In this document: positions 1 through 64,000 of the stretch, in pieces
Position numbering within the stretch: position 1 is the first letter of the stretch
How the letters are laid out: each line of letters starts with the position of its first letter
Origin: a virus
Lineage: Duplodnaviria; Heunggongvirae; Uroviricota; Caudoviricetes
Direction: 5' to 3' (one strand)
Length of the DNA stretch: 64,000 nt
IMG/VR virus record: IMGVR_UViG_3300037346_000580
Coordinates: 1 to 64,000 of that record
The notes under the pieces: model-generated
What the model was told of the DNA's origin: nothing
What the model saw: the letters and a program-made list of their open reading frames with translations, nothing else
Databases searched by the model: none
Position numbers and translations under genes: made by a program

Positions 1-3000
1 TTCCTGATGATCCACTAGTACCTGATGATCCACTGGTTCCTCTAGTTCCCGAAGTTCCTGATGATCCACTAGTACCTGATGATCCGCTAGTTCCTCTAGT
101 TCCCGAAGTTCCTGATGATCCACTAGTTCCTGAAGTACCTGATGATCCACTAGTTCCTGATGATCCACTAGTTCCTGATGATCCACTGGTTCCTCTAGTT
201 CCCGAAGTTCCTGATGATCCACTAGTACCTGATGATCCACTAGTACCTGATGATCCGCTAGTTCCTCTAGTTCCCGAAGTTCCTGATGATCCACTAGTTC
301 CTGAAGTACCTGATGATCCACTAGTTCCTGATGATCCACTAGTTCCTGATGATCCACTGGTTCCTCTAGTTCCCGAAGTTCCTGATGATCCACTAGTACC
401 TGATGATCCACTGGTTCCTCTAGTTCCCGAAGTTCCTGATGATCCACTAGTTCCTGAAGTTCCTGATGATCCACTAGTTCCTGAAGTACCTGATGATCCA
501 CTAGTTCCTGAAGTTCCTGATGATCCACTAGTTCCTGAAGTTCCTGATGATCCACTGGTACCTGATGATCCACTAGTTCCTGATGATCCACTGGTTCCTC
601 TAGTTCCCGAAGTTCCCGATGATCCACTAGTTCCTGAAGTTCCTGATGATCCACTAGTTCCTGAAGTACCTGATGATCCACTAGTTCCTGAAGTACCTGA
701 TGATCCACTAGTTCCCGAAGTACCTGATGATCCACTAGTTCCTGATGATCCACTAGTTCCTGATGATCCACTAGTTCCCGAAGTTCCTGATGATCCACTA
801 GTTCCCGAAGTACCTGATGATCCACTAGTTCCCGAAGTTCCACTAGTTCCTGATGATCCACTAGTTCCTGAAGTTCCTGATGATCCACTAGTTCCTGAAG
901 TTCCTGATGATCCACTAGTTCCTGATGATCCACTAGTTCCTGATGATCCACTGGTTCCTCTAGTTCCCGAAGTTCCTGATGATCCACTAGTTCCTGAAGT
1001 TCCTGATGATCCACTAGTTCCTGAAGTACCTGATGATCCACTAGTTCCTGAAGTTCCTGATGATCCACTAGTTCCTGAAGTTCCTGATGATCCACTGGTA
1101 CCTGATGATCCACTAGTTCCTGATGATCCACTGGTTCCTCTAGTTCCCGAAGTTCCTGATGATCCACTAGTTCCTGAAGTACCTGATGATCCACTAGTTC
1201 CTGAAGTACCTGATGATCCACTAGTTCCTGAAGTACCTGATGATCCACTAGTTCCCGAAGTACCTGATGATCCACTAGTTCCTGATGATCCACTAGTACC
1301 TGATGATCCACTAGTTCCCGAAGTTCCTGATGATCCACTAGTTCCAGAAGTACCTGATGATCCACTAGTTCCTGAAGTTCCTGATGATCCACTAGTTCCC
1401 GAAGTACCTGATGATCCACTAGTACCTGATGATCCACTGGTTCCTCTAGTTCCTGAAGTTCCTGATGATCCACTAGTTCCTGATGATCCACTAGTTCCTG
1501 ATGATCCACTGGTTCCTCTAGTTCCCGAAGTTCCTGATGATCCACTAGTTCCTGAAGTTCCTGATGATCCACTAGTACCTGATGATCCACTAGTTCCCGA
1601 AGTTCCTGATGATCCACTAGTTCCTGAAGTTCCTGATGATCCACTAGTTCCTGAAGTTCCTGATGATCCACTAGTTCCCGAAGTACCTGATGATCCGCTA
1701 GTTCCCGAAGTCCCTGATGATCCACTAGTTCCTGATGATCCACTAGTACCTGATGATCCGCTAGTTCCTCTAGTTCCCGAAGTTCCTGATGATCCACTAG
1801 TTCCTGAAGTACCTGATGATCCGCTAGTTCCTGATGATCCACTAGTTCCTGATGATCCACTAGTTCCTGATGATCCACTAGTTCCTGAAGTTCCTGATGA
1901 TCCACTAGTTCCTGATGATCCACTAGTACCCGAAGTACCTGATGATCCACTAGTTCCTGATGATCCACTAGTACCCGAAGTACCTGATGATCCACTAGTA
2001 CCTGATGATCCGCTAGTTCCCGAAGTTCCTGATGATCCACTAGTTCCTGAAGTTCCTGATGATCCACTAGTTCCTGAAGTTCCACTAGTACCTGATGATC
2101 CGCTAGTTCCCGAAGTTCCTGATGATCCACTAGTTCCTGAAGTTCCTGATGATCCACTAGTTCCTGATGATCCACTAGTACCTGATGATCCACTAGTTCC
2201 TGAAGTTCCTGATGATCCACTAGTTCCTGAAGTTCCTGATGATCCACTGGTACCTGATGATCCACTAGTTCCTGATGATCCACTGGTTCCTCTAGTTCCT
2301 GAAGTTCCTGATGATCCACTAGTTCCTGAAGTTCCTGATGATCCACTAGTTCCTGAAGTTCCTGATGATCCACTAGTTCCTGAAGTACCTGATGATCCAC
2401 TAGTTCCTGATGATCCGCTAGTTCCCGAAGTACCTGATGATCCACTAGTTCCCGAAGTACCTGATGATCCACTAGTTCCTGAAGTACCTGATGATCCACT
2501 AGTTCCTGATGATCCACTAGTACCTGATGATCCACTAGTTCCTGAAGTTCCTGATGATCCACTGGTTCCTCTAGTTCCCGAAGTTCCTGATGATCCACTA
2601 GTTCCTGAAGTTCCTGATGATCCACTAGTTCCTGATGATCCACTAGTTCCTGATGATCCACTAGTTCCTGATGATCCACTAGTTCCTGATGATCCACTAG
2701 TTCCTGATGATCCACTAGTTCCTGATGATCCACTAGTTCCTGAAGTACCTGATGAACCACTAGTTCCTGAAGTTCCTGATGAACCACTAGTTCCTGAAGT
2801 TCCTGATGAACCACTAGTTCCTGAAGTACCTGATGATCCACTAGTTCCTGATGATCCACTAGTTCCTGAAGTACCTGATGATCCACTAGTTCCTGATGAT
2901 CCACTAGTACCTGATGATCCGCTAGTTCCTCTAGTTCCTGAAGTACCTGATGATCCGCTAGTTCCTGATGATCCACTAGTTCCTGATGATCCGCTAGTTC

Positions 3001-3395
3001 CTGATGATCCACTAGTTCCCGAAGTCCCTGATGATCCACTAGTACCTGATGATCCACTGGTACCTGATGATCCACTGGTACCTGATGATCCACTAGTTCC
3101 TGATGATCCACTAGTTCCTGATGATCCACTAGTTCCTGATGATCCACTAGTACCCGAAGTACCTGATGATCCACTAGTACCTGATGATCCGCTAGTTCCC
3201 GAAGTTCCTGATGATCCACCAGTTCCTGAAGTTCCTGATGATCCACTAGTTCCCGAAGTACCTGATGATCCACTAGTTCCCGAAGTTCCACTAGTTCCCG
3301 AAGTTCCACTAGTACCTGATGATCCACTAGTTCCTGAAGTTCCACTAGTTCCTGATGATCCACTAGTTCCCGATGATCCGCTAGTTCCTGATGTA
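1..3395. repeat. Tandem array of 9/18/27-bp units (cctgatgatccactagtt / cctgaagtt variants), about 3.4 kb. Unit length is always a multiple of 9, so the reading frame is preserved throughout.
   Basis: Direct reading. More than 150 near-identical units. Variants fall mostly at codon third positions. There are no unique spacers, so this is not a CRISPR array. Confidence 0.95.
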
Positions 3396-3529
3396 CCGCC
3401 ACCTCCACTTAGATTCGCCAGTAGCCACTGATATCCACTCCAAATCCATAATTGCTGGATTCCGTTATCATTGGATAAAAATGCTTGACCTATTCGGGGA
3501 GATTGTGGATATTGAGCCAATTTGGAAAT
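1..3529 (-). CDS. Collagen-like repeat protein (Gly-X-Y: GTS GSS GTS GTR ...). Partial: the C-terminus lies beyond the window start. The N-terminal non-repeat region reads ...LAQYPQSPRIGQAFLSNDNGIQQLWIWSGYQWLLANLSGGGG. There is no in-frame ATG after the upstream TAA at 3530-3532, so a TTG start at 3518-3520 is possible. The plus-strand frame 0 is also open (PDDPLVPEV repeats) and ends at TGA 3429-3431.
   Basis: Manual translation of both strands. Glycine falls at every third codon for more than 1100 codons on the minus strand. Codon third positions coincide on the two strands, so the coding strand cannot be assigned with certainty. Confidence 0.45.
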   Translation of the reverse strand, partial: MSKLAQYPQSPRIGQAFLSNDNGIQQLWIWSGYQWLLANLSGGGGTSGTSGSSGTSGSSGTSGTSGTSGSSGTSGTSGTSGTSGTSGSSGTSGTSGSSGTSGTGGSSGTSGTSGSSGTSGSSGTSGTSGSSGTSGSSGTSGSSGTSGSSGTSGSSGTSGSSGTSGSSGTSGTSGSSGTSGSSGTSGSSGTSGSSGTSGTRGTSGSSGTSGSSGTSGSSGTSGTSGSSGTSGSSGTSGTSGSSGTSGTSGSSGTSGTSGSSGTSGTSGSSGTSGSSGTSGSSGTSGSSGTSGSSGTSGSSGTSGSSGTSGTSGSSGTSGTRGTSGSSGTSGTSGSSGTSGSSGTSGSSGTSGTSGSSGTSGTSGSSGTSGTSGSSGTSGSSGTSGTSGSSGTSGTSGSSGTSGTSGSSGTSGTRGTSGSSGTSGSSGTSGSSGTSGTSGSSGTSGTSGSSGTSGSSGTSGSSGTSGTSGSSGTSGTSGSSGTSGTSGTSGSSGTSGTSGSSGTSGTSGSSGTSGSSGTSGTSGSSGTSGSSGTSGTSGSSGTSGSSGTSGTSGSSGTSGSSGTSGSSGTSGSSGTSGTSGSSGTSGTRGTSGSSGTSGSSGTSGSSGTSGTSGSSGTSGTSGSSGTSGTSGSSGTSGTSGSSGTSGTSGSSGTSGSSGTSGTSGSSGTSGTRGTSGSSGTSGSSGTSGSSGTSGTRGTSGSSGTSGSSGTSGTSGSSGTSGTSGSSGTSGTSGSSGTSGTSGSSGTSGSSGTSGSSGTSGTSGSSGTSGTSGSSGTSGTSGSSGTSGTSGSSGTSGTRGTSGSSGTSGSSGTSGSSGTSGTSGSSGTSGTSGSSGTSGTSGSSGTSGTSGSSGTSGTRGTSGSSGTSGSSGTSGSSGTSGTSGSSGTSGTSGSSGTSGTSGTSGSSGTSGTSGSSGTSGTSGSSGTSGSSGTSGSSGTSGTSGSSGTSGTSGSSGTSGTSGSSGTSGTSGSSGTSGTRGTSGSSGTSGSSGTSGSSGTSGTSGSSGTSGTSGSSGTSGTSGSSGTSGTSGSSGTSGTRGTSGSSGTSGSSGTSGTRGTSGSSGTSGSSGTSGSSGTSGTSGSSGTSGTRGTSGSSGTSGSSGTSGSSGTSGTRGTSGSSGTSGSSGTSGSSGTSGTSGSSGTSGTRGTSGSSGTSGSSGTSGTRGTSGSSGTSGSSG

Positions 3530-3587
3530 TTAATTTAATCTATATATCGTCATCCGAGTAATTCCATTTAGTGTATAGTTATAAATT

Positions 3588-4760
3588 TTAATGACAATTA
3601 ATGTCATTGTTAATTTTCAACGCTTCTACGACCTCGTAACCTTGGTCTCTACGTTTGTTTTTGGTAAGGTCGTCTAAACTCCTACGACCTTCTTTTAATA
3701 TATTTTGACTTGCTAATTGGTCACGAGAATTTATTGCTCCGCAACTTGCGCAAACCCACTCTCTATCAGAAAGTTTTAACTCTTTATTTTTTACTCCACA
3801 TCCACAAGTTTTTGAAGAAGCATAATAACGGTTAACTTTATGTACTGTTTTACCGTACCAATCTGCTTTGTAAGTTAACATAGCTGTAAACTTTGACCAA
3901 CTTGCATCTGAAATACTCTTTGACATTAACTTACTCTCTAACATATCTTTAACTCCTAAATCCTCTATAAAAATAGTATCATAGTTGTTAATTAGTTGTG
4001 TTGAATAATTGTGTAAAAAGAAATCTCTTTGGTTTGTTGTCTTTTGATAAAGTTTTGCAATTTTTAATTTACATTTATCTCTACGTTTACTTCCTTTTTC
4101 TTTTCTTGCGAAGTGTTGTTGTAATCTTTTTAATTTAGCTTGGTTTTTGCTAAAGAATTTTGGATTACTAATCTCAATGCCATCGGATTGGGTTGAAAAA
4201 ACTTTTACACCTAAATCTAATGCACATTCTTTACCTGTTTTTAATTTATAATTAATTTCTTGTTCCACTAAAACTGAAGCAAAGTATTGACCACTTGAAT
4301 TAACTGAAACAGTTACAGACATAAACTTACCAGCTAAAGGTCTATCTAAAACTATTTTAATTTTGCCTATTTTCTCTAATCTTATTTTACCATCTTTTAT
4401 AGAGAATTTTTGGTTAGGTAGTCTAAAGGACTGTTTACTCTGTTTTTTCTTAAAGTTGGGTCTGCTTATAGTTGACTTTCTTGTTTTATTAAAGTATTGT
4501 TTTTTAAACTCTTTAAAATCTATTTCTTTTTGTTGTAAAATAGAAGCAGAAACTTCTTTTAACCAACTTACCTCTTCTTGGTTTCTGAATTGTGTAGAAG
4601 TGAGGTAAACAGGCTTTGGATTTTTTTCTACATCATAAGAATTAAAAACAGATGTCATATAGTTCCAAAAATATCGTGAACAACCAAAACTTTTACTTAG
4701 TAAAGTTTCTTGTTCTTGATTAGGATATATTCTGAATTTATATGATTTTAATTTATTCAC
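3588..4760 (-). CDS. tnpB: TnpB (OrfB_IS605/Fanzor-like RNA-guided nuclease family), 390 aa.
   Basis: N-terminus YKFRIYPNQEQETLL. RuvC-I ALDLGV, RuvC-II FIEDLG, zinc finger CGCG...CASCG, RuvC-III RDQLASQNI. All catalytic residues are present. Confidence 0.8.
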   Translation of the reverse strand: MNKLKSYKFRIYPNQEQETLLSKSFGCSRYFWNYMTSVFNSYDVEKNPKPVYLTSTQFRNQEEVSWLKEVSASILQQKEIDFKEFKKQYFNKTRKSTISRPNFKKKQSKQSFRLPNQKFSIKDGKIRLEKIGKIKIVLDRPLAGKFMSVTVSVNSSGQYFASVLVEQEINYKLKTGKECALDLGVKVFSTQSDGIEISNPKFFSKNQAKLKRLQQHFARKEKGSKRRDKCKLKIAKLYQKTTNQRDFFLHNYSTQLINNYDTIFIEDLGVKDMLESKLMSKSISDASWSKFTAMLTYKADWYGKTVHKVNRYYASSKTCGCGVKNKELKLSDREWVCASCGAINSRDQLASQNILKEGRRSLDDLTKNKRRDQGYEVVEALKINNDINCH

Positions 4761-5325
4761 CTATTGAATTTTTAATAATTTGTTCTGTTAATCTTTTACT
4801 TCTTCTTCTACCGTATAACCTTGCAACAAATGATGTTATTATAGAAACAAAATCTTGCATTAAATCATCTTCATCATTTGTTTGAGGATTAATTATTTCA
4901 ATTTTTCTTCCTTCTAACGCTAAAAGCTTCTGTATATAGTTTGTTCCAAATCGAGCTAACCTGTCCTTATGTTCTACAACTATAAGATTAATTGTCTTAT
5001 CCAATAAAATAGATTCTAATTTTTTACGTTCATCATTTAATCCTGAACCTATTTCAACAACTACTTTTGAAACATTATAACCTTTGGCATTACAGTAGGA
5101 AATTAACCTTTCTTTTTGTCTATTTAAATTATCTTTATTTTCAGAACTAGACACTCTAGCATAGACAGCAACTTTTAAATTTAGGTGCGCTTCTTCAACA
5201 ATTTCTACAAAAACTCTTCCTGTACTACTTTTAATAATATCTAATTCTCCTTTTGCAATCATTCTCCATAAAGTTCTAACAGAAACCCCTGACATTTTTG
5301 CGTATTTTGATAATTTTACTTTCAT
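4753..5325 (-). CDS. tnpA: IS607-type serine recombinase/transposase TnpA (MerR-like HTH plus resolvase catalytic domain).
   Basis: N-terminal HTH (VSVRTLWRMIAKGEL). Catalytic motif VYARVSSSENKD typical of serine recombinases. Confidence 0.75.
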   Translation of the reverse strand: MKVKLSKYAKMSGVSVRTLWRMIAKGELDIIKSSTGRVFVEIVEEAHLNLKVAVYARVSSSENKDNLNRQKERLISYCNAKGYNVSKVVVEIGSGLNDERKKLESILLDKTINLIVVEHKDRLARFGTNYIQKLLALEGRKIEIINPQTNDEDDLMQDFVSIITSFVARLYGRRRSKRLTEQIIKNSIGE

Positions 5326-5385
5326 ATATTTACTATTTCAATAACTGTGCCAAAGTACTTGATTGTCTCTAATTGTCATTAATTT

Positions 5386-6750
5386 TTATAAACTAATTAA
5401 ATATCTTATATAATTACCAATGCTGTCTTGTGTATTGTTCCAAGATAACCAAGTAGTACCATCTGTTGAATATTCCCAAGTTCCATACGCTGAAGTATCT
5501 ATGGTGTCACTAAAAATAAGTAAATTAGTTGATGAATCAAATAATCTCAGTTTTAAATCCGGTATATTGCCAGACCATGAGCTCACTTGTTGCCATGTAA
5601 ATATTTTGCTAGATGCTGATGATTTTGCAAGAGATGGTAAATAATGAGAATCTTGAGATCCGTCTTCATATATGCAACCAACACCATAAATTCTTGTAGG
5701 TACACAAACTTCACCTAAAATATCAAGTTCAAACATAAATTGAATATATTGTCCAGGTATATTTCCAGATATATCGCCATTTACACCAACTTCGGTCCAT
5801 GAACCGGTGTTATCATCAATACCAGAAGTTCTAAAATAAACTTTGTATGCCTCAGGTTGAAAACCTAGAGCATAAGATCCTAAATATTCTGCGTTATCTA
5901 CATATACTCTATACAGCTTTGTCGCGTCTGTCGTTGGAATCTTAGGCGCTATAATTCTTTGATTTGTTGATGATGCATAAAAAGCATCGGCAGCCATAGG
6001 AAAAGCAAAAAACCAGCTAAATTGTGTTATTGTTGATACCGGAATAGCAAACATATATCCACCCGCAGTCCAGATAGATAACGTGGATTGTGGGAATAAA
6101 CCGTCAGATGCACCTGGTGGGGTAGCTGATAATTTTTTTCTGTTTGTGTTAGTACCTACTATTTTATCAAATGGAATTGAACTAGAAGGATCATAATCAC
6201 CAACATAAACCCCTACTCGCCCTGCTCCTGTAGTTATAAAAATTCTATCCAATGTCTCGCTATAATCTATTTGAGCTAATGAATTTGTCAGTGTAAAAAC
6301 TGCATTGATTCCGCCAGGTGGAATCTCAATCATTGAGTCCGATATCCAACTAGTTGAGGATGCAATTATATCTGATACTTTAACTCGGTAAATTCTAGTA
6401 GATGTAACAAACCATAAGCACTTTACTCCATTAAATGGCCCATGATTTAAGGTAAATATTCTACCATTATTTAATTGAGAAATTAACCCAATTACTACAG
6501 CAGTAGCTGTTTTAAATTCAAATGCGCTTACACTAATTCCACCAACCACTGTCAATGGAGCACGTAAATTAAATTTATGAATTCTAGCATTTACTGTATT
6601 ATCTGCATTTAGAAAATATATGTCATGTCTACCATTATTTACAAAGTCGTCACTTCCTAATCCAGCACCTATTGTATAAAAACCAGTAAATACGGTATGT
6701 GTGCCGGATTGAGAGACATCCTCCTGCCATATCAACTGCCGATGCAGCAT
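5386..6750 (-). CDS. Putative tail fibre / receptor-binding protein (454 aa, rich in S/T/G/N/Y).
   Basis: Composition and length are typical of phage distal fibre domains. It is adjacent to the collagen-like repeat gene. No specific motif was recognised. Confidence 0.4.
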   Translation of the reverse strand: MLHRQLIWQEDVSQSGTHTVFTGFYTIGAGLGSDDFVNNGRHDIYFLNADNTVNARIHKFNLRAPLTVVGGISVSAFEFKTATAVVIGLISQLNNGRIFTLNHGPFNGVKCLWFVTSTRIYRVKVSDIIASSTSWISDSMIEIPPGGINAVFTLTNSLAQIDYSETLDRIFITTGAGRVGVYVGDYDPSSSIPFDKIVGTNTNRKKLSATPPGASDGLFPQSTLSIWTAGGYMFAIPVSTITQFSWFFAFPMAADAFYASSTNQRIIAPKIPTTDATKLYRVYVDNAEYLGSYALGFQPEAYKVYFRTSGIDDNTGSWTEVGVNGDISGNIPGQYIQFMFELDILGEVCVPTRIYGVGCIYEDGSQDSHYLPSLAKSSASSKIFTWQQVSSWSGNIPDLKLRLFDSSTNLLIFSDTIDTSAYGTWEYSTDGTTWLSWNNTQDSIGNYIRYLISL

Positions 6751-6850
6751 CCTGTACTATCTTATATGTTGTCTCCCATTTATAACCATCCTGATCTCCG
6801 AATATCAACGTGTTGTTATCCCATGGGAAATATACTCTATTCTCTGACAT
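6650..6850 (-). CDS. Small ORF (66 aa) overlapping the 5' 100 nt of the fibre-like gene in another frame. It may be the true N-terminus joined by a frameshift at the T-run ggttttta.
   Basis: The ORF starts at the first ATG after a divergent intergenic region. Frame B has a TAG two codons upstream of its ATG at 6750. Confidence 0.35.
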   Translation of the reverse strand: MSENRVYFPWDNNTLIFGDQDGYKWETTYKIVQDAASAVDMAGGCLSIRHTYRIYWFLYNRCWIRK

Positions 6851-6892
6851 TTACTGATTTTTATATCAGATATATATTCAAAAAAATAAATC

Positions 6893-7423
6893 ATGGAATT
6901 TAAAGGCCTAGCAGAAATACTTGATAAATTTACATTTGCCCAAAGAATATTAGCTCTTTTAATGTTACTTATGACCATAGTCCTTATTACACTTGGTCCA
7001 AAATTAATAGATGCATTAACGGTAAGCAATACTGAATGTATAGCAGAAACAAAAAGACAGAGCATAAGAATCTCTTATCTGGGGAAGGTTGTGGATACAC
7101 TTGATATAAAAATAATATCAAATCAGAGAAAGTTTACTAATGAGATAGCAAGAAGGGAATCTGAGTTTATAGCAATGCTGGACGAGCTTAAATTTGATAT
7201 AGATAAATCAAAAACAAAAAGGAACCCAAAAATACATCAGCTGGAGAAAAGAGAATATGATGGTAATGACGTGGTTGGTAGCGGTTCGGATCAACCGTTA
7301 GCAATGGAGAGAATACAAGAACCTGTGAGAGCGGATGAAAATGGGATTAACTCAAAAAAGGTCGATGTTATAGTAAAGAAGATAGAAACACTTAAAAAGA
7401 AAGTTAAAGATGATGCACATTAA
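6893..7423 (+). CDS. Membrane-anchored protein with an N-terminal TM helix (ILALLMLLMTIVLITLG), 176 aa.
   Basis: ORF plus hydrophobic segment. Confidence 0.5.
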   Translation: MEFKGLAEILDKFTFAQRILALLMLLMTIVLITLGPKLIDALTVSNTECIAETKRQSIRISYLGKVVDTLDIKIISNQRKFTNEIARRESEFIAMLDELKFDIDKSKTKRNPKIHQLEKREYDGNDVVGSGSDQPLAMERIQEPVRADENGINSKKVDVIVKKIETLKKKVKDDAH

Positions 7424-8111
7424 AATGTTTGAAAATTTTGAGCGAAATAATTCATTATTTTCTATTTGCGATAAACTTATAGGTGATTCCGATATATGGA
7501 AAAGAAATAGGGACAAGGTAAAGTCACTTGATCCTGATTTTGAACTAAGACAGATAAACGTTCCTGGCGTGGAGGCAAGCTTCGATGCAAATGAATCAAG
7601 ATCAAATAATATAATTATAGAAGTTGGACCAGGTAATGTCGACGATTCCACAATGGCGCACGAGCTTATTCATGCATTGCAGTTTATGGAGAGAGGTGAA
7701 TTAGATATATTTACGCAGGATGCAACAAGGGAGTTTTTAGTATTATCAGATGATAACGTTTGGGAATATTTTATGCTTGCAATCTATATGAGTGATGAAC
7801 TAGAAGCAGAAGCACAAAAGGCGGAGCTTAAATTCGGTTTACAGAAAACCCAAAAGGAAGTGATTGATTGGATAAAAATGAACACCCCTGAAAAAATAGC
7901 TAAACAAATATCCTTATTGGTACCAAATGACAATGAATTTGAACTTGAAAGCTTTGATGAATTTCCGGATCTATGGGTTAGCGTTTATTTAAACTATACA
8001 GATATTGGAATTGATAAATATCTGGAAGAACTAAAGGATAAATCATTATTGGAATTTGTTGCTTATTATTATCTAAAATTTAGCGCATTTATTAAATATA
8101 TGGAATCATAA
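7410..8111 (+). CDS. HExxH zinc-metallopeptidase-like protein (motif MAHELIHALQF).
   Basis: HELIH motif, ImmA/IrrE-like context. It overlaps the upstream gene by 14 nt. Confidence 0.5.
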   Translation: MMHIKMFENFERNNSLFSICDKLIGDSDIWKRNRDKVKSLDPDFELRQINVPGVEASFDANESRSNNIIIEVGPGNVDDSTMAHELIHALQFMERGELDIFTQDATREFLVLSDDNVWEYFMLAIYMSDELEAEAQKAELKFGLQKTQKEVIDWIKMNTPEKIAKQISLLVPNDNEFELESFDEFPDLWVSVYLNYTDIGIDKYLEELKDKSLLEFVAYYYLKFSAFIKYMES

Positions 8112-8143
8112 AAAAAGCCTGAGCATTACACTCAGGCTTTTTT
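8109..8143. terminator. Bidirectional rho-independent terminator (A7-GCCTGAGC...GCTCAGGC-T7) between convergent genes.
   Basis: Perfect 8-bp stem flanked by A-run and T-run. Confidence 0.7.
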
Positions 8144-8155
8144 TATTAACTCCGA

Positions 8156-8866
8156 TTATTTGTTAAACACAACGGTAATAGTAGCACCTGTTCTTTTAGC
8201 AATTCTTGAAAGTGCATCAAAATCTGTTTCTGTTATAGGTTGTACTTCAGAAATTATTTTTTCTTTCTTATCAGCAGGAACAGAAGCAACCTTCTCCACC
8301 ACTGGTAAATTTTTATTTTTAACTTTAGCTGCTCTCATTTTTTCCATCCTCAATAACATAGCAGCTTTCTTGTCATCAACCTTATGATCTTCAATTTTTT
8401 GGGCTGCTGCCTCCAATTTTTTCAATGTTGATTTTCTGATAGTAACTGCTGCTTCAGTTCTGTTTAAAATCATGCCGATAAATTTAGCAGAATTTCCCTG
8501 CGCATATAATGATAATAATTCTTTATCATCCTCACTAGACCATGATGATCTTGGTGACTTAACCTTTACTTGATGCTGGATTGGGGTTCTAGAGATCACT
8601 CTGATCGGTAACTCGTTTCTTTTTTTCTTTTTGTTTGTAGAAATTGATTTAGGAACATCAATTTCCCTACCCTTAGATGATTTCAAACGAACATCAACAT
8701 GCAGTGTATGTTTTCGTGTTGTTACTGCCATAATAGTTCGTCCCAATATTTTTGCAATCTCAGCGCCAGTAGCTCCACCTCTTGCCATTTTGATTAATGT
8801 TGAATCATCCGCAGTTGACCAGCCTCTTCTGTTAGAAGGTGCTTTAGGATTTCTTTTAATTTCCAT
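8156..8866 (-). CDS. DNA-binding protein with two HTH repeats (GATGAEIAKILGRTIMAVTTRKHTL and SAKFIGMILNRTEAAVTIRKSTL).
   Basis: Internal duplicated HTH-like segments. It is basic. It is preceded by the TTAATTG repeat leader and the conserved promoter. Confidence 0.5.
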   Translation of the reverse strand: MEIKRNPKAPSNRRGWSTADDSTLIKMARGGATGAEIAKILGRTIMAVTTRKHTLHVDVRLKSSKGREIDVPKSISTNKKKKRNELPIRVISRTPIQHQVKVKSPRSSWSSEDDKELLSLYAQGNSAKFIGMILNRTEAAVTIRKSTLKKLEAAAQKIEDHKVDDKKAAMLLRMEKMRAAKVKNKNLPVVEKVASVPADKKEKIISEVQPITETDFDALSRIAKRTGATITVVFNK

Positions 8867-8906
8867 ATTTGTTAATTGTTAATTGTTAATTGTTATAATT
8901 ACAATA

Positions 8907-8940
8907 CAAATATATGAAATAATCCCGAGATAAAAAAATT
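8907..8940 (-). promoter_or_regulatory. Conserved phage promoter motif, instance 1. On the minus strand it reads T7-ATCTCGGGATT-N-TTCATATATTTG-TATTGT.
   Basis: One of about 15 copies of CAAATATA(T)G...TTCGAATAAAAAAA (plus-strand reading) lying upstream of minus-strand genes. Confidence 0.55.
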
Positions 8941-8985
8941 ATTTTACATAAAGTTTCACGATATATAGATAAAATATATTAATTT

Positions 8986-9345
8986 ATGGACAATTATATA
9001 AAACTATATTCAGATTTCATTAATGAAGCTGATAAAAAAGGGGAAAGCTTTGAAGATTTTGCAAAAACCAGATTGACTGGAGCTGCGAAAATAGCCGAAG
9101 CTGCTAAAGAGAAGGGCGGTGATGCTCTTCTAACTTATCACCATTTTAGGGTTAAATTACCGGTTTATGAAAAAGCTGGTGGTGGAAATTTTGATCCTGT
9201 TGAAGCAAAGGATGAGATGGAAGCTCTAGTTAAAGCCTTGGTTAAAGGAACTGCTGGTTCTATAAAACTCGAACAGACTGAATTTCAAAAGCTCGTTGGC
9301 CTCATAGAGGTCTTTGGAGAATTACTAATAAGAAAAGGTGCTTAA
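8986..9345 (+). CDS. Hypothetical protein (119 aa).
   Basis: ORF. A GATATATA box lies about 25 nt upstream, as for the other plus-strand genes. Confidence 0.45.
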   Translation: MDNYIKLYSDFINEADKKGESFEDFAKTRLTGAAKIAEAAKEKGGDALLTYHHFRVKLPVYEKAGGGNFDPVEAKDEMEALVKALVKGTAGSIKLEQTEFQKLVGLIEVFGELLIRKGA

Positions 9346-9647
9346 TTAAGCACCTTTTCTGTTTCATTCAATTTGTTGTAATATTTCATCCTAATTGACT
9401 TGTATCCATGCCCCTGATAGAATATTCTATTTCTAATAACATTCTTTGCATCGTTATTATAATTGTCAATATACCAATCTATATTGATGTTTGATTTGGA
9501 TTTGATTTTCCCATTAACCTCGTTGAATACTCCTTCCCCGATCTCCTCGATTTTAAATATTCCTTTCTCACCCCTAATAAATGCATGCTTAGAAGTTATT
9601 CTTAAGTAGCTAACTACATCTTGTCTGTTTTGTTCTTTTGTTTTCAT
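9342..9647 (-). CDS. Hypothetical protein (101 aa).
   Basis: ORF. Confidence 0.4.
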   Translation of the reverse strand: MKTKEQNRQDVVSYLRITSKHAFIRGEKGIFKIEEIGEGVFNEVNGKIKSKSNINIDWYIDNYNNDAKNVIRNRIFYQGHGYKSIRMKYYNKLNETEKVLN

Positions 9648-9664
9648 GATTTTTTTATTTTTAA

Positions 9665-10288
9665 TTAATTATTTTTTAGTATCCATTGATAGAATCCAGG
9701 TTTTATATTGTTGTCTAATTTTTCCCATAGTCCTGACAGCTGGACGGATTCAGTCATGTATATGTTTGACCCCTGGGATTTACCATTTTCATCAAATATC
9801 TCCCATGTGTAATAGACATGCATACCCCTTTCAGTGTCTACCTTTTTATTCTGAAACCATGTCCATCCTTTTCTTGAATTTTCTATCATCTTCTGTTTTG
9901 CATTCTCAAATAACCGATCATTTATTTCCTTGTTTGAATCGAATGCTTCTCTTGCTTGTTTCAATATTCTTCCCTTTCTCTCGTTTCTTTGTTCATCGTT
10001 ACAATAACAAGCAAGTTCAAATTTAAAAAGTTTCTCAATGTCCTCCCATTTTGAATCTCTTGAATATTTATTTTCCACAAACCCATGGACATCTTCACAA
10101 TAAACATCAACCTTATATCCCTCTGCTGAATAAACATATTCACCTTTATCGTTTATGTAGGCATAAGGTCCATCCCAATAACCTTCTTTTTCTATTGCTG
10201 CTACTGGTATTCCTCCCTCCATTCTGATGTGTCCATTACCCTCAGGATCTGCTTCCCGTAACATCTTTATAAATTCGTTCGTTGTCAT
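9665..10288 (-). CDS. Hypothetical protein (207 aa).
   Basis: ORF. Confidence 0.5.
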   Translation of the reverse strand: MTTNEFIKMLREADPEGNGHIRMEGGIPVAAIEKEGYWDGPYAYINDKGEYVYSAEGYKVDVYCEDVHGFVENKYSRDSKWEDIEKLFKFELACYCNDEQRNERKGRILKQAREAFDSNKEINDRLFENAKQKMIENSRKGWTWFQNKKVDTERGMHVYYTWEIFDENGKSQGSNIYMTESVQLSGLWEKLDNNIKPGFYQWILKNN

Positions 10289-10380
10289 AATTTTTAATTT
10301 ATTTTTATTAATTTATTGTTTGTTTCGCTTCATATAAAGCTCGCTGCTTGATTATTTTTATCCTCTTATACAAATGTATC

Positions 10381-10734
10381 TTATACCTCAAATTCATTCT
10401 TTAGTGTCTCGTATTGTTTCTTTCTCTCTGCTTTTTTTGCCTCCTCGTACCTTGCCCTATCTTCCCTTTGTTTTTGTTCCCTTTTGATTCTTTCCTCCTC
10501 CTCCTTGGTCTTTCTAATCTGTATATGCTCATCAAGATCTATTGTTAGATCGTTAGCGTTTATCGTCTCTGATTCATATTCGGTTCCTCCATAGGATACA
10601 CTCCATGAACGGCTGCAGTAAAACTCTCCATCGGATAGAAGTTCTATAGAATCTGGTTTGTAGCCAGTTTTTGCAATAAATATCTGTTCCACTCTGTCGT
10701 GGATTGTGATTAGTTGTTCACCTGTTATTTTCAT
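10381..10734 (-). CDS. Hypothetical protein with a charged coiled-coil C-terminus (117 aa).
   Basis: ORF. The stop overlaps the start of the upstream gene. Confidence 0.45.
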   Translation of the reverse strand: MKITGEQLITIHDRVEQIFIAKTGYKPDSIELLSDGEFYCSRSWSVSYGGTEYESETINANDLTIDLDEHIQIRKTKEEEERIKREQKQREDRARYEEAKKAERKKQYETLKNEFEV

Positions 10735-11159
10735 TATTTTTGTTTTTTAAGTTCTAATTCTTTTACCCTTCCCATTATAATGCCTCTATATTTTTTATGT
10801 AATTCATATGGGATATTCATTACTATATTGTGCCCCTTAGAGAATATGTGGTTTATATAGAGATCAACATGCTCACTTGTGAATTCGGTGAATATTTTAT
10901 TACTTGGTTTATACCAGCTGTCCTCTCTTGCATAAGCATAAACATAATAGAGTTTTCCTGCTTCCTTTTGATATTGAATGTATATTAGTAACAAATCCCA
11001 TAGTTGATCTGGTGTTAATAAACCATGCTCTTCCAGAACAAGCATTGTTGTTGCTAATCTTCCCATCCTGTTGCCTAAATTTGTATGCTTTCCATAGGCT
11101 CTTTTTGTACTCAGCTTTTTAAGAGAGTCAAAGTTTCTTGTTTTTAGAATTCCTTTCAT
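10734..11159 (-). CDS. Hypothetical protein (141 aa).
   Basis: ORF. ATGA overlap with the ORF upstream. Confidence 0.5.
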   Translation of the reverse strand: MKGILKTRNFDSLKKLSTKRAYGKHTNLGNRMGRLATTMLVLEEHGLLTPDQLWDLLLIYIQYQKEAGKLYYVYAYAREDSWYKPSNKIFTEFTSEHVDLYINHIFSKGHNIVMNIPYELHKKYRGIIMGRVKELELKKQK

Positions 11160-11492
11160 GTCGTTTGTAGATTTTTTAGAGATAACGAAAGGTGGGACAA
11201 TGATTTTCTAACCTCTGGATTGCCAAAAAAGCATGCAGAAGTATAGGCGTCAACATCAGGCTCAAAAAACAATGATGCCTGTGTAACGTGTCTGAATTTT
11301 TCGTAAATTTTAATTAAATGTGCTTCTGATTTTGCAGAGAGACAAATTATAGAATTTGTTGTCTCTTTCCATTCTTTGAACTTTGTGGGATGTTCATATG
11401 CAAAATCTGCAAGGCTATGACAAGCCTGTGGTAATTGATAGCCTTCTGAGTGAAGGTCTGCTCTGGTAACTATTACCAGTTTCGTTTCCTGA
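11157..11492 (-). CDS. Candidate PTH2-like peptidyl-tRNA hydrolase ORF of about 110 codons with no in-frame ATG (...KLVIVTRADLHSEGYQLPQACHSLADFA...). Either a non-ATG start or a decayed gene.
   Basis: Manual translation. Pattern V-I-V-x-R-x-DL....G....Q.CHS resembles the PTH2 N-terminal motif. Open from TAG 11493-11495 to a TGA overlapping the ATG at 11159. Confidence 0.3.
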
Positions 11493-11730
11493 AATTTGTT
11501 AATCTAAGTCATTTTCTTAATTTATTTTATTATTATACATTATTTTTTGTTTTTGTTTCATTTTTTATTGGTTATATTCTTCAGGCCTTATACCGTCAGG
11601 GAAAGATAACTTTGCATTTGTTAAATCAATGGAAGAATAAACGTCGGTAATCTCCTTCCTTGTTCTGCTGCTTATATTTAAGCAAACCTCATAAACCCAT
11701 TCATCGAACGCCATATTTAATTTATTTTAG

Positions 11731-11845
11731 TGGTCAGAACAGGATTCGAACCTGTATCTCCAATGTCTTACCAAAGGCGAGTCTACCCGATGCGTAAAGC
11801 AATTCCTCTACCTGACTTAGCTTCTAACAGATTATCAGTTCTGAC
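11731..11845 (-). tRNA. tRNA-like gene A (T-arm ACAGG-TTCGAAT-CCTGT, acceptor 3' strand TTCTGAC). The matching 5' acceptor GTCAGAA lies 115 nt upstream, too far for a canonical tRNA.
   Basis: Reverse complement contains GGTTCGAATCC and an acceptor-stem match. No clean cloverleaf could be built by eye. Confidence 0.4.
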
Positions 11846-11904
11846 GCTTTACACAGCTTAGCTATTTTTGGGTTGCCCCTTACTCTCCGCTATTTGAGTT
11901 TTGT

Positions 11905-11985
11905 GATCCCCACCGGGCTCGAACCGGATACGCTGAGTTTAGAAGTCAGTTTGACGCCATGTCAATTAAGTTTAGGGACCTTTTT
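11905..11985 (-). tRNA. tRNA-like gene B (about 77 nt; 5' GGTCCCT pairs with 3' GGGGATC using two G-U pairs; T-loop TTCGAGC).
   Basis: Acceptor/T-arm complementarity. D and anticodon arms are not convincingly resolved. Confidence 0.4.
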
Positions 11986-12076
11986 CTTTACTTAGTTATT
12001 ATTAAAAATATAACAATGAATATTATTCCTATTATTCCTATTATTGCTTTTCTCATTTTATTTTATTTTTAATTAC

Positions 12077-12118
12077 AAGACAAATATAAGAAATTATTTT
12101 TAAATAAAAAAATAATTT
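12077..12118 (-). promoter_or_regulatory. Conserved promoter motif instance (CAAATATAAG...TAAATAAAAAAA).
   Basis: Motif family member, followed by hairpin terminator 12120-12153. Confidence 0.45.
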
Positions 12119-12119
12119 G

Positions 12120-12153
12120 AAAAAAATCGGGATTTTTCAATCCCGATTTCTCT
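12120..12153. terminator. Hairpin terminator (ATCGGGATT-TTTCA-ATCCCGAT) with a flanking A-run.
   Basis: 8-bp inverted repeat. Confidence 0.55.
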
Positions 12154-12155
12154 AT

Positions 12156-12977
12156 TTATTTAATATCCTCTATACCGCTACCGAATACTTGCTTCGTTTT
12201 TGTTGAGGTGAATCCAGGTTTATAATCAATCCGTGGTCTATTCAAAATTTTATTATATAGATTATTAGGCAAAGTCTGCAGCAATATGTTATTAGCTTTT
12301 GCAATATTTTGTGACTCAACCTCTAGAGCTAAATATCCGGCTCTTTGAGTTTCTACAAATTGTGATAGATCAACATAGAAATTAGAGAAATCCCCATAAG
12401 GTACTGGCTGATTTTCTTGTAGCCATTTCCATGTAAGTTTCTCGCCATCTCGTCTTCCGTCCATGATCAATTTGGTTACCTCTATGAATGTCTCTTTGTT
12501 TTCGATTAGAACATTATGCTTAAGTGTATATGATTTCCACATATTGTCATAATATGCTTCCTTCTCCTGACTTAATTGTGCATAATCATTTTGATATAAT
12601 ACAGTTTGGTTATAGATGACTTTAGTGTCCTTATAAAACCTGCTTGCTCCAATGACTAATAGCAATAGAACCAATAAACCAGCCACACCGCCGAACGGAT
12701 TTTTATCGCCATCTTTAGGTTCTTTGAAATCCCATTCTAAATTCTGATCCAAAGATTTTCTCATTAGAATAACGATATAGACAAATAAGCCTACTAGAAA
12801 AGCAATGTTGAAAGTTGTATGCATTGCTGAAAAACTTAAGGATCCGTTGTCCTTTACTGTGTCACCTGGGAACTGTACCGTCCACATGAAGCCAAATGCC
12901 AAAAGCGAGATGACTGCGCCAATCATCTTGGAGATGAATTCTGACTTACTTAATTTACCTTTTTTAAAGATACTCAT
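12156..12977 (-). CDS. N-terminally membrane-anchored protein (273 aa), paralogous to 19080..19637 (YDNMWKSYT / YDKMWKTIS; WKWLQENQP / MKWVQESNP).
   Basis: ORF, TM helix, shared motifs with the second copy. Confidence 0.55.
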   Translation of the reverse strand: MSIFKKGKLSKSEFISKMIGAVISLLAFGFMWTVQFPGDTVKDNGSLSFSAMHTTFNIAFLVGLFVYIVILMRKSLDQNLEWDFKEPKDGDKNPFGGVAGLLVLLLLVIGASRFYKDTKVIYNQTVLYQNDYAQLSQEKEAYYDNMWKSYTLKHNVLIENKETFIEVTKLIMDGRRDGEKLTWKWLQENQPVPYGDFSNFYVDLSQFVETQRAGYLALEVESQNIAKANNILLQTLPNNLYNKILNRPRIDYKPGFTSTKTKQVFGSGIEDIK

Positions 12978-13003
12978 AGAATTAATTGTTAATTGTTAAT
13001 TGT

Positions 13004-14251
13004 TTATTTTTGATCGTCTTCTGTCCATGTAATAACTGGACAATTCTTTTTATACATACTATGTATTAAATCTCTAACCATTCCAAAGAAATCTGCCATA
13101 TAGATAATACCTTGAACCATTGCTCTGAATACTGGTCCTAACCAGCCGAAAATGAATTTAAAAACTTTTTTCATTCCTTTACCAAATTTATAGACAGGTA
13201 TTTTGGGAAGTTTCGGTGGATTAATCTTACTCATTTGCATAAAAGCCCATTTAAAAAATGGATTTATGATATATTTGAATAACGAAAATATTATAAATGC
13301 AGTAGCTATAAATACAGTTATTCCTAAAAGACCATAGCCTACATATTTCCAATTTATCCACCCGATTGTTTTAATCACTGCAACACTCAATCCCCAGATT
13401 GCAAAGTATGATATGATAACTACTAATCCAATACCAATAATTTTAGATGTTTTAGATTGTTTAAATTCCTCTATCTTAACCGCTCTTGCCCCTATAATTT
13501 TTGATTTCTCCTCCGATTTCCTTTCCTTCATCTCTATTTTTAATCTAAGCTTATTATATCTTACCCTGATTGCTTCGTCATCAATATCACGTTTCGCCCG
13601 GTACCATGCCGATCCTTTATCCTCTATCATGTATCTTTCCTTGTAAGGTAATTCATACTGATATTTTTTAAAGATCTTGCTATTCTTCAGATTATATGCC
13701 TCCTTATCTGTTATTGTTGGCAGCTTATCTAGACAATCTTTAACAAAAGATGCTCTCCTTTTTTCGTCCATTCTTTTTGAATATGTCGAGCAGGATTCAA
13801 TAAAGTTGGTGTCTACTTTTCTCGTCATCTTTACAATTAAAATAATAGGAAAGGTAAGAAATACCACTACCATTATCCAGAAATATGGACACATTGTAGG
13901 GTGGACTTTATGAGGTTCTTTACCAAAAACCCATTTATAAACTTTACAATGCCAAGCATCTTTCTTAAAAGTGTAGAAATTCTTTTTTGGTTTCTGTTCC
14001 TCAGTTACCCCTGGGATATACTTATTCTCCAGACTAATATCATACTCAGGAATTCCCAATTGACATTTACAGATTTTATTCTCTCTGTCAATGTCCCATT
14101 TAGTTGAGACGTAAACTGATTCTACATCTGGATTTTCTTTGATCTGGTCTTTGTCCTGAACCATACCAATTATTACAGTTCTTGACTCGTTCAGAATCAT
14201 TTTCTTTAGATCGTATCCAGATTTGGTGGTGTGCAAATTTAAAATCTTCAT
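13004..14251 (-). CDS. Multi-pass membrane protein (415 aa).
   Basis: ORF. Several hydrophobic helices in the central and C-terminal parts. Confidence 0.55.
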   Translation of the reverse strand: MKILNLHTTKSGYDLKKMILNESRTVIIGMVQDKDQIKENPDVESVYVSTKWDIDRENKICKCQLGIPEYDISLENKYIPGVTEEQKPKKNFYTFKKDAWHCKVYKWVFGKEPHKVHPTMCPYFWIMVVVFLTFPIILIVKMTRKVDTNFIESCSTYSKRMDEKRRASFVKDCLDKLPTITDKEAYNLKNSKIFKKYQYELPYKERYMIEDKGSAWYRAKRDIDDEAIRVRYNKLRLKIEMKERKSEEKSKIIGARAVKIEEFKQSKTSKIIGIGLVVIISYFAIWGLSVAVIKTIGWINWKYVGYGLLGITVFIATAFIIFSLFKYIINPFFKWAFMQMSKINPPKLPKIPVYKFGKGMKKVFKFIFGWLGPVFRAMVQGIIYMADFFGMVRDLIHSMYKKNCPVITWTEDDQK

Positions 14252-14323
14252 TTTTGTTTATTTTTTAATTACATGGAAAATATATAAAACATTTTCGATA
14301 TAAAAAAATTATTTTAATATTTT

Positions 14324-14722
14324 TTATATTATAAAGTGTACATATTTACCTACGTGACTTCTTAGCTCTTTAAATATCGAGTGTCCGTTCTCGTCTGCGA
14401 CATAATCAAATCCTCCATATCCACATGTCCATTCTGAATAGCACCCGGATATCAAATCGGCGTAAAGCATAGAGGCAACAACCTCCGCGCTTTGCTGATC
14501 GAACGATTTTTCCTCCAGCGGTGCTTGCTCAAGTATAACATAACGAACGTGGTATCCTGGACTTTGTTTGGTTGGGTCGTTCCAATAATCTTCCTCACTT
14601 TGATTGAAGAGATCGGTTAGCTTTCCATAAAGAGAAACTCCCCCTATTTCTACATCCTCTATATGCTCACAACAAGTAACATTTACTTTGTCACCCGACA
14701 TTATAAATCCCTTTAATTCCAT
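14324..14722 (-). CDS. Hypothetical protein (132 aa).
   Basis: ORF. Confidence 0.45.
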   Translation of the reverse strand: MELKGFIMSGDKVNVTCCEHIEDVEIGGVSLYGKLTDLFNQSEEDYWNDPTKQSPGYHVRYVILEQAPLEEKSFDQQSAEVVASMLYADLISGCYSEWTCGYGGFDYVADENGHSIFKELRSHVGKYVHFII

Positions 14723-14748
14723 ATTTTTTCCATTATTTCTATTTGTGG

Positions 14749-14973
14749 TTACTCTATTATATGACCATACTTTACGATGAATTCAGATGCACTCATCTGA
14801 TTGAAAGTCTGTGGTGTGAAATCTCTCCAATATCCAGTGGTTGTAGCATAGTCTGCTTTCTCTACAAATTCTTCAACCATTCGGGTATAGTTTGCTATCA
14901 TTATATCAGCAACCTTTCTTTTTTGTTGCTCTGTAGCTTTCTTAAAGTCAACTAAATCTTTTTCCTCTATCAT
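14749..14973 (-). CDS. Hypothetical protein (74 aa).
   Basis: ORF in an operon series with 3-nt spacing. Confidence 0.4.
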   Translation of the reverse strand: MIEEKDLVDFKKATEQQKRKVADIMIANYTRMVEEFVEKADYATTTGYWRDFTPQTFNQMSASEFIVKYGHIIE

Positions 14974-14975
14974 AA

Positions 14976-15542
14976 TTAAACTTTTTCGTCAAAAAATACT
15001 TCAAATTCGTCCCTTGAATAGAAGCCAAAAAGACCAGAACGTAATGTCTCGTTGATTGATGTTATTGACATGGTTCCGCCGAAAGTTCCGCTGTCACCAT
15101 ATCGGTATTTTAATGAAATCCTAGAAAAAGCTCTCTCCCATGATGCTATATCAGTCTTAACCCATGATCCATGTCTATCTACAACCTCATTTGTCTTAAT
15201 GTAATCTCCAAGGTGATGCCAAATGTAGCCTGAAAGTTTAGTAAATTCTTTTCTGCTTACTCTTAATGAAACTTTACGTCTCTTATAGTATGAATCATAT
15301 AATTTTTCTGATTCAGCATCAGATCTATTCTCATCATATTCTACAGGTTTAGGAAATGCACTTGGCTGTGTTTTTTCAATCGAGCTGATAAGGAAAAATT
15401 CTTGTGCTACCTTGGGCATAGCATAAAATCCTCTGGAAGCAGGAGGTGAATGGAACGTTTTTTGCTCCGATGTGTAACCATTCTGTTTCTTGAGATCAAG
15501 ACCACCGAATCTAACAAATATGTTTAGGTTCTTTCCTTTCAT
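14976..15542 (-). CDS. Hypothetical protein (188 aa).
   Basis: ORF. The conserved promoter motif is immediately upstream (15545-15580). Confidence 0.5.
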   Translation of the reverse strand: MKGKNLNIFVRFGGLDLKKQNGYTSEQKTFHSPPASRGFYAMPKVAQEFFLISSIEKTQPSAFPKPVEYDENRSDAESEKLYDSYYKRRKVSLRVSRKEFTKLSGYIWHHLGDYIKTNEVVDRHGSWVKTDIASWERAFSRISLKYRYGDSGTFGGTMSITSINETLRSGLFGFYSRDEFEVFFDEKV

Positions 15543-15544
15543 AT

Positions 15545-15580
15545 TGCAAATATATGAAAAAGAATCGAAATAAAAAAATA
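15545..15580 (-). promoter_or_regulatory. Conserved promoter motif instance (GCAAATATATGAAAAAGAATCGAAATAAAAAAA).
   Basis: Motif family. It lies 3 nt upstream of the ATG at 15542. Confidence 0.55.
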
Positions 15581-15584
15581 AAAT

Positions 15585-15968
15585 TTACCTTATTTTATCC
15601 CATTCTATTAGTGAGGAGTCTGAGATAATATGATCCCTATTCGGGTCATACCTATTTATTCTTGGACCAGTGTATTCATTAGATTCCAGTGTGAATAGAT
15701 CTATTCTTGGACGATGGAATGAATATATAGCTGGATCTTCTATTCTGCAATTGATGCATCTGCCAAAGAGTTTACCGTATAGCATAACATTATTAGGAAC
15801 CGGTATATCACACTTAGCCACACCGTTGCCTTCAACCCAATACTGCACGCATTCAGATCCTCCGCAAAGCTGACATAAAAGATGTTTAGCATAATAAAGT
15901 CTATGATTAATAATGATAGTTTCCTTTAGATCATATCCTCTAGGATCTATGAGTGTGATTTCATTCAT
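15585..15968 (-). CDS. Cys-rich hypothetical protein (127 aa; CQLCGG...C...C.NC).
   Basis: ORF. Possible zinc-binding protein. Confidence 0.45.
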   Translation of the reverse strand: MNEITLIDPRGYDLKETIIINHRLYYAKHLLCQLCGGSECVQYWVEGNGVAKCDIPVPNNVMLYGKLFGRCINCRIEDPAIYSFHRPRIDLFTLESNEYTGPRINRYDPNRDHIISDSSLIEWDKIR

Positions 15969-16242
15969 ATAAATCTTTGGCCAAATCCTTAACCTTATCT
16001 ATTTTATCCTGCGATAATGTATAATATGAATTTCTTAAATTTTTAATCGATTCAGAATATTTTGCTTCATCGAAAGTCATTCCATAATATGGTTCGCTCA
16101 AAGCCATACCAGGAGACAATAGATTGATCTCATCTATTTTATCCTGTGAAAGAGTATGATATGATCTATTTAGAAAATTAATAGCTCCTGAGTATTCAAG
16201 CTGATCAAATGTTCTTTTGCGTGATTTCGGTAATTTAAGCAT
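15961..16242 (-). CDS. Hypothetical protein (93 aa) with an internal duplication (NLRNSYYTLSQDKIDK / FLNRSYHTLSQDKIDE).
   Basis: ORF. Two-fold internal repeat. Confidence 0.4.
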   Translation of the reverse strand: MLKLPKSRKRTFDQLEYSGAINFLNRSYHTLSQDKIDEINLLSPGMALSEPYYGMTFDEAKYSESIKNLRNSYYTLSQDKIDKVKDLAKDLYE

Positions 16243-16851
16243 TTCGTTATGTTTTTGAATGTTATTTAATTATATCAGAAAAATCTGAAAGTTTCCCATT
16301 TTTTTCCAATATATAGAGCAGATAACTCGAATCTCGCGATTTTTTTCCACTAACGACTGAAATTGTGCAAAAAAATTCCACTATGGACACCGATAACCCC
16401 AAAAGAAATGCAAAGAAAAAACATTCAGACTGCTGTTCTGATCCTAGCGACATTCTTCAACCCATTAGGGTTCGACGCTCTTTTTGCATTAGTGATGCAT
16501 TGGACAGGATCTTATTTAATAACAGATGGCATATTTTATTGCCTCTCAGCTTTCTTTTTTGGAATCTATTTTTGGATTTCAGACAAAAAAGTTAGTTTAC
16601 CTAGATTGAAAAGAAAAAGTCAATCCTCAATGGATTGACTTTTCATAATACCTTTTTAAATAACATTTCTAAGCATTCCCTTATATCTGGATCATCAGAC
16701 GATTCGTACAAAACAGATGGGTGCTTACTGTTACATTTCATAAGCACATTATCGACAAACTCATCCCCCCATTTTATTTTTGCCTGATGTATATCCCAGC
16801 CTTTTATAACTATAGCTCCAATCATCTTATTTTTTTATAGATATATATTCC

Positions 16852-17466
16852 ATGATAAACCTAATGAATTTTAAAATGTTTGAATCCTCTGCAGATTCAG
16901 ACTATAGCATGGATGACATTAAAAAACTTCCTGGTTTTATGTTACTTTTAGCAATCGGCTATTATGAAAGCAGCACTAGTGTTATGAAAAATCATATGAC
17001 TATGAGATTATATAACAGCGAACTCAGTATGGAAAAACCTAATGATAATGTCACTGTTTATTCAACGGGTTATGTTAGGAGATTAAGTAAGAGAGGTGGT
17101 CCATGGGGTGATACAGAACCAAGCATTTTTGTGTTGAAAAAATTCTCACCGCTAAACGGTATGCTTACCTGGAACGATCAGTTTTTATATATTTACGAAT
17201 GGACTATTAAGCAATTCAAGAAAAAAGGTATAACCAAATTTAATGATATAGATACTGGGCAATTTATAAATATGAAGAGCATTATAGATTATATGGCTAA
17301 AAAGAATGAAATTGATAAGGCATTGGTATATAAATTATATGAATTGCTAGATGCTAAGGGTAGAAATACTTTCACAAAAAAAATAGGGGTAAATAGAAAA
17401 GATTTTGAGGAAAGAAAAAAGAAATATGATCTTGGTCTGAATATTGTTTCTAAATGGCTAACCTAA
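16852..17466 (+). CDS. Hypothetical protein (204 aa), plus-strand.
   Basis: ORF. Followed by terminator 17468-17496. Confidence 0.5.
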   Translation: MINLMNFKMFESSADSDYSMDDIKKLPGFMLLLAIGYYESSTSVMKNHMTMRLYNSELSMEKPNDNVTVYSTGYVRRLSKRGGPWGDTEPSIFVLKKFSPLNGMLTWNDQFLYIYEWTIKQFKKKGITKFNDIDTGQFINMKSIIDYMAKKNEIDKALVYKLYELLDAKGRNTFTKKIGVNRKDFEERKKKYDLGLNIVSKWLT

Positions 17467-17467
17467 C

Positions 17468-17496
17468 AAAAAATCCAGCATTAAGCTGGATTTTTT
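17468..17496 (+). terminator. Rho-independent terminator (AATCCAGC-ATTA-GCTGGATT then T6).
   Basis: 8-bp stem plus T-run. Confidence 0.7.
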
Positions 17497-17810
17497 ATTG
17501 TCTTCCATTTCAGGTTACTTAAATCATATCTGCAGATAATTATTACTGATGAGCAGCCTAATTTTATATCATCCAATTCGATGGATTCGACTTTTAGATC
17601 CCTCCATTTTTTATTGAATTCCCCCATATCGCTGCCCTCCGTTGATATCATTGGACCCCCTGGTGGATCAAAACTAATAGTTTTTCCATCAAGGCCGATA
17701 CTTTTTCTGCGATATCCTGGAATAAATCCGCTCATCCTAAAATCTAGAAGTCCTAGTCTTTCGAATTTTATCTTGTCTGCATGTCTGTTTATATATATTT
17801 TTTTCTCCAT
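17481..17810 (-). CDS. Hypothetical protein (109 aa).
   Basis: ORF. Confidence 0.4.
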   Translation of the reverse strand: MEKKIYINRHADKIKFERLGLLDFRMSGFIPGYRRKSIGLDGKTISFDPPGGPMISTEGSDMGEFNKKWRDLKVESIELDDIKLGCSSVIIICRYDLSNLKWKTIKNPA

Positions 17811-19024
17811 TAATATCTATAGTTATTACCACCCTTTCCCCTGAACATGTCATTTAGAGGATCGTCATTACCGTCAATATCATTAACAACTGCCCAATAG
17901 CAAATCAATATGGTTATTGCAAGCGTTATGAATAATGTAACCCATTTAGCCCAGGTTGGTGGATCTACCGATATGTAGGAGAATTCGCTAAAGTCTTTTC
18001 TTTTGAATTCTCTATCTACATTATACCAAACTGCATTTGATAACTTTGACGCGTCAAACATCTTATTTGCCATTATATCCTCGCGAACATCTGGAATTAT
18101 TCTTCTAATTGGACTCCAAGTGAATGGTTTAACCCATTGTATCTGTCTAGATTTACTTGATAAACCAACGCATATTACAATTTCGTTATCATTACCTCCG
18201 TCCCAGTAAGCCTCCTGCATATCTGCAGCAACTGATGGCATGTCTTTGAAATATAGGAAATATATTCTTGCGTGTTTCTTTACTCCAAGCTGCCCATTTA
18301 GAAAGGTAGCCCATTGGTTCATGTACCACTTGTCCCTCTTATTTACCCATTTGATGCTATCTAAGCCAAGAACCATTTTCTGGCCATAGCCATCAACATC
18401 GGGATAGTCGAATAGCTTATATTGTTTCTTGTCACTTTCACTTATGATTGGATAATCGAATGCTGTGTGCGCTGCCTGAACCCTATTTTCATAGCTGTTC
18501 GCTGTTGTTGTTGATTCTGCACTTAAAGGTAGAGAATTCCACTTTATTTCATATGCATCCCCATCCTGTCCACATCCACCGTGATATTTTATATCCCTAT
18601 TTAGCTCAATAAATTCTGGTTTGGCCGACCATTTTTTCATTAGTCTATTATACTCAGCCTGTGTGATATTCCAGGTTTGTCCTAAGGAATTCTTAATTTC
18701 CCATTCTGGCCCATTATCGTCACAATATGAGCAATCATAATAAACTGTTCTTCTGCAATTTTTTCCACACGAAACGGTATAGCTACAGGTCCTATGAACC
18801 CAAGTTGTATAGGGCTCATAATATCTTGCTGATACGATTAAAGCCCCGTGATATTCAGTGTCTGTCACCTGTACCTTCTCGACTATGGCCTTAAAGATCG
18901 CTATGAATGATAAACAAGCTAATAGCGGAATTAAAACTTCCCACCAAGTCAATTTCTTTGAGAAAAATTTAAGGAGCACTATGGCGCCTATAATAGGTAT
19001 TAGTAGACATAACCAGATAGACAT
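17810..19024 (-). CDS. Membrane protein with N- and C-terminal TM helices and a large Cys-rich central domain (404 aa).
   Basis: ORF. Hydrophobic termini. Confidence 0.55.
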   Translation of the reverse strand: MSIWLCLLIPIIGAIVLLKFFSKKLTWWEVLIPLLACLSFIAIFKAIVEKVQVTDTEYHGALIVSARYYEPYTTWVHRTCSYTVSCGKNCRRTVYYDCSYCDDNGPEWEIKNSLGQTWNITQAEYNRLMKKWSAKPEFIELNRDIKYHGGCGQDGDAYEIKWNSLPLSAESTTTANSYENRVQAAHTAFDYPIISESDKKQYKLFDYPDVDGYGQKMVLGLDSIKWVNKRDKWYMNQWATFLNGQLGVKKHARIYFLYFKDMPSVAADMQEAYWDGGNDNEIVICVGLSSKSRQIQWVKPFTWSPIRRIIPDVREDIMANKMFDASKLSNAVWYNVDREFKRKDFSEFSYISVDPPTWAKWVTLFITLAITILICYWAVVNDIDGNDDPLNDMFRGKGGNNYRY

Positions 19025-19079
19025 AACTTTTGTTTTTTAGAAGAAAGGCAGACCGAAGCCTGCCTTTGTTTTGTTTTTA

Positions 19080-19637
19080 TTAAAATACTTTTGTATCGTT
19101 GTCCTTGCCAGTTTTTATGACATCGTCAGTTTTATCTGATGTGATTGGCTTATAGACTAATCTAGTCCTACCCATAAAACTTGAAAGTATAAATCCCGAG
19201 GGAAATTTAGTCATTATATTATCATGTGTCAATACAATATCCATAATCATTTTCTCCTGCATAAAGAAACCGTCCCTCTGCCCCTCTATCGTGCGACTAA
19301 GATCCGCATATAAAGCTGATACCTGATCGAAGTTTGCATTAGGATTTGATTCCTGAACCCATTTCATTACTAATCCTTCAGCATCCTTTCTGTTCGACAT
19401 AATGATGTTAACGTTACGAACGAACGAGCTGTCATTTTTGACTGCGATTTGCGATTTTTGAGAAATAGTTTTCCACATCTTGTCATAGAAAGCCGTACGT
19501 TCATCCATTTTTTGTTTGAATCGATTTCTTAAATCCACCTCTTCGTTACTTGTCGATATAACGCTCGAGAATAATCCAAAGATTACAATAAGTACTAAAC
19601 CAATAATACCAAACTTGATAATTTTACTAGTGTCCAT
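19080..19637 (-). CDS. Membrane-anchored protein, paralogue of 12156..12977 (185 aa).
   Basis: ORF, TM helix, shared motifs. Confidence 0.55.
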   Translation of the reverse strand: MDTSKIIKFGIIGLVLIVIFGLFSSVISTSNEEVDLRNRFKQKMDERTAFYDKMWKTISQKSQIAVKNDSSFVRNVNIIMSNRKDAEGLVMKWVQESNPNANFDQVSALYADLSRTIEGQRDGFFMQEKMIMDIVLTHDNIMTKFPSGFILSSFMGRTRLVYKPITSDKTDDVIKTGKDNDTKVF

Positions 19638-19678
19638 TTTTTTAATTTTAATTTTTAATTGTTATTATTTAATTATAT

Positions 19679-19715
19679 GGCAAATATACAAAAAAGATTC
19701 AATATAAAAAAATAT
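19679..19715 (-). promoter_or_regulatory. Conserved promoter motif instance (GGCAAATATACAAAAAAGATTCAATATAAAAAAA).
   Basis: Motif family. Upstream of 19080..19637. Confidence 0.5.
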
Positions 19716-19763
19716 TTATGGAATTATTTCATAAAATTGCTCTATAATAATCAAATAATATAC

Positions 19764-20336
19764 ATGAAGGAATCAGATAAATCAAAGGCCATAACTTTCT
19801 GTGGTGCCCCATCAAGTGGTAAGAGCACTTTGGCAGCCTCAGTTCATTATAGACTTAAGATAGGCAAGAAAAATTCTATATTTGTTGGCGAGGCTGCTAC
19901 TGACTATATAGCAGAATGGGGAATACCAAATACCCCAACGGACCAGCTGATTATATTCTATGAACAACTCGGAAGGGAGAGAATGTATGTTGGTTCTAAG
20001 GATTGGATAATATGTGATTCAAGTACGATCCTGAATTATTTCTACTTTAGATCTCTTTTTGGTAATCAGTTATCACTTAAAGATATTGCAACGATCAGCC
20101 ATATACAGAAAGAGATACTTAAGTCTCTCGGACAATGGCATAAAATTTATTACGTTCCACCCTTCTTGGAGGATGACGAAAATGATGGTATAAGGTTCCA
20201 TAATAGGGATGAAATACTTAGGCTTGATTCAATTATTAAAAATTATCTTGATCTTGAGAGAATACCATACATCGATTTATCTGGTATTCCTATGGATGAA
20301 AGGACTGATTGGGTATTAAAAGATCTACTACACTAG
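19764..20336 (+). CDS. P-loop NTPase of the AAA_28 / NadR ribosylnicotinamide-kinase-like type (Walker A FCGAPSSGKSTLA). Start placed at the ATG at 19764 rather than the TTG at 19659.
   Basis: Walker A motif and overall resemblance to NadR C-terminal kinase-like ATPases. Polynucleotide-kinase-like function is an alternative. Confidence 0.5.
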   Translation: MKESDKSKAITFCGAPSSGKSTLAASVHYRLKIGKKNSIFVGEAATDYIAEWGIPNTPTDQLIIFYEQLGRERMYVGSKDWIICDSSTILNYFYFRSLFGNQLSLKDIATISHIQKEILKSLGQWHKIYYVPPFLEDDENDGIRFHNRDEILRLDSIIKNYLDLERIPYIDLSGIPMDERTDWVLKDLLH

Positions 20337-20560
20337 TTTATAAAACCTTTGGATTTGAACATATTATAGTTTATCTCTATAATTTCACCATCATCCTCGC
20401 TTCTTGCTGATATTAAAAAATCTCCAGGCTCCTCCACTGTATAGGATGTTCCTAAGTATTTTATCTTGTCACCTCTCCTGAGGTTCTTAAATTGATCCAG
20501 TGTAGTGGATCCTATAAACGTTTTTTGTTCGTAGTTCTCGTATATTTCTATATGTTTCAT
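20333..20560 (-). CDS. Hypothetical protein (75 aa).
   Basis: ORF. Confidence 0.4.
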   Translation of the reverse strand: MKHIEIYENYEQKTFIGSTTLDQFKNLRRGDKIKYLGTSYTVEEPGDFLISARSEDDGEIIEINYNMFKSKGFIN

Positions 20561-20562
20561 AA

Positions 20563-21039
20563 TTAGTAAGTTATATCTTTAAACGAATCAAGCACAGCTG
20601 CATTTTCATCCAGGAATTTTCTAAAGTTTCTTTCCATTACTGATTCTCTCCATAATGGGGTTTTTCCATTCTTTGCATTTAATATTATTCTGGGTCCATT
20701 AAGACCTATATTTTTCTTTATGAATGTCTGATCAGCAACTATCGACAATGCCCTGAAGTTACCATCCTGTTTTGCTATTCTATAAGGCTGGAAATCAAGG
20801 TGCGCCATTCTTCCCCCACCAGCTTGTGTTATCTTCTTAATCTTGAATGCATACATTCTTTTTATGCCCTTGACATTAAGCCCTCTAACAAGCAATATTC
20901 CGCCTTCTACCCAGTCTTGCTGGCTAATGGATATATTCTCATTTATGAATGATTTAAAGTTTAGTATGTTTCCCATGATGTATATATTCAAACAAAATAA
21001 AGATATATAATAAAAAAATAAAATCATGTGGAATTTCAT
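20563..21039 (-). CDS. Hypothetical protein (158 aa).
   Basis: ORF. Confidence 0.45.
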   Translation of the reverse strand: MKFHMILFFYYISLFCLNIYIMGNILNFKSFINENISISQQDWVEGGILLVRGLNVKGIKRMYAFKIKKITQAGGGRMAHLDFQPYRIAKQDGNFRALSIVADQTFIKKNIGLNGPRIILNAKNGKTPLWRESVMERNFRKFLDENAAVLDSFKDITY

Positions 21040-21292
21040 AAAAGATATGTTTTCGAATAATAACGAAGTCTCCTCGAAAAGGGTAGCTTCTATGTTTGTG
21101 CTTGTTAATATTGTGATATTAGCTTACATAGCAACTTTCAGATCTAAAGATGGAATAACACCAGAGTTTATGTACGATTCTCTCTGCCTTATAGCTGGTG
21201 GTGGATTAGGTCTAACAGTAATCGAGAAAATATTAGCTTTAAAGTACGATGGAAAAGAAGAAACACCAACAGATACAAATAAAACAGAATAA
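21026..21292 (+). CDS. Small membrane protein (88 aa, two TM segments).
   Basis: ORF. Hydrophobic. Confidence 0.45.
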   Translation: MWNFIKDMFSNNNEVSSKRVASMFVLVNIVILAYIATFRSKDGITPEFMYDSLCLIAGGGLGLTVIEKILALKYDGKEETPTDTNKTE

Positions 21293-21565
21293 ATGAAAAA
21301 TATTAAGACTTACGAGAAATTTAACGATTTTATCGGTGAAAATTGGGATGCAGATATGCAAAAAGAATCATGCATGAGCGAGAAGGCTATACATAAAATG
21401 GGAAAGCTTTGTAAAAATTATCTGATAGATGAGGCTAACGAGTATCACAATGATATGGACGAGGGACATACATATGAAAGATATATAGGTGAATGTCAGA
21501 ATATGTTAATGGAAATGCTTGGCCAACCTGGATATGCTAGTATACAAAAAGTCAACGCGGAATAA
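21293..21565 (+). CDS. Hypothetical protein (90 aa).
   Basis: ORF. Followed by a terminator. Confidence 0.45.
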   Translation: MKNIKTYEKFNDFIGENWDADMQKESCMSEKAIHKMGKLCKNYLIDEANEYHNDMDEGHTYERYIGECQNMLMEMLGQPGYASIQKVNAE

Positions 21566-21598
21566 AAAAAAGCTGAAGAGCAATCTTCAGCTTTTTTT
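21566..21598. terminator. Bidirectional terminator (A8-GCTGAAGA-GCAAT-CTTCAGC-T7).
   Basis: 7-8-bp stem with flanking homopolymers. Confidence 0.7.
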
Positions 21599-22153
21599 AT
21601 TGAATGTTTTATTATAAACGTCTTCTATTGCTATTATTCCATTTTGGTCAATCTCTCTGGTACCTATTCCTGCAAAATTATTAGTTAGTACCGGTGTTTC
21701 ACATTCAATCCAAAATAGGGATGAGTATTTAAACCATCTTCTAGCTAATTGGCAGAAAACAAAAACGTTAATTCCTTTGTCTATTGCCATCTGAACTGCC
21801 CATCCAGTTCCTCCACTTACCCTATTATTTTCTATTCTCGATATTGCAAAAACCGAATCTGAATTTGCAACCTGAAACCAATTTCTCCTCAATAAACTAT
21901 TAATATACGAATTTCTCGTCGGGTAGCTTCTTTTTAAGCTCTTATTTGCTTTTATTAAATCTAAATCTATTACTTTACTGAGTTCTTCAGTCATTCTTAT
22001 TGATGCATTACCTTTTGGCGTTTTATATCCCTCTATAAAGTAATGATTAAATTCGGTTATACCAAAACGTCTTCCAATAATTTCCCAAGTGATGTCCGCT
22101 CCAATTGCTCCTCCCGAATGTAGTACATATTGATCATTCGTCATTTCTGTCAT
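21587..22153 (-). CDS. SLOG / DprA(Smf)-like Rossmann-fold protein (LHSGGAIGADITWE ... GTGWAVQMAIDKGINVFVF).
   Basis: SGGAxGxD and GTxxxxxxA...vfv motifs of the DprA/LOG-like SLOG superfamily. Confidence 0.5.
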   Translation of the reverse strand: MTEMTNDQYVLHSGGAIGADITWEIIGRRFGITEFNHYFIEGYKTPKGNASIRMTEELSKVIDLDLIKANKSLKRSYPTRNSYINSLLRRNWFQVANSDSVFAISRIENNRVSGGTGWAVQMAIDKGINVFVFCQLARRWFKYSSLFWIECETPVLTNNFAGIGTREIDQNGIIAIEDVYNKTFNKKS

Positions 22154-22610
22154 CCTGTGGTTTTAATTGACAATCCCCAACTGCTATGGATTTTTTATTT
22201 TTATAGTAAACCCTATGTACATCAGCAAGGAATGATACCTCATCGGGTCCAAGAAATTCCATCATCATTCTTAATACTGACGGGAGAACTTCAGTTTCGT
22301 GGAAAACCAATTTCATTTCTTTGTAACCGTTTTTCTTTCCTTCCTCCCAATCCTCTGGATCTTTGATGTTACTTTCGTGTGTATGTGTCTTATGTTGATA
22401 TATTGGTCCATCATAGTAGCTAAATTCGCTTATTTCTCCAACTATACCATCCAGCTCCTTAACATCTGAATAAAACTGATCTGAACCTTTTTCTTCTATA
22501 TACTTTTTGAATTCTGAAAGTATCTCAGGAAGTCCCATTTCATGTATTTTAAATTCGTTGGGATTGTGACCTATTTTATCCCAGAGTATGGATGAATATA
22601 AACTTACCAT
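22134..22610 (-). CDS. Hypothetical protein (158 aa).
   Basis: ORF. Confidence 0.45.
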   Translation of the reverse strand: MVSLYSSILWDKIGHNPNEFKIHEMGLPEILSEFKKYIEEKGSDQFYSDVKELDGIVGEISEFSYYDGPIYQHKTHTHESNIKDPEDWEEGKKNGYKEMKLVFHETEVLPSVLRMMMEFLGPDEVSFLADVHRVYYKNKKSIAVGDCQLKPQDDRNDE

Positions 22611-23500
22611 TATTTTTTTCTTTTAAAGTACTTGTCTATAATATATGTAATTATATTATGTTTTTTCTCAGTACCTGTTATTGTTATATAATTTTTTGAT
22701 GCATTTGGCGTGTGCACTAATCCATATCTTAAACTTAATATGGTTTCCGTCATAGTAACTAGTGATGCGTAATCAGACCTATCCATTCTTGTGTATTGTG
22801 GACCTTCGGTATGCTCGACTAGATATACACCTTCATTCGAGCTAGTAGTATCCCTTCCTATAACAATCCTTTTATCTGTCCATTTAAGTGAAGGATTTAT
22901 GAGTATATCCAAATTATCACCATATGTTCCACATTTATAGATACCCATGCTAGTAGATGAATCATGTTCAACTGCATTGAAATCGTTATCATCCGCAAAG
23001 CTGTGCAATAGACCAGGACTGATTATAATGAATTTTGCTGGACCCATTCTTGATGTTGTCGCTATGATATTAGATAGCAATCTAATTTTTCTAATGAGTG
23101 CTTTTGATTCTGATATATCAACCATTGGTATGTACCCAGTCCACTTATTGGCAAACAGTTGTAATTTTGTCCATAACTTTCTGTTGGATTCATATCCAAG
23201 CAATTTAATTTTCTTGTAAATCTGTTTTTCCTGTGACGTTATCAATTCGTTAGATAATGCAGATTCGACCATTTCTATAGCATTTATTCCATGGAGGGCA
23301 CCAAGATCACGGATTTGCTCATGGCTAATTTTAGATTTTACCTGATGCCTTTCAAGATGGACATTTTTACTTCTTGTTGTTATCCCGATTTCAGCGGTTT
23401 CTCCCGGCTGTGTCCCGATTAGTTCGGTTGATAGATAAGTTAAAACCCCATGCCCTGATTCTATCTGTGATACAGATATATGTTTTTTAATTTCGCTCAT
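22610..23500 (-). CDS. Hypothetical protein (296 aa).
   Basis: ORF. Confidence 0.5.
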   Translation of the reverse strand: MSEIKKHISVSQIESGHGVLTYLSTELIGTQPGETAEIGITTRSKNVHLERHQVKSKISHEQIRDLGALHGINAIEMVESALSNELITSQEKQIYKKIKLLGYESNRKLWTKLQLFANKWTGYIPMVDISESKALIRKIRLLSNIIATTSRMGPAKFIIISPGLLHSFADDNDFNAVEHDSSTSMGIYKCGTYGDNLDILINPSLKWTDKRIVIGRDTTSSNEGVYLVEHTEGPQYTRMDRSDYASLVTMTETILSLRYGLVHTPNASKNYITITGTEKKHNIITYIIDKYFKRKK

Positions 23501-23519
23501 TTTTATTTAATTTTTCCAG

Positions 23520-24035
23520 TTATCTTTTGTATCTTCCCACTTTATTTATTTTTGTAAGCAAAGCACCAAATGCTGAATCTATGTCCTTATATTGTTGCAT
23601 TCCGTATCTGGAGCAAATTACATCGACATTTCCCTTTCTATAGAAGCCATCAGGACAGCAAACTATAACGGAATTTCCCCTATCTTTACACATTCCTATC
23701 TCCATAAGTGTTATTGGGCTTTTAGAATCTGGTAGAATATTGAAAAAAATTATATCAGAATCCTCAATATTATCAAGTTCCCAATTAACTTGTTCATTGA
23801 ATTGTGGATTAGACTGCTCCTGTACCCAGGAGGAATCCCATGAATTTCTTCTCGGATTAAAAAGATCTATATTATCGAAAAATCCAATTGTTTCATCTAT
23901 AGCCTTTAATCTATTATGGATTTCAGTTTGCCAATCCACAGAATTTCCCATTTCTATGGTTCCACCCAGAAATATTGATATTCCATCCTCCGTTTGTGAT
24001 AACGTTTCGTTATCTGGTTTTATGAGTGTTATCAT
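23520..24035 (-). CDS. Nucleoside 2-deoxyribosyltransferase-fold protein (NDT/DNPH1-like; FLGGTIEMG...IIFFNILPDSKSPITLMEIGMCKDRG).
   Basis: GG...G N-terminal motif and the D/E-containing 'GT..E.G' C-terminal signature of the NDT fold. Confidence 0.5.
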   Translation of the reverse strand: MITLIKPDNETLSQTEDGISIFLGGTIEMGNSVDWQTEIHNRLKAIDETIGFFDNIDLFNPRRNSWDSSWVQEQSNPQFNEQVNWELDNIEDSDIIFFNILPDSKSPITLMEIGMCKDRGNSVIVCCPDGFYRKGNVDVICSRYGMQQYKDIDSAFGALLTKINKVGRYKR

Positions 24036-24080
24036 ATTAATTATTTAGAATTTATACATAACAAAGCTATTTTGTTTCAT

Positions 24081-24108
24081 AAAAAACCCCGTGATAAATC
24101 ACGGGGTT
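24081..24108 (-). terminator. Hairpin terminator (CCCCGTGA-TAAA-TCACGGGG) downstream of the SPFH gene.
   Basis: 8-bp GC-rich stem followed by a T-run on the minus strand. Confidence 0.7.
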
Positions 24109-24126
24109 TGCATATATATGAAGTAA

Positions 24127-26055
24127 TTATTTATTACCTTTTTTAGGTCCTTCCTGTGTTATTGAAGATCCGGTTGAGTCAGGGGTTTCTTTAGAGATAA
24201 CTGTTTCTTTTGTCTCTGAATTTCTCCTAGCAGTAACCTGGTTTAATAATTCCATTCCAAGTAGTCCTGAGATTGGTCCATTAGATCCATCTCCTCCACC
24301 AGTAATAAGGATTTCAGGAATAATCTTAATGTTATTGATACCGATTGACTCGACAACTTTAAGTTGACCGAAGTTATCAGCACCCATCGCTTGAACCTGC
24401 TTCTCATAAGCTTCCGCAGTTGCCTTACCAATTGCTTCAATCTTGGATGCTTCAGCATCACCTGTTAATTTGATCTGTGTAGCTTCAGCCTTTGCCATCA
24501 ATTCTTTTGCTTTTGCATCTGCTCCAGCTTTAATTTCAATTGCCTTTGCTTCCCCCTCTGATCTCTTAACCTCAGCTTCAGCTTTTCTTTGAGAAATCTC
24601 AACGGATTGTTGTGCACTTACCATTTCTCCCTGCATATTAGCCAAAGCTTTTGCTGATTCCAATGTTTTACGCTGATCCTGTGCTTTTTTCTGGGTTTCA
24701 AATGTTACCTCTTCCTCCTGAGCAATCTTACGATCTGTTAATGTTTTCATTAATGATTCTGGAGGAACTATATCACCAATCAAAGTATCTACTGCATGAA
24801 CATTATATTCATCCAAAACTTTGGATATGCTATCCTTGGCTGAATTTTGACGTTGTTGTCTTGTTGATAAGAAGGCAATAACATCGGAATCTTGAGCGGA
24901 GTTACGGAAATAATTTCCAATAGTTGGCTCCAATACCTGTGATACTAAATTAGACATTGATCCGAATCTGGCAATAACCTTAGGTGCCTCAGTGGAAGGT
25001 ATATGTATAATTTGTGATACATCAAGATTGAATGGAAATCCATCTTTAGATCTGACAGTAATAGTACTTAAATTCTTATCTAAATTGTGCGACTCTGATC
25101 TTGCATTAGCCCAATTAAGAACTAAATTTGTAGTAGGAACTATCTCGATTTTTTGTGTGTATGGATTGATTGCATATTTACCCGGATCCAATGGTGTTAT
25201 ACAAACCCCCTTCTGTCCTTTTTTAACGATGTTACCGTGTTTAAATGTCTCACCAGTGGTATCTACCCCTTCGTCTCCAACGTAAGAAATAACAACACCA
25301 ACGTGACCGATTGGAATCTGTGTCATTTCCTGTTTTTCTATCTCTATAGCCCAAGGATTGATTGAATATGAACCTGCCTGAATAACTTGAATTTGTAGAC
25401 CTCTTTGACCACCATTTTCTAAAAATCTGTCAAAGTCCTGGAAGTTATTATGCTCCTCTATTACTGAACCAGCGATTGAACCCAAACTAAGTGGGGTACC
25501 ATCCAATGCTGTTATCACACCAACCATACCATCTTCAATATAAGTAATATCAGCATCATAAATTTCAAAGAGATGCCTATTTATACGATATACACCATTA
25601 TTAAGATATCCTACCTGCTTACCACGTTGGCCACCATTAGTTAGGAATTCCCTGGCTGATTGATAATTATCCGAATCAACATGTCTTGCTAGAATGGATC
25701 CAGTTGGTAACTGAACTCCGTCTTTAGCTGTTATTAGACCTATTTTTCCCTTACCTATAACTATTAGTGGGGATTGCTCGATTGTGAATTGCCAAGCCCA
25801 GTAACCCCAATATAAACCTGGTGCTAATGTGTCTGCTTGAAATCCAGGTTCACCATTGAGAGCAATAATCTTTCCGTCAGGAAGTGTTTTGTTTGCTCCA
25901 AAGAGCACGAATTTTTTGGTAACTAAACCAATCTTATCCTCCGGGATAATTACCATCCCGAAAAACATTCGAAGAGTAAATTTGTAAAATAGTAATGCTA
26001 AAATTGGAATGATCCACCAAGCATAACCTAATAAATGTGCAATTTGTTCCTGCAT
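24127..26055 (-). CDS. SPFH/band-7 (flotillin/YqiK-like) membrane protein with a long Ala/Lys/Glu-rich coiled-coil C-terminus (642 aa).
   Basis: N-terminal TM helix, SPFH-like core, and flotillin-type EA-repeat region (KAEAEVKRSEGEAKAIEIKAGADAKAKE...). Confidence 0.6.
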   Translation of the reverse strand: MQEQIAHLLGYAWWIIPILALLFYKFTLRMFFGMVIIPEDKIGLVTKKFVLFGANKTLPDGKIIALNGEPGFQADTLAPGLYWGYWAWQFTIEQSPLIVIGKGKIGLITAKDGVQLPTGSILARHVDSDNYQSAREFLTNGGQRGKQVGYLNNGVYRINRHLFEIYDADITYIEDGMVGVITALDGTPLSLGSIAGSVIEEHNNFQDFDRFLENGGQRGLQIQVIQAGSYSINPWAIEIEKQEMTQIPIGHVGVVISYVGDEGVDTTGETFKHGNIVKKGQKGVCITPLDPGKYAINPYTQKIEIVPTTNLVLNWANARSESHNLDKNLSTITVRSKDGFPFNLDVSQIIHIPSTEAPKVIARFGSMSNLVSQVLEPTIGNYFRNSAQDSDVIAFLSTRQQRQNSAKDSISKVLDEYNVHAVDTLIGDIVPPESLMKTLTDRKIAQEEEVTFETQKKAQDQRKTLESAKALANMQGEMVSAQQSVEISQRKAEAEVKRSEGEAKAIEIKAGADAKAKELMAKAEATQIKLTGDAEASKIEAIGKATAEAYEKQVQAMGADNFGQLKVVESIGINNIKIIPEILITGGGDGSNGPISGLLGMELLNQVTARRNSETKETVISKETPDSTGSSITQEGPKKGNK

Positions 26056-26086
26056 TTTTTAAGTGTTAATTGTTAATATTATTGAA

Positions 26087-26125
26087 TGCAAATATATGGA
26101 ATCATTTCGAATTAAAAAAATAAAT
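26087..26125 (-). promoter_or_regulatory. Conserved promoter motif instance (TGCAAATATATGGAATCATTTCGAATTAAAAAAA).
   Basis: Motif family. About 30 nt upstream of the ATG at 26055. Confidence 0.55.
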
Positions 26126-26128
26126 CAC

Positions 26129-26159
26129 AAAAAAAATCCGAAATATATTTCGGATTTTT
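26129..26159. terminator. Bidirectional terminator (A8-TCCGAAATATATTTCGGA-T5).
   Basis: Perfect palindrome with flanking homopolymers. Confidence 0.65.
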
Positions 26160-26303
26160 AATTAGTATGTTCCCCAGTCAGGGATTGTTATTATCTTCTT
26201 TTCCTTAGGCCCTTTAACCCTTATTTTTTTAGGAAATTCAACATCTTCGTCTATATTGCTTATAAATGATCTGAACGTTTTTATATTCTCAAAGGTTTTC
26301 ATT

Positions 26304-27050
26304 TTATGTAATTATTTTTGCTGCTACATTCTCAACGAATGCTCTCATATCTTCTGTAGATATTTTATCTACTGAATCTTCCATACTATGACACAGAAAA
26401 AGAATTTTAAAATCCAAGAATGTTCCATCAGAACAAACAACTGGGGTTTTTTCTTCTGTTGGTGGTAATGGATTTATAACAACTGAGTCAATTCCATTTT
26501 TTCTAAAAATAACGGAATCATTGAATGGTGTTCTGACTATCGGGCAATCAAACATCGATTGTATATGATCAGTTAATGGCCCTGGGTAGTCCCCAAGAAA
26601 GAAATCTTCCCCGCCTCTACCTGTTAGTTCAAAATTAAGAACCCATTTAATCTCACCAAAGTCACCTGCATTTATTCTTTCACTTAGATGCTGTGATCCA
26701 AATCCACCATATTCCTCTCCGTCGAGTATGGATACATTTATGCTTGGAACCAATTTCTTAAGAGCGATTGCATTAATAACAGAACAACTGTTATCGTTTG
26801 CATTATCAGATTTAGGATTAACTATATCGTGATGTGCTACAACAAATTGATTTGAATTGCCTATCAGATTGACGTTGAATCCGTCAGTTGTATCATTAAC
26901 AGGAAATTTGTCAATTTCATATTCTATTCCCTCTTTATCTAAAAGATTCACTATGAACTCCAGCCTTGGTGTAAGGTCTTTTCCGTTAACGAAAACAGGT
27001 CCTAAATTTTTGGCTGCGCATAGCCCATAAATTTCATTGTATATACTCAT
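26304..27050 (-). CDS. M28-family zinc peptidase-like protein (VAHHD ... DNANDNSCSV ... EEYGGFGS).
   Basis: H-x-D, D(N/D)xSG and EE motifs in the order typical of M28 aminopeptidases. Confidence 0.5.
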   Translation of the reverse strand: MSIYNEIYGLCAAKNLGPVFVNGKDLTPRLEFIVNLLDKEGIEYEIDKFPVNDTTDGFNVNLIGNSNQFVVAHHDIVNPKSDNANDNSCSVINAIALKKLVPSINVSILDGEEYGGFGSQHLSERINAGDFGEIKWVLNFELTGRGGEDFFLGDYPGPLTDHIQSMFDCPIVRTPFNDSVIFRKNGIDSVVINPLPPTEEKTPVVCSDGTFLDFKILFLCHSMEDSVDKISTEDMRAFVENVAAKIIT

Positions 27051-27067
27051 CAGTTTATTTAATTTAA

Positions 27068-28078
27068 CTATATATCATCCCCGTGCTCATCTTCATCGTA
27101 ACCATAATATTGCTTCATTTTAGCTATTGATGGTTCCAAAGATTCGTTTATTTTTTTCCAGCCTTCCCAATTGAAGTGCTGAGATCCATATTGGGATCTT
27201 TGCAGTTTAAAGCACATTCCTGACATTGCAGAAGTTAATCTTGCAGTTTCTATTAGCCATTCAAAATCTGATTCCTCTCTTAAACATGATGCAATCAGAA
27301 CCACAGCATATTCACTCTTCATGCTTTTCATTAAATGAATACCTGATCCATACATAGCATCAATAAGTTTCTCTGAGAAATCATTGCTTTCACGATCACC
27401 TTTTCCAACCTCGATGAATTTGACTATGCCTTTTCTTATGGTGTCGGTATACTCTTTTTGCCATGTCGCTTCGTAACTGTCTTTCCTTCCCTCCGCAGAG
27501 AAATCCTGATCAATCAGTGTGTCATAAACAGGAGCATGTATATAGGTAACTGTTAGATCCTTGCATATATCAAGTATAAAACATGGTAGTTTATCATCAA
27601 CCCCCTTAAGTTTCCAATAATTATCTGATTCTCCGTCTTTTCCTTTCAAGCCGTATGTATACCATCGATCGTCGGTTGTTATATCCATCAAGCTAGCGAA
27701 TGGGATTCCACATAAAATTCCCTCCATTAGGTTTACACGCTTCTGAGTTTCCTCATCGTCAGATGGAACAACGTCACCGCAGTCATTATACTTTCCTCTG
27801 ATAGCAGGACCAAATGGAACGTAATCTGACATAGCACCTTCGTTGGAAACCTCCATGCCTTTATGGTCCATTCGATTACCCCAGCTTTTTGTTGTTTGCT
27901 CCCATGCCTCCAGGGCTTTTTCTAATCCTTCCTTTTTTGCTTGTTTAAGAAACGATGAAACCATATATCCGCTTCCTTCTTGTGCGATCCTTCTTGGTAA
28001 CATGAATTGAACTACTAGTTCCTGTCCATCAACTATAGTCTGATTAGTAATTGAACATAAGGTGTAAAAACTTCCCAT
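27068..28078 (-). CDS. Hypothetical protein (336 aa).
   Basis: ORF. Confidence 0.5.
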   Translation of the reverse strand: MGSFYTLCSITNQTIVDGQELVVQFMLPRRIAQEGSGYMVSSFLKQAKKEGLEKALEAWEQTTKSWGNRMDHKGMEVSNEGAMSDYVPFGPAIRGKYNDCGDVVPSDDEETQKRVNLMEGILCGIPFASLMDITTDDRWYTYGLKGKDGESDNYWKLKGVDDKLPCFILDICKDLTVTYIHAPVYDTLIDQDFSAEGRKDSYEATWQKEYTDTIRKGIVKFIEVGKGDRESNDFSEKLIDAMYGSGIHLMKSMKSEYAVVLIASCLREESDFEWLIETARLTSAMSGMCFKLQRSQYGSQHFNWEGWKKINESLEPSIAKMKQYYGYDEDEHGDDI

Positions 28079-28488
28079 TATTTTTTTAATTTTATTAAAT
28101 TAAGTGCTTTTATTATTCCAGCCTCCAATGCTTCCTCATAGGTTTTAAATTCCTGAAGTTTTGACTGGATCTCAGAAAACCCAAAGATCTGTGCTTTTTG
28201 TTTCATGGAGTAATCAAAAAGGATGACTTCACCATCCTCTATGGAAGAAACAGTAACATATATTCTATGTTCATCTCTTAACCATTTTTGAATAAGAGAT
28301 TGTGTGGGCGCACAATAGCTAATATTTGATCTGTCCTTTAGATCACTATTATTGGTACATTTTACTGCTCCCATAAGGGAAAGTTGCCATTTATAATCCC
28401 AATAATACCTGCCATCGCATGGTATTTTAAATCCTTTATCCCTTGCTAATTTAGCAGTTTCAAATAATATTACATCATCTCTCATCAT
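28078..28488 (-). CDS. Member A of the 'ETAKLA-KGF ... LIQKWLREVHNI ... YEEALE' small-protein family (136 aa).
   Basis: Shared motifs with 28485..28925, 51617..52066, 62027..62452 and the N-terminus of 62449..63084. Confidence 0.6.
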   Translation of the reverse strand: MMRDDVILFETAKLARDKGFKIPCDGRYYWDYKWQLSLMGAVKCTNNSDLKDRSNISYCAPTQSLIQKWLRDEHRIYVTVSSIEDGEVILFDYSMKQKAQIFGFSEIQSKLQEFKTYEEALEAGIIKALNLIKLKK

Positions 28489-28925
28489 ATCAATTTTAGT
28501 GCTTCGAGCAAACCTACTTCCATAGCTTCTTCGTATGAATTCATTTTTTCAAAAACATTTTGGCTTTTAAAGAAGAAAATATTATTTTTATTTTCAGGGA
28601 TAAATTCATAAACCTGAGCATAATAATTACCTATGTTACTTATATTCATAGTAATATGGATATTATGAATTTCTCTTAACCATTTTTGAAGTAGTGCTTG
28701 CGATGGTGCTTGTGTTGCATTCCCGCCTGCATCATATGATTCTTGAGCACCACAGCTGCAAATATTAACATCTCTAGCATCACAGTAGCATGAATATATC
28801 TCTACTAATTCATCCTTGGAATCAAAATATTGGATCTGCCTTATATTAAATCCTTTCTTGCTAGCTAGTTTAGCGGTCTCTAATTTTATTGCCTCTTCGT
28901 ACATTTCCATTTCTTTATCCCACAA
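28485..28925 (-). CDS. Member B of the same family (146 aa), in tandem with member A.
   Basis: ETAKLASKKGF ... LLQKWLREIHNIHI ... SYEEAMEVGLLEALKLI. Confidence 0.6.
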   Translation of the reverse strand: MWDKEMEMYEEAIKLETAKLASKKGFNIRQIQYFDSKDELVEIYSCYCDARDVNICSCGAQESYDAGGNATQAPSQALLQKWLREIHNIHITMNISNIGNYYAQVYEFIPENKNNIFFFKSQNVFEKMNSYEEAMEVGLLEALKLI

Positions 28926-28954
28926 ATATATAAAATTCTTTCGAATAAAAAAAA
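28921..28954 (-). promoter_or_regulatory. Conserved promoter motif instance (CACAAATATATAAAATTCTTTCGAATAAAAAAAA), fused to terminator hairpin 28947-28980.
   Basis: Motif family. Confidence 0.5.
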
Positions 28955-29000
28955 TCCTGAATGATATATTCAGGATTTTTGATCTATATTTTCTGGTGCA

Positions 29001-30749
29001 TTATTGAATTTTTAAACGTTCTCTAATCTCAGTTAGACTCACCTGATTGTGGAATTTACCATCCTCGTAGATTAAAACCAATAATCCAGATTCTTCTTGT
29101 TCCTTGGTACATTCAGTATTTACTTCCAATTGATCTTTCCCGTCATACTTGATCTCATAAGGTAAAGCATCAGGTCTGTTATTAAAGACCTGACAGAAAC
29201 CTTTTAATGATTTTTTAGTACCGTTGTCTGTTATTGGATCTTTATAGATATTATATTCGGTTGTAATATAATCAGTTTGTCCATCAGGATCAACACCTGC
29301 AAATTCTTTAGTTGAAAACCAAGAACCCTTAGCCGCATATCCAGCAGAGTCCCGGGTTAGCATAACATATGTATAAGAGCCAACACCAACCACTATGTTC
29401 GTAGATGCAAATATTTTAGATGCTAATCTTGTATAGATAGCAATTTGTCTTTCCAAGTTGATTGAATCTCCATAGATTGCTCCAATGTGTGGATCTAATA
29501 CTTTAAATCCTTGTTCATTAATAGTACCACCAAAAATGTTCCAAAGTAATTCTATTACCCCTTTAAATTCAGATTCATTTATAATTTTATCACCAAATTT
29601 ATGAACATTATTTCCATAGATTTTATTATGTAAATCCTTAAAATCCTTTACCCTATCACTTAAGCTAGGGTTTGAATTAATGCCACAGATAATATCTACC
29701 GGGTCCCCTGAGTCGGGACGAATTACCAATTTCCCATCTCTTGCAAGAATTTCTTTCTTAAGTCTTGGCAGAATGTGTGTGATGACTTTCCATAAATCCA
29801 TTGTATCAGAAACCACTGAAAGTATTCCCTTAGGAAATTTTTTCAACCAATCACGAAGATTGAGTAACTCTGCAATTGCTAGATAGTCTGGGTTATCAAT
29901 GGATCCATCGGAAGGAGAATCAGATTCATAGTATTTTAGAATTTCATGGTTTAGTAAACCTGATTTTAATTTTTTCTCATAGAAGAAAATACCAGTACAA
30001 GTCACACTGTGTTCTGAAGCATTAACACTATAAACTGGAACATCATTTTCGTCAAAATCATAATAGTATCTTGATGCTGGGATAACATTTAGTGTGTCAC
30101 TACCTGAATTACTCATTGCGTGTCCTAATCCAACTGCGATTGAAGTAAATGGATTACCACCTCTGCTGTGGAAATCGTGACACATGAAATCAGCTAGCCA
30201 AAGATTTTCTGGATCTGTTTTAGTAACCCACTCAACAGCATTCTGTTTGAATCTATGTGCAATAGTAGCAGCTGTAGGTAATTGCCAAGCTAATTTAGAC
30301 ACCAGTGTTTCTAAATAAAGCCCAAGCCAAGCATAGCCATCAACTGTATTGATCCCTGTCATATGTGGGATATTTGGTTTTGTGAATGTTCCTTCAGGGA
30401 TGGCCTTGATTTTAACTGGAAGGTAACCAAGTTTATGTAGTTCGGAGAAGTGGCCAGCTTCATAATCCATCATAAGATACTTTGACATATCTCTACCGAA
30501 TCTTTCTGCCACCTCAACTGGTTGGTCAAAGAATAACTCCTGGAAGTTACTATGAATGTATCTCCATACCAACTGTTCTCCTGCTGACATAATGCCATCA
30601 ATTGATGGGTGCATATATTTTATGCTTCTGGGAATCCAGGTCCAATACTCAATCGATGTGTTTTCAGCCAACATTGCTTTGTGACCAACTTTGTAACCAT
30701 CCGATTCGTAGAGAGGGTTGATTTTAAACGTCTTGTTTAATTTTTCCAT
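29001..30749 (-). CDS. nadV: Nicotinamide phosphoribosyltransferase (NAMPT/NadV) family enzyme, 582 aa. Could alternatively be the ADPR-PP-utilising Namat variant.
   Basis: SDGYKVGH near the N-terminus (the DSYK(V)TH motif) and HSRGGNPFTSIAVGLGHAMSNSGSDT (the GSRG...GTDT motif of NAMPT). Confidence 0.75.
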   Translation of the reverse strand: MEKLNKTFKINPLYESDGYKVGHKAMLAENTSIEYWTWIPRSIKYMHPSIDGIMSAGEQLVWRYIHSNFQELFFDQPVEVAERFGRDMSKYLMMDYEAGHFSELHKLGYLPVKIKAIPEGTFTKPNIPHMTGINTVDGYAWLGLYLETLVSKLAWQLPTAATIAHRFKQNAVEWVTKTDPENLWLADFMCHDFHSRGGNPFTSIAVGLGHAMSNSGSDTLNVIPASRYYYDFDENDVPVYSVNASEHSVTCTGIFFYEKKLKSGLLNHEILKYYESDSPSDGSIDNPDYLAIAELLNLRDWLKKFPKGILSVVSDTMDLWKVITHILPRLKKEILARDGKLVIRPDSGDPVDIICGINSNPSLSDRVKDFKDLHNKIYGNNVHKFGDKIINESEFKGVIELLWNIFGGTINEQGFKVLDPHIGAIYGDSINLERQIAIYTRLASKIFASTNIVVGVGSYTYVMLTRDSAGYAAKGSWFSTKEFAGVDPDGQTDYITTEYNIYKDPITDNGTKKSLKGFCQVFNNRPDALPYEIKYDGKDQLEVNTECTKEQEESGLLVLIYEDGKFHNQVSLTEIRERLKIQ

Positions 30750-30763
30750 TTTTATTAATTATT

Positions 30764-31222
30764 TTATTTTTCCTCAATTATTTCTAAATCTTCAGCACTG
30801 AATTCAAAAATGGTCTCCCTATCAACGAAGGTTGATTTATTATCTTTAAACCATTTTATAAATTTTCTTCTATAGTAAGCAGTGTACGGATCTATAGAAA
30901 ATATTCCACTGTGTATGTAACTCATCCCATCACCGAGTAATCTTATTGAATCTATATTCTCGTTCTCGTTCCCGTCTTTGTACATAAATACAATCGATAA
31001 ATTTGTGAATTTTGGGATGCTTGAAAATTTACCAACAAGATCTTTTCTGGAGAAGTGATAAAATCCGGATGATTGCCAGTTGAATTTATATTCACCGCTG
31101 GTAAGAAGATCATAATTTTCTTTGTATTTGTAGAAGTTCCTGCAGTTTATTAATGTTCCTACTAGGACCATTAATAAAAATGCAAAGATCGTGCTAAATA
31201 TAATTGCTGCTGGTAATGTCAT
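30764..31222 (-). CDS. N-terminally membrane-anchored protein (152 aa), paralogue of 31224..31616.
   Basis: TM helix. Shared C-terminal motif IRLLGDGMSYIHSGIFSIDPYTAYYRRKFIK. Confidence 0.5.
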   Translation of the reverse strand: MTLPAAIIFSTIFAFLLMVLVGTLINCRNFYKYKENYDLLTSGEYKFNWQSSGFYHFSRKDLVGKFSSIPKFTNLSIVFMYKDGNENENIDSIRLLGDGMSYIHSGIFSIDPYTAYYRRKFIKWFKDNKSTFVDRETIFEFSAEDLEIIEEK

Positions 31223-31223
31223 A

Positions 31224-31616
31224 TTAAAGTGATTTTATATTGTCGTTTCGATTTTCCTTCATTACCTTTCTAATTTTATTTTTCCAGTAGAGAGTATATG
31301 GATCCAGATATATGAATGATGCTTTATGAATGTATTTATTTTTACCTAATAGCTTTATTGATCCCTCACCATTATCAAAGAATAATATTTCATCATCGTT
31401 GAATGCGTTGTCACCAGGTCTTCTAAAATGGACGAGGTTACTGTACTTGCTAAGATATTCATTATAAACATAATCACCCACTAATAAGGCATTGTATGTT
31501 AATTTATAGGATGGATAATTGTCTCGGAGCGTTAGAAATGCGGCAAAACCAAAAATGAATAGGAAAGATCCCATTGCTATTAATACTGAATAAATTAAAG
31601 AAATTGTTGTTGACAT
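31224..31616 (-). CDS. N-terminally membrane-anchored protein (130 aa), paralogue of 30764..31222.
   Basis: IKLLGKNKYIHKASFIYLDPYTLYWKNKIRK. Confidence 0.5.
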   Translation of the reverse strand: MSTTISLIYSVLIAMGSFLFIFGFAAFLTLRDNYPSYKLTYNALLVGDYVYNEYLSKYSNLVHFRRPGDNAFNDDEILFFDNGEGSIKLLGKNKYIHKASFIYLDPYTLYWKNKIRKVMKENRNDNIKSL

Positions 31617-31693
31617 GTTTATATTTGTTGATTATAAATTAATTCTCTATCGTTTGGCTGGATTATTGCTTTTTTCATTGTACTTTTAATTAT

Positions 31694-31747
31694 AGGGTAA
31701 ATATAAACAAAAATTCCGAATAAAAAAAATTTATTCGGAATTTTTTA
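31694..31747 (-). promoter_or_regulatory. Conserved promoter motif (variant GTAAATATAAAC) fused to bidirectional hairpin terminator TTCCGAATAAA-A5-TTTATTCGGAA.
   Basis: Motif family plus perfect inverted repeat. Confidence 0.5.
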
Positions 31748-31748
31748 T

Positions 31749-32081
31749 CTAACAATCGATATATCTTATTTCGATCCCATTTTTAACCGCATATTCTATC
31801 TCTTCTGCAACCCCTCTTGAGTGATTCCAACCCTCCATCTTGCAGACATGTAGTTCGTCACATTTATTGAGAAACGTCAAACAAAAGTTTTGCCAGAATA
31901 CCCAGTCTGTTGGCATAGATTTAAACCCCACTAGTGTGTGTCCATATGTTATGGGTGAAAAAGCTACGTGTCCTTCTGAACATAAATCCGCTGCTATTTC
32001 TGATATTTTTTCAAAGTTTTCTTCTCGCTTCTTATCATCTGGATGACTATACGGGGAAGCTAGGTAAATTATTTTACTCAT
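31749..32081 (-). CDS. Second nucleoside 2-deoxyribosyltransferase-fold (DUF4406/NDT-like) protein (IIYLASPYSH ... EGHVAFSP).
   Basis: YLA(G/S)PYS N-terminal signature of the NDT-like fold. Confidence 0.45.
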   Translation of the reverse strand: MSKIIYLASPYSHPDDKKREENFEKISEIAADLCSEGHVAFSPITYGHTLVGFKSMPTDWVFWQNFCLTFLNKCDELHVCKMEGWNHSRGVAEEIEYAVKNGIEIRYIDC

Positions 32082-32411
32082 TTAAAAATCCATTAAATTA
32101 TCTAATTCTTTAAGTGTCATGAAGTTCGGTGTCTCATTTTCAATCTGGATCCTTGCATATGTTGTGTATGTTGGATACCCTGTATGCCCACACCCTCCTA
32201 TAGGATCTTCCAATTCCTCCAATGTATATGTCACCCATAAATCGGAATCATTTCTATTGGAATATTCGTATATAAGTTCAATGTCATTTTTGTCGGATGG
32301 ATGTATTTGATATAGTGATTTTTGGCATACCACATCTATATCGTTACATTTCCCACAACATGATATAACACACCACATAAAACCATCTTTTTTGATAAGA
32401 CCTCTTAGCAT
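32082..32411 (-). CDS. Cys-rich hypothetical protein (109 aa).
   Basis: ORF. Confidence 0.4.
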   Translation of the reverse strand: MLRGLIKKDGFMWCVISCCGKCNDIDVVCQKSLYQIHPSDKNDIELIYEYSNRNDSDLWVTYTLEELEDPIGGCGHTGYPTYTTYARIQIENETPNFMTLKELDNLMDF

Positions 32412-32680
32412 TTGTAAAGACCACCATCTTCATCCCTCCCCGGGAATCCATTATTTTTCCCTGTGAATCCTGGATTAACTTCGAAATTGTGTTCTTTGCC
32501 AAGATCCGCTAACGAAGGATTGGTTTTTTTTGGTTGTTCCGCCTCATGTTCAAAAAGACCATTTAGTTTTTTCTTAATAGTATTTGTTTGATCAACTGTT
32601 AGGCTGTCACCTGCAGCTGCAAGAAATCCATCCAACCAAACTACGAATGTTTGAAGCTTATTCATCGTCTCCGTCTTCAA
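32405..32680 (-). CDS. Small protein (91 aa), paralogue of 32873..33109 (FVVWLDGFL... / FCFWLQGFF...).
   Basis: Shared N-terminal motif. Confidence 0.4.
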   Translation of the reverse strand: MKTETMNKLQTFVVWLDGFLAAAGDSLTVDQTNTIKKKLNGLFEHEAEQPKKTNPSLADLGKEHNFEVNPGFTGKNNGFPGRDEDGGLYKC

Positions 32681-32861
32681 AAATTATACCCTCGTTATCT
32701 ATTAGAATGTCGTCAGCTATATCAGCAAGCACCTCAGGTGCTTCAATAAGAGCATCATCATCCTGCATAATCATCTCGCCAATTCCATGCTTTTCGAAAT
32801 ATGCTGTCAATTTATTAATTGCAGCTTCCTTCTTTTCTGGTGTCCAAACTACTTTAATCAT
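32658..32861 (-). CDS. Small acidic protein (67 aa).
   Basis: ORF. Confidence 0.35.
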   Translation of the reverse strand: MIKVVWTPEKKEAAINKLTAYFEKHGIGEMIMQDDDALIEAPEVLADIADDILIDNEGIIFEDGDDE

Positions 32862-32872
32862 TTTGATTTATT

Positions 32873-33109
32873 TTAACATTTTACTAATATGTTTCCTGGG
32901 TTATCCCTTTTTTTCTTTGGTGTACCGTCATGGATAGCTTGCATTTCGTCCTGCACGGCAGCATCATCTGAATATGATGGATCTATCTCATGATAGAAAA
33001 CCAATTTTAAATGATTCTTAATTATTTCCACCTGTCTAGGAGTTAATTGCTCGGTTTCTGACAGTTCAAAAAATCCCTGTAACCAGAAACAAAATTCTAC
33101 TGATTTCAT
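32873..33109 (-). CDS. Small protein (78 aa), paralogue of 32405..32680.
   Basis: Shared motif. Confidence 0.4.
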   Translation of the reverse strand: MKSVEFCFWLQGFFELSETEQLTPRQVEIIKNHLKLVFYHEIDPSYSDDAAVQDEMQAIHDGTPKKKRDNPGNILVKC

Positions 33110-33164
33110 TATTTTAAAATTTTAAAAATTATGCCACTATTAATTTTTTTACATCACCTATCAT

Positions 33165-33854
33165 TTATTTTTCTCTATTTTCTTTATTAATAATTGCTCG
33201 TGCATTTTTTAAAAGATTTAACATTTCTTCTGAAACAATTTCAGTATGTTCATATTTTTTAGTAATACTATTCCATCTTGTATTTTCGGTATAATAATTC
33301 CGAAATTTATGACATTTTAATAATGCAATGTGCCAATCTAAATCTTTACTTAAATAAATTAAATGCTTTTTATAAAAAACAATAACCTGTGCAAATTCAC
33401 TTTTATTAAACTTACATTCATTCATACGCATTAACACTCTTTTTTTGAGTTCTCTTGCTGGTGCAGTATCCTTTTCTTGATGATTAGAATACATTCTAAT
33501 TACATCAACTATAGAACTTTCTGTAGTATCTAAGTCATTAAGAATGGACTTTAATTGTAAATTTCTTTGATTCTCAAGTTTTTCAGCTAATTCTATAAAT
33601 TCAGTATAGCCAGTCTCCTGTATTTCCATCAGAAGATCTACAATAAGCACATCAACATTTAACTCCTTACAGCATTTTATTGCATTTTCTTCAGTCAATT
33701 GAACTCCTGTCTCAATAAGATCCAGTGCTCTATCGAATCCTTTTTCTGTTATTATAGGTCCACCTTCTATGAACCCTCCCTCCCTCAATTTGTTACACCA
33801 GTAAACAAATAGGATTGCTTGATCCTTAAGATTCTCGAAGCTCATTCTTAACAA
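33165..33854 (-). CDS. Hypothetical protein (229 aa).
   Basis: ORF. Confidence 0.5.
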   Translation of the reverse strand: MLRMSFENLKDQAILFVYWCNKLREGGFIEGGPIITEKGFDRALDLIETGVQLTEENAIKCCKELNVDVLIVDLLMEIQETGYTEFIELAEKLENQRNLQLKSILNDLDTTESSIVDVIRMYSNHQEKDTAPARELKKRVLMRMNECKFNKSEFAQVIVFYKKHLIYLSKDLDWHIALLKCHKFRNYYTENTRWNSITKKYEHTEIVSEEMLNLLKNARAIINKENREK

Positions 33855-34302
33855 GTGTTAATGCTTGACCTAATAAATTTAGGCCCAGCCAATATGATGG
33901 ATTCTCTACATTTTCTGCATTCTCATCAAGGCCAATACCCCAAATTTTATCAAATGGTGATGCCTCAACGAAAAATCTATTACCTGTCAATAACATTTCT
34001 TTCTTTAAGCCCTCGTTCTGTGAGAATTTTGCAAGATTTCCCTCGTATACAATGGCCAAGCAATTTGCTTCCCATACTCCTTTATCAAAATTTTTGATCA
34101 TCCTGCCAAACTTTTTTTGTTCTTTTGGATTTTTCTCCTCCATGATCTTTTCAGCAATATCATCATCACCGAATAACAATGCTTTTTGGTGCATCATATA
34201 TTGCTCGCATGAATTATATTCTATTCTACCAATGGTCATATTTGATTTATGCCATTGTGAGTAAATCCCATTCCAGAAAAATACGTATTTATCTGTTGTC
34301 AT
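33826..34302 (-). CDS. NADAR (DUF1768/YbiA-like) domain protein, a putative ADP-ribosyl / N-glycoside hydrolase.
   Basis: FFWNGIYSQWH ... EQYMMHQKALLFGD ... LLTGNRFFVEASPFDKIWGIG matches the NADAR signature (FxW...SNW, EQYxMxxKA, LxxTGxxxLVExSPxDxxWGxG). Confidence 0.7.
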   Translation of the reverse strand: MTTDKYVFFWNGIYSQWHKSNMTIGRIEYNSCEQYMMHQKALLFGDDDIAEKIMEEKNPKEQKKFGRMIKNFDKGVWEANCLAIVYEGNLAKFSQNEGLKKEMLLTGNRFFVEASPFDKIWGIGLDENAENVENPSYWLGLNLLGQALTLVKNELRES

Positions 34303-34690
34303 ATTTTAAGTATATTTTAGTGTAATATTCATCCGGATTAGAAAGATCCTCGAATATTGCGGTTTCTATTTTAACTTTTTTGAGGTCACATTTTAAAGAC
34401 TCGCATTTTTTCATGATTGAGCTTAATTTTGAATCCTTAATTTCTATTCTCTGCATAACCTCGTATTGAATTAGTAATAAAAGGTTAGCCACGTTCCCTC
34501 TCGTTGGTCTGAATTCATTTTAACATCGGACCATCCGGCTGAGATGTATCTAGTTTTCAATAAATTAAAATGCTTACTATTCATTCCTAATGGAACATCT
34601 AGGTTGATGGTCTCACCCTTCTCTATTGAATTTTTGGATAGTTTTTCGTCCAATTTAAACTCAAAATCCTCGACCTCCCTGATGAATGCT

Positions 34691-35797
34691 TTATTTAGAT
34701 ATTCCGGTGATATTGCCATGGCTTGGTCCGTATTTATGAGTTTGATCGTTTATCATTGTAATTGTTCCTGTTGTTAGAGTTTTTAAGGTCTCCTTAAAAA
34801 CTTGTATAGCCGCCGCTACGTCATCTTTATGAACCATCTCTACTGTAGTATGCATATACTTCAATGGGCTAGCTATGATTGCCGTAGGGATGTTTTCAAG
34901 AAAGAATGAAACTGTGTCGTTACCATAAGAGCCAACTGATAGTTGCATAGGGATTTCTTTTTTCTTAGCAGCCTCCCTCACAATACCAATTAAATCCTTG
35001 TGGTTTTGTGACGAGTACTCGATAACCGGACCTGCACCTCCTTTAATGTCACCAGATTTTGCTTTGTTCATCTTGGGTGAATTTGTATTGTGTGTCACGT
35101 CATGCACCAATGCGATGTCAGGTCTTATCGTCTGTGCAATCAATCTGGCTCCAAACAAACCAACTTCTTCTTGTACTGCGTTAACCACATAAAGATCGAA
35201 AGGTAGAGTTGTTCCCTCCTCTTTAAGTTCCCTAACAACCTCTGCAATGATGTATCCACCAATCTTATTATCCAGTGATCTACCGACATAATATTTACCC
35301 ATCTCGAAAAATTGCTGATCAAAGGTAACACAGTTACCAACTTCGATACCCATTTTTAAAACTTTCTTTGCTGAATCGACTCCAAGATCAATCCAAAGTT
35401 CATGAACTTCCGGACCCATCTCAACTCCTTTTTCTCTTACGTGAATAGCAGGCCATCCAAAAACTCCAGGTACTTTTTTATCTGTATGAGTATGAACTAT
35501 AACTGTCATCGAAGGTGCAATCATGTTGTCCGATCCTCCGTTAGTTTTAACCCTTACCATACCATTTGCTTCAATTTCAGTAACGATCCAGGAAATCTCA
35601 TCGCAATGGGCTTCGAGTACAACTTTTTTATCGCCTGTCCCTTTGATGAGTCCGTATGCTGTTCCATAAGCATCCACCCTTATTTCATTAACGATGGGTC
35701 TAACATAGTCAACCCATACCTTTTGTCCTTCAATTTCATTTCCAACTGGTGAAAATGCATTTAAGTAATCTTTTAAAAACTGTTTATTTTTTTCCAT
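34691..35797 (-). CDS. M42-family metallopeptidase (glutamyl aminopeptidase / FrvX-YsdC-like).
   Basis: Overall similarity to M42 aminopeptidases (HCDEIS, SLDNKIGG, HTTVE near the C-terminus), 368 aa. Confidence 0.55.
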   Translation of the reverse strand: MEKNKQFLKDYLNAFSPVGNEIEGQKVWVDYVRPIVNEIRVDAYGTAYGLIKGTGDKKVVLEAHCDEISWIVTEIEANGMVRVKTNGGSDNMIAPSMTVIVHTHTDKKVPGVFGWPAIHVREKGVEMGPEVHELWIDLGVDSAKKVLKMGIEVGNCVTFDQQFFEMGKYYVGRSLDNKIGGYIIAEVVRELKEEGTTLPFDLYVVNAVQEEVGLFGARLIAQTIRPDIALVHDVTHNTNSPKMNKAKSGDIKGGAGPVIEYSSQNHKDLIGIVREAAKKKEIPMQLSVGSYGNDTVSFFLENIPTAIIASPLKYMHTTVEMVHKDDVAAAIQVFKETLKTLTTGTITMINDQTHKYGPSHGNITGISK

Positions 35798-35799
35798 TT

Positions 35800-36003
35800 T
35801 TATCCTATTTCGTATTCTTTAAATATTTTTTCTATGTGAGATTCTAAAGCATCCATTGCTTTCTTGGCTTTCTTGCAAAGCTCCTTTAATTCCGGATCCT
35901 CTTCACCTTTGTAACCATAATGCTGAACCCAGTAACCAAGTCCCTCGTTGTCGATTTCTGCAAATAATTGCTCTGCTTCATCTTCATTTAATAATATTGA
36001 CAT
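35800..36003 (-). CDS. Small acidic protein (67 aa).
   Basis: ORF. Confidence 0.35.
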   Translation of the reverse strand: MSILLNEDEAEQLFAEIDNEGLGYWVQHYGYKGEEDPELKELCKKAKKAMDALESHIEKIFKEYEIG

Positions 36004-36185
36004 ATATTAGATTTTAGCTTTTAATATTCTTTTCTTTTAGTTCTAAATCCCCATTTGTACTGTGCCATCCATTCCACACCATAGTCGTCTATATAGAGAT
36101 TTACTGGCACCCCGTTACACACATCAGTAAATAATGAGCATTGGTATTTCATGGTCAATCTGCTTATAATTCTTTCTACCATTAT

Positions 36186-36785
36186 TTATTTTCCATATAT
36201 TACGATTGTTACCTTGCAATCTTTTAGTTCATCCTGAATTATTCTTCTAACCACATTAAAATCTCCACCTGCCAAACCGCAGCCAATCTGGGGTAACCCA
36301 ACATGTCTACCTTTGAATTGATGATTTATTTTCCTCATGCATAGTCTAAGTGCATCATAATCAAGGGGTCTAGCTGTTCCTCCCTCGTGATTTAAACCAA
36401 ATCCGTACTGAGTATATGAATTAACAACAGCTAAATCAAATTCGGCTATATCAAATTCGTTAGTTCCACTTGTGTATGTATTGACTTTCCAATCAATCTG
36501 ACCAAGTTTATTGTAATCACCTCTTTTACCCATGCCAATTTCCAATGGAAACTTATCACAGCCAAAAGCCTTAGCCATCTGTGGTGCTATCCCTGCTCCC
36601 ATCGTTGAAAAACAGTTGCAGCCGTGCGAGATTACCTGGAATTTTCCATGTTTTGCCATGGCTACCAGATCGCCAACAACCTCTCTGTATGCCGGATGTA
36701 TAGGTTCGTTCCTTGAATCCTCATGCAAACAGTACTTGTTGCATTCACCATCACAATACATGCAACCTCTAGCTCCCTTGCCCAT
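36186..36785 (-). CDS. Macro-domain protein of the TARG1/OARD1 type (ADP-ribose glycohydrolase-like) with an N-terminal Cys cluster.
   Basis: ISHGCNCFSTMGAGIA resembles the HCISEDCRMGAGIA core of TARG1-type macro domains. GLAGGDF C-terminal glycine loop. Confidence 0.55.
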   Translation of the reverse strand: MGKGARGCMYCDGECNKYCLHEDSRNEPIHPAYREVVGDLVAMAKHGKFQVISHGCNCFSTMGAGIAPQMAKAFGCDKFPLEIGMGKRGDYNKLGQIDWKVNTYTSGTNEFDIAEFDLAVVNSYTQYGFGLNHEGGTARPLDYDALRLCMRKINHQFKGRHVGLPQIGCGLAGGDFNVVRRIIQDELKDCKVTIVIYGK

Positions 36786-37090
36786 TATTTAATATCTTCT
36801 GATTTAGTTGTCCCATTCTTGCTGATGTGAACAACTATATTATCTAGTGTTTCCTTTGTCCCCTCCTTGTAGCCCTTCTGTCTTGAATTAGCAGATATAC
36901 AGGCAACCCCGATTGATAATAAAAACCAACCTATTGCATTTAGAGGAGAATGCATCTTAATATTAAAAGGGAAGAACGAGATCTCAGTATCTCCGATGAA
37001 TAGGAATCCCATTATTAATACCAATCCTATGATTATAATTTCTAACATGTTTTTCATTTTATTTGATTTTGTAAATGTACAAAGTGTCAA
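36785..37090 (-). CDS. Small membrane protein (101 aa).
   Basis: ORF. Two hydrophobic helices. Confidence 0.4.
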   Translation of the reverse strand: MTLCTFTKSNKMKNMLEIIIIGLVLIMGFLFIGDTEISFFPFNIKMHSPLNAIGWFLLSIGVACISANSRQKGYKEGTKETLDNIVVHISKNGTTKSEDIK

Positions 37091-37271
37091 CCTTTTTACC
37101 GTCTGTTGTTAATTTAGTCATTGGTTCTATTCTGGTTTTAGACTCGATATAACCGTTGTCGTCCCAGATAGTTTTGCCGATAAAAACACCAATGCTTATC
37201 GCAAGAGCAAAAACAAAAATTATAACTATTGCCATTCCTGTGAATAGGCCTTCCGCTGGATTTCCCATCAT
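37059..37271 (-). CDS. Small membrane protein (70 aa).
   Basis: ORF. One TM helix. Confidence 0.35.
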   Translation of the reverse strand: MMGNPAEGLFTGMAIVIIFVFALAISIGVFIGKTIWDDNGYIESKTRIEPMTKLTTDGKKVDTLYIYKIK

Positions 37272-37273
37272 GT

Positions 37274-38179
37274 TTATATTACTTTAAATTGTTTAAGTTT
37301 ATGAAGCTCGTTATCATTTTTTAATGAAAATTCTGGATTGCTAATATCAACATAACTGTTTGTTGTGTAAATACAATCAAAATGGTCATTCAGTGGTTTT
37401 AACCCTGCTGAGAATATCCCATGTGTTACAACCAGAAATATTTTACCTGTTGCTCCCATTACTCTAGCTGCTTTAGCAATCTCAATAAAGGTTCTTCCGC
37501 CGTCACAAATATCATCCAGTATGAATAAGTCCTTATCTAGATCCTCTTTTTTTAAAGGCACCTCTGTGTGGGTAATTTTACCAGTTTTAACGTCACGATG
37601 TTTGGAGGCTATGATAACGTCGTTTTTGTATTCGATGCTCTCTGCAACATCATAAACCTTTTTGAGAGCTCCTGCATCGGGAGAAATTAAACGCATCTTT
37701 GAGTAATCGGATGACCCGTTATTGAAATAGTCTGTAAAGACAAATGTGATTAATCCTCCAGTATATTGGGTTAACTTTTTGAAGTTTCCGATACAAGCCT
37801 CAGACACGTCTGAGTGCGGATCAAGTATTGTTACCTTGGAAAATCCTTGTGAGTTAATAATAGGAGCAAGAACCTCCTTAATATAATTAACACTACCTGT
37901 TTCAAATTTCCTGTCAGATCTTGCACCTAATAAATAGCTTATCTCGAGTGATGTTTCTTTAACCCCAAGCTCCCTAAGAGCTTTATTTGCACAAACGATA
38001 AGTTCAAGATCCAGAAATGAATCTATTCTTGATTTTATTGACACTGACTCAATTTTCTCAAACATATCATATTTAAGAACTTCTCCCTCTAATATTGTGA
38101 TCGACTGCTGTCCATCAGGAAATTTGGAGACTTTAAATTTGATACTGTAGTTGCACGGTTCTGAAAGATTTAATATCAT
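37274..38179 (-). CDS. prs: Ribose-phosphate pyrophosphokinase (PRPP synthetase) family protein. Could be the ADPR-pyrophosphate synthetase (Adps) variant.
   Basis: FPDGQ, ILDPHSD, ISPDAGALK and the PRPP-binding motif ILDDICDGGRTF align with E. coli Prs FSDGE, VDLHAEQ, VSPDIGGV and LVDDMIDTGGTL. Confidence 0.75.
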   Translation of the reverse strand: MILNLSEPCNYSIKFKVSKFPDGQQSITILEGEVLKYDMFEKIESVSIKSRIDSFLDLELIVCANKALRELGVKETSLEISYLLGARSDRKFETGSVNYIKEVLAPIINSQGFSKVTILDPHSDVSEACIGNFKKLTQYTGGLITFVFTDYFNNGSSDYSKMRLISPDAGALKKVYDVAESIEYKNDVIIASKHRDVKTGKITHTEVPLKKEDLDKDLFILDDICDGGRTFIEIAKAARVMGATGKIFLVVTHGIFSAGLKPLNDHFDCIYTTNSYVDISNPEFSLKNDNELHKLKQFKVI

Positions 38180-38246
38180 TATTTTTGTTTTTTAGCCCAT
38201 TCTATAGTGGGACAATATTTATAATATGTTGCTTTTGTAAATTCAA

Positions 38247-38993
38247 TTATGAGTTTATATTATTCCAAAATTCATTTTTAATTAATCTCCCGTTGATCGG
38301 ACTGTACATCTCGCTAACTTTAAGAGCATCTGAAAACTCCTCTATCGTGCAGCCTCTCTCGGCGTATGGATTATTAAATCTTCCATATATGTCATCACTG
38401 CCGAAATGTGGGGTTTCTAGAATCTCCATTGGATTATACATATCAACCACACCCCCCTTTATTGAATATTCAATGATAGCCTCGAGTGATGTATCATCTT
38501 CTCCAGCTTCCTGATTCATTAATTGTACCTTCATTTCAAGGAATGGAAATGCATCCGCTATTTTTACACAATCCTCATAGACATCCTGTACACTTGGATA
38601 TTTACCAATGTTATAATTACTGGACCCTATTATACCGTCCCAGTTGCACCATCCGTGTGGTCCTCCAACCCACGAGGAAACTATTCTGGAATTGCTTAAA
38701 TAATTAAGATTCAAAACACCATATTTTTCAGCTTCTTTTTCTTTAAAATGCCAGGCATCGTTAAAATCCAGATTGTGTTTTTCTTTGATTGCATCTATAA
38801 GATCACTCCATGATGCATCTATACCATAGATTAATTTATTAATCTGTTTTTCGAATTCCCTGTCGTTTGAACAGAAGCTAAATCGATCCGTCATTATATT
38901 TATAGCCATCGCCTGTTGTTTAGTAACAGGTTTACCAACAACAACTAGTGCTGGCCATTTAGGAAGTCCCTTATTGAATAATTCTTCGTTCAT
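38247..38993 (-). CDS. Hypothetical protein (248 aa).
   Basis: ORF. Conserved promoter immediately upstream. Confidence 0.5.
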   Translation of the reverse strand: MNEELFNKGLPKWPALVVVGKPVTKQQAMAINIMTDRFSFCSNDREFEKQINKLIYGIDASWSDLIDAIKEKHNLDFNDAWHFKEKEAEKYGVLNLNYLSNSRIVSSWVGGPHGWCNWDGIIGSSNYNIGKYPSVQDVYEDCVKIADAFPFLEMKVQLMNQEAGEDDTSLEAIIEYSIKGGVVDMYNPMEILETPHFGSDDIYGRFNNPYAERGCTIEEFSDALKVSEMYSPINGRLIKNEFWNNINS

Positions 38994-39007
38994 ATCATTA
39001 AATTATA

Positions 39008-39060
39008 TGCAAATATAAAAAAAAGATTCGGAATAAAAAAATTTATTCCGAATCTTTTTT
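39008..39060 (-). promoter_or_regulatory. Conserved promoter motif (TGCAAATATAAAAAAAAGATTCGGAATAAAAAAA) fused to hairpin terminator GATTCGGAATAAA/TTTATTCCGAATC.
   Basis: Motif family plus 13-bp inverted repeat. Confidence 0.55.
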
Positions 39061-39279
39061 GCTTTTTTCCCAAAGTTCCTTAAAGTGGTTGTTACCTAGT
39101 GGTGTGGATGTGATTATCGCCTTGCCCTCAGATCCCTCAATTTTTGGTAATGCCTTCTCGTATAATATTGGATCTATTGTATTAATATAATTTTTTCTAA
39201 AATAATCAATTGAATCTATGCATTTCTTTAGCTCCTTTTTGATTTCCTTTTTCTTGTGATTCTCGTTATATTGTCCCAT
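39043..39279 (-). CDS. Small basic protein (78 aa).
   Basis: ORF. Confidence 0.35.
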   Translation of the reverse strand: MGQYNENHKKKEIKKELKKCIDSIDYFRKNYINTIDPILYEKALPKIEGSEGKAIITSTPLGNNHFKELWEKSKKDSE

Positions 39280-39640
39280 TTACTTCCAATATAATTTTAA
39301 AAGTGAACCATAGCTGAATATAATGTAGTATTTGATCAAACCCAACAACAACAAATCCATTATGATAATCTCCCTTATCCCAGAAAGGCTTACCAACTCT
39401 GCTTGTGATGAAGTCCGTGATCCAGTGGCAAACGAAGGTAATAGTAGCAAAAGCTACTGCTTGTCTAAAGTATCCAAAATAAAACCAGGAAGCAATTAAC
39501 CATATTAATGAATAAACAGCAACATGATATGTTAACCATTTAGGATCTGTGCTTTTTCCCTTCGCTTGATCTTCAGTTTGTAATGCGAAATCAGCAAGAA
39601 AATGTATTAGCAAAATGAAAATGAATATTTTATCTGTCAT
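39266..39640 (-). CDS. Integral membrane protein (124 aa, DUF3307-like).
   Basis: ORF. Three to four TM helices. Confidence 0.45.
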   Translation of the reverse strand: MTDKIFIFILLIHFLADFALQTEDQAKGKSTDPKWLTYHVAVYSLIWLIASWFYFGYFRQAVAFATITFVCHWITDFITSRVGKPFWDKGDYHNGFVVVGFDQILHYIQLWFTFKIILEVNGTI

Positions 39641-39660
39641 ATTTTCTATTTTATTTTTTT

Positions 39661-40101
39661 CTATTTTATTTTTTTCCAGGAAACATTCAAAAAGTCCTCG
39701 TGATATTGAACTATATCGATACTCATAACTTTTTCGATTTTTACCTCCTTTGTCACAGGATCGAGATTTCCAGCAATTGTTGGTCTAATTATACCCATTG
39801 CGGACTCTACTATAAATCTGGCAGATTTACCCTCACTAGTATTCATAAACTCCACACTAACAACAAGAAAATCATCTGTAATTTCCACACCCTTTATTTG
39901 ATGTGTTACTCTTGAAAGATCCAATGAATTTTTTACTTGATATTGATAGTCTTCATGCATAATCTCCCCACCACAGAATCCACTTTTCATTGCTTCGTCT
40001 ATACAGGATTTCATTTTTTCTATAGATTCCCTGGTGTAGATATTTCCAACCAAATTTGGTTTATCTGCTTGTGCTATTGCGATTTTCATGATGCTACACA
40101 A
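39661..40101 (-). CDS. Hypothetical protein (146 aa).
   Basis: ORF. Confidence 0.45.
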   Translation of the reverse strand: MCSIMKIAIAQADKPNLVGNIYTRESIEKMKSCIDEAMKSGFCGGEIMHEDYQYQVKNSLDLSRVTHQIKGVEITDDFLVVSVEFMNTSEGKSARFIVESAMGIIRPTIAGNLDPVTKEVKIEKVMSIDIVQYHEDFLNVSWKKIK

Positions 40102-40352
40102 AATTTGTTTGTTATCTGTCTAGTTAAAATTGCCGAATCCTCTTCAGGTCTGGATTTTATATCCAAAGATGTGCTTTCCCCATAAGCAAAAGCTTTTATG
40201 ATCGTTTCACCATAACCATCGACCTCGGTTCTGAAGTCAACAAATCCCGCACCGTCTATTCTCCCCATTCCTCTGGCCATAGTTGAATGTGTTATGGCCG
40301 CAGAGAAAATAATTGCACTCCCATCCGCTATGATATATTTAGGTTTATACAT
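40086..40352 (-). CDS. Hypothetical protein (88 aa).
   Basis: ORF. Confidence 0.4.
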   Translation of the reverse strand: MYKPKYIIADGSAIIFSAAITHSTMARGMGRIDGAGFVDFRTEVDGYGETIIKAFAYGESTSLDIKSRPEEDSAILTRQITNKFCVAS

Positions 40353-40695
40353 TTTCTAATATTTTATTTATTGAGATTATTTTTTCCTTGATTGATTTAC
40401 ATGCTGTTAGATAGCCATTAATTGCTTCCTCTGACCAGCCTACAAAGGAATCAGACTCCAGAATATTGGCATATTCTAATAATGACATTGCATCTTTTTC
40501 TGCATTCTCCTTAATTCCATAAGTTATTGAAGCTTTCTTATTTATATCATAATTCTCATCAATGATTCTACTAAAAACATTGAGTTCACCAGTGCCCATC
40601 CATTTTTTGGATACGAAATAATAAGTTTCTCCAAATTTTATATTGACTCCATCACTTGTAGTGAATAGAATTTCGTCAGATTTTTTGCTACTCAT
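40345..40695 (-). CDS. Hypothetical protein (116 aa).
   Basis: ORF. Confidence 0.4.
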   Translation of the reverse strand: MSSKKSDEILFTTSDGVNIKFGETYYFVSKKWMGTGELNVFSRIIDENYDINKKASITYGIKENAEKDAMSLLEYANILESDSFVGWSEEAINGYLTACKSIKEKIISINKILENV

Positions 40696-40957
40696 CTTTT
40701 TGGTATTTGTCTAAAAATTTTTGTATCATTGATGATACACTTGCTGATTTACCAATAATCATATTTAACTGACCATCCTGTGGACCGACAGTGTTATTAA
40801 GTGCTTCGTGCATTCTTTCCCTGAGAGACATATTACCTACTCTTTCTTCCTCTGCTCTGTTCTCAAGGTCAATAAACTCCTTCCATTCGGGAGAAGCCAC
40901 AATTTCATTTATGTTATTGTACTTCATCTTCTTCCAATTTAAGTGATTTAATTTCAA
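40688..40957 (-). CDS. Hypothetical protein (89 aa).
   Basis: ORF. Confidence 0.4.
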   Translation of the reverse strand: MKLNHLNWKKMKYNNINEIVASPEWKEFIDLENRAEEERVGNMSLRERMHEALNNTVGPQDGQLNMIIGKSASVSSMIQKFLDKYQKDE

Positions 40958-41753
40958 ATTCTGGAATCATAATATCCATAAATTCTCTCTCCTGCGTGAA
41001 TATAGGTGTTGGAATCATTTGCCATTTAAGTCTTTCAACTTGGCCATCTCTACCTTCAACCATTGTAGGTACCTTAGCGATAATACCACCTCTTTTTTCT
41101 CTAAAGTGGTAGTCGTTCCAATTGATACCTTTTTTGAAGATCATTTCCTGCATATCCTTCTCCTTCTTGCCATTCAATTCACTTTGTGAATAAAGACTTT
41201 GAGCAACCGATTGGATTGAGTTCCTAGTCCCGTCTTGTTGTCTGAATATGAAATAGTTCTCAACCTCGCTTTTCTGAGAAATCTGAAATACCCTAGAGTC
41301 AAATTCAGCTTTTTTAATTCCTTTTAGTTTTTCTATCCATAAAGGTGTTATTGTTTTAATACCACTATTAAACTTTTCTCTGATGTATCTGTCAACCCTT
41401 AATTCGTTGAATTTTGATGTCGCCATGGAAGCTGCAACTGAAGCCATCTTCTGAAGGTTCCCATCGAACCACATCTGTGTGTCTCTTTCTTCAAAATCAG
41501 TAATTAGTATAGAAATCTCATCTGATTGACAATATCCAAATTTTGCTCCCTGTATATTTTTACAAAGGTATGCTGTTGTTTCATTCATGTCTGAAATTAA
41601 GCCCTCATCAAATGGTGACACTAGACCTTTTGTATAGGTATGGAAAGCTTTCCCATCAATTCTAATTAATGTATATGTTCTGCGTGGAACATAGTATCTA
41701 AAACGGTCTTCATAGAATTCCTTCATACGATCACCAAGGCTGAAATTTTTCAT
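40914..41753 (-). CDS. Thg1-like protein (tRNA-His guanylyltransferase family; 3'-5' nucleotide addition / tRNA 5'-end repair).
   Basis: YTLIRIDGKAFHTYTKG (the RIDGxxFHxF motif), GYCQSDEISIL (the QSDE motif) and VAASMATSKF are the signature blocks of Thg1/TLPs. Confidence 0.7.
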   Translation of the reverse strand: MKNFSLGDRMKEFYEDRFRYYVPRRTYTLIRIDGKAFHTYTKGLVSPFDEGLISDMNETTAYLCKNIQGAKFGYCQSDEISILITDFEERDTQMWFDGNLQKMASVAASMATSKFNELRVDRYIREKFNSGIKTITPLWIEKLKGIKKAEFDSRVFQISQKSEVENYFIFRQQDGTRNSIQSVAQSLYSQSELNGKKEKDMQEMIFKKGINWNDYHFREKRGGIIAKVPTMVEGRDGQVERLKWQMIPTPIFTQEREFMDIMIPEFEIKSLKLEEDEVQ

Positions 41754-42068
41754 ATCTTTATTTAATTTACATCGTCCAGGTAGTTTTTCCTGATCCTGGA
41801 AGGCCGACAGTTATATGTAGTTTTTGGTTACTCATCTTTTCCTATGAATATGAATGGGTATTTTGTTTTTATTTTTTCTATATCCTCTTCAGCCCTATTA
41901 AGGGTGATCCTCGTGATATTCTTTGGCATCTAACTTTTTTGAATATATTACTCTCAGTAGATCCCTTATAATCTCCTCCTGCGATTCAAAACTGTAATTA
42001 GCCATTGTTGGATAAATTCTTTCCGCTGCTTCGTGGATATCTATTTTTTGAGAAGTATTTTCCATGGA

Positions 42069-42299
42069 TTATCGGTTTTCATCGGGGAAGAACTTTTCAA
42101 ATAAAATTCCAAATGCACCATGTTCTGTTACGTCAGACTTTCCGGTTGATATCTCTCTTGCTGTTACCGAGATGATTCTCCATCCATTTTTTAGCACAGC
42201 ATCAACTTCCTCCTGTGCACTAATTTTACCACTTGAGGTAATTAAAAATTTTTGTTTAGTTACTGCCATTTTATTTGGGTTTATAATGAAAAAATACAT
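42069..42299 (-). CDS. Hypothetical protein (76 aa).
   Basis: ORF. Confidence 0.4.
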   Translation of the reverse strand: MYFFIINPNKMAVTKQKFLITSSGKISAQEEVDAVLKNGWRIISVTAREISTGKSDVTEHGAFGILFEKFFPDENR

Positions 42300-42712
42300 T
42301 CTTTTTTTGGATTAAATATCCTCAATACCGTGCCTTGTCCGAATATCCAATTGAAGTAGTGACCTCTGTACTTAATAGTCCCACCTCCGAAATTTGCATC
42401 GAATTCATCTAGTTGTTTGTTATATTGTCGACCCCCAATTTCGGCGGCATCAAATACGAAATACATTAGATTTCTTGGATGTGGCATATAGCCTTTAGCA
42501 TAGCATCTATCCTCGTAGGCTCTATCATGCCTAGCTATTTCTTTTGCTAATTTAGATTCAAATTCCTCGCGTGGCAAGTCATTGATATACTCAAATGCTC
42601 TAAGCTTTCTCTCTTCCACTCTTTTCAATTTGGCTTTCATTCTTTCCATGGAGGCTTTCCCCTCCGGTGTTTTCATAAAAGCTCTCATTTCATCTAGCAT
42701 CTCTTTTGACAT
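42281..42712 (-). CDS. Hypothetical protein (143 aa).
   Basis: ORF. Promoter motif upstream (42733-42775). Confidence 0.45.
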   Translation of the reverse strand: MSKEMLDEMRAFMKTPEGKASMERMKAKLKRVEERKLRAFEYINDLPREEFESKLAKEIARHDRAYEDRCYAKGYMPHPRNLMYFVFDAAEIGGRQYNKQLDEFDANFGGGTIKYRGHYFNWIFGQGTVLRIFNPKKECIFSL

Positions 42713-42784
42713 GATCAGTTTGTTAAATTATATTGCAAATGTATGGATTTAATTCGAGATATAAAAATTTATTTGGAATTATTT

Positions 42785-43432
42785 TTACCAGCCGTGTCCT
42801 TGGTTACCATTGTCCTCCGACATTCCTATGTAGGTGTTATTAACAAGATTAAAATGGTAGTAGGTGTTCCTTGTCTGGCTTGGTCCCCTGTTGTTATGCC
42901 AAGGAGTCCACTCATATGCAAATTGAACTGTTAGCTTATCATTTCCATTCCTTTTATATTTGATTTCTAGCGAGTAGTGTTGATGACCACTTCTTTCGCC
43001 ATAGTTCAGCTGGATCAGTTTCTTATTTTTGGTATCGACTATGTACCTCTTGTCCCAGGTAAATTTCAGGTTACTTAGAAGTTTATCGTATTTAGCTTTA
43101 GTTATTTTATCCATCTGAAAACTATATTGAATATCCCTTTTACCCTCCTCCCATGACCTTTCGTTCTCCCTTAGATATTGCTGAAGGCTTTTGCAGTCGT
43201 CGTCCTTGAATTGTTGAAACCACTTTTCATGCTCATCGACAGGTATATATTCAAGAATCTCCTTACCCGACTTGGTAAAAGATTCGAAAAATTTCTCCTG
43301 ATAGTTTTCAAGATTTTTCTTAATCAGCTCAAATACATCCAGTTGCATTTGCAATGTTTGCATATTTAGAAGCTCTGTGAAGTCTGCAGGTGACTTGAGA
43401 AGCTTTACCTTTACTGTTTTCTTTTCTACCAT
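42785..43432 (-). CDS. Member 1 of a tandem three-paralogue family (215 aa).
   Basis: VKVKLLKSPADFTELLNMQ ... NLENYQEKFFESFTKS is shared with the next gene. Confidence 0.5.
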   Translation of the reverse strand: MVEKKTVKVKLLKSPADFTELLNMQTLQMQLDVFELIKKNLENYQEKFFESFTKSGKEILEYIPVDEHEKWFQQFKDDDCKSLQQYLRENERSWEEGKRDIQYSFQMDKITKAKYDKLLSNLKFTWDKRYIVDTKNKKLIQLNYGERSGHQHYSLEIKYKRNGNDKLTVQFAYEWTPWHNNRGPSQTRNTYYHFNLVNNTYIGMSEDNGNQGHGW

Positions 43433-43953
43433 TTTTTTACCTGTCCCTTGTCCATGTAGCTATAATCGCTACAATCTATTAATTCGTTTGTATCAAATCT
43501 GAATGACATTCTAATATCTTTTTTGAGCTCGTCGAAATAAGTTGCCCTGTAGTATACTTGCGTATTTATTTTAATAGTCCTCTTATCACTTGCTATTAGA
43601 ATATTATCTTTCATCTTGAACTTAAGCCCCGCCAGATCATCTATTTCCATCATCCTTTTGTCTTTATGGTTGACCACCCAATTTTTTGCGGATTCCCTGA
43701 ACTTTTTAATGTGCTCCGGATAAGTAAAATCATAATCATAGCAGTTGAATATTTCATATTCTCCAATATCCTCGGGTGGTATGCATTTTATTACCTCATC
43801 TGAAGTCTTAATGAAGGATCGGATAAAGTCCATCTGATACTTTCTCAAATTACTCTTCAAATGATCCAATACTGACATCTGAGTCTTTAGATCCTGGAGA
43901 TCTAATAAATCGTTAAAATCAGCAGGGGCCTTAATTAAGTTTACTTTTACCAT
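43426..43953 (-). CDS. Member 2 of the tandem paralogue family (175 aa).
   Basis: VKVNLIKAPADFNDLLDLQ ... NLRKYQMDFIRSFIKTS. Confidence 0.5.
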   Translation of the reverse strand: MVKVNLIKAPADFNDLLDLQDLKTQMSVLDHLKSNLRKYQMDFIRSFIKTSDEVIKCIPPEDIGEYEIFNCYDYDFTYPEHIKKFRESAKNWVVNHKDKRMMEIDDLAGLKFKMKDNILIASDKRTIKINTQVYYRATYFDELKKDIRMSFRFDTNELIDCSDYSYMDKGQVKKW

Positions 43954-44591
43954 CCTTCTTCTGTGCTTTCAGATTTTAATGTTGTCATATCAATTGTACA
44001 TTTCATATGATAATTATGCACATACGGGTAGATCATATCTGCCGGATGATTTCTCGTGAATTCGTTATAGGGATCGAAAAACCGGTGTCTCCTATATTTT
44101 ATTACGAGCTTATTTAATTTATAATCTATTCCTATCTCTGGATCAATATTCGAGGGTATAAAAAACATGGTTTTATTTTGAAAATCAACAAATATCGAAC
44201 AGGGCTCAGAATCATCAAAGATTGTATTTCTAAAAGGATCCATTTTTTTCTGTGTCTTACAAAACCAAGTCATGCAATGTTCAACGCCTCTCACCCTCAA
44301 TATCATCGAAATGATTTCGGATGCGGTTTTCATCATTTTATATTGACCGAATTCGACGTTTAATAGCGAAAATTTATAAATGTCATCTGGTGATATAATA
44401 CCATCCAGATCTGACAGTTTATCAAGCCTAAACATGCTACATTTAATAAACCCATCAACGTAGTTGTCTATATTATCCGATATTTTATTGATCTTTTTTT
44501 TAAGTTCTTTTCTTCTCTTAAACTCATCCCCTAATGCAAGGAGATTTGTAATTGAGTGAAAATCAAATTCTATGTCTAAGTTTGTCTTCAT
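43947..44591 (-). CDS. Member 3 (more divergent) of the tandem paralogue family (214 aa).
   Basis: Similar architecture. 7-nt overlaps between successive genes. Confidence 0.45.
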   Translation of the reverse strand: MKTNLDIEFDFHSITNLLALGDEFKRRKELKKKINKISDNIDNYVDGFIKCSMFRLDKLSDLDGIISPDDIYKFSLLNVEFGQYKMMKTASEIISMILRVRGVEHCMTWFCKTQKKMDPFRNTIFDDSEPCSIFVDFQNKTMFFIPSNIDPEIGIDYKLNKLVIKYRRHRFFDPYNEFTRNHPADMIYPYVHNYHMKCTIDMTTLKSESTEEGW

Positions 44592-44609
44592 GGAAATTAA
44601 TTAATGGTT

Positions 44610-44640
44610 AAAAAAAAGCTGCATCAGTGATGCAGCTTTT
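44610..44640. terminator. Bidirectional terminator (A8-GCTGCATC-AGTG-ATGCAGC-T4).
   Basis: Inverted repeat with A-run and T-run. Confidence 0.65.
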
Positions 44641-44659
44641 TACATATATTATCCTATGA

Positions 44660-45055
44660 TTAACTAAGTTCTTCCTCGATTTTCAATGTTGATAGAACAT
44701 CATCGATGTCACACATTTCTAAATCAAATTTATCATCTTTGGAAAGATTTTTTCTAAGAGTTTTTCTTGCTACCTTAAGTTTAGCAAGTCTAGTTTCGGA
44801 TCTAAGCTCGTCTAAACGATTTTTGATATCTTGTGCCCAGACAGAGATTGGAAAGCCCATGAATGTAGCTTCCTCATCCAAATCTTCTTCAGTAAGACCT
44901 AATTCCTTCGCAGCTTCACCCAGACCTTCCTTTTGCTCGTTAATAACCTTCTGCGCTTTAACTACTTGTTTAATGGTTGATAATTCTGCTACATATCCAA
45001 CTGCTGGGATATACTTTGATGCCGTTGCATAAGTTGTCTTTGGTGTAGATTCCAA
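44660..45055 (-). CDS. Hypothetical protein (131 aa).
   Basis: ORF. Confidence 0.45.
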   Translation of the reverse strand: MESTPKTTYATASKYIPAVGYVAELSTIKQVVKAQKVINEQKEGLGEAAKELGLTEEDLDEEATFMGFPISVWAQDIKNRLDELRSETRLAKLKVARKTLRKNLSKDDKFDLEMCDIDDVLSTLKIEEELS

Positions 45056-45175
45056 TGTTGTAATTTCTTTTTCTACTGCTTTGAAGTTTTGTAAAACCTG
45101 ATCTCTTTTTGTTATTTTGTTATGTTTTTTTAAATTAACAATACAAATATATAAAAAAGTTTCGAATAAAAAAAA

Positions 45176-45484
45176 TTATTTTGATTTATTTTCCAAATTA
45201 GGAAATTCTAGATACTCTTTGATCCCTAATATCTCTTTTATCGCTCTTATCTTTTCACCACTTGGATCTGTTATACTAAGTAGTCCTACACTTGAGCAGA
45301 CGCTTTTTGTTTCTTCGCCCATTCCCCACCCTGATGAAAAAACCTCAGCATCCCTGCCAACAATTTCCTCAAATTTTTCTCTAACAGCCCATCTTAACGG
45401 AAAGTCTGCTCCGTGATGTAATTCACTTCTCTTAACTGGACCTATTACACAGTTCCAATACTCATTTTTTTCTTCACTATCCAT
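45176..45484 (-). CDS. Hypothetical protein (102 aa).
   Basis: ORF. Confidence 0.4.
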   Translation of the reverse strand: MDSEEKNEYWNCVIGPVKRSELHHGADFPLRWAVREKFEEIVGRDAEVFSSGWGMGEETKSVCSSVGLLSITDPSGEKIRAIKEILGIKEYLEFPNLENKSK

Positions 45485-45968
45485 TTAATATTCTTATTGC
45501 TCTATTAGTACACTCGTTTGTTAACCCATATCCTATATCAACACAATCTGGATGATTAATGTTATTCGATGTTCTTACAAAATTACACCTCTGATCTGGT
45601 AAGAAATCGTCATCGTCATCAAGAATAACATATTTTTGAATTTGTGGATTTTCATCCAGCCAATATTCAATTTCATGACCTCTCTCAATTCTAGTAGTTA
45701 ATTGCAATAACCTCTCATTGAAGAGATATGTGCAATCGGGTGTTACGTCTATAATATCCCCTGGTAGACCTCTTTTTTCCCACATCTCCCTCATTTTTTC
45801 CAATCCTGCATATCTCCAAGTTGATGATATAACAATTTTGGCTTCGGTTTCGTCTATAATTCTTTTAAGATTGTCAACGAAGTGACTGTGAAATTGGCTT
45901 CCAAATTCATCATGGTCGTGGGAATAAACATTCAGTACCCCATCAATATCAAGAAATATTATTTTCAT
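45477..45968 (-). CDS. HAD-superfamily phosphatase-like protein (motif I FLDIDGVLN).
   Basis: DxDGV motif at the N-terminus plus VISSTW (motif II-like). Confidence 0.5.
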   Translation of the reverse strand: MKIIFLDIDGVLNVYSHDHDEFGSQFHSHFVDNLKRIIDETEAKIVISSTWRYAGLEKMREMWEKRGLPGDIIDVTPDCTYLFNERLLQLTTRIERGHEIEYWLDENPQIQKYVILDDDDDFLPDQRCNFVRTSNNINHPDCVDIGYGLTNECTNRAIRILNG

Positions 45969-45971
45969 AAT

Positions 45972-46349
45972 TTAATTTTGATTTACAACCTCTAAACCTA
46001 TGAAGTTTTCATAATCTAAGTTTATCTTAAACCAATATTCATAACCTCCGTCATGGATTCCTCCTTCATTAGAATACCCAGTATCTTCCCAGAAATAGAT
46101 GGTGATAACGTCGGCATTAACAGTTATTTCATTGTCCTCACCAACTTCAAAATCCAGAAATAACTCATCGTGATTTTCGTTGGTTATGAAATGGTAAAGA
46201 GATTTCGCTTCCTCCGTGTCACCCTCTATGTCCTCGATGAATTGAATGTACTCATCAAGTGTTGGATAATCCTTCAGTGTGTTTTTTCTTATCTCGTGGT
46301 ATAGACCACTAAAGTCGAAGAAGTTCTTCAACATATCAGATTCTGTCAT
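45972..46349 (-). CDS. Acidic hypothetical protein (125 aa).
   Basis: ORF. Confidence 0.4.
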   Translation of the reverse strand: MTESDMLKNFFDFSGLYHEIRKNTLKDYPTLDEYIQFIEDIEGDTEEAKSLYHFITNENHDELFLDFEVGEDNEITVNADVITIYFWEDTGYSNEGGIHDGGYEYWFKINLDYENFIGLEVVNQN

Positions 46350-46422
46350 AATTTCTTTTTTTAAAACGTGCTCCGGTTAGTTTAAAATGTGTAGAACACG
46401 TTTATATTGTTACTAATTCTTC

Positions 46423-46869
46423 CTAAAATGGAAGATCTTCACCTACATATGCACTCATTTTGCTAACCACAATGCCTTCTGTTCTTAATTGTAATTTATT
46501 TCCGTGGTATTCTCTATTTATGTGCGATATAGCAATATCAAAACTTATATTGTGATATGCCATTAGAAACCCAACCGGAGAGGTTCCTCCGAAACCGCAT
46601 TCGAAGCATTTGAACCTTCTTTTCTGATCATTTATATATAAATGCGAATCGTTATGAGTTAATGTTCTACATAATGGACATCTACCCACATAATGACCCG
46701 ATTTTAACCTCCTTAGTGGAACGTAGGTTGAAACGACAGTGGAAATATTGGTATTTTTAAAAAGCTCGTTTAAATCGCTCTGATTGAAGTACCAATAACT
46801 CTTAACCCTATCCTTTTTCCTTCGTCCCCATATGTACCTTCTTGGTCTCTTATATTTTTTTGTTAACAT
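46423..46869 (-). CDS. Stand-alone DnaG-type CHC2 zinc-finger domain protein (CPLC...HND...CFECG).
   Basis: C-x2-C ... H ... C-x2-C spacing typical of the primase zinc-binding domain. No TOPRIM domain follows. Confidence 0.5.
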   Translation of the reverse strand: MLTKKYKRPRRYIWGRRKKDRVKSYWYFNQSDLNELFKNTNISTVVSTYVPLRRLKSGHYVGRCPLCRTLTHNDSHLYINDQKRRFKCFECGFGGTSPVGFLMAYHNISFDIAISHINREYHGNKLQLRTEGIVVSKMSAYVGEDLPF

Positions 46870-47269
46870 GTCTGTTCCAATTATAATATACTACGGTTCC
46901 GTTAATGTACTCCTTCCATGTTTTTTTCCATGGACCGGAGAATAATATGGTCATGCAACCAGTTCCGTTTCCTATTTTGTGATATGAATCTCTAGGAAAA
47001 TATTGAATGATATTTTTTCTCGTTCTAATAGCATATTCTCCGCTCTCTTCATTGATCAGAATGTATTCATCGTATTGTCCGAAGAGTTTCAATGAAATGG
47101 CATTGAAAGCATGTGTATGAAATCTGTCCTGAGACCCATTACTTTTATGAAAATAGAAGAAAATAATGGAGAATAACCATTTGCACTCAAAAACAACAAA
47201 TTGTGAAACTATCTGATCACCAAATGTAAATCTATTATAGACCAAGAATGATATTGCTTTCCCTTTCAT
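46850..47269 (-). CDS. Hypothetical protein (139 aa).
   Basis: ORF. Confidence 0.45.
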   Translation of the reverse strand: MKGKAISFLVYNRFTFGDQIVSQFVVFECKWLFSIIFFYFHKSNGSQDRFHTHAFNAISLKLFGQYDEYILINEESGEYAIRTRKNIIQYFPRDSYHKIGNGTGCMTILFSGPWKKTWKEYINGTVVYYNWNRHVNKKI

Positions 47270-47619
47270 TATTTAAAATAAATTGTTTCTGGAAATCCAC
47301 CGAATACAAACTTCGTAACGTCACAAAGCCACATATCAATATCATATCGGATCCCCATATATTTTTCCATTCTGTACCATGCGCCTTCACCAAGCTCCCA
47401 GTTTTCAAGCCTACCTAAATAAAGAAACTCCATGAAATTTGCACCTTCAAAATCCTCATCTGACAGTGTAACATAAATTGTCGTGTCGCCTTGAGATAAT
47501 AGATCCAAGAATGTGTCCGCGCCAGCAACCATCTGAAGATCCGCTTTGGTTCCTTCCCACTCAGGCAAATCTACGAACCAACCTGTCTCATCCTTGTAAA
47601 ATTTAAAAAGTCTTCTCAT
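47269..47619 (-). CDS. Hypothetical protein (116 aa).
   Basis: ORF. Confidence 0.45.
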   Translation of the reverse strand: MRRLFKFYKDETGWFVDLPEWEGTKADLQMVAGADTFLDLLSQGDTTIYVTLSDEDFEGANFMEFLYLGRLENWELGEGAWYRMEKYMGIRYDIDMWLCDVTKFVFGGFPETIYFK

Positions 47620-47629
47620 TATAAAAGTT

Positions 47630-47839
47630 TTAGTGCCTCCCTTATTCCCTCAGTTAAGCATTCTCTCATATCTCTCGTTGAGTATGAGTTATATTTTTGC
47701 ATATATCCAAAATCTCCGTGTAAATTTACCTCTGATCCGTGGTCTTCCCATATTCTAACATGTAGATCAAGATACCCATCGTCACCCCTGAATGTTTCAA
47801 TTAGGATGCTGCATTTTTTTTCTAACCAATTAATAACCT
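47630..47839 (-). pseudogene. Truncated, ATG-less sixth copy of the ETAKLA/LQKWLRE/YEEALE family. It reads (L)VRKKCSILIETFRGDDGYLDLHVRIWEDHGSEVNLHGDFGYMQKYNSYSTRDMRECLTEGIREALKLL and covers only the C-terminal half.
   Basis: Manual translation. C-terminal SYSTRDMRECLTEGIREALKLL matches the family's SYEEALExGLxEALKLI. There is no ATG; the only candidate start is a TTG. Confidence 0.35.
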
Positions 47840-47887
47840 GTGACAGTAAGAGGAGCTAAGCAGCAGGGACAAAGTATATGGCTCATT

Positions 47888-48427
47888 CTAAGATTCCTCT
47901 GTTTCTAATTCAACATTTTCAACAAGAAAACTTCTCATGAAATTAAAGAGTTCATCTTTACCATGGCTGATACATTGATGCAGGATGGAATCAAGATGCC
48001 CTGAAATTGAAGTTCTCTGGTGTATTTGACTTTTTCTTCTAAGCTTTGATAACTCCTCGCCAAGTTTTAAATATTCGGGGTCGTCAATATCTAAATCCTC
48101 AAGATTCATTTCTCTTCTAATTCTACTTCTTAAAAATAGAATAGTATTTATTCTTTTAGATTCTTCCTGAGTTATTAGTGATTCTGAGAAACATAAAGAA
48201 TCGCTGAAGTAATCGCACTGTCTTAGTGCTTTGTGAAAATTAATAAACCACCAGTTGTCTTCTGGAAATCGTTTATACTCATCAACTATATGTTCCAGAA
48301 AATCAGGATCCCCAAAATGCAGAATAGTAAAGAGATTCCAATATATAAAAAGATTAGGTTCATTGTTGCTTTTTTTCCTTAAAGCTTCCAAGAAATTCTC
48401 CTCTGTAGTTTGTCTTTTATTTTCCAT
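47888..48427 (-). CDS. Hypothetical protein (179 aa).
   Basis: ORF. Confidence 0.45.
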   Translation of the reverse strand: MENKRQTTEENFLEALRKKSNNEPNLFIYWNLFTILHFGDPDFLEHIVDEYKRFPEDNWWFINFHKALRQCDYFSDSLCFSESLITQEESKRINTILFLRSRIRREMNLEDLDIDDPEYLKLGEELSKLRRKSQIHQRTSISGHLDSILHQCISHGKDELFNFMRSFLVENVELETEES

Positions 48428-48638
48428 CCCTCAGATTTTCATATTGTTTGATCATACCACTCATATTAAAAAATATAAAGGTTAATACTATTGCTCCTAT
48501 AGAAATCAAACATTCGAACTCAATAAATCTTGTGTCTGCCTGATAAAATAAAAATCCAGAAACAAACCAGAATATCACTGCAAATATCCCCGAATCTCTT
48601 TTAAATTTCTTAGCTTCTTTTAATTGTTCTGTTGTCAT
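48417..48638 (-). CDS. Small membrane protein (73 aa).
   Basis: ORF. Two TM helices. Confidence 0.4.
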   Translation of the reverse strand: MTTEQLKEAKKFKRDSGIFAVIFWFVSGFLFYQADTRFIEFECLISIGAIVLTFIFFNMSGMIKQYENLRDGK

Positions 48639-48902
48639 ATATTATGTTTAAATTAAAAATCCGAATCATTACACAAATATATGGTAATAATTCGGATTAA
48701 AAAAATAACAATAACAATTATTTTAAAATTGTTTTTTAAATTTTACAGAATAGCTTAGTTCTCCTATCTAAATTGGTTGTTTTATCTTTCGATTTTTCTC
48801 GAGGTGTAGTGCAGCAGCCCACTGCAGTTCTCTCCTTACCTAACTATCACCAATGCGTCTATTCCATAAAATCCTGTTCATTCACCACAAAGAACATATT
48901 TC

Positions 48903-49052
48903 ATTTTGTGGTCAGTGCAGGGCTCGAACCTGCAAGGATTTAAAGATATAATCTCCTACTACTTGTGTCTGTAGTATGTCCACCACGTTTCCCCATTAAA
49001 CACACTTTTAGGTACTATGCAGCATGTAAACCATTCCATCAACTGACCATCC
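48903..49052 (-). tRNA. tRNA-like element C. The 3' half is canonical (GCAGG-TTCGAGC-CCTGC, then ACTGACC-A). The matching 5' acceptor GGTCAGT plus a D-arm-like segment lie 150 nt upstream. Possibly an intron/insert-containing tRNA or a small tmRNA-like RNA.
   Basis: Perfect 7-bp acceptor complementarity across a 150-nt span. The internal segment contains TAG-TAG. Confidence 0.35.
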
Positions 49053-49290
49053 ATGAATCAAAAAATTTCGGCCTCGGCTAAAAATATCATCACACATTAA
49101 AACTTTTTTGAATGGTTCAGGTATCTAAATAGATTTAACTATTCTGTATCTACATATCATTAAAGCAGTAACTTTTTTAAGGTTCAAAATCCGAACTGCA
49201 ACTCATTTGGTCCTTAATCCACTTAAGCAGATTTCTAGGTTCATTCCTAGCACAATGTAGATACTACATATAATTGTCATCGTCGATTTT

Positions 49291-49383
49291 GTGGAGAAGA
49301 GAGGGCTCGAACCTCTGCAAGCCGCTAAGCTGTTCCTAAACCTTCCTCTGGATTCGAACCAGACTTCCATCCATAGCTTCTCC
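49291..49383 (-). tRNA. tRNA-like element D (93 nt). Perfect 7-bp acceptor GGAGAAG/CTTCTCC, T-arm AGAGG-TTCGAGC-CCTCT, and an additional internal hairpin TCTGG-TTCGAAT-CCAGA (anticodon-like loop with CGA). Class-II-like length.
   Basis: Manual reverse complement and stem pairing. Confidence 0.45.
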
Positions 49384-49396
49384 TTTTTTAATTTGT

Positions 49397-49456
49397 AGGG
49401 ATAGAAGGAATCGAACCTCCGCTATAAAGCTCTACCACTAAGCTACATCCCGATAT
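49397..49456 (-). tRNA. tRNA-like element E (about 60 nt). Acceptor, canonical D-arm TA-GCTT-AGTGGTA-GAGC and T-arm GGAGG-TTCGATT-CCTTC are present, but only 8 nt sit where the anticodon arm should be. An anticodon-arm-less mini-tRNA.
   Basis: Manual reverse complement. The D-arm and T-arm are textbook; the anticodon stem-loop is missing. Confidence 0.4.
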
Positions 49457-49457
49457 A

Positions 49458-49706
49458 TTAACAATCACCGTTGCATGGTGATTGACATGTTCCCCATACC
49501 TCATAAGAGCATTTCTGTGAATATCCCGTTGGTGAATCCGGGTCAGACCAAGATCCTCCGTTTCTTACGCTACATAAAGGAATTCCCAATGCATTTGCCT
49601 CTATAGAAAGCTTTCGGTATATTCCGAATCTTTGCTTTTTTCTAGCAATCATTCTTCTAAGACCTTCTGCCTTATATTCAGCCTCCTTTGTTTTATCCTT
49701 TGCCAT
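49458..49706 (-). CDS. Small Cys-rich basic protein (82 aa).
   Basis: ORF. Promoter motif upstream (49725-49760). Confidence 0.4.
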   Translation of the reverse strand: MAKDKTKEAEYKAEGLRRMIARKKQRFGIYRKLSIEANALGIPLCSVRNGGSWSDPDSPTGYSQKCSYEVWGTCQSPCNGDC

Positions 49707-49774
49707 GTTCCTTATTAATTACATTGCAAATATATGAAATCCTTTCGAAATAAAAAAATAAAATCATAAAAAAA

Positions 49775-49972
49775 TTATTTTTTTAATCCAGCTATCATTG
49801 ATTCAGCTGATAGCTTTCTGGCCTCCTCCATTTCGAGTGCTGATAGAAATTTATCCAGAGTTAAATCGCAATATTCATCAATCCAGTCACCTATAAAGTA
49901 TAAATTTCTAGTACCCTTAAGAACACCAAATAGAATTGGGTCCTTCGCTTTCTCCACCTCCGCTTTTGTCAT
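49775..49972 (-). CDS. Hypothetical protein (65 aa).
   Basis: ORF. Confidence 0.35.
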   Translation of the reverse strand: MTKAEVEKAKDPILFGVLKGTRNLYFIGDWIDEYCDLTLDKFLSALEMEEARKLSAESMIAGLKK

Positions 49973-50227
49973 CTTAGTTGAGTTGTCATGCTTATCGAAA
50001 TGTAAGATAACATAGTTATCAAATAATTCTGATGTGTCATAACTTCATATTAACTATCATGAAATAGTCCATCACCATCCTCCATTATCTTCACGTCACA
50101 TGGTCCTTCGACAACATCACCTACATTGGTCCAGCCTATCCCATCTGGATCTGTCATGATGACTATCTTATCACCATCGATTTTTTCCAATATCTTAATT
50201 AAATCTCTTACTGTCATTTTATTTATA

Positions 50228-50524
50228 TTATTGCGGTTCTGTTGATCCTATTCCTCCAATTAAATCTCCACCAGTCCAGACTGTGATTATTTGACCTTCT
50301 ATAAATCTTTCACGTGTTCTGTTACGCACCATTATGATCGTATCATCACCTTGTTTATTCCTTGTTTTTAAGCTCGCTGCTCCATCCCAGTTGCTTACCC
50401 TTATTACTCTACCTACATATTTATTTGGCTCCGTATGGAGCGCTATAATAAGCAATATTGATAATATAGGGACTCCGATAAAGACAAGTAATGGTAATAT
50501 AATGTCTTTTAATGCTTCTTTCAT
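50228..50524 (-). CDS. Membrane-anchored hypothetical protein (98 aa).
   Basis: ORF. TM helix. Confidence 0.4.
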   Translation of the reverse strand: MKEALKDIILPLLVFIGVPILSILLIIALHTEPNKYVGRVIRVSNWDGAASLKTRNKQGDDTIIMVRNRTRERFIEGQIITVWTGGDLIGGIGSTEPQ

Positions 50525-50976
50525 TACATGTTTCTTTTGGTGTCTCTGTCTATGTCTTTCTCCTTTATGCTTTGTCTTTTATCATATGTCTTCTTGCCTC
50601 TTGCCAGAGCTATATCCAACTTGATTAATCCTTTCTCGGTAGTAAAGATCCTGAATGGTACTATGGTCATTCCTCTGTCCATTTCATTCTGTAGTTTTCT
50701 AAGCTCGCTCCTATTCAGCAGTAATCTTCTCTCCCTGTTAGGTTCATGAGAATATATGGATGATATCGGGGTTATGTTTAGATTTTTCAGAAAAAGTTCC
50801 TTGCCATTGAAATAACAGTATGAATCTACGAAGGAAACCCTGCCGTCACGAATAGCCTTTACTTCAGATCCCAGTAATTGCATACCAGCAGTTAGAGTTC
50901 TGATGAACTCATAATCAAACTTTGCTTTTCTGTTGTTTATATTAACTTTATTTATCATTATTCCTCTTCTATCCAT
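50524..50976 (-). CDS. smpB: SsrA-binding protein SmpB (trans-translation factor).
   Basis: NRKAKFDYEFI ... AGMQLLGSEVKAIRDG ... DSY ... RRLLLNRSEL ... ARGKKTYDKRQSIKEKD aligns along the full length with bacterial SmpB (NRKARHEY ... GWEVKSLRAG ... DSY ... RKLLL ... KGKKQHDKR). Confidence 0.85.
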   Translation of the reverse strand: MDRRGIMINKVNINNRKAKFDYEFIRTLTAGMQLLGSEVKAIRDGRVSFVDSYCYFNGKELFLKNLNITPISSIYSHEPNRERRLLLNRSELRKLQNEMDRGMTIVPFRIFTTEKGLIKLDIALARGKKTYDKRQSIKEKDIDRDTKRNM

Positions 50977-51209
50977 GCTGCAGCAGTTCGTGTACCGCTT
51001 TCAACACAAGTTAAACCCATATCAGCTTGAACATAACAATTTGGATGCTCTGCAACAAGTTCCTCAAATTTCTTATCTGAAACACAAAGAACAATTATGA
51101 TGGAATCTGTAGGTGTAATCCCAAGATTCTTAACCGCATGGGCAACCTGAGAAGCCACTTTACCCTCGGGCATCTTTAAATTTCTTTTATAAATCGCTTT
51201 TATTTTCAT
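50958..51209 (-). CDS. PTH2-type (archaeal/eukaryotic-like) peptidyl-tRNA hydrolase, short form (83 aa).
   Basis: NLKMPEGKVASQVAHA matches the PTH2 motif DLKMGKGKIAAQCSHA. C-terminal DMGLTCVESGTRTAAA resembles the DAGRT...G..TV block. Confidence 0.55.
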   Translation of the reverse strand: MKIKAIYKRNLKMPEGKVASQVAHAVKNLGITPTDSIIIVLCVSDKKFEELVAEHPNCYVQADMGLTCVESGTRTAAAWIEEE

Positions 51210-51426
51210 TTTTTAATTTTTCAAATTTAACTTCCTCTAATGTTACAATGTTGTGAAAATTACTTTCCAATATAGATGCAAATACACATGATATGAGGTT
51301 AGTATCATACCAATTTTCCGGTGCAAGACTCTTTATATTGTGACTAATATCAGGATTTTCCGCAATGCTATTTAGATATTCCTGATAGTATCGGTCAAGC
51401 TTTTTTTCGTCTATTCTTATCATCAA
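51187..51426 (-). CDS. Hypothetical protein (79 aa).
   Basis: ORF. Confidence 0.35.
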   Translation of the reverse strand: MMIRIDEKKLDRYYQEYLNSIAENPDISHNIKSLAPENWYDTNLISCVFASILESNFHNIVTLEEVKFEKLKNENKSDL

Positions 51427-51616
51427 TCAATCTTTATAAGTTCGCTTGCTCTCTGAAAACATCTTCACGATGGCCATCTAACATCAACCTCATCATCATC
51501 AATCTCAAATGGTGGTTCTACAACCTCACCCAGACCTTCGCCTGCTCCCCAACTATCGAAATCAGAAGGTATCCATGTTTTCTTATTTTTTATTACCTTG
51601 TCACCTATTTCAAATT

Positions 51617-52066
51617 TCATACTGTGATCATTTTAAGTGCTTCTGCAAGTCCGAATTCCAATGCCTCCTCGTACGTTCGCCAATCACTATATTCGTCATA
51701 CCATCTATTAGCATTTAGATTGCCTTCGTTATCAAGTTGACGCATAAATCCCCAACTTGTATAATAATTAATATATTTACCATCTGCTGATAGATCATGA
51801 GAGGCATCAACATAAATGTTATGAACTTCTCTTAACCATTTCTGAAGTAATCCTTGTGTAGGAGCTTCAGCTATAAAATGAGTATATTCATCTTCACTAC
51901 ATCTACCTAAAATTCTTGGTAGTTGATGTGGAAATAAGCAATCACCGCCCCTACCCATTTCTAAAGTGTGTTCTTCTGTTTCAAAATAAGCTTCTTCACA
52001 AAGTACATCAAATCTTTTTTCTTTAGCTAATATAGCTGTTTCTAGAGTTATTCTGTTTTCTTTCAT
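51617..52066 (-). CDS. Member C of the ETAKLA/LQKWLRE/YEEALE family (149 aa).
   Basis: LETAILAKEKRF ... APTQGLLQKWLREVHNIYV ... TYEEALEFGLAEALKMI. Confidence 0.6.
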   Translation of the reverse strand: MKENRITLETAILAKEKRFDVLCEEAYFETEEHTLEMGRGGDCLFPHQLPRILGRCSEDEYTHFIAEAPTQGLLQKWLREVHNIYVDASHDLSADGKYINYYTSWGFMRQLDNEGNLNANRWYDEYSDWRTYEEALEFGLAEALKMITV

Positions 52067-52818
52067 GCTCTTAATCTTTCCATTAGTTTGTCTCTTTCCT
52101 TTATATAATCTCTAGTATCAAAATCTTCATCAAGCATTATTCTAAAATCCTCCCAAATATAATTAACACATCCGAAATCTTCTATTTTTTGGGTTTCCTT
52201 CAACTGCAAAGCAAAATGTAATATTCTCAGAGCGTGAAATATACCTTTCTTTGCACGATCCCTGAATCCATCCCTTGCCTGCATATCAGCAGTGTGCCAC
52301 GAAGCAGAAACTTTGGAGATGATCTTTTTTGTCATCACCTTATTGTCCCACTTTTGTACCTTGAAAGGCCAGGTACTTTTAATAACATCTCCTGGATTCA
52401 ATGACAGGCATTCTAGTGCACTGATATCATAGTTATTTATGGCATCAGTAAATCCACTTCGTGAATAAAGAATCCCCTGGATGTTTCGATTGTCGCTGGA
52501 TATTGCATTCTGTTTAAAAGCACCGCTCTTTAACATTGCTCCTTTGGTAACTATGATGTAATCATGATCTGAATTATGATCAGCAGTTCCATAGATTCGA
52601 CTACCATATCTGTATATGTTTAGCACTGGCTCGTCTATCTTCAGATCTCTGAGAATTTTATGGACTGCAGCTTCCGAATATCCATTCTTAATGTCATCTA
52701 TATAGGCTTGTCTTTCTTCAATATCCTCCTGGGTCAATTTCTCAGGTTCGTCCGAACCTAGAGAGTCAATAGGATTCCATGAATCCAGCATTTTTTGAAA
52801 ATCCGATTTACTATTCAT
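52063..52818 (-). CDS. Pol-beta-superfamily minimal nucleotidyltransferase (motif YGSRIYGTADHNSDHDYIIV), 251 aa.
   Basis: GS-x9-DxD NTase signature. Immediately downstream of the CCA-adding head-domain gene with a 1-nt overlap. Confidence 0.5.
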   Translation of the reverse strand: MNSKSDFQKMLDSWNPIDSLGSDEPEKLTQEDIEERQAYIDDIKNGYSEAAVHKILRDLKIDEPVLNIYRYGSRIYGTADHNSDHDYIIVTKGAMLKSGAFKQNAISSDNRNIQGILYSRSGFTDAINNYDISALECLSLNPGDVIKSTWPFKVQKWDNKVMTKKIISKVSASWHTADMQARDGFRDRAKKGIFHALRILHFALQLKETQKIEDFGCVNYIWEDFRIMLDEDFDTRDYIKERDKLMERLRA

Positions 52819-53555
52819 TATAATTCAAATGTTGGTTTTAGCCAAAGCCCATTTTTAATCAATACCTTTAATAACTTGCCATCCATGTGATCATCACAAT
52901 CTGTAAGCAGTCTCATGGATCTAAGAGTGTCATGCTTCATCATTTTTGATATCTCTTCCCTGATTCTTTCACCACTAACTGTTAGATCTAATTTTTCAAC
53001 AAGCTCGGGTTGCTTCATAGCTTCCCAGATATCGTCACACATAACAAGATCTTTTGTTATAATAAATCTCATGGCCCTTAATAATCTCAAGGGATCATCC
53101 ATAAATGTTATCATTGGATCCCTGGGTGTTCTTAGAACACCAACTCTAAGATCATCCACACCATCAAACAGGTCTATAAGATCTCCTTCCTCGTCTACAG
53201 CCATTGCATTAATAGTAAAGTCTCTTCTGATTAAATCATCCTCAAGAGTTCCAAGTTCTAATCTGGGTCTTCTCGTTCCTTCGATGTACCCAACTTCTTT
53301 TCTTGCCATAACAAAATCTGCTACGAGTTTCTCGTTTGGATCACCTTTAGGAAATCTTGCTCTGATTGTGTACATATCTGGCACTCTAAGAAAGATCTCA
53401 AATCCATTCTCGGTCATCCAAGCATCCATGCCCTGAAATCCCTCCTCCACTGTTTGGCTTAGATCATCTAGCACGAAAGTGAAGTCTATGTCCTTAGAAT
53501 CAATCCCAAGTATAGCATCACGAACGCAACCTCCGACCTTGTATAATTTTGGCAT
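52818..53555 (-). CDS. tRNA nucleotidyltransferase (CCA-adding enzyme / poly(A) polymerase head-domain family), 245 aa.
   Basis: LYKVGGCVRDAILGIDSKDIDF is the GGxVRDxxLG...DxD head motif. RRDFTINAMA matches the downstream RRDFTINA block of class II CCA enzymes. Confidence 0.7.
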   Translation of the reverse strand: MPKLYKVGGCVRDAILGIDSKDIDFTFVLDDLSQTVEEGFQGMDAWMTENGFEIFLRVPDMYTIRARFPKGDPNEKLVADFVMARKEVGYIEGTRRPRLELGTLEDDLIRRDFTINAMAVDEEGDLIDLFDGVDDLRVGVLRTPRDPMITFMDDPLRLLRAMRFIITKDLVMCDDIWEAMKQPELVEKLDLTVSGERIREEISKMMKHDTLRSMRLLTDCDDHMDGKLLKVLIKNGLWLKPTFEL

Positions 53556-53560
53556 AATTT

Positions 53561-53806
53561 CTATTCTATTATTACGTTTCCGTTATTATTATCTACTGAT
53601 TGCCATCCGTTATTTGGATCCCTTAGTATAATGTCTCCTCTGGATAGGGATTCTTTGAATGTAATAATATCAGGATCTCCACAGTCGCATCGGTTTGTGT
53701 GTCCACAATAGCAAAGTTTCTCTCCGTCCATGTTGGCTGAGCTTTCTCTGAGATCTAACCATTCTTTATATTTCTTATCCATGTGCAATTTATTATTATA
53801 TTGCAA
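53561..53806 (-). CDS. Small Cys-rich protein (81 aa).
   Basis: ORF. Promoter motif upstream. Confidence 0.4.
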   Translation of the reverse strand: MQYNNKLHMDKKYKEWLDLRESSANMDGEKLCYCGHTNRCDCGDPDIITFKESLSRGDIILRDPNNGWQSVDNNNGNVIIE

Positions 53807-53865
53807 ATATAAGAAAAATATTCGAACAAAAAAAATAACCTTAATGTGAATTAAGGTTATTTTTA
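53801..53865 (-). promoter_or_regulatory. Conserved promoter motif (TTGCAAATATAAGAAAAATATTCGAACAAAAAAAA) fused to hairpin terminator AACCTTAATGTGAATTAAGGTT.
   Basis: Motif family plus inverted repeat. Confidence 0.5.
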
Positions 53866-53883
53866 AATAAAAATATTAGGGTT

Positions 53884-54267
53884 TTACATTATCATATTTT
53901 TAACTCTAAACATCTGCCTGTTCATTGGCTCGTTCATATCAAATATTATTCTTGATACACCCTTACCCGGCTCAAATTTCCAAGTCATTTCATTTATTCC
54001 CAATGAGCTTTCAAGTATCTTTGCTATCTCGTCAATATAATAACTTATTCTATTTGGAACTGCTCCGTTATAAGCTTTAGACCACCACTCCACAATAAAC
54101 TCAGTATCAGAAAGAGGTTCAGCTACAATGTCAGCTTCCATTGACCTATCGTCAAAGGCCTTGTCAAAGTCAACTCTAAATTTTTTATTCTCTAGATAAT
54201 CCCTTAGGAGATCAAGATTATGCTCGGATTCTTCGTTCCATTCCTCGTAGATTTTTACATTTCCCAT
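53884..54267 (-). CDS. Hypothetical protein (127 aa).
   Basis: ORF. Confidence 0.45.
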   Translation of the reverse strand: MGNVKIYEEWNEESEHNLDLLRDYLENKKFRVDFDKAFDDRSMEADIVAEPLSDTEFIVEWWSKAYNGAVPNRISYYIDEIAKILESSLGINEMTWKFEPGKGVSRIIFDMNEPMNRQMFRVKNMIM

Positions 54268-55115
54268 TATATAAATTTCAGACTATTTTTAACCCTTTTT
54301 AAAGCTTTGATTTGTTTCGAAAGACCTGAGGTTATCTTTAGATCTTTTCCACCCATATTAGAAAACCATAGATCTTTTGCCTCGTCGGAAAAATCATTAA
54401 CAGCACTCTCTAGAGATGGATCCTCTTCCATAGCCCTTGCGATCATAACCATTACTGTATCATCATCAAACTTATATTCATTAGCAATGGCGTCTAGATT
54501 TCCATCAACCAGATCAGAAACCAGAGATTGATATGTTTCATCAACCTGCTCCGCCATTATTTTTTTAAGATTTGGAAATCTCCTTATATCTGCATTAAAA
54601 ATATAATTTGCATCTTTAATAGCATCGATTATTAATTCAATCGTTCTGGTGAATATATTTTTAAGATCTCCCATGTGAATTGTATTGTATGAAACGTCAA
54701 CTTCTATATTTTTACCGATATCTGAGAATTTACGCTTGACGTCATTATCATTAGTATAATATCTTAGCCTCTCGTCGAATAAAAAATTAATTACTATTCT
54801 ATCGTCAATTAAATCGGGAATTATGTGGCATTCTGTGTTTTTTTCAAGATCTCTAACTTTAATTATAAATTCCCTCGGTAAATTGAAATTTATTCTCATA
54901 CTTTTTGGATTATTATCCTTCTTATATCCCCTAGTTAGACTGATTGCAGATATACCTTTATTAAATGATAATTGGTGGTTTCTTTGGTTTCTATAATCTT
55001 CCCATTTTTTGATCATCGGTATTTCTGAGAATGCACCTTCTATCTCATAATATGCACTATAATCTATCTCCTCGTTGATGGCCCAATCTTTAAATTTTTT
55101 CGTCAACATTATCAA
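54267..55115 (-). CDS. Hypothetical protein (282 aa).
   Basis: ORF. Confidence 0.5.
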   Translation of the reverse strand: MIMLTKKFKDWAINEEIDYSAYYEIEGAFSEIPMIKKWEDYRNQRNHQLSFNKGISAISLTRGYKKDNNPKSMRINFNLPREFIIKVRDLEKNTECHIIPDLIDDRIVINFLFDERLRYYTNDNDVKRKFSDIGKNIEVDVSYNTIHMGDLKNIFTRTIELIIDAIKDANYIFNADIRRFPNLKKIMAEQVDETYQSLVSDLVDGNLDAIANEYKFDDDTVMVMIARAMEEDPSLESAVNDFSDEAKDLWFSNMGGKDLKITSGLSKQIKALKRVKNSLKFI

Positions 55116-55527
55116 TCTTAATTTTTTTCTTCCCTGTTGGTCTTGGTTTTTTTACCCTAGGTTCCTCCTCAGATTTTATATAAACCACTGTATTTACAGC
55201 TTCCTCGCTGATGGGTTTTAATTTATGGTAAAGAGCTGCTATCTCGTCGAAAGTTAGATTACTCTTTTTACCATTTATATCAACAGTACACGAAACTACA
55301 TTTCCCTCCACGTATCCCTTTAAAGAATCCACTCTATCGAAGCTTCTTGAAAAAACTCCATCCTCCTCGAATTCTTTATTTGTATAATAACATGTTTTAT
55401 ATGTTAATAGTTTTCTAACTGTTTCTAAACTTAAATCAAATTTTAACTTTCTATCCGCAGCACTTTGATGTATTTTTATCATCTTTCTAGCAACCTCAAG
55501 GTCACTAATTTCTTGTTTTTTATTCAT
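55090..55527 (-). CDS. Hypothetical protein with a degenerate HNH-like segment (SFDRVDSLKGYVEGNVVSCTVDINGKKSN), 145 aa.
   Basis: ORF. Weak resemblance to the HNH nuclease core; the first His appears replaced. Confidence 0.35.
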   Translation of the reverse strand: MNKKQEISDLEVARKMIKIHQSAADRKLKFDLSLETVRKLLTYKTCYYTNKEFEEDGVFSRSFDRVDSLKGYVEGNVVSCTVDINGKKSNLTFDEIAALYHKLKPISEEAVNTVVYIKSEEEPRVKKPRPTGKKKIKIDNVDEKI

Positions 55528-55533
55528 TTAATC

Positions 55534-56271
55534 TTAATTTCTGTGTATTACTTCTATATCCTCAACATCAGTATCCCCAATAGGTATTTTAAGTGACGCG
55601 GTGTAACTCATTGAATCTGAGGCATCACCACAGTTAGCATCCTCCCACGTGTAATACTGATTATTATCATTTCCTTCATAGGATATTTCAAAATTACCGT
55701 GTGCTATCTCATTTCCATTCCAAAATACAATTACTAATTTATCATCACTAGTTGTTTTTGACCAATATATGGAATCTATATCAGTATTAAATCTTAATAT
55801 CCCGAATGTTGGTGGCCACCATCCCTTTAACTCATCCGGAATAAAATAGAAACATATTGTTTTTCCTGAATTACATCTGATTAATATACCTCTACCATAT
55901 TCGCCATTTCTATACGATGGTCGTCTAAGATTAATCTTATCCATCAGGTCTAGAGCTTTTTTCTCCTTGTCAGAAACAATCGGACAATATGCTTCAGGTA
56001 AATATCCCTTATCTTTTAATAATTTAAAAAGTTCGTTATAAACCTCATTGTTTGGTTTATGTGTTATATCAGATAATTTGAGATAAGATCCGGTGAAATT
56101 TGTTTTATCCCTACTATATTTTGCATAATGTCCATATTTATCACACTCAACCTGGTCCATTATATTTGGATTTATACTTTCGAAGTATTCATCAACAGTT
56201 TTATACACTTCCGTCTCCGTTGGTGCGATTTTCACATGATCCTCAATAATTGAATATGTTTCGTTTTTCAT
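55534..56271 (-). CDS. Hypothetical protein (245 aa).
   Basis: ORF. Confidence 0.5.
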   Translation of the reverse strand: MKNETYSIIEDHVKIAPTETEVYKTVDEYFESINPNIMDQVECDKYGHYAKYSRDKTNFTGSYLKLSDITHKPNNEVYNELFKLLKDKGYLPEAYCPIVSDKEKKALDLMDKINLRRPSYRNGEYGRGILIRCNSGKTICFYFIPDELKGWWPPTFGILRFNTDIDSIYWSKTTSDDKLVIVFWNGNEIAHGNFEISYEGNDNNQYYTWEDANCGDASDSMSYTASLKIPIGDTDVEDIEVIHRN

Positions 56272-56303
56272 TTATGTACTTTTCTTTCACTATATATCTA
56301 AAC

Positions 56304-56335
56304 AAAAAAAAAGGACCAGTTGCTCTGGTCCTTTT
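56304..56335. terminator. Bidirectional terminator (A9-GGACCAG-TTGCT-CTGGTCC-T4).
   Basis: 7-bp GC-rich stem with an A-run and a T-run. Confidence 0.65.
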
Positions 56336-56352
56336 AGCATCAATATTTTTTA

Positions 56353-56889
56353 TTAGAATCTATAGTTCACACCAAAGCTAGGCGTATTAAATGGATTAGT
56401 AACTCCACTAAATCCAATTTTTGTTGTACTGTCACCATTCTTAACAGATTTATATGACGCTAAATCAGCTACAGATAAAGTTAAAGATAAGTTTTTAGTA
56501 ACAAAATAATTAGCACCCAATCCTAAATTAGCACTTAGAGTTTTCGTATCGCCTTCTTTATTACTATTTAATCCTAATTGAGAATGTACATTAAAATGCT
56601 CACCGATTCTTAAAAAGTAACATCTAGCGAATGCGCCGAAACCAAAAGAGTCTGTTGTTACACCAGCAGTTTTTGTGCTTTGTGTATTAAGAGAAACACC
56701 AAGAGCAAATTTGTCTGTCACAAAGTGACCAGCTGTTGGATTGAAATCGAATGTTTTTGTATCATCTGAGGATACGAATTTAACAGTACCTTCTACAAAA
56801 GTATCGCCTTTAGAAAATGTTTGAGCAAAGCTCGTTTGCATTGCGATTAAAGCAATTGCGACAAATAAAATTTTTTTCATTTTTTTCAA
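56353..56889 (-). CDS. Outer-membrane beta-barrel protein (OmpA/opacity-like porin family) with a Bacteroidetes-type signal peptide.
   Basis: MKKMKKILFVAIALIAMQTSFAQ signal peptide. Alternating amphipathic strands. C-terminal ...GVNYRF with terminal Phe. Confidence 0.6.
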   Translation of the reverse strand: MKKMKKILFVAIALIAMQTSFAQTFSKGDTFVEGTVKFVSSDDTKTFDFNPTAGHFVTDKFALGVSLNTQSTKTAGVTTDSFGFGAFARCYFLRIGEHFNVHSQLGLNSNKEGDTKTLSANLGLGANYFVTKNLSLTLSVADLASYKSVKNGDSTTKIGFSGVTNPFNTPSFGVNYRF

Positions 56890-56957
56890 ATTTTGATTTT
56901 CCTACTCTGTTAACGGTTTTCGGATTTCACCGTATGTTATATTATATGCTGAATTAA

Positions 56958-57164
56958 TCAGAAAGTTTCAGTATCGTCGAGAAATCTAACAGTCTTCCAA
57001 TCTATATTAGTAATATGCTCAAGCAATTTCTCCAATGCATTAACTCTGTTTCTAAGATCATCAACGGTACCTGTTAGTGAATTTATATCATCGGATTTAT
57101 AGGAGCTATAATGTTTTAGAGCCTCTATATCTTGGCTGATCGTCCCTATTTTATCCTGTGCCAT
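56958..57164 (-). CDS. Small coiled-coil protein (68 aa).
   Basis: ORF. Confidence 0.35.
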   Translation of the reverse strand: MAQDKIGTISQDIEALKHYSSYKSDDINSLTGTVDDLRNRVNALEKLLEHITNIDWKTVRFLDDTETF

Positions 57165-57565
57165 ACAAAATCATTGTTATCAAATAATATACTGTCTCTT
57201 TGCGGGTTGTGAGATATCACTGTCTCTGCTATTGGCGGGGCTGGTATCATTCTTCTTTCCCATCCGTAATTAACCTCCGTAAAATTTGGACGGTATACAG
57301 TATCAATCTCAACTGAATTCTCCTTTATTCTGTGATTACTACACCTCATTAAAATCTTTCCCGTAATCGGAAGAAGATATGAATTATCCATATGGATATC
57401 ATGGATATCAAATCCATCATCCCCTTTGAATCTGATCTGAGATATATCTCTGCTATCACATTTTTCACATTTATCACACATAAATAGTGCTTTCCTCCCA
57501 TACCAAACCATTAGATATGATTCCAAATATGATGGATCTGTCAATGCGTACATCACTCTTTTCAC
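57146..57565 (-). CDS. Cys-rich hypothetical protein (139 aa).
   Basis: ORF. CDKCEKCD motif. Confidence 0.45.
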   Translation of the reverse strand: MKRVMYALTDPSYLESYLMVWYGRKALFMCDKCEKCDSRDISQIRFKGDDGFDIHDIHMDNSYLLPITGKILMRCSNHRIKENSVEIDTVYRPNFTEVNYGWERRMIPAPPIAETVISHNPQRDSILFDNNDFVWHRIK

Positions 57566-58698
57566 TCTTTCTCCTTAAGTAAGAAATTATTGGATATAAC
57601 CTTGAAGCTTGTTTTTCTATCCAAACTTCTGATAACATATCCTTCTCTCTCCGCTGACTGGTTTAGTGTTGATTTTCCTTCCGCAAACTTTAGAATTTCA
57701 TCTATTGTTTCAGGAAGCTCAAAGTTCTCGTCAATAATAGGAACTGTATCTAAGCCAAGAGACTTTGCAATCAGATTAAAATGCTCAAAATCAAAATATT
57801 CCTGTGAATCTATATTAAAAGCATTATAAACCTTTAGAGCTTGTCCCTTTACTTTGTAAGGATTCCCCTGTATACCCTCTCCTATAATTTCCCCCTGAAT
57901 TGCAAAATTACCTCCCATATCAAGCATATTTACTTCGATGTCAAGATTTTTTGCAACCTTCCAGAAGGTGTTCTCCTTCTTGGCTCTTTCTACACCATCG
58001 TCACATATAATCATTCCTTCAACAAAATCCTCGGGACGACAAAGATCCAAATTTCTAGAGCATACCCCGAATTCTCCATTATACACATAAAATGTAGATG
58101 ATGTACCATCAAGTTTTTCAGTGACGTAGAATTTTTTATCTTTCATCTTGTCGTAATTCTTTGCAAGATTTTGAATTCTTTCCTCGTCAGTTTTAGGTAT
58201 AAAACTTGGAAAGTTACCCTTAGCAACTCCTGCTAGTTCTGCTGGAATTGGTGGATCCCATTTGATGATACCAAGGAGATGTGTTACGTCTGCTCCTTCT
58301 TCTATAACTAAAGCACCATCATAAGGGCCCAATTGATAAATGGGTCCATCCGGTGTTTGTAGGTGACCAAGTTTCTGATCCTCATACTCACCTTCCAGTA
58401 TGGAAAGAGGTAAAATAAGTCCCTGTGAAACCTGACCTCTAAGTTTAATTGTTCTCAAACGGAATCCCTCCTGATCTAACATCTTTCTATATGAGCTTTT
58501 TCTAAGGAATTCGAATTCTTCCCTGATTGGCAAGAATGAATCGACCTCACAGTAGATAACGAAATCTCCAGTTTTAAATCCATTGTCTTTCCCAGTAACT
58601 AGTTTCCATCCATCAACAACTGCCATTTCTATAAGATCCGCTCCCTCTATCGGTTGGATATCTGAGATCTTTCGGATACTCGCAAGTTTTCTTTCCAT
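57562..58698 (-). CDS. ATP-dependent RNA ligase (RNA_ligase/Rnl family, DRB0094-like).
   Basis: N-terminal RKLASIRKISDIQPIEGADLIEMAVVDGWKLV OB-like segment. Nucleotidyltransferase motif I YVTEKLDGTS (KxDG). Confidence 0.7.
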   Translation of the reverse strand: MERKLASIRKISDIQPIEGADLIEMAVVDGWKLVTGKDNGFKTGDFVIYCEVDSFLPIREEFEFLRKSSYRKMLDQEGFRLRTIKLRGQVSQGLILPLSILEGEYEDQKLGHLQTPDGPIYQLGPYDGALVIEEGADVTHLLGIIKWDPPIPAELAGVAKGNFPSFIPKTDEERIQNLAKNYDKMKDKKFYVTEKLDGTSSTFYVYNGEFGVCSRNLDLCRPEDFVEGMIICDDGVERAKKENTFWKVAKNLDIEVNMLDMGGNFAIQGEIIGEGIQGNPYKVKGQALKVYNAFNIDSQEYFDFEHFNLIAKSLGLDTVPIIDENFELPETIDEILKFAEGKSTLNQSAEREGYVIRSLDRKTSFKVISNNFLLKEKE

Positions 58699-58699
58699 T

Positions 58700-58876
58700 T
58701 TATTTTTCCTTTTTGTTTTGTTCTATTTCTTTAAGAAGCGCTTCAAGCTCCTCTATACCTTGATACACTTTCTTTCTCTCCCTCCCTGAAAGATCATCCT
58801 CCCAAATACCACTATTATCAAGTTCGTCGAGAGAAACCCTGATAGCCAAAGCCATATTTTTTGTTATTTTTGCCTT
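58700..58876 (-). CDS. Small ORF (58 aa, MKAKITKNMALAIRVSLDELDNSGIWEDD...), below the ORF-track threshold.
   Basis: Manual translation. Tightly packed behind the ligase gene. Confidence 0.3.
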   Translation of the reverse strand, partial: KAKITKNMALAIRVSLDELDNSGIWEDDLSGRERKKVYQGIEELEALLKEIEQNKKEK

Positions 58877-58879
58877 CAT

Positions 58880-59032
58880 ATTATTGAACTTCTTCCGTTA
58901 CTACCCATTGTGCTAATTCCTCTAAATATTGTCTACCTGTCACCACCCATATCAATAGTGATGGAATTATAGTAAAAATCAGGGTTGCTAACAATAGGAT
59001 TCCCACCATAAGTCTAGTTAATCTAGTTACCA
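58880..59032 (-). CDS. Small single-TM protein (about 50 aa, MVTRLTRLMVGILLLATLIFTIIPSLLIWVV...).
   Basis: Manual translation. Hydrophobic core. Confidence 0.3.
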
Positions 59033-59035
59033 TAT

Positions 59036-59182
59036 TATTTTTTATCTTTTATAGTTTCTATCTGTTGTTCCAGCTTCCTAACCTTATCTCTCTCCGAATG
59101 AAATGCCATGCAATACATAACAGCACACATTAATGCCATTATAAATAGAAATATAAATTGATTTTTCTTTTTGTCTTCCATC
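59036..59182 (-). CDS. Small single-TM protein (about 48 aa, MEDKKKNQFIFLFIMALMCAVMYCMAF...).
   Basis: Manual translation. Hydrophobic core. Confidence 0.3.
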
Positions 59183-59183
59183 T

Positions 59184-59456
59184 TTATTTTTTTAGAAATT
59201 CTTCGATCTTCCCAAATTTTGGGCCATCTTCCGGATTTAATATCATTTCGTCAAATGCACCATATCTGCATTGTCTGCCAAAAATATAGCTGATACCATA
59301 CTTAACCCTCTGCCAAAATGCTCTTTTAGTTAGGTGTATACGGATATAAACAGTTGGGTACATTTTATCCTCTATATGATCTTCTGCATAGAATATCATC
59401 ATCATATGATCTGCACTATTACAGTCACAAATTAATAGGTCTTTTTCTTGCGTCAT
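59184..59456 (-). CDS. Hypothetical protein (90 aa).
   Basis: ORF. Confidence 0.4.
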   Translation of the reverse strand: MTQEKDLLICDCNSADHMMMIFYAEDHIEDKMYPTVYIRIHLTKRAFWQRVKYGISYIFGRQCRYGAFDEMILNPEDGPKFGKIEEFLKK

Positions 59457-59466
59457 TTTATAATTT

Positions 59467-60336
59467 TTAAATGTGGCAATCGTAAAGCGATATCACGGTT
59501 TCTTCCGGGAGACTGTCTAATAGATCATTAAATTCTCTGTTCCAATCAGATTGCTCTTTTTCATCAGATGTTATTCCCCACCAACCCATTTCACCTTTCT
59601 CATACCAAACACCATCCTTGATAACTGCGAAGGAAGAGATTGCTGCATCACTGCATTTTTTGCTGTATTCCTCTCTCGTCATTTTGAAATCCTCCAGGTT
59701 TAAGAAAGAATTTTTATATTCATTTTTGGAGTTCCATTCCTTTAATCTGGTTGGTGCTATTTGGGAGTTATAGAAATCTCTGGCCAATTCAATTTCTCCA
59801 GAGAACAGGTTTTGTCTGACGTATGTCCAGTCGTGCATCTCTTTTATCGAATCACCTACTATGGAGATTACCTCGTCATATTTCTCTTCACCTTCCTTAG
59901 CTGCATTGGTTCTCATGGGCCCAAAATCAATGTCACATTTTCTAGCTGAGTCAACATATCCAGCTTCCGGTTCGCTTGAAAATAGACCACGTCTTCCTAC
60001 ATTTCCTTCCGACCCTGCTTTAAGTTTAAAGTGTCCACTCCATCTACCTCCTAATTGGTAATAATCCCATTTTTTATTTGGATTTTCCCAGTACCCATAC
60101 TTTCCTGTTTCCTCATCCTTCTTGTAACCGTGATAATCAGCAGCATAAGCCTCGATGTCATTGTTATATTGACCTCTGGTTTCCTGATCTTCCTCTCCCC
60201 ATTCCTTGTTGATGTAATCGGTTTCGTCACTGAATTCCATATATTCTCCCGGGCAATTTCCCATGTTGTTCTCCTGAAAAGGAGCCAATTGTTTCTCGGC
60301 GTCCTCCCCGAAAACCATAACTGTAAAATGACTCAT
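59467..60336 (-). CDS. Hypothetical protein (289 aa).
   Basis: ORF. Confidence 0.5.
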   Translation of the reverse strand: MSHFTVMVFGEDAEKQLAPFQENNMGNCPGEYMEFSDETDYINKEWGEEDQETRGQYNNDIEAYAADYHGYKKDEETGKYGYWENPNKKWDYYQLGGRWSGHFKLKAGSEGNVGRRGLFSSEPEAGYVDSARKCDIDFGPMRTNAAKEGEEKYDEVISIVGDSIKEMHDWTYVRQNLFSGEIELARDFYNSQIAPTRLKEWNSKNEYKNSFLNLEDFKMTREEYSKKCSDAAISSFAVIKDGVWYEKGEMGWWGITSDEKEQSDWNREFNDLLDSLPEETVISLYDCHI

Positions 60337-60731
60337 TATTTTCTGTATTTAATATCGCCAGAACCAGTTTTAACTGATCCGGTGATTGTTGTTGTTTTTA
60401 CGTCTCCTGATCCAGTTTGAACGTCACCATTTATAATTTCGCATTCAATATCACCAGACCCTGTTTGTGCACCATTATTGATATTAGAACAGTTTATATC
60501 CCCGCTCCCGGTTTTTGCTTTGTTAACATTTCCATTAATCTCGATCTTATCGCAGTAATCAACATCAAGAGATTCTAAGTTTCCTGTGACTGAGATTGTA
60601 ATCGTCTTTGAATCCTTGTGGTCCGATGTTACATCCTTCCCGTCTATAATAATTTTATTCCCACTTATTGTGATAGATCTTCCGACATAATCACTATTGT
60701 TTATTCTTATCATGCTTCCTGTTTTTTCCAT
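60336..60731 (-). CDS. DUF2807 (GIN-domain) like beta-helical repeat protein with repeated TGSGDI motifs.
   Basis: Six copies of (K/Q)TGSGD(I/V) at a regular 12-14 residue spacing. Confidence 0.45.
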   Translation of the reverse strand: MEKTGSMIRINNSDYVGRSITISGNKIIIDGKDVTSDHKDSKTITISVTGNLESLDVDYCDKIEINGNVNKAKTGSGDINCSNINNGAQTGSGDIECEIINGDVQTGSGDVKTTTITGSVKTGSGDIKYRK

Positions 60732-61498
60732 TTTATATTTTGACTCATTTTAAGGCTAAGATTCTCCATTTTTTCCTTTCCCTTATTAAGCTTCTCCTCC
60801 ATCTTATTATACTCGATCATCTGCTTCCCTAGAATTGATGAGTATTTCAAATCGATCTGTTCCTCTGTGAGATACTTATCATCCAATTGAAAAATCTGTG
60901 CTGGTGTAAATTTTCCAGATTTTATTCTTGTTTTTATTCCCTCCTCTATTTCCTCCTCCGTTGGATCAAATAGAATATCCGAATGTGATTCTACATAATC
61001 ACTGCTTGAGGTGTAATCATCATAAATTTTATATGACCACCTTTTTTCCTCCCCAGTTACCAGATTTATATCGATTGTCATATTCAATCCTCTTGCATTT
61101 CCATCTCTCCTCGTAGGTATTATTCGATCCTTCGTAAACACAACAAGTTCCTTACATGTTAGAAATTGGCTCCTGTCTATTAGGAGTCTATCGAGATCGC
61201 TTTTTTTCTTTGAATTAATTAAAAGCTCATTCTTTATATGATTTAGCTCCTTTCTTTTTTCCGAAATCTCCTTATCTAAATCAGAAAGCTTTTGTCTATT
61301 CACCTCGATAGATTTATCATAAATCGGTTGAACGGATTCAAAGATTTCATTGACCACTATTTGAATACCTGAAGGATCCTCATAATTATCACCCTCGTAT
61401 CCTGCGTAATACATATAGGATTCAACCAAGAATCTATTATCACTTATTTTTTCAATAAGCCTTACCTTTTCTCCGTTTTTAAGATAGAAGTCTTTCAT
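60710..61498 (-). CDS. Coiled-coil hypothetical protein (262 aa).
   Basis: ORF. Promoter motif upstream (61513-61548). Confidence 0.5.
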   Translation of the reverse strand: MKDFYLKNGEKVRLIEKISDNRFLVESYMYYAGYEGDNYEDPSGIQIVVNEIFESVQPIYDKSIEVNRQKLSDLDKEISEKRKELNHIKNELLINSKKKSDLDRLLIDRSQFLTCKELVVFTKDRIIPTRRDGNARGLNMTIDINLVTGEEKRWSYKIYDDYTSSSDYVESHSDILFDPTEEEIEEGIKTRIKSGKFTPAQIFQLDDKYLTEEQIDLKYSSILGKQMIEYNKMEEKLNKGKEKMENLSLKMSQNIKWKKQEA

Positions 61499-61512
61499 TG
61501 CTTTATTTTATT

Positions 61513-61548
61513 ATGCAAATATAAATAAAAAAATCGAGATAAAAAAAT
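61513..61548 (-). promoter_or_regulatory. Conserved promoter motif instance (ATGCAAATATAAATAAAAAAATCGAGATAAAAAAA).
   Basis: Motif family. Confidence 0.5.
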
Positions 61549-61554
61549 AAAATC

Positions 61555-62040
61555 TTAATTAATTCGATAAGCCACTGGTGAAACCTCGTATCTATATCCC
61601 CAATCTTTCTTTAGCTGGACATTTTCAAATATGCCGTTGAATTCTATATTCTTAACAGTTCCATTCGAATAGATAACTTTTAATGTACCAGTCTCAGGAA
61701 TCACCTTAAGATCAAAACACCAATTTTCATACTTGTCTAGAATATTGGTTAAAATGTATATTTTAACCTTGTCTTCAGATGCTCTATTTCCATCCCTGTT
61801 AACATATCTATTATTTCCATAGTCATCACCAACTATTAATTCATTTACGTCATCTCCCCAAATATGATATTCTGTCTTTCTATTAGGTCCATAAACAACC
61901 ATGTGCATACCCTTACCCTTTATATGCTTTTGTCTTCCAAAAAGCCAAACACCATCACCTATATGTACTTCTTTAAGACCCCCATTTAAAGCTCTTCTGA
62001 TGTAACCTCTAAACTGTGTTAATTCTTCAAATTTTCTCAT
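61555..62040 (-). CDS. Hypothetical protein (161 aa).
   Basis: ORF. Confidence 0.45.
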   Translation of the reverse strand: MRKFEELTQFRGYIRRALNGGLKEVHIGDGVWLFGRQKHIKGKGMHMVVYGPNRKTEYHIWGDDVNELIVGDDYGNNRYVNRDGNRASEDKVKIYILTNILDKYENWCFDLKVIPETGTLKVIYSNGTVKNIEFNGIFENVQLKKDWGYRYEVSPVAYRIN

Positions 62041-62452
62041 TATCTATAAAATTTAATCCTTCTATTAATCCTTTTTCCAATGCTTCCTCATAGGATTTAA
62101 AATCTGCGAAATTGGTAAATTCCGGGAATTTAAGTTCCGCAATTGAGAATGTTTTGGTTTTAATCTTGTTCCAATTAGAGGATCTAACGATCCATCTTGT
62201 TTTGTCCTGATAATGCACTTCTGAATCCCTGGTTACCTCGACGGTTATATTATGAACTTCTCTAAGCCATCTTTGTAATAAAGATTGCGTTGGTGCCTTA
62301 AGTTCACCGTATATAGGTTCGTCATAATTGGACGTACCTAATGTTATCTCGCCGTTATCGTTTGCCCAGAAATAAGCATCACCAACCAGGATTTTAAATC
62401 CTTTCTCCTTCGCTAATTGAGCTGTCTCATATTTTATTATTTCTTCGGTCAT
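62027..62452 (-). CDS. Member D of the ETAKLA/LQKWLRE/YEEALE family (141 aa).
   Basis: YETAQLAKEKGF ... APTQSLLQRWLREVHNITV ... SYEEALEKGLIEGLNFI. Confidence 0.6.
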   Translation of the reverse strand: MTEEIIKYETAQLAKEKGFKILVGDAYFWANDNGEITLGTSNYDEPIYGELKAPTQSLLQRWLREVHNITVEVTRDSEVHYQDKTRWIVRSSNWNKIKTKTFSIAELKFPEFTNFADFKSYEEALEKGLIEGLNFIDNEKI

Positions 62453-63084
62453 TCTATAAATTTTCTAACAATTGGTTTATCTTTATCATCTTTCCATATA
62501 ACCTCATATGTTCCATATTTGGTGTTATATGTTTCCTTATATCCCTCCTCTGTTGTTTCATTATCATCAGGTAAAGTCGAGCCTATTGATAATAAAAAAT
62601 CCTCCTTTTCTATAGGATTTATTAGGACTCTCCAGCTTCCTTTGTCCAAATCGCTCTTGATCCCAACAATTTCAATTATCTTATTGAGACATGACAGTGA
62701 CTCTATGCTTCTATCCCAATTTGGAAGTCCTCTATTTGGTGTTGCAAATCCAAGATCATAAACCACTCTAAATTCTTCCTGTCTTATCTCCTTGATCAAG
62801 CTCATATATCCTATACCGTCGCCCCACAGGGTTGTTTCAGCGAATATACCATAATTATCAAGAAACCAATCAAAAGCTTGTTGCCAAAGTGGTGCTGTAC
62901 AAACCAGCTCACTTATGCTATTAACTTTTAAATTATCTAAATTTTTAGTATATGCTGATGAAAAATCATCAACATCGAAATAAAAAAATTCTTGGTCTTT
63001 AGTATAATAAGCATAACATTTTTCATCAAACCCTAATTCTTTAAGTTTCAATGCTTGTTCGTAAGGTATAAATTGTTTATTCAT
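62449..63084 (-). CDS. Protein (211 aa) whose N-terminal 60 aa resemble the family's N-terminal module (YEQALKLKELGF ... APLWQQAFDWF) fused to a distinct C-terminal domain.
   Basis: Partial motif sharing with family members A-D. Confidence 0.5.
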   Translation of the reverse strand: MNKQFIPYEQALKLKELGFDEKCYAYYTKDQEFFYFDVDDFSSAYTKNLDNLKVNSISELVCTAPLWQQAFDWFLDNYGIFAETTLWGDGIGYMSLIKEIRQEEFRVVYDLGFATPNRGLPNWDRSIESLSCLNKIIEIVGIKSDLDKGSWRVLINPIEKEDFLLSIGSTLPDDNETTEEGYKETYNTKYGTYEVIWKDDKDKPIVRKFIE

Positions 63085-63175
63085 GATGTTCTATATTTTG
63101 AAATTCAACTTGTTCCACGAATAGTGGATATTTTTTGAGATCATCAGCAAACGCAACGCAGAGTCTATCTATAAT

Positions 63176-63559
63176 TTACATATTTTCATAGAAATTGCCG
63201 TCAATATAAACATAGGATCCAAGAGGTGTAAATATTCTAAATCCTCTAGTCAGAGGAATTATATTATAGACTTCACCATCCGCTTCTCTAAGAAGATATA
63301 TTGCAAGATTTAAGGAAAGATCATAACCAATTTGTTTATAGTTATTAGATGCCTTAGTCGCTAACATAGCCCCTTCCTCATTTCTTTTTATAAAATAAAG
63401 ATAGCCATACTTTGAGTCCTTGAAACAATCCCTTCCTCCATAGTAAACCTCTCCCTCGTAGAGGTATATAGGTGTTCCATTATTTAGGCTCGTGCTCATA
63501 TGTCCGCCAGATGCGTACAGCATGTTGCAAAATTTTTCAAAATCCCTACTCATCTTCAT
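63176..63559 (-). CDS. Hypothetical protein (127 aa).
   Basis: ORF. Confidence 0.45.
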   Translation of the reverse strand: MKMSRDFEKFCNMLYASGGHMSTSLNNGTPIYLYEGEVYYGGRDCFKDSKYGYLYFIKRNEEGAMLATKASNNYKQIGYDLSLNLAIYLLREADGEVYNIIPLTRGFRIFTPLGSYVYIDGNFYENM

Positions 63560-63941
63560 CCTCTGATTCGTTCATATAATCACCAAATTTTTCTCTCATC
63601 TCCTCGTCCACTCTCCTGCGTATTTCTTTAACATCTTTTTTGTACTGTTCCGGAGTTTTATTAGGATCGTGGAATGTTCCATCGTTGAACATAAATTTAC
63701 CATCCACTAAAGGATGCGATCCGATTTTTTCTAGCTTTTCCGGGTCATCAACCAATTCTCCATTCTCGTTTACTGATTTCATAAAACCATTTGTTACTCT
63801 GTCATGTAAGCCATGACAAGAATAACCGCAACATATGATAGTGTTGCACATGACATGGTCTGACACTTTAGAAACCCAAGCATGACAATATGTTGGTTTC
63901 TCTTCTATTTTTGGTGTTTTTAATTCTATCATTTTATTCAA
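63546..63941 (-). CDS. Cys/His-rich hypothetical protein (131 aa) with an acidic C-terminus.
   Basis: ORF. Confidence 0.45.
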   Translation of the reverse strand: MNKMIELKTPKIEEKPTYCHAWVSKVSDHVMCNTIICCGYSCHGLHDRVTNGFMKSVNENGELVDDPEKLEKIGSHPLVDGKFMFNDGTFHDPNKTPEQYKKDVKEIRRRVDEEMREKFGDYMNESEDEDE

Positions 63942-64000
63942 AATATGACATTTCTGTATTATAGAGTTCGCATATTCTTTCTTTTGTCAGAATATGTAAG

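Follow-up and report, generated by a model that had tools for sequence, protein, structure and literature searches.

What does a huge tailed phage do with tRNA-like genes that are too short or too long to be tRNAs? In the window (the whole stretch of DNA analysed, 64,000 nucleotides in length, positions 1 to 64,000 of the IMG/VR record IMGVR_UViG_3300037346_000580), an earlier note had described three adjacent minus-strand elements of 60, 93, and 150 nt, here called E, D, and C, and had considered insert-bearing tRNAs, decaying tRNA genes, regulatory tRNA mimics, and, for C, a minimal tmRNA-like RNA. It was found that the three tRNA-derived elements, which lie between 48909 and 49452, are real and are not mis-paired ordinary tRNAs; the region was checked for ordinary tRNAs of 72-90 nt at other coordinates, and no tool calls any.

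Three tRNA-derived elements in one locus

E (49396-49452, minus strand) is a mini-tRNA of 57 nt, not 60, with the D-arm and the T-arm but no anticodon arm, as the earlier note had it. It scores 40.9 bits against the Rfam tRNA model RF00005 (gathering score, 29) and covers model positions 1-71, with the 15 anticodon-arm positions reduced to 1 nt. The acceptor stem has seven positions, with C1.U72 unpaired, and is followed by U8 A9 and the D-arm GCTT-AGTGGTA-GAGC. In place of the anticodon stem-loop (positions 27-43) there is an 8-nt connector, TTTATAGC, which is unable to form an anticodon arm, and thus E lacks the anticodon of a canonical tRNA. Then follow the T-arm GGAGG-TTCGATT-CCTTC, A73, C74, and an A-rich trailer. 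Against its own covariance model R1, E scores 67.8 bits (E = 3e-24), and orthologous copies of 57-59 nt with compensatory changes are present in four related phage contigs. Judged by its sequence, E is a complete tRNA core minus the anticodon arm and should be unable to read a codon.

D and C have a different design. D (49292-49383, minus strand) is 92 nt in length rather than 93 and does have the two T-arm-like hairpins reported for it. Its 7-bp acceptor stem (GGAGAAG/CTTCTCC) is accompanied by a T-arm with a 5-bp stem (AGAGG-TTCGAGC-CCTCT) and by a further hairpin of the T-arm type (TCTGG-TTCGAAT-CCAGA). GGAAGGT comes after the first of the two T-like hairpins. The best Rfam score of D is 19 bits, to tRNA-Sec and under the threshold, and neither D nor C reaches the gathering threshold of RF00005. 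The frame of C is present as well (48909-49048, minus strand), although it measures about 140 nt from end to end, not 150. By homology its acceptor stem has 6 bp (GGTCAG/CTGACC), which together with a 6-bp T-stem (TGCAGG/CCTGCA) makes a 12-bp stack around an insert of about 100 nt; A73, C74, and an A-rich trailer follow. The acceptor/T stack is split 7/5 in E and D and 6/6 in C. The acceptor stem of C covaries among relatives: GGTCAG/CTGACC in the window, GGCCAG/CTGGCC in L001, GACCAG/CTGGTC in L013, and GGTCAG/CTGATC in L076. Their inserts are not homologous, and the insert with TAG-TAG is replaced by unrelated sequence. The D architecture likewise recurs in L171 and L170 with a different, covarying acceptor stem. 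D and C are, as their letters read, tRNA frames consisting of an acceptor stem and a T-arm, with other predicted structure in place of the anticodon arm. The idea of intron- or insert-bearing tRNAs holds for the topology of C, D, and the element B described below, but there is no anticodon loop for the removal of an insert to restore.

The elements appear to belong to one transcript, which would carry in order a promoter-like motif, a small ORF, E, D, a 240-nt module, C, a structured 3′ module, and a terminator-like hairpin. The promoter-like motif CATATATTTG, of the TAnnTTTG type (49727-49736, minus strand), lies 21 nt upstream of the small ORF. Exact copies are found 5-41 nt upstream of five minus-strand gene starts (21-41 nt in four of them). 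With at most one mismatch allowed, the motif has 26 matches against 13.6 expected, and none of 100 shuffles reaches 26. The relatives L013, L002, and L076 have the same motif at the same position, and the next one after the terminator-like hairpin is at 48674-48683. A standard scan for sigma-70 promoters and terminators was uninformative in this A/T-rich genome. The Bacteroidota -33/-7 pattern was not enriched when both boxes were required, while the extended -7 motif was. Between D and C lies a conserved non-coding module of about 240 nt (49053-49291, minus strand); in the relatives L169-L171, the other tRNA-like cluster contains a segment that matches it at 80-82% identity across 238-243 nt. 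At the 3′ end of the unit, a conserved structured RNA module of about 137 nt (48738-48874, minus strand) is largely invariant among the five genomes aligned, for which RNAalifold predicts a long closing helix with three compensatory pairs. It is followed by an A/T-rich hairpin and a T-run (48702-48724, minus strand); the hairpin is conserved in the alignment and is the likely terminator.

Structured noncoding RNAs beside phage tRNAs are known as GOLLD and ROOL, sometimes with embedded tRNAs (PMC12286853, PMC5737381). The modules in the window resemble them in setting but are smaller, and with a permissive E-value the GOLLD and ROOL models of Rfam still match neither the window region nor L013. 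A GOLLD RNA was seen only in L010 and L011, where it follows SmpB at a distance of about 5 kb. A blastn search of the region against 50,697 GenBank phages gave no match.

The mini-tRNA family and its acceptor end

How widespread is the design of E? A search pattern in which the D-arm is directly joined to the T-arm was scanned against IMG/VR and 596 Gb of bacterial genomes. IMG/VR yielded 56 matches, and at least six of the seven acceptor pairs are formed in 34 of the 40 distinct sequences. The 119 matches in the bacterial genomes are estimated to be about the chance expectation; among the 80 loci listed, two are real, one on a phage-like contig and the other in a prophage. Thus, the mini-tRNA family, whose members are 55-61 nt in length, is phage-specific. 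In the literature searched, no description of anticodon-armless phage tRNAs was found. Across 23 family members, 97% of the stem cells are paired, compared with 67% in shuffles and 44-60% in slid controls. Double (compensatory) changes were found in 11 of the 16 stem pairs, and the covariation score is 0.81 vs 0.20. The Levitt pair 15:48 was assessed in 29 mini-tRNAs: it is G:C in 20 and A:U in all four that have A15, while the remaining five have G:G in the fixed register and G:C only with a bulged T-stem, as judged by eye. Every sequence of the pattern-selected alignment has T8, A14, and GG; in the protein-selected set, whose D-loops are varied, GG is absent only from L089 (D-loop AATGTA). 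The E family therefore has the core of an L-shaped tRNA (U8, A14, G18G19, and the Levitt pair 15:48), and the anticodon arm is absent from all 29 protein-linked members.

These data bear on the possibility of annotation artefacts or of tRNA pseudogenes in decay. ARAGORN calls none of E, D, and C, and the single-sequence MFE folds are unremarkable (z-scores between -0.8 and +0.4, at the widest from -1.0 to +1.0, which are uninformative), as might be expected of decay. Moreover, a few pattern matches inside tRNA arrays (L037, L039, L040, and L050) have broken acceptor stems. However, the arm is missing from every orthologue, all variable positions of the stems, and a tertiary pair as well, show compensatory changes, and the aligned copies come from unrelated contigs and environments rather than from recent paralogous duplication. 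The architectures of the D and C types recur in related phages with different sequences, and the element is strictly linked to a conserved partner gene (23 of 23 loci, see below). Because of the covariation, the proposal of decaying tRNA genes is largely refuted, and I regard it as very improbable. Of the options in the earlier note, regulatory tRNA mimics fit best: all three elements retain an acceptor stem with a T-arm, E has in addition the D-arm and the tertiary pairs, and the design is conserved across divergent phages.

The acceptor end of the family has its own signature. A non-G residue at position 1 combined with G2:C71, G4:C69, and A73 was found in 25 of the 29 mini-tRNAs but in only eight of the 181 normal tRNAs from the same loci, six of the eight being tRNA-Met(CAU). 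Position 1:72 is mismatched in 15 and a weak pair in 13, G2:C71 is present in 27, and A73 in 28. The 3:70 pair is G:C in 12, C:G in 12, U:A in four, and G:U in one. The family does not conform to the identity set of any single aminoacyl-tRNA synthetase. The weak or unpaired 1:72, G2:C71, G4:C69, and A73 resemble those of initiator tRNA(fMet), and some members, such as L082 with CGCGGGG/CCCCGCA-A, have the very acceptor stem of E. coli tRNAfMet. E itself has the unpaired C1.U72, G2:C71, and A73 of an initiator. In other respects it departs from one, having G3:C70 instead of C3:G70 (a pair that 12 of the 29 do have) and the elongator-type C11:G24 of the D-stem instead of A11:U24. Without an anticodon arm there is neither CAU nor the three G:C pairs of an initiator tRNA. 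For EF-Tu, a mismatch or a weak pair at 1:72 is an anti-determinant, and tmRNA has G1:C72. RNase P also prefers G1:C72, which the mini-tRNAs avoid.

The linked small protein, SmpB, and RNA processing

The small ORF upstream of E (49458-49706, minus strand) encodes a protein of 82 amino acids with a basic helix at the N-terminus, YKAEGLRRMIARKKQRF, and a Cys-rich C-terminus ending in CQSPCNGDC. In its AlphaFold2 model, a helix spans residues 2-40 with a pLDDT of about 90, while the C-terminus is of low confidence. The protein has no match in Pfam or PHROG, and a Foldseek search of the model against the PDB gave nothing below E = 2.6. None of its 59 homologues is named or has a Pfam domain. The combined alignment of these proteins (A2) was split into types I and II, as its diversity was too great for finding loci. 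In tblastn searches of the 50,697 GenBank phages, type I had no match, and type II matched only stand-alone Cys-domain ORFs of Pseudomonas putida and Cellulophaga phages, which have no adjoining mini-tRNA. In huge phages, the mini-tRNA lies about 3-10 nt past the stop codon of a basic/Cys-rich protein of about 50-110 amino acids. Is this linkage general? Among 25 metagenome loci picked by the protein alone, 23 have room downstream, and all 23 have a mini-tRNA (56-61 nt, 34-67 bits) starting 6-13 nt past the last matched codon. These are 18 distinct sequences with varied D-loops. Proteins with the C-terminal Cys domain only, lacking the basic helix, have no mini-tRNA. Neighbour clustering revealed no third gene consistently linked to the module. 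The small protein and the mini-tRNA thus form what looks like a conserved two-gene module, which points to an undescribed phage RNA-protein pair. RNA binding by the protein is suggested by its composition and by the gene linkage.

On the other hand, a second branch of mini-tRNAs, found in gut siphophages and an Apilactobacillus prophage, lacks the small protein. In the gut siphophage contigs, the mini-tRNA comes just past a terminator and occupies the leader of the terminase operon, 40-70 nt ahead of the gene for the terminase small subunit; in the prophage, it is about 1.4 kb upstream of the same gene. The prophage is carried by a cultured strain, Apilactobacillus timberlakei HV_12 (NZ_POST01000011.1), and its mini-tRNA lies at L267 1891-1950. 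Because this branch has no such protein, the mini-tRNA may work without it, or its role may be more generic.

A tRNA-like RNA with a protein partner invites comparison with bacterial Y RNAs. YrlA shares with E a tRNA-like core (an acceptor-like stem, a D-arm, and a T-arm), the lack of an anticodon loop, and a protein partner. However, in YrlA, which is linked to Ro60, the acceptor side is closed and it is the anticodon side that is open, the opposite of E. The Rfam model of YrlA (RF02553) has no match in the window at the gathering threshold, nor in the two clusters at E-values up to 10, and only L080 has a weak match (728-807). No Ro60 (TROVE) protein was found among the subset of window ORFs scanned.

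Does the mini-tRNA belong to SmpB? The neighbourhood pointed out earlier is real: a phage SmpB of 150 amino acids with a basic C-terminal tail (50524-50976, minus strand; Pfam SmpB, E = 1.1e-48) is encoded 1.1 kb upstream of E. The arrangement recurs in two other lineages, L080 and L081, where the SmpB gene is directly upstream of the small ORF and the mini-tRNA. Like E, the tRNA-like domain of tmRNA has an acceptor stem, a T-arm, and a D-loop but no anticodon arm. Thus, E might be a minimal tRNA-like domain for the phage SmpB, which would replace the missing arm and serve tag-less rescue or tailing at stalled ribosomes with an empty A site. The topology of E, that of the tmRNA tRNA-like domain stripped of all else, is in line with this, as is the fact that ARAGORN and Rfam detect no tmRNA in the window, and none is detected in L080 or L081, while other SmpB-carrying phages (L008 and L009) have a normal tmRNA right after SmpB. 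E nevertheless differs from tmRNA in lacking the mRNA-like domain, the pseudoknots, and the G3:U70 of alanine identity (it has G3:C70, while C has U3:A70 and D has A3:U70). It also differs from the tmRNA tRNA-like domain in having a full D-stem and a weak 1:72 pair, the EF-Tu anti-determinant, instead of G1:C72. At most module loci there is no SmpB within 4 kb, the protein linked to E belongs to another family, and the phage SmpB, ordinary in appearance, could simply work with the tmRNA of the host or with one encoded by the phage beyond the window. A role of E with SmpB therefore seems improbable to me. For C, the suggestion of a minimal tmRNA is unsupported, given its U3:A70, the absence of tmRNA calls, and the unconserved insert with TAG-TAG. 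Because the neighbourhood recurs, a weaker link to SmpB still stands for E, though not for C.

The elements share a processing context with ordinary tRNAs. Among the normal tRNAs of these phages, 77 of 85 end in N73-C followed by A/T-rich sequence, and so do E, D, C, and the element A of the second cluster; only the trailer of B differs (C-T-AAAA). A head domain protein of the CCA-adding tRNA nucleotidyltransferase type is encoded 3.4 kb from the elements (52818-53555, minus strand; Pfam PolyA_pol, E = 4.2e-20). Its presence matters, as a full CCA is not encoded in any of the elements. Are the elements, then, mere processing punctuation? Plant mitochondrial t-elements and mascRNA are tRNA-like, abut the end of an mRNA or noncoding RNA, do not decode, and presumably serve RNase P and RNase Z as substrates. 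In this case, RNase P and a 3′ nuclease would be directed to release the small-ORF mRNA and the structured RNAs with defined ends, and the excised pieces would be functionless. E, starting 5 nt past the TAA of the small ORF, directly abuts an mRNA end in the manner of t-elements, which are documented to act in this way (PMC1920247). The whole region looks like one transcription unit, with the tRNA frames between conserved structured modules, and related phages have shuffled these modules like cassettes between two clusters. The position of the gut phage mini-tRNA in the terminase leader is also as expected of punctuation. In contrast, an acceptor/T minihelix suffices for cutting, yet E retains a canonical D-arm, U8, A14, and the covarying 15:48 pair, that is, a complete D-arm and tertiary core, in which it differs from t-elements and mascRNA. 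Its conserved acceptor-end signature avoids the G1:C72 that RNase P prefers. E is phage-encoded, and the 23 of 23 link to one protein family, even beside normal tRNAs, is more specific than punctuation needs. In L080, a normal tRNA begins 4 nt past the mini-tRNA, and thus the mini-tRNA is not needed merely as a cutting site. Punctuation alone is accordingly an unlikely account, though one with some weight.

The second cluster and the role of the tRNA frames

The second pair reported at 11731-11985 exists, with A at 77 nt as described and B at 87 nt instead of 115. A (11904-11980, minus strand) is an irregular tRNA with compensatory changes in all four stems relative to L169, L170, and L171, and it was missed by ARAGORN. 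It has an 8-bp acceptor stem (GGTCCCTA/TGGGGATC), a 4-bp T-stem (CCGG/CCGG), and an extra 7-nt loop, AACTTAA, ahead of the D-arm; at 8:65, L169 and L170 have C:G instead of A:U. The anticodon loop is conserved as YUCUAAA, with the amber anticodon CUA. Irregular 8/4 tRNAs resembling allo-tRNAs, including phage-borne examples, form polycistrons of irregular tRNAs (PMC5389517, PMC7609411). A resembles them in the 8-bp acceptor stem, the 4-bp T-stem, and the extra loop between the acceptor stem and the D-stem. It differs in its CUA anticodon and in having only 5 nt between the anticodon stem and the T-stem, with no long variable arm and no SerRS identity. TAG recoding, a possibility prompted by the CUA anticodon, is unsupported in the window: TAG ends nine of the 71 long minus-strand ORFs, another stop codon follows 0-21 codons later, and an apparent recoded ORF of 1184 amino acids is a 27-nt tandem repeat. 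B (11731-11817, minus strand) is a tRNA frame with an aberrant D and anticodon region and an Rfam score of 28.9 bits (gathering score, 29). The ARAGORN call of tRNA-Asp(atc) with the anticodon at position 27 was judged not credible. In relatives, this T-arm and this acceptor stem enclose about 230 nt of insert (L171 4625-4908). An 86-nt leader between A and B (11818-11903, minus strand) is conserved, being 91-95% identical in L169-L171 and partly conserved in L173.

Phage tRNA arrays are thought to replace host tRNAs that have been cleaved. The elements could be uncleavable decoys against host defences that target tRNAs, such as anticodon nucleases or acceptor-end-modifying toxins, as there is no anticodon loop to cut. 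The confinement of the family to phages and its setting in tRNA islands, beside an RNA ligase and the CCA-adding enzyme, would suit such decoys. Known anticodon nucleases, however, recognise the anticodon loop itself, which is absent here, and no defence or anti-defence gene is consistently linked. I give this explanation little probability, and it overlaps with the one favoured here rather than excluding it.

The explanation favoured here, which I hold at about even chances, is that E, D, and C are non-decoding tRNA mimics made via the tRNA maturation pathway, and that E works with its partner protein. Each element seems to retain the features that tRNA maturation measures: a 12-bp acceptor/T stack, a T-loop, and an N73-C74-A/T-rich trailer. 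RNase P would cut the 5′ end and a 3′ nuclease the 3′ end, and the CCA-adding enzyme would complete products that are probably stable and L-shaped. The small protein would then bind the mini-tRNA, probably by placing its Arg/Lys helix on the open end, the site on which an anticodon arm would be stacked. Through its tRNA elbow and its initiator-like acceptor end, the resulting particle may engage some tRNA-binding factor, acting as a decoy or an adaptor and not as a translating tRNA; the weak 1:72 pair would be expected to keep it away from EF-Tu. A bolder proposal, which I consider possible but doubtful, is a dedicated phage ribonucleoprotein in which the protein would replace the anticodon arm as SmpB does for tmRNA. 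It would offer the initiator-like end to the translation machinery of the host, for example to the formyltransferase, IF2, or the ribosome. Such particles might constitute a new class of translation-manipulating tRNA mimics, with D, C, and B as cargo-bearing versions of a natural "tRNA scaffold".

In summary, a phage-specific family of tRNA-derived RNAs has stayed uncatalogued because tRNA gene finders skip or mislabel its members. The mini-tRNAs retain the parts of a tRNA used for processing, folding, and recognition of the elbow and the acceptor end and have lost the part that reads the code, suggesting a job outside decoding. Their obligate pairing with a small protein offers a concrete, testable two-component system, and the initiator-like acceptor end suggests the first host factors to try. 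The tRNA frames with inserts of 3 to about 230 nt suggest that phages use tRNA scaffolds to express and stabilise structured RNAs, a trick that biotechnologists devised independently. This use may be part of the reason for the clustering of large ornate RNAs with phage tRNA islands.

Three tRNA-like elements in an ORF-free gap and their relatives

On the minus strand, an 820-nt gap without ORFs lies between an ORF of 82 aa (49458-49706) and a membrane-like ORF of 73 aa (48417-48638), and contains three tRNA-like elements, E, D, and C. Element E (49396-49452) matches the Rfam tRNA model at 40.9 bits (gathering score 29); the alignment spans model positions 1-71 and has a single nucleotide in place of the 15 positions of the anticodon arm. 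Therefore, E is a 57-nt tRNA, consisting of an acceptor stem, U8 and A9, a D-arm (GCTT-AGTGGTA-GAGC), an 8-nt connector, a T-arm (GGAGG-TTCGATT-CCTTC), and A73. Element D (49292-49383) combines an acceptor stem of 7 bp with a perfect T-arm and an extra T-loop hairpin, and element C (48909-49048) has an acceptor stem and a T-arm around about 100 nt. The stems drawn in the earlier note were essentially correct, while its lengths had to be corrected. No tool called ordinary tRNAs at other coordinates; ARAGORN made no call in the gap and a single one in the whole window, a "tRNA-Asp(atc)" at 11730-11817 that is not plausible.

The source of the window is a huge phage, whose SmpB is about 90% (89-91%) identical to proteins of 430-434-kb IMG/VR contigs. 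These relatives have E-design tRNA matches of 57 nt, and compensatory changes were found in the acceptor stem (GGGATG/TATCCC in the window versus GGTACG/CGTGCC in contig L002). IMG/VR was then searched with a pattern composed of the 3′ half of the D-arm, a gap of 7-14 nt, in which an anticodon arm cannot fit, and a T-loop. The 56 stretches found represent 40 distinct sequences. In 34 of the 40, 6 or more of the 7 acceptor positions are complementary, and these stems differ widely in sequence. In an alignment of 23 sequences, 97% of the stem cells are paired (67% after shuffling and 44-60% in slid controls), a value that is partly circular because the alignment was pre-filtered for intact stems; both-sided changes occur at 11 of 16 pairs, with a covariation score of 0.81 versus 0.20. 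The unfiltered 34 of 40 and a set of 29 members selected by a linked protein are free of that circularity. In these 29 mini-tRNAs, the Levitt pair covaries, being G15:C48 in 20 and A15:U48 in all four with A15; the other five have G:G in a fixed register, or G:C only given a bulged T-stem, as judged by eye. Thus, the covariation analysis suggested in the earlier note found covarying E-type stems and a covarying Levitt pair, and this rules out decaying tRNA genes, one of the options considered there. The mini-tRNA fold is conserved, and selection appears to act on its L-shaped core.

As a control, the identical pattern was run against 596 Gb of bacterial and archaeal genomes. The 119 matches are about as many as expected by chance according to my own estimate, and only two real mini-tRNAs were present among the 80 control loci listed. 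One lies on a 1.3-kb contig binned to Flavobacterium, which also encodes the partner protein, and the other is inside an Apilactobacillus prophage. The family is confined to phages.

A small protein linked to the mini-tRNA

Clustering of the ORFs around the pattern matches revealed two contexts. In gut siphophage contigs, the mini-tRNA lies between a terminator and the terminase small-subunit gene, 40-70 nt ahead of the latter, whereas in huge-phage contigs the mini-tRNA starts a few nucleotides past the stop codon of a protein of about 50-110 aa. This partner protein has a basic N-terminus (MAKDKEFEKKYKAEGLRRM..RK.KR) and a Cys-rich C-terminus, of which there are two types with the exact endings ...PCNGDC* and ...CAMDI*; the 82-aa ORF of the window is type I. 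A search of 5.8 billion proteins gave 59 family members, all unnamed and none with a Pfam domain.

Linkage was assessed at loci chosen by the type-I protein alone. Among 25 metagenome loci, 23 had downstream sequence, and all 23 carry a mini-tRNA of 56-61 nt, starting 6-13 nt past the last matched codon and scoring 34-67 bits with R1, a covariance model made for mini-tRNAs. Their D-loops vary, and most of the 18 distinct sequences among them are outside the reach of the DNA pattern. Thus, the mini-tRNA is linked to the small protein. Proteins having only the type-II Cys domain without the basic helix, among them those of Pseudomonas and Cellulophaga phages in culture, have no mini-tRNA beside them; presence of the RNA thus follows the basic helix. 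This helix would be what binds the RNA, at the open end formed by the D-stem and the connector.

The type-II domain (H.CPY.E......C.CC..C...CAMDI*) is a widespread small stand-alone phage protein (loci L096-L166), also seen in Pseudomonas phage Lauda (L167 3043-3201) and Cellulophaga phage phi18:1 (L168 2456-2596). In four loci (L073 4326-5072, L021, L045, and L092), the module neighbors an ORF with a GIY-YIG-like N-terminal motif, recognized by eye, which may be a homing endonuclease; in L073 it begins 25 nt past the mini-tRNA. A second mini-tRNA branch has no partner protein (L044 6357-6441, about 20 similar gut-phage contigs, and L267 1891-1950). L267 is a prophage of the cultured strain Apilactobacillus timberlakei HV_12, and its mini-tRNA is separated by about 1.4 kb from the terminase small-subunit gene downstream of it. 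The protein-less gut-phage branch shows the RNA to be capable of existing by itself, and a single mechanism is less certain as a result.

Acceptor end, 3′ processing, and transcription

The 29 protein-linked mini-tRNAs have a characteristic acceptor end. N1 is G in only 2 of them, versus 116 of 181 normal tRNAs of the same loci, and the 1:72 pair is mismatched in 15 and weak (U:A, U.G, A:U, or G.U) in 13. G2:C71 and G4:C69 are each present in 27, and A73 in 28. The full signature occurs in 25 of the 29 and in 8 of the 181 normal tRNAs, six of these eight being tRNA-Met(CAU), some with initiator-like G:C runs in the anticodon stem (read by eye). The acceptor stem of the L082 mini-tRNA is exactly that of E. 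coli tRNAfMet. E differs from initiator tRNA in G3:C70 and an elongator-type D-stem. An unpaired 1:72 specifies formylation and acts against recognition by EF-Tu and peptidyl-tRNA hydrolase; as a lead, the initiator-like end may point to such properties. The initiator-like tRNA-Met genes of L049 and L074 are oversized (85-92 nt by ARAGORN) and have inserts or unusual D-arms.

E, D, C, and a fourth element, A, have a trailer of A73-C74 followed by an A-rich stretch, as do 77 of 85 ordinary tRNA genes of these phages; the trailer of element B is C74, then T, then A's. Such tRNA-type flanks, common to the elements and ordinary tRNA genes, argue for one route of 3′ maturation and CCA completion. 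Maturation would involve RNase P, a 3′ nuclease, and a CCA-adding enzyme. Genes for a CCA-adding-type nucleotidyltransferase (52818-53555), SmpB (50524-50976), a second nucleotidyltransferase, and an RNA ligase lie near the cluster.

If the elements were pure processing punctuation, their layout would be accounted for, but not the conservation of the D-arm and the tertiary core, the non-G1 signature, or the protein specificity, and this reading is rather unlikely. L080 has a normal tRNA 4 nt past its mini-tRNA; thus, the mini-tRNA is not there for want of an alternative processing site. A role as a partner of SmpB, which is adjacent in three lineages, is still less probable, since G3:U70 is absent, the 1:72 pair is weak, and most modules have no SmpB nearby.

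The motif CATATATTTG is more frequent than in shuffled controls. Five minus-strand genes have an exact copy 5-41 nt upstream (21-41 nt in four cases), among them the small ORF, with its copy at 49727-49736, and the gene that follows the cluster, with its copy at 48674-48683. Its shape, TAnnTTTG, is that of Bacteroidota −7 boxes, which together with the Flavobacterium-binned contig gives a hint of a Bacteroidota host. At the end of the cluster are a structured module of about 137 nt (48738-48874, minus strand) and an A/T hairpin with a T-run. The module, largely invariant in five related phages, has a long closing helix with three compensatory pairs and no Rfam match. The unit is therefore made up, in this order, of a promoter-like motif, the ORF, E, D, the 240-nt module, C, the 3′ module, and a likely terminator.

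A shuffling set of tRNA frames

C-type elements are also present in L001, L013, and L076, and the 6-bp acceptor stems covary (GGTCAG/CTGACC in the window, GGCCAG/CTGGCC in L001, GACCAG/CTGGTC in L013, and GGTCAG/CTGATC in L076). With a 6-bp T-stem, a 12-bp stack is kept, while the insert of the window's C is unrelated to theirs. D-type "double T-loop" elements of L171 and L170 have different, covarying acceptor stems and share a T-like hairpin followed by GGAAGGT. The conserved non-coding D-C spacer of about 240 nt (49053-49291, minus strand) is 80-82% identical to a segment adjoining a D-type element in the relatives' other tRNA-like cluster (L169 4654-4891, L170 4646-4882, and L171 4160-4395); modules appear to have been shuffled between the two clusters. 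Further tRNA frames of relatives have inserts of 3, 67, and about 230 nt. Thus, these phages carry a repertoire of tRNA frames that are shuffled and differ in cargo, E being the frame without any.

In the same gap, L013 (4315-5100) and equivalents in L001, L002, and L076 have further conserved non-coding modules, which add about 600 nt and alternate with tRNA frames bearing 67-nt or hairpin inserts. They may form a larger structured RNA, and no GOLLD or ROOL match was found in them. GOLLD RNA (321 bits) is present on a 296-kb phage contig (L010 10896-11304 and L011 11429-11837), about 5 kb downstream of SmpB and of an island of tRNA-like elements of about 950 nt. A tRNA array in L080 contains a circularly permuted tRNA-like element (728-820), ordered as T-arm, 3′ acceptor strand with ACCA, about 15 nt, and 5′ acceptor strand with D-arm; its YrlA match is weak (36 bits, gathering score 69).

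The second tRNA-like pair noticed earlier at 11731-11985 is present, as A (11904-11980) and B (11731-11817), both on the minus strand. A, which ARAGORN did not call, is shared by three relatives, and each of its four stems shows compensatory changes. With an acceptor stem of 8 bp, a T-stem of 4 bp, and an additional 7-nt loop ahead of the D-arm, it matches the irregular 8/4 tRNAs with an extra loop reported from metagenomes (PMC5389517, PMC7609411). Its conserved anticodon loop YUCUAAA gives the anticodon CUA (amber), and among the five elements A alone could decode, although TAG remains in use as a stop codon within the window. B is a further tRNA frame, whose T-arm and acceptor stem enclose an insert of about 230 nt in L171. 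Between a promoter-like motif (12081-12090) and A lies a tiny hydrophobic ORF, MRKAIIGIIGIIFIVIFLIITK* (11988-12056, minus strand), kept in L171 and absent from L169 and L170. At 1-3343, a 27-nt tandem repeat of about 118 copies reads on the minus strand as a Ser/Gly/Thr-rich repeat protein running off the window, and resembles a giant ORF if TAG is recoded. A DUF805b RNA motif (56899-56933, minus strand; 36.5 bits, Rfam gathering score 35.6) adjoins a 178-aa ORF.

Full-text literature searches found no description of phage tRNAs lacking the anticodon arm. The closest published analogues are the tRNA-like domains of tmRNA, t-elements (PMC1920247), YrlA (PMC4201824), the GOLLD and ROOL RNAs of tRNA islands (PMC12286853), and the irregular 8/4 tRNAs. 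The mini-tRNAs are tRNA-like RNAs with an undescribed protein partner, and each would be a non-decoding tRNA mimic, specifically of an initiator-like acceptor end.

Follow-up and report, generated by a model that had tools for sequence, protein, structure and literature searches.

The outer-membrane protein gene and its flanking elements

The window analysed here is a single stretch of 64,000 nucleotides of viral DNA. On its minus strand, at positions 56353-56889, lies an open reading frame that had been proposed to encode a phage-borne outer-membrane protein (OMP). The reading frame was confirmed by a full-length Pfam match and by 47 homologs (E-values down to 4e-99), and the Pfam match, the homologs, the dN/dS ratios and the barrel model together place it far beyond chance. 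Read from a TTG codon at 56889, it would encode 178 residues, and the N-terminus MKKMKKILF... quoted in the earlier note requires this start, which adds three residues to the product. Because all aligned homologs (44/44) begin with MKK[ILF]L, the ATG at 56880 is the probable start of the gene and yields a protein of 175 residues. The coordinates of the gene, of its parts and of the flanking elements are collected in Table 1.

Table 1 Features of the OMP locus, in the order in which they would be transcribed
Feature	Positions	Strand	Description	Basis
Putative -10 element	56941..56946	-	TATAAT-like box, 7 nt upstream of the leader	Conserved in orthologs
5' leader	56899..56933	-	Rfam RF02914, DUF805b RNA	cmscan, full model
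A-rich spacer	56881..56898	-	From AGAGUAGG to the AUG	Sequence
OMP coding sequence	56353..56880	-	175 codons and a TAA stop at 56353-56355; ATG start probable	ORF list, homolog N-termini, Pfam, AlphaFold2, Foldseek
Predicted signal peptide	56824..56880	-	Residues 1-19, MKKILFVAIALIAMQTSFA	Sequence features; invariant A19/Q20; low-pLDDT N-terminal helix
Mature 8-stranded beta-barrel	56356..56823	-	Residues 20-175	DSSP on model; conservation by region; loop lengths
C-terminal beta-signal	56356..56385	-	...TPSFGVNYRF	Alternating hydrophobic residues, terminal Phe
Intrinsic terminator	56299..56335	-	11-bp stem (AAAAGGACCAG...CTGGTCCTTTT) and T-run	Terminator scan

The gene has the architecture of a self-contained cassette, made up of a TATAAT-like box, a DUF805b leader, the coding sequence and a strong terminator, and would presumably function as one. 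The putative -10 box is kept upstream of the gene at seven related loci and would put the leader hairpin at the 5' end of the mRNA. The upstream motif was rejected as a general phage promoter, since the window and each related locus contain a single copy, always ahead of the OMP gene. A search upstream of the hairpin for a Bacteroidetes -7 box (TAnnTTTG) with fixed spacing found none. At the other end of the cassette, the terminator lies 17 nt past the stop codon. A hairpin with a T-run occupies the same place in about 18 of 20 viral orthologs, with differing stem sequences.

The leader, which is of a host type and anchored about 20 nt ahead of the AUG, matches the entire 35-nt model of the Rfam family and scores 36.5 bits in cmscan (gathering score 35.6). 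Its hairpin of 4-5 bp (ACGGU...ACCGU) encloses the loop GAAAUCCGAAA and is followed by AGAGUAGG; the hairpin, the GGAAgCCGAAA loop and the tail that characterize RF02914 are all present in the phage leader. The family belongs to clan CL00115 and originates from Weinberg et al. 2017 (PMC5737381), the main text of which does not discuss DUF805b. It was named for DUF805 membrane-protein genes, whereas the gene downstream of the phage leader is not a DUF805 gene and encodes the OMP instead. Leaders of orthologous genes score between 23 and 34 bits, below the gathering score, but DUF805b ranks first among the families at the corresponding position of every one. The stems of these OMP-linked leaders (ACGG/CCGT, ACAG/CTGT and GCGG/CCGC) differ from one another by compensatory changes.

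In a metagenome scan that left the stem unconstrained, all four base pairs were present at 66 of 121 sites and three of the four at 49, with more than 30 distinct stems and a chance expectation of about 2% for four pairs. The commonest spacer between leader and ATG in these instances measures 21-25 nt. Viral leader matches were sorted by hairpin architecture; an initial loose pattern had given many chance matches. Among the matches listed, the genes downstream of DUF805b elsewhere include many unrelated phage and metagenomic ones, those in phages being non-structural and of an early type (e.g. ParB-like). Furthermore, the leader is enriched ahead of genes for exported proteins. These findings suggest that the motif, an orphan in Rfam, may serve more widely.

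In close relatives of the window, the same frame holds a different barrel of bacterial type, with sharp nucleotide boundaries and with loops that are likewise minimised. An assembly chimera was rejected as the source of this alternative allele, because it recurs in at least five independent samples. Phage genes of such a kind are already known, and the interchangeable barrel and the borrowed RNA leader are the new details.

Barrel fold, export signals and surface loops

The description of the product as an outer-membrane beta-barrel with a signal peptide was borne out by Pfam, by the AlphaFold2 model and by Foldseek. More specifically, the protein matches PF13505 (OMP_b-brl) with 29.2 bits, a small margin over the gathering score of 28.7, and the match spans residues 8-178 and profile positions 2-175 of 175. 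Precomputed PF13505 hits are found on many of the homologs, and an exhaustive profile search returned 4705 family representatives. The AlphaFold2 model (pLDDT 81.9, pTM 0.70) shows eight long strands, the last one broken by loop 4. Compared against the PDB with Foldseek, the model matches OmpW, OprF-N, OmpA-TM, OmpX, NspA and Ail, as well as OprG. The top matches are all 8-stranded OMPs with OmpW as the first, and the scores of OmpW, OmpA, OmpX and OprF-N are indistinguishable (TM about 0.5).

The protein had also been described as a porin or OmpA-like, of which a small OMP barrel with a match to OmpA-TM stands, while neither the porin nor the C-terminal domain of OmpA does. A general porin (16-18 strands, trimeric, about 300 residues or more) is ruled out because the mature protein comprises about 155 residues and eight strands. 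Full OmpA is ruled out as well, given that the protein stops with the barrel at residue 175. In the Pfam scan and the model the peptidoglycan-binding domain OmpA_C is absent, and without this C-terminal domain the protein is not OmpA-like in the full sense. Membership in the Ail/Lom family (PF06316) was excluded by a Pfam scan that gave PF13505 alone at E<=1. The OmpW family model (NCBIfam NF008202) has a cut-off of 287 bits and gives the protein 12.8; the structural likeness to OmpW is generic. Apart from this, NCBIfam returned sub-threshold hits only, a comparison with PHROGs assigned the protein to no meaningful family, and a profile search of PDB sequences found none at E<=1.

A Sec signal peptide is predicted from sequence features, from the invariance of A19 and Q20 among 45 aligned sequences, and from an N-terminal helix that is detached from the barrel in the model and has low pLDDT. 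Its n-, h- and c-regions read MKK, ILFVAIALIAM and QTSFA, followed by Q. The predicted signal peptidase I site lies between SFA and Q and would leave Gln at position +1 (Q-rule). The cleavage site is AQ, GQ or SQ in 120 of the 120 family members examined, and a +1 Gln after the signal peptidase cut is specific to Bacteroidetes (PMC5837995). In the C-terminal beta-signal, G170 and Y173 are invariant, and the terminal Y[RK]F is found in 31 of 37 viral-clade sequences. Both features that had been named as hallmarks of Bacteroidetes, the signal peptide and the terminal NYRF, are present, but a beta-signal with an aromatic last residue is common to Gram-negative bacteria in general, and the phylum-specific mark is the +1 Gln.

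The periplasm-proximal base of the barrel is conserved, whereas variability and shortening mark the four extracellular hairpin tips, within which all indels among the homologs fall. Median lengths of the extracellular loops are 15/13/19/27 in viral copies versus 19/22/24/32 in non-viral relatives; the lengths of the periplasmic turns are identical in both. The last extracellular loop carries a GFxGVxNP motif that is specific to the phage clade. Phage copies evolve with a dN/dS of 0.09-0.19, indicating purifying selection, and the OMP gene ranks first in conservation among 21 neighbouring genes in comparison with the nearest relative (93% versus 40-92%).

Phage context, host and relatives

The proposal that the gene is phage-borne found clear support in its surroundings. 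Gene for gene, the window is collinear with viral contigs from IMG/VR that measure 430-434 kb, and homologs with 46-67% identity lie on phage contigs of 230-386 kb that also carry a holin, endolysins and GP88. The same synteny recurs in many independent assemblies and samples, and 19 loci with the gene are classed as viral by IMG/VR. Every collinear relative has the OMP gene, and none was found to lack it at this position. The window opens with an ORF for a collagen-like fibre, and one of its proteins (404 aa) is closest to those of Tenacibaculum jumbo phages and Lak phages. Further genes in the window include NAMPT (NAD salvage), PRPP synthase, SmpB, a CCA-adding enzyme and an RNA ligase. The neighbours of the OMP gene, in the window as in its close relatives, are RNA-repair and translation genes, not lysis genes. 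Searches of 50,697 deposited phage genomes gave no match, either by megablast with 12 kb around the gene or by tblastn with the protein.

A tree of the OMPs, which also took in representatives without an origin label, placed all 21 viral-context copies in one clade apart from 11 bacterial-context copies (bootstrap 96/100). With an identity of at most 35% to any bacterial copy found, this old phage clade rules out a recent capture from the host. The bacterial relatives found belong without exception to the Bacteroidota, mostly to Flavobacterium. Together with the Q-rule site in every homolog, this substantiates the view that the gene is a good clue to the host. Bacteroidota is well supported as the host phylum, and Flavobacteriia is the likely class. 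The gene provides a sequence-intrinsic host call for an uncultured phage lineage of roughly 430 kb. We consider it very probable that a Bacteroidota phage of about 430 kb, probably infecting Flavobacteriia, encodes a small 8-stranded outer-membrane barrel of the PF13505 family.

The chromosomal arrays of small OMPs in Flavobacterium and other Flavobacteriaceae (aroQ-xerD locus) share several features with the phage protein. Both belong to the same PF13505 family and have an 8-strand barrel with a cleavage site between A and Q, an N-terminal FxKGD, the R-[YC]-Y-F and G-x-N-Y-F strands, a Y-[KR]-F terminus and periplasmic turns of identical length. In contrast to the phage gene, the array genes are multi-paralog and chromosomal. 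Their products are 26-35% identical to the phage OMP and about 25 residues longer, all of which falls in the four extracellular loops. A DUF805b leader at the gathering score was found in none of the bacterial loci examined, those of the arrays included.

Other phages encode comparable barrels. UniProt A0A6J5M8N4 ('Outer membrane protein beta-barrel', uncultured Caudovirales phage, 178 aa) is a true homolog with 43% identity and a TM-score of 0.81. The small barrels of Tenacibaculum phage Gundel_1, Vibrio phage nt-1, Synechococcus phage S-CBWM1 and Ralstonia phage phiRSL1 have the same fold and are phage-borne, but they come from other sequence families, with 11-18% identity to the OMP. Lambda Lom, of the Ail/Lom family (PF06316), and prophage OMPs like it are likewise phage-encoded 8-stranded barrels with a Sec signal. 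Their genes are autonomous 'moron'-style units, of which the OMP gene may be another example; a moron has a promoter and a terminator of its own and is inserted between genes that adjoin in relatives lacking it. The Ail structure is among the Foldseek matches of the phage OMP. However, Lom belongs to temperate enterobacterial prophages and is linked to adhesion, whereas the OMP described here gives no PF06316 match and resides in a huge phage, in whose window no genes of a temperate lifestyle came to notice.

Possible roles at the host surface

The sequence signals suggest that the host Sec system would carry the pre-protein across the inner membrane. Host signal peptidase I would then cut between SFA and Q, with the new N-terminal Gln probably cyclised as in host proteins, and the BAM machinery would insert the barrel, guided by the C-terminal Y-R-F signal. 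The phage would in this manner fill the outer membrane of the infected cell with a minimal-loop barrel, altering the surface that is offered to phages. The most likely effects would be that further adsorption is blocked (superinfection exclusion) and that fewer progeny are lost on infected cells and debris. To this end, the barrel may mask a receptor or displace it.

The barrel body appears to be exchangeable by recombination within a fixed frame that consists of the leader, the signal peptide, the beta-signal and the terminator. Such exchange would fit a protein that interacts at the surface and is subject to diversifying selection. Superinfection exclusion or receptor masking is a plausible role with which the trimmed loops and the swapping of barrels agree, and the occurrence of trimming in two independent alleles, together with barrel exchange, suggests action at the cell surface. 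T5 Llp, phi80/N15 Cor and plasmid TraT are outer-membrane superinfection-exclusion lipoproteins, and represent the principle that a phage blocks a surface receptor with an envelope protein of its own making. They would match the proposed mode of action, but share neither sequence nor fold kinship with the OMP barrel, and that the exclusion proteins of note in the outer membrane are lipoproteins rather than barrels speaks against adsorption blocking. Moreover, the strong conservation within an allele is not what arms-race proteins typically show and would suit a structural or housekeeping role just as well; loop shortening could simply mean the loss of host-specific loop functions. PADLOC gave no match for the protein. 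Taken as a whole, the statement that joins identity, cassette, export and adsorption blocking by the barrel is tentative, and we rate its chance of being correct somewhat below even.

It is possible, although rather unlikely, that the phage carries a copy of a core small OMP of the host as a housekeeping replacement. Such a copy would keep the outer membrane intact after host shut-off during a long infection, with cyanophage psbA as an analogue, and the barrel allele would be expected to track the host strain. The bacterial homologs are indeed core chromosomal genes at a conserved locus (aroQ, the OMP array, xerD and rny), and conservation between phage and bacterial copies extends over the barrel core and the periplasmic turns. 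The window's richness in host-maintenance genes (NAMPT to RNA ligase, as listed above) and the strong purifying selection on the OMP gene point in the same direction. However, replacement genes such as psbA remain close to the host versions, unlike the phage OMP clade with its low identity to every bacterial copy found. The systematic trimming of all four surface loops in two independent alleles and the phage-specific motif in the last loop argue against mere replacement as well.

A small-molecule channel resembling OmpW, OprG or AlkL, which would pass a hydrophobic or small solute across the outer membrane for phage metabolism, is improbable. OmpW is the top structural match, OprG was matched too, and the phage has metabolic genes for NAD salvage, but the structural scores do not separate OmpW from OmpA, OmpX and OprF-N, and the OmpW family model falls far below its cut-off. 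Conserved polar and charged strand residues (E30, R86, Q101 and N124) suggest a filled lumen of the OmpA or OmpX type. A lateral-gate architecture is typical of OmpW, and the shorter loops of the phage protein take away such a gate.

We regard it as highly improbable that the barrel is a lysis accessory which weakens or disrupts the outer membrane late in infection in place of spanins. Spanins are rarely recognisable in Bacteroidota phages, and a holin, GH19, M15 peptidases and a glucosaminidase are encoded 5-8 kb from the gene in two relatives that are more distant. In the window and close relatives, in contrast, the gene stands amid RNA-repair and translation genes and has its own promoter-like box and terminator. 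In addition, its leader is found elsewhere ahead of non-structural, early-type genes, and we know of no precedent for a beta-barrel spanin. Lastly, that the gene is bacterial and sits on a chimeric or mis-binned contig, or is a host-derived passenger in decay, would be in line with a family that is overwhelmingly bacterial and with the lack of matches in deposited phage genomes, but is effectively refuted already by the shared synteny, the IMG/VR classification, the selection on the most conserved gene of its neighbourhood and the single clade of viral copies.

The OMP gene indicates that huge phages place strongly selected genes in the host envelope, beyond translation and metabolism. Two wider generalisations can be drawn up from the adsorption-blocking proposal and from the leader, and it is unlikely that both hold jointly. 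In the first, huge phages of Flavobacteriia would keep a modular 'barrel-swap' cassette, in which loop-minimised, host-derived barrels are recombined into the fixed frame and alleles co-circulate in one environment, as a surface blanking or exclusion system under frequency-dependent selection. In the second, DUF805b would be a general start-codon-anchored element that is not specific to DUF805, favours the expression of exported proteins in Bacteroidota, and has been widely co-opted by phages. Bacteroidota are largely devoid of Shine-Dalgarno sequences.

Isolates of Flavobacterium jumbophages of about 390 kb now exist (preprint 10.64898/2026.04.22.720137), and direct tests would be possible if they carry a homolog of the OMP.

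Export signals and fold of the OMP

An ORF with a signal-peptide-like N-terminus, as the earlier note had described, is present on the minus strand and encodes 178 aa if a TTG start is used. Because all aligned homologs open with MKK[ILF]L, translation probably begins at the ATG at 56880, which would give a protein of 175 aa. The previously quoted N-terminus 'MKKMKK' is a product of the TTG extension, while the signal-peptide layout itself stands. The predicted N-terminus follows the classical n/h/c pattern (MKK / ILFVAIALIAM / QTSFA) with a Gln directly after SFA, and the C-terminus reads ...SFGVNYRF, in line with the proposed NYRF ending. The Gln after the cleavage site recurs in 37/37 viral-clade and 83/83 other sequences. 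Judging from these signals, the protein would be exported by Sec, signal peptidase I and BAM. In one relative (IMGVR_UViG_3300034116_002156, fetched as L023 and L284), the A-run just after the OMP ATG has six A's instead of seven, which shifts the frame of the signal peptide so that the ORF restarts at Met14. Either an assembly error or slippage in the homopolymer (phase variation) could explain this.

The Pfam profile PF13505 (OMP_b-brl) matches the protein end to end at 29.2 bits (gathering score 28.7), and no match above threshold was obtained in NCBIfam or PHROGs. An AlphaFold2 model built on 45 homologs (pLDDT 81.9, pTM 0.70) contains eight long antiparallel strands and a detached N-terminal helix. 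Foldseek matches in the PDB are the classic 8-stranded barrels OmpW, OprF-N, OmpA-TM, OmpX, OprG, NspA and Ail (E 2e-5 to 2e-3, TM about 0.5). On the Pfam, model and Foldseek results, the OMP is a predicted small 8-stranded barrel. Of the previous label 'porin or OmpA-like', the outer-membrane beta-barrel stands; a porin is ruled out by the strand number (8, not 16-18), and OmpA proper by the absence of the OmpA C-terminal domain. A profile search of PDB sequences found nothing, so the OMP is without a solved relative by sequence. An exhaustive profile search placed it in a family of 4705 representatives, 26 of them with E<1e-30.

Phage setting, bacterial copies and barrel swap

The closest OMP homologs (93% and 89% identical) lie on contigs that share the gene order of the window one to one: RNA ligase, two small ORFs, OMP, further genes, then PolyA_pol (CCA-adding), PTH2 and SmpB. 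Two contigs of 434.5 and 434.7 kb are among those collinear with the window. In IMG/VR, these contigs and 17 further loci with a homolog are classified as viral, the largest contigs reaching 434 kb. Contigs of 230-386 kb with homologs of 46-67% identity also contain a holin, GH19 and M15 endolysins, GP88 and tRNA arrays. In a 231-kb relative (L009), an array of about 20 tRNA genes (8579-12899) lies directly downstream of the OMP gene, and the viral locus L026, which is more distant and also has the OMP gene, encodes a tmRNA. By synteny, the OMP gene appears to be surrounded by a block of translation and tRNA-repair genes: SmpB, the PolyA_pol/CCA-adding enzyme and RNA ligase.

Features of the window and the basis of their assignment
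Feature	Position	Strand	Basis or remark
Collagen-like fibre ORF	1-3530	-	open frame of 1,176 codons, runs past window start
Transposase-like ORF, 390 aa	3588-4760	-	phrog_506 'transposase', E 6e-104
tRNA-Asp, anticodon 'atc', unusually long (88 nt)	11730-11817	-	ARAGORN; Rfam 28.9 vs threshold 29
NAMPT	29001-30749	-	E 1e-136; within about 9 kb of ribose-phosphate pyrophosphokinase
Ribose-phosphate pyrophosphokinase (PRPP synthase)	37274-38179	-	within about 9 kb of NAMPT
tRNA, short (57 nt)	49396-49452	-	Rfam; missed by ARAGORN
SmpB	50524-50976	-	synteny with annotated relatives
PolyA_pol/CCA-adding enzyme	52818-53555	-	synteny with annotated relatives
Downstream flanking gene	55534-56271	-	hypervariable: 74%, 40%, 37% identity in close relatives
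OMP ORF	56353-56889	-
Upstream flanking gene	56958-57164	-	hypervariable: 40% or 41% identity, or absent, in close relatives
RNA ligase	57562-58698	-	synteny with annotated relatives

The first ORF of the window, probably a tail fibre gene, combines long Gly-X-Y collagen-like repeats (GTSGSSGTSGTR...), typical of phage fibres, with a C-terminal part free of repeats. Its presence explains why GC is 43-47% in the first 4 kb and about 34% in the rest of the window. The transposase-like ORF adjoining this fibre-like gene is read as IS605/TnpB-type; a relative (L006) carries an OrfB_IS605/Cas12f-like gene.

A genome scan (one genome per species) using motif patterns, which closer bacterial homologs could escape, recovered OMP homologs in Bacteroidota only, at 26-35% identity. 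They come from six Flavobacterium genomes, Capnocytophaga, Paenimyroides, Spirosoma, an unclassified Bacteroidetes MAG and a Flavobacteriales MAG, in agreement with the expected homology to Flavobacteriia OMPs. The Flavobacterium homolog lies in a conserved core locus with the order aroQ, 2-5 small OMP paralogs in an array, xerD, rny. Within one array, the paralogs have near-identical signal peptides and divergent barrels (Flavobacterium genomes L012-L020; in L020, the signal peptide MKKIILTVAAVFAFGFANAQ occurs twice in the same array), an arrangement that mirrors the phage cassette.

In a neighbour-joining tree, in which the origin of many tips is unlabelled, 21/21 viral-context copies fall into one clade and 11/11 bacterial-context copies outside it, with a bootstrap of 96/100 for the split. 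Two representatives of intermediate score, P0059 (E 3e-52) in phage context and P0074 (E 6e-35) in bacterial context, help to place the boundary between the groups. The median protein length is 178 aa in the viral clade versus 204 aa in the others. This gap is confined to the four extracellular loops (medians 15/13/19/27 versus 19/22/24/32); the three periplasmic turns have the same lengths. A 1-kb contig assigned to 'archaeon ADurb.Bin336' (L011, MWBC01000129.1) carries a phage-clade OMP of 44% identity. As this copy and that of the viral locus L035 group together in the tree, the contig is probably a piece of phage DNA that was wrongly binned into the archaeal MAG.

Further relatives, fetched through a conserved neighbouring gene, led to contig L285, in which the genes around the OMP position share 57-90% identity with those of the window. 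At the syntenic position it encodes a 164-aa OMP that shares the TATAAT-like box, leader, signal peptide (MKKILFIAIALIAIQTSFAQ), C-terminal GLNYRF and terminator with the window, but is only 38% identical over the whole protein, shared signal peptide included. Between two otherwise near-identical relatives, nucleotide identity stays at 0.88-1.00 through the ATG and about the next 40 nt, is 0.30-0.60 in the part coding for the mature protein, and climbs again to 0.82-1.00 beyond the stop. Beyond its own cluster, the alternative barrel best matches bacterial-type members (e.g. F. endophyticum, 34-38%) and not the phage clade. The alternative allele occupies the same phage synteny in at least 5 independent samples, some of which share the study prefix KRAE22-1 with a 434-kb main-allele contig. 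Each of its loops (12/13/14/20) is shorter than the corresponding median of the 24 nearest bacterial-type relatives (18/22.5/23/29), with turns unchanged. Since main and alternative alleles are both loop-trimmed, two independent phage-borne barrels have been loop-minimised.

The OMP shows a dN/dS of 0.09-0.19 against six orthologs. Compared with the nearest relative, it ranks first in conservation among 21 neighbouring genes (93% against 40-92%); the genes on either side, neither of which has a family match, reach 74% and 40%. Conservation peaks at the periplasm-proximal barrel base and both termini; the least conserved parts are the tips of the extracellular hairpins, which contain all indels. 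The exception is loop 4, with a conserved GFxGVxNP motif specific to the phage clade.

The cassette and its DUF805b leader

The terminator, an 11-bp GC-rich hairpin with a T-run, begins 17 nt after the OMP stop codon and is found in the same place in about 18/20 viral orthologs, with differing stem sequences. Upstream, the clade of at least 50% identity has a TATAAT-like box, a small hairpin and a AGAGTAGG box in common. Hairpin and tail match the full model of the DUF805b RNA (Rfam RF02914, a candidate cis-regulator) at 36.5 bits (gathering score 35.6), and six orthologous leaders match at the same position with 23-34 bits. The window and the related loci have a single leader each, and in every case the gene after it is the OMP; none was detected at gathering score at the bacterial homolog loci. 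Its stem varies by compensatory changes among orthologs (ACGG/CCGT, ACAG/CTGT, GCGG/CCGC). The main text of the paper introducing the motif does not discuss it (PMC5737381).

Pattern scans of IMG/VR revealed, among the matches listed, leaders in many phage contigs. A locus may hold as many as three, and 19-24 nt separate the leader from the ATG of a ParB-like gene or another non-structural gene of unassigned type. Loci with such leaders, among the matches listed, include L143 (564, 2324, 5423), L051 (7151, 7565) and about 40 others. A metagenome scan with only loop and tail fixed and the stem left free yielded 121 sites with >30 different stem sequences; the 4-bp stem is perfect in 66 and has 3 of 4 pairs in 49. 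The distance from AGAGTAGG to the ATG is most commonly 21-25 nt, and no promoter box was found at a fixed distance upstream of the leader at the sites scanned; the leader is thus tied to the start codon. Scored with a crude heuristic and against a raw-ORF background, the share of proteins that look exported is 45% after the leader and 18% among the remaining ORFs of those loci (odds ratio 3.6, p about 5e-7). The leader may act on translation initiation or mRNA stability. At five metagenome loci (L168, L198, L205, L226, L260), the genes after a DUF805b-type leader encode short double-glycine leader-motif peptides, which look bacteriocin-like.

Host and possible function

Several lines agree on a Bacteroidota host and point to Flavobacteriia, with Flavobacterium as the likely genus. 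These are the range of the OMP family, the leader, which we take to be a Bacteroidota-type RNA by taxonomic range, the window GC of about 34%, and one window protein closest to Tenacibaculum jumbo phage proteins. Among cultured phages, this 404-aa protein best matches PTm1, PTm5 and pT24; huge uncultured phages and Lak phages of Prevotella rank next. The value of a Bacteroidetes-style OMP as a host clue, raised in the earlier note, is borne out by the Gln after the cleavage site in all 120 sequences and by a family confined to Bacteroidota in the one-genome-per-species scan. This Q-rule is specific to Bacteroidetes (PMC5837995), and Porphyromonas phages are a case in which it has served to pick out exported proteins (PMC10367356). 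According to a 2026 preprint (10.64898/2026.04.22.720137), jumbophages of Flavobacterium have been isolated that are about 390 kb in size and contain NAMPT 'NAD-salvage islands'.

Building on the established gene, fold class, phage context, selection pattern and cassette architecture, we tentatively favour a role in which the OMP would remodel the infected cell surface and lower phage adsorption, through exclusion or receptor blanking, because loops are minimised in two lineages, variability is confined to the exposed tips and exchangeable barrels co-circulate. Housekeeping replacement of a host core OMP would fit the conserved barrel core and a window rich in host-maintenance genes, but is rather unlikely given the low identity to host copies and the trimmed loops. 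A small channel is improbable, a lysis accessory somewhat more so, and a non-phage gene or passenger can hardly be credited.

Small outer-membrane barrels encoded by phages are an already known kind, of which lambda Lom is the best known; we know of no lytic-phage small barrel with an assigned function. The clade-wide conserved cassette with its DUF805b leader, the convergent loop trimming and the barrel swap with sharp boundaries appear to be new observations. In BFVD, a homolog from an uncultured phage is 43% identical to the window OMP, whereas barrels from several large phages are unrelated to it.
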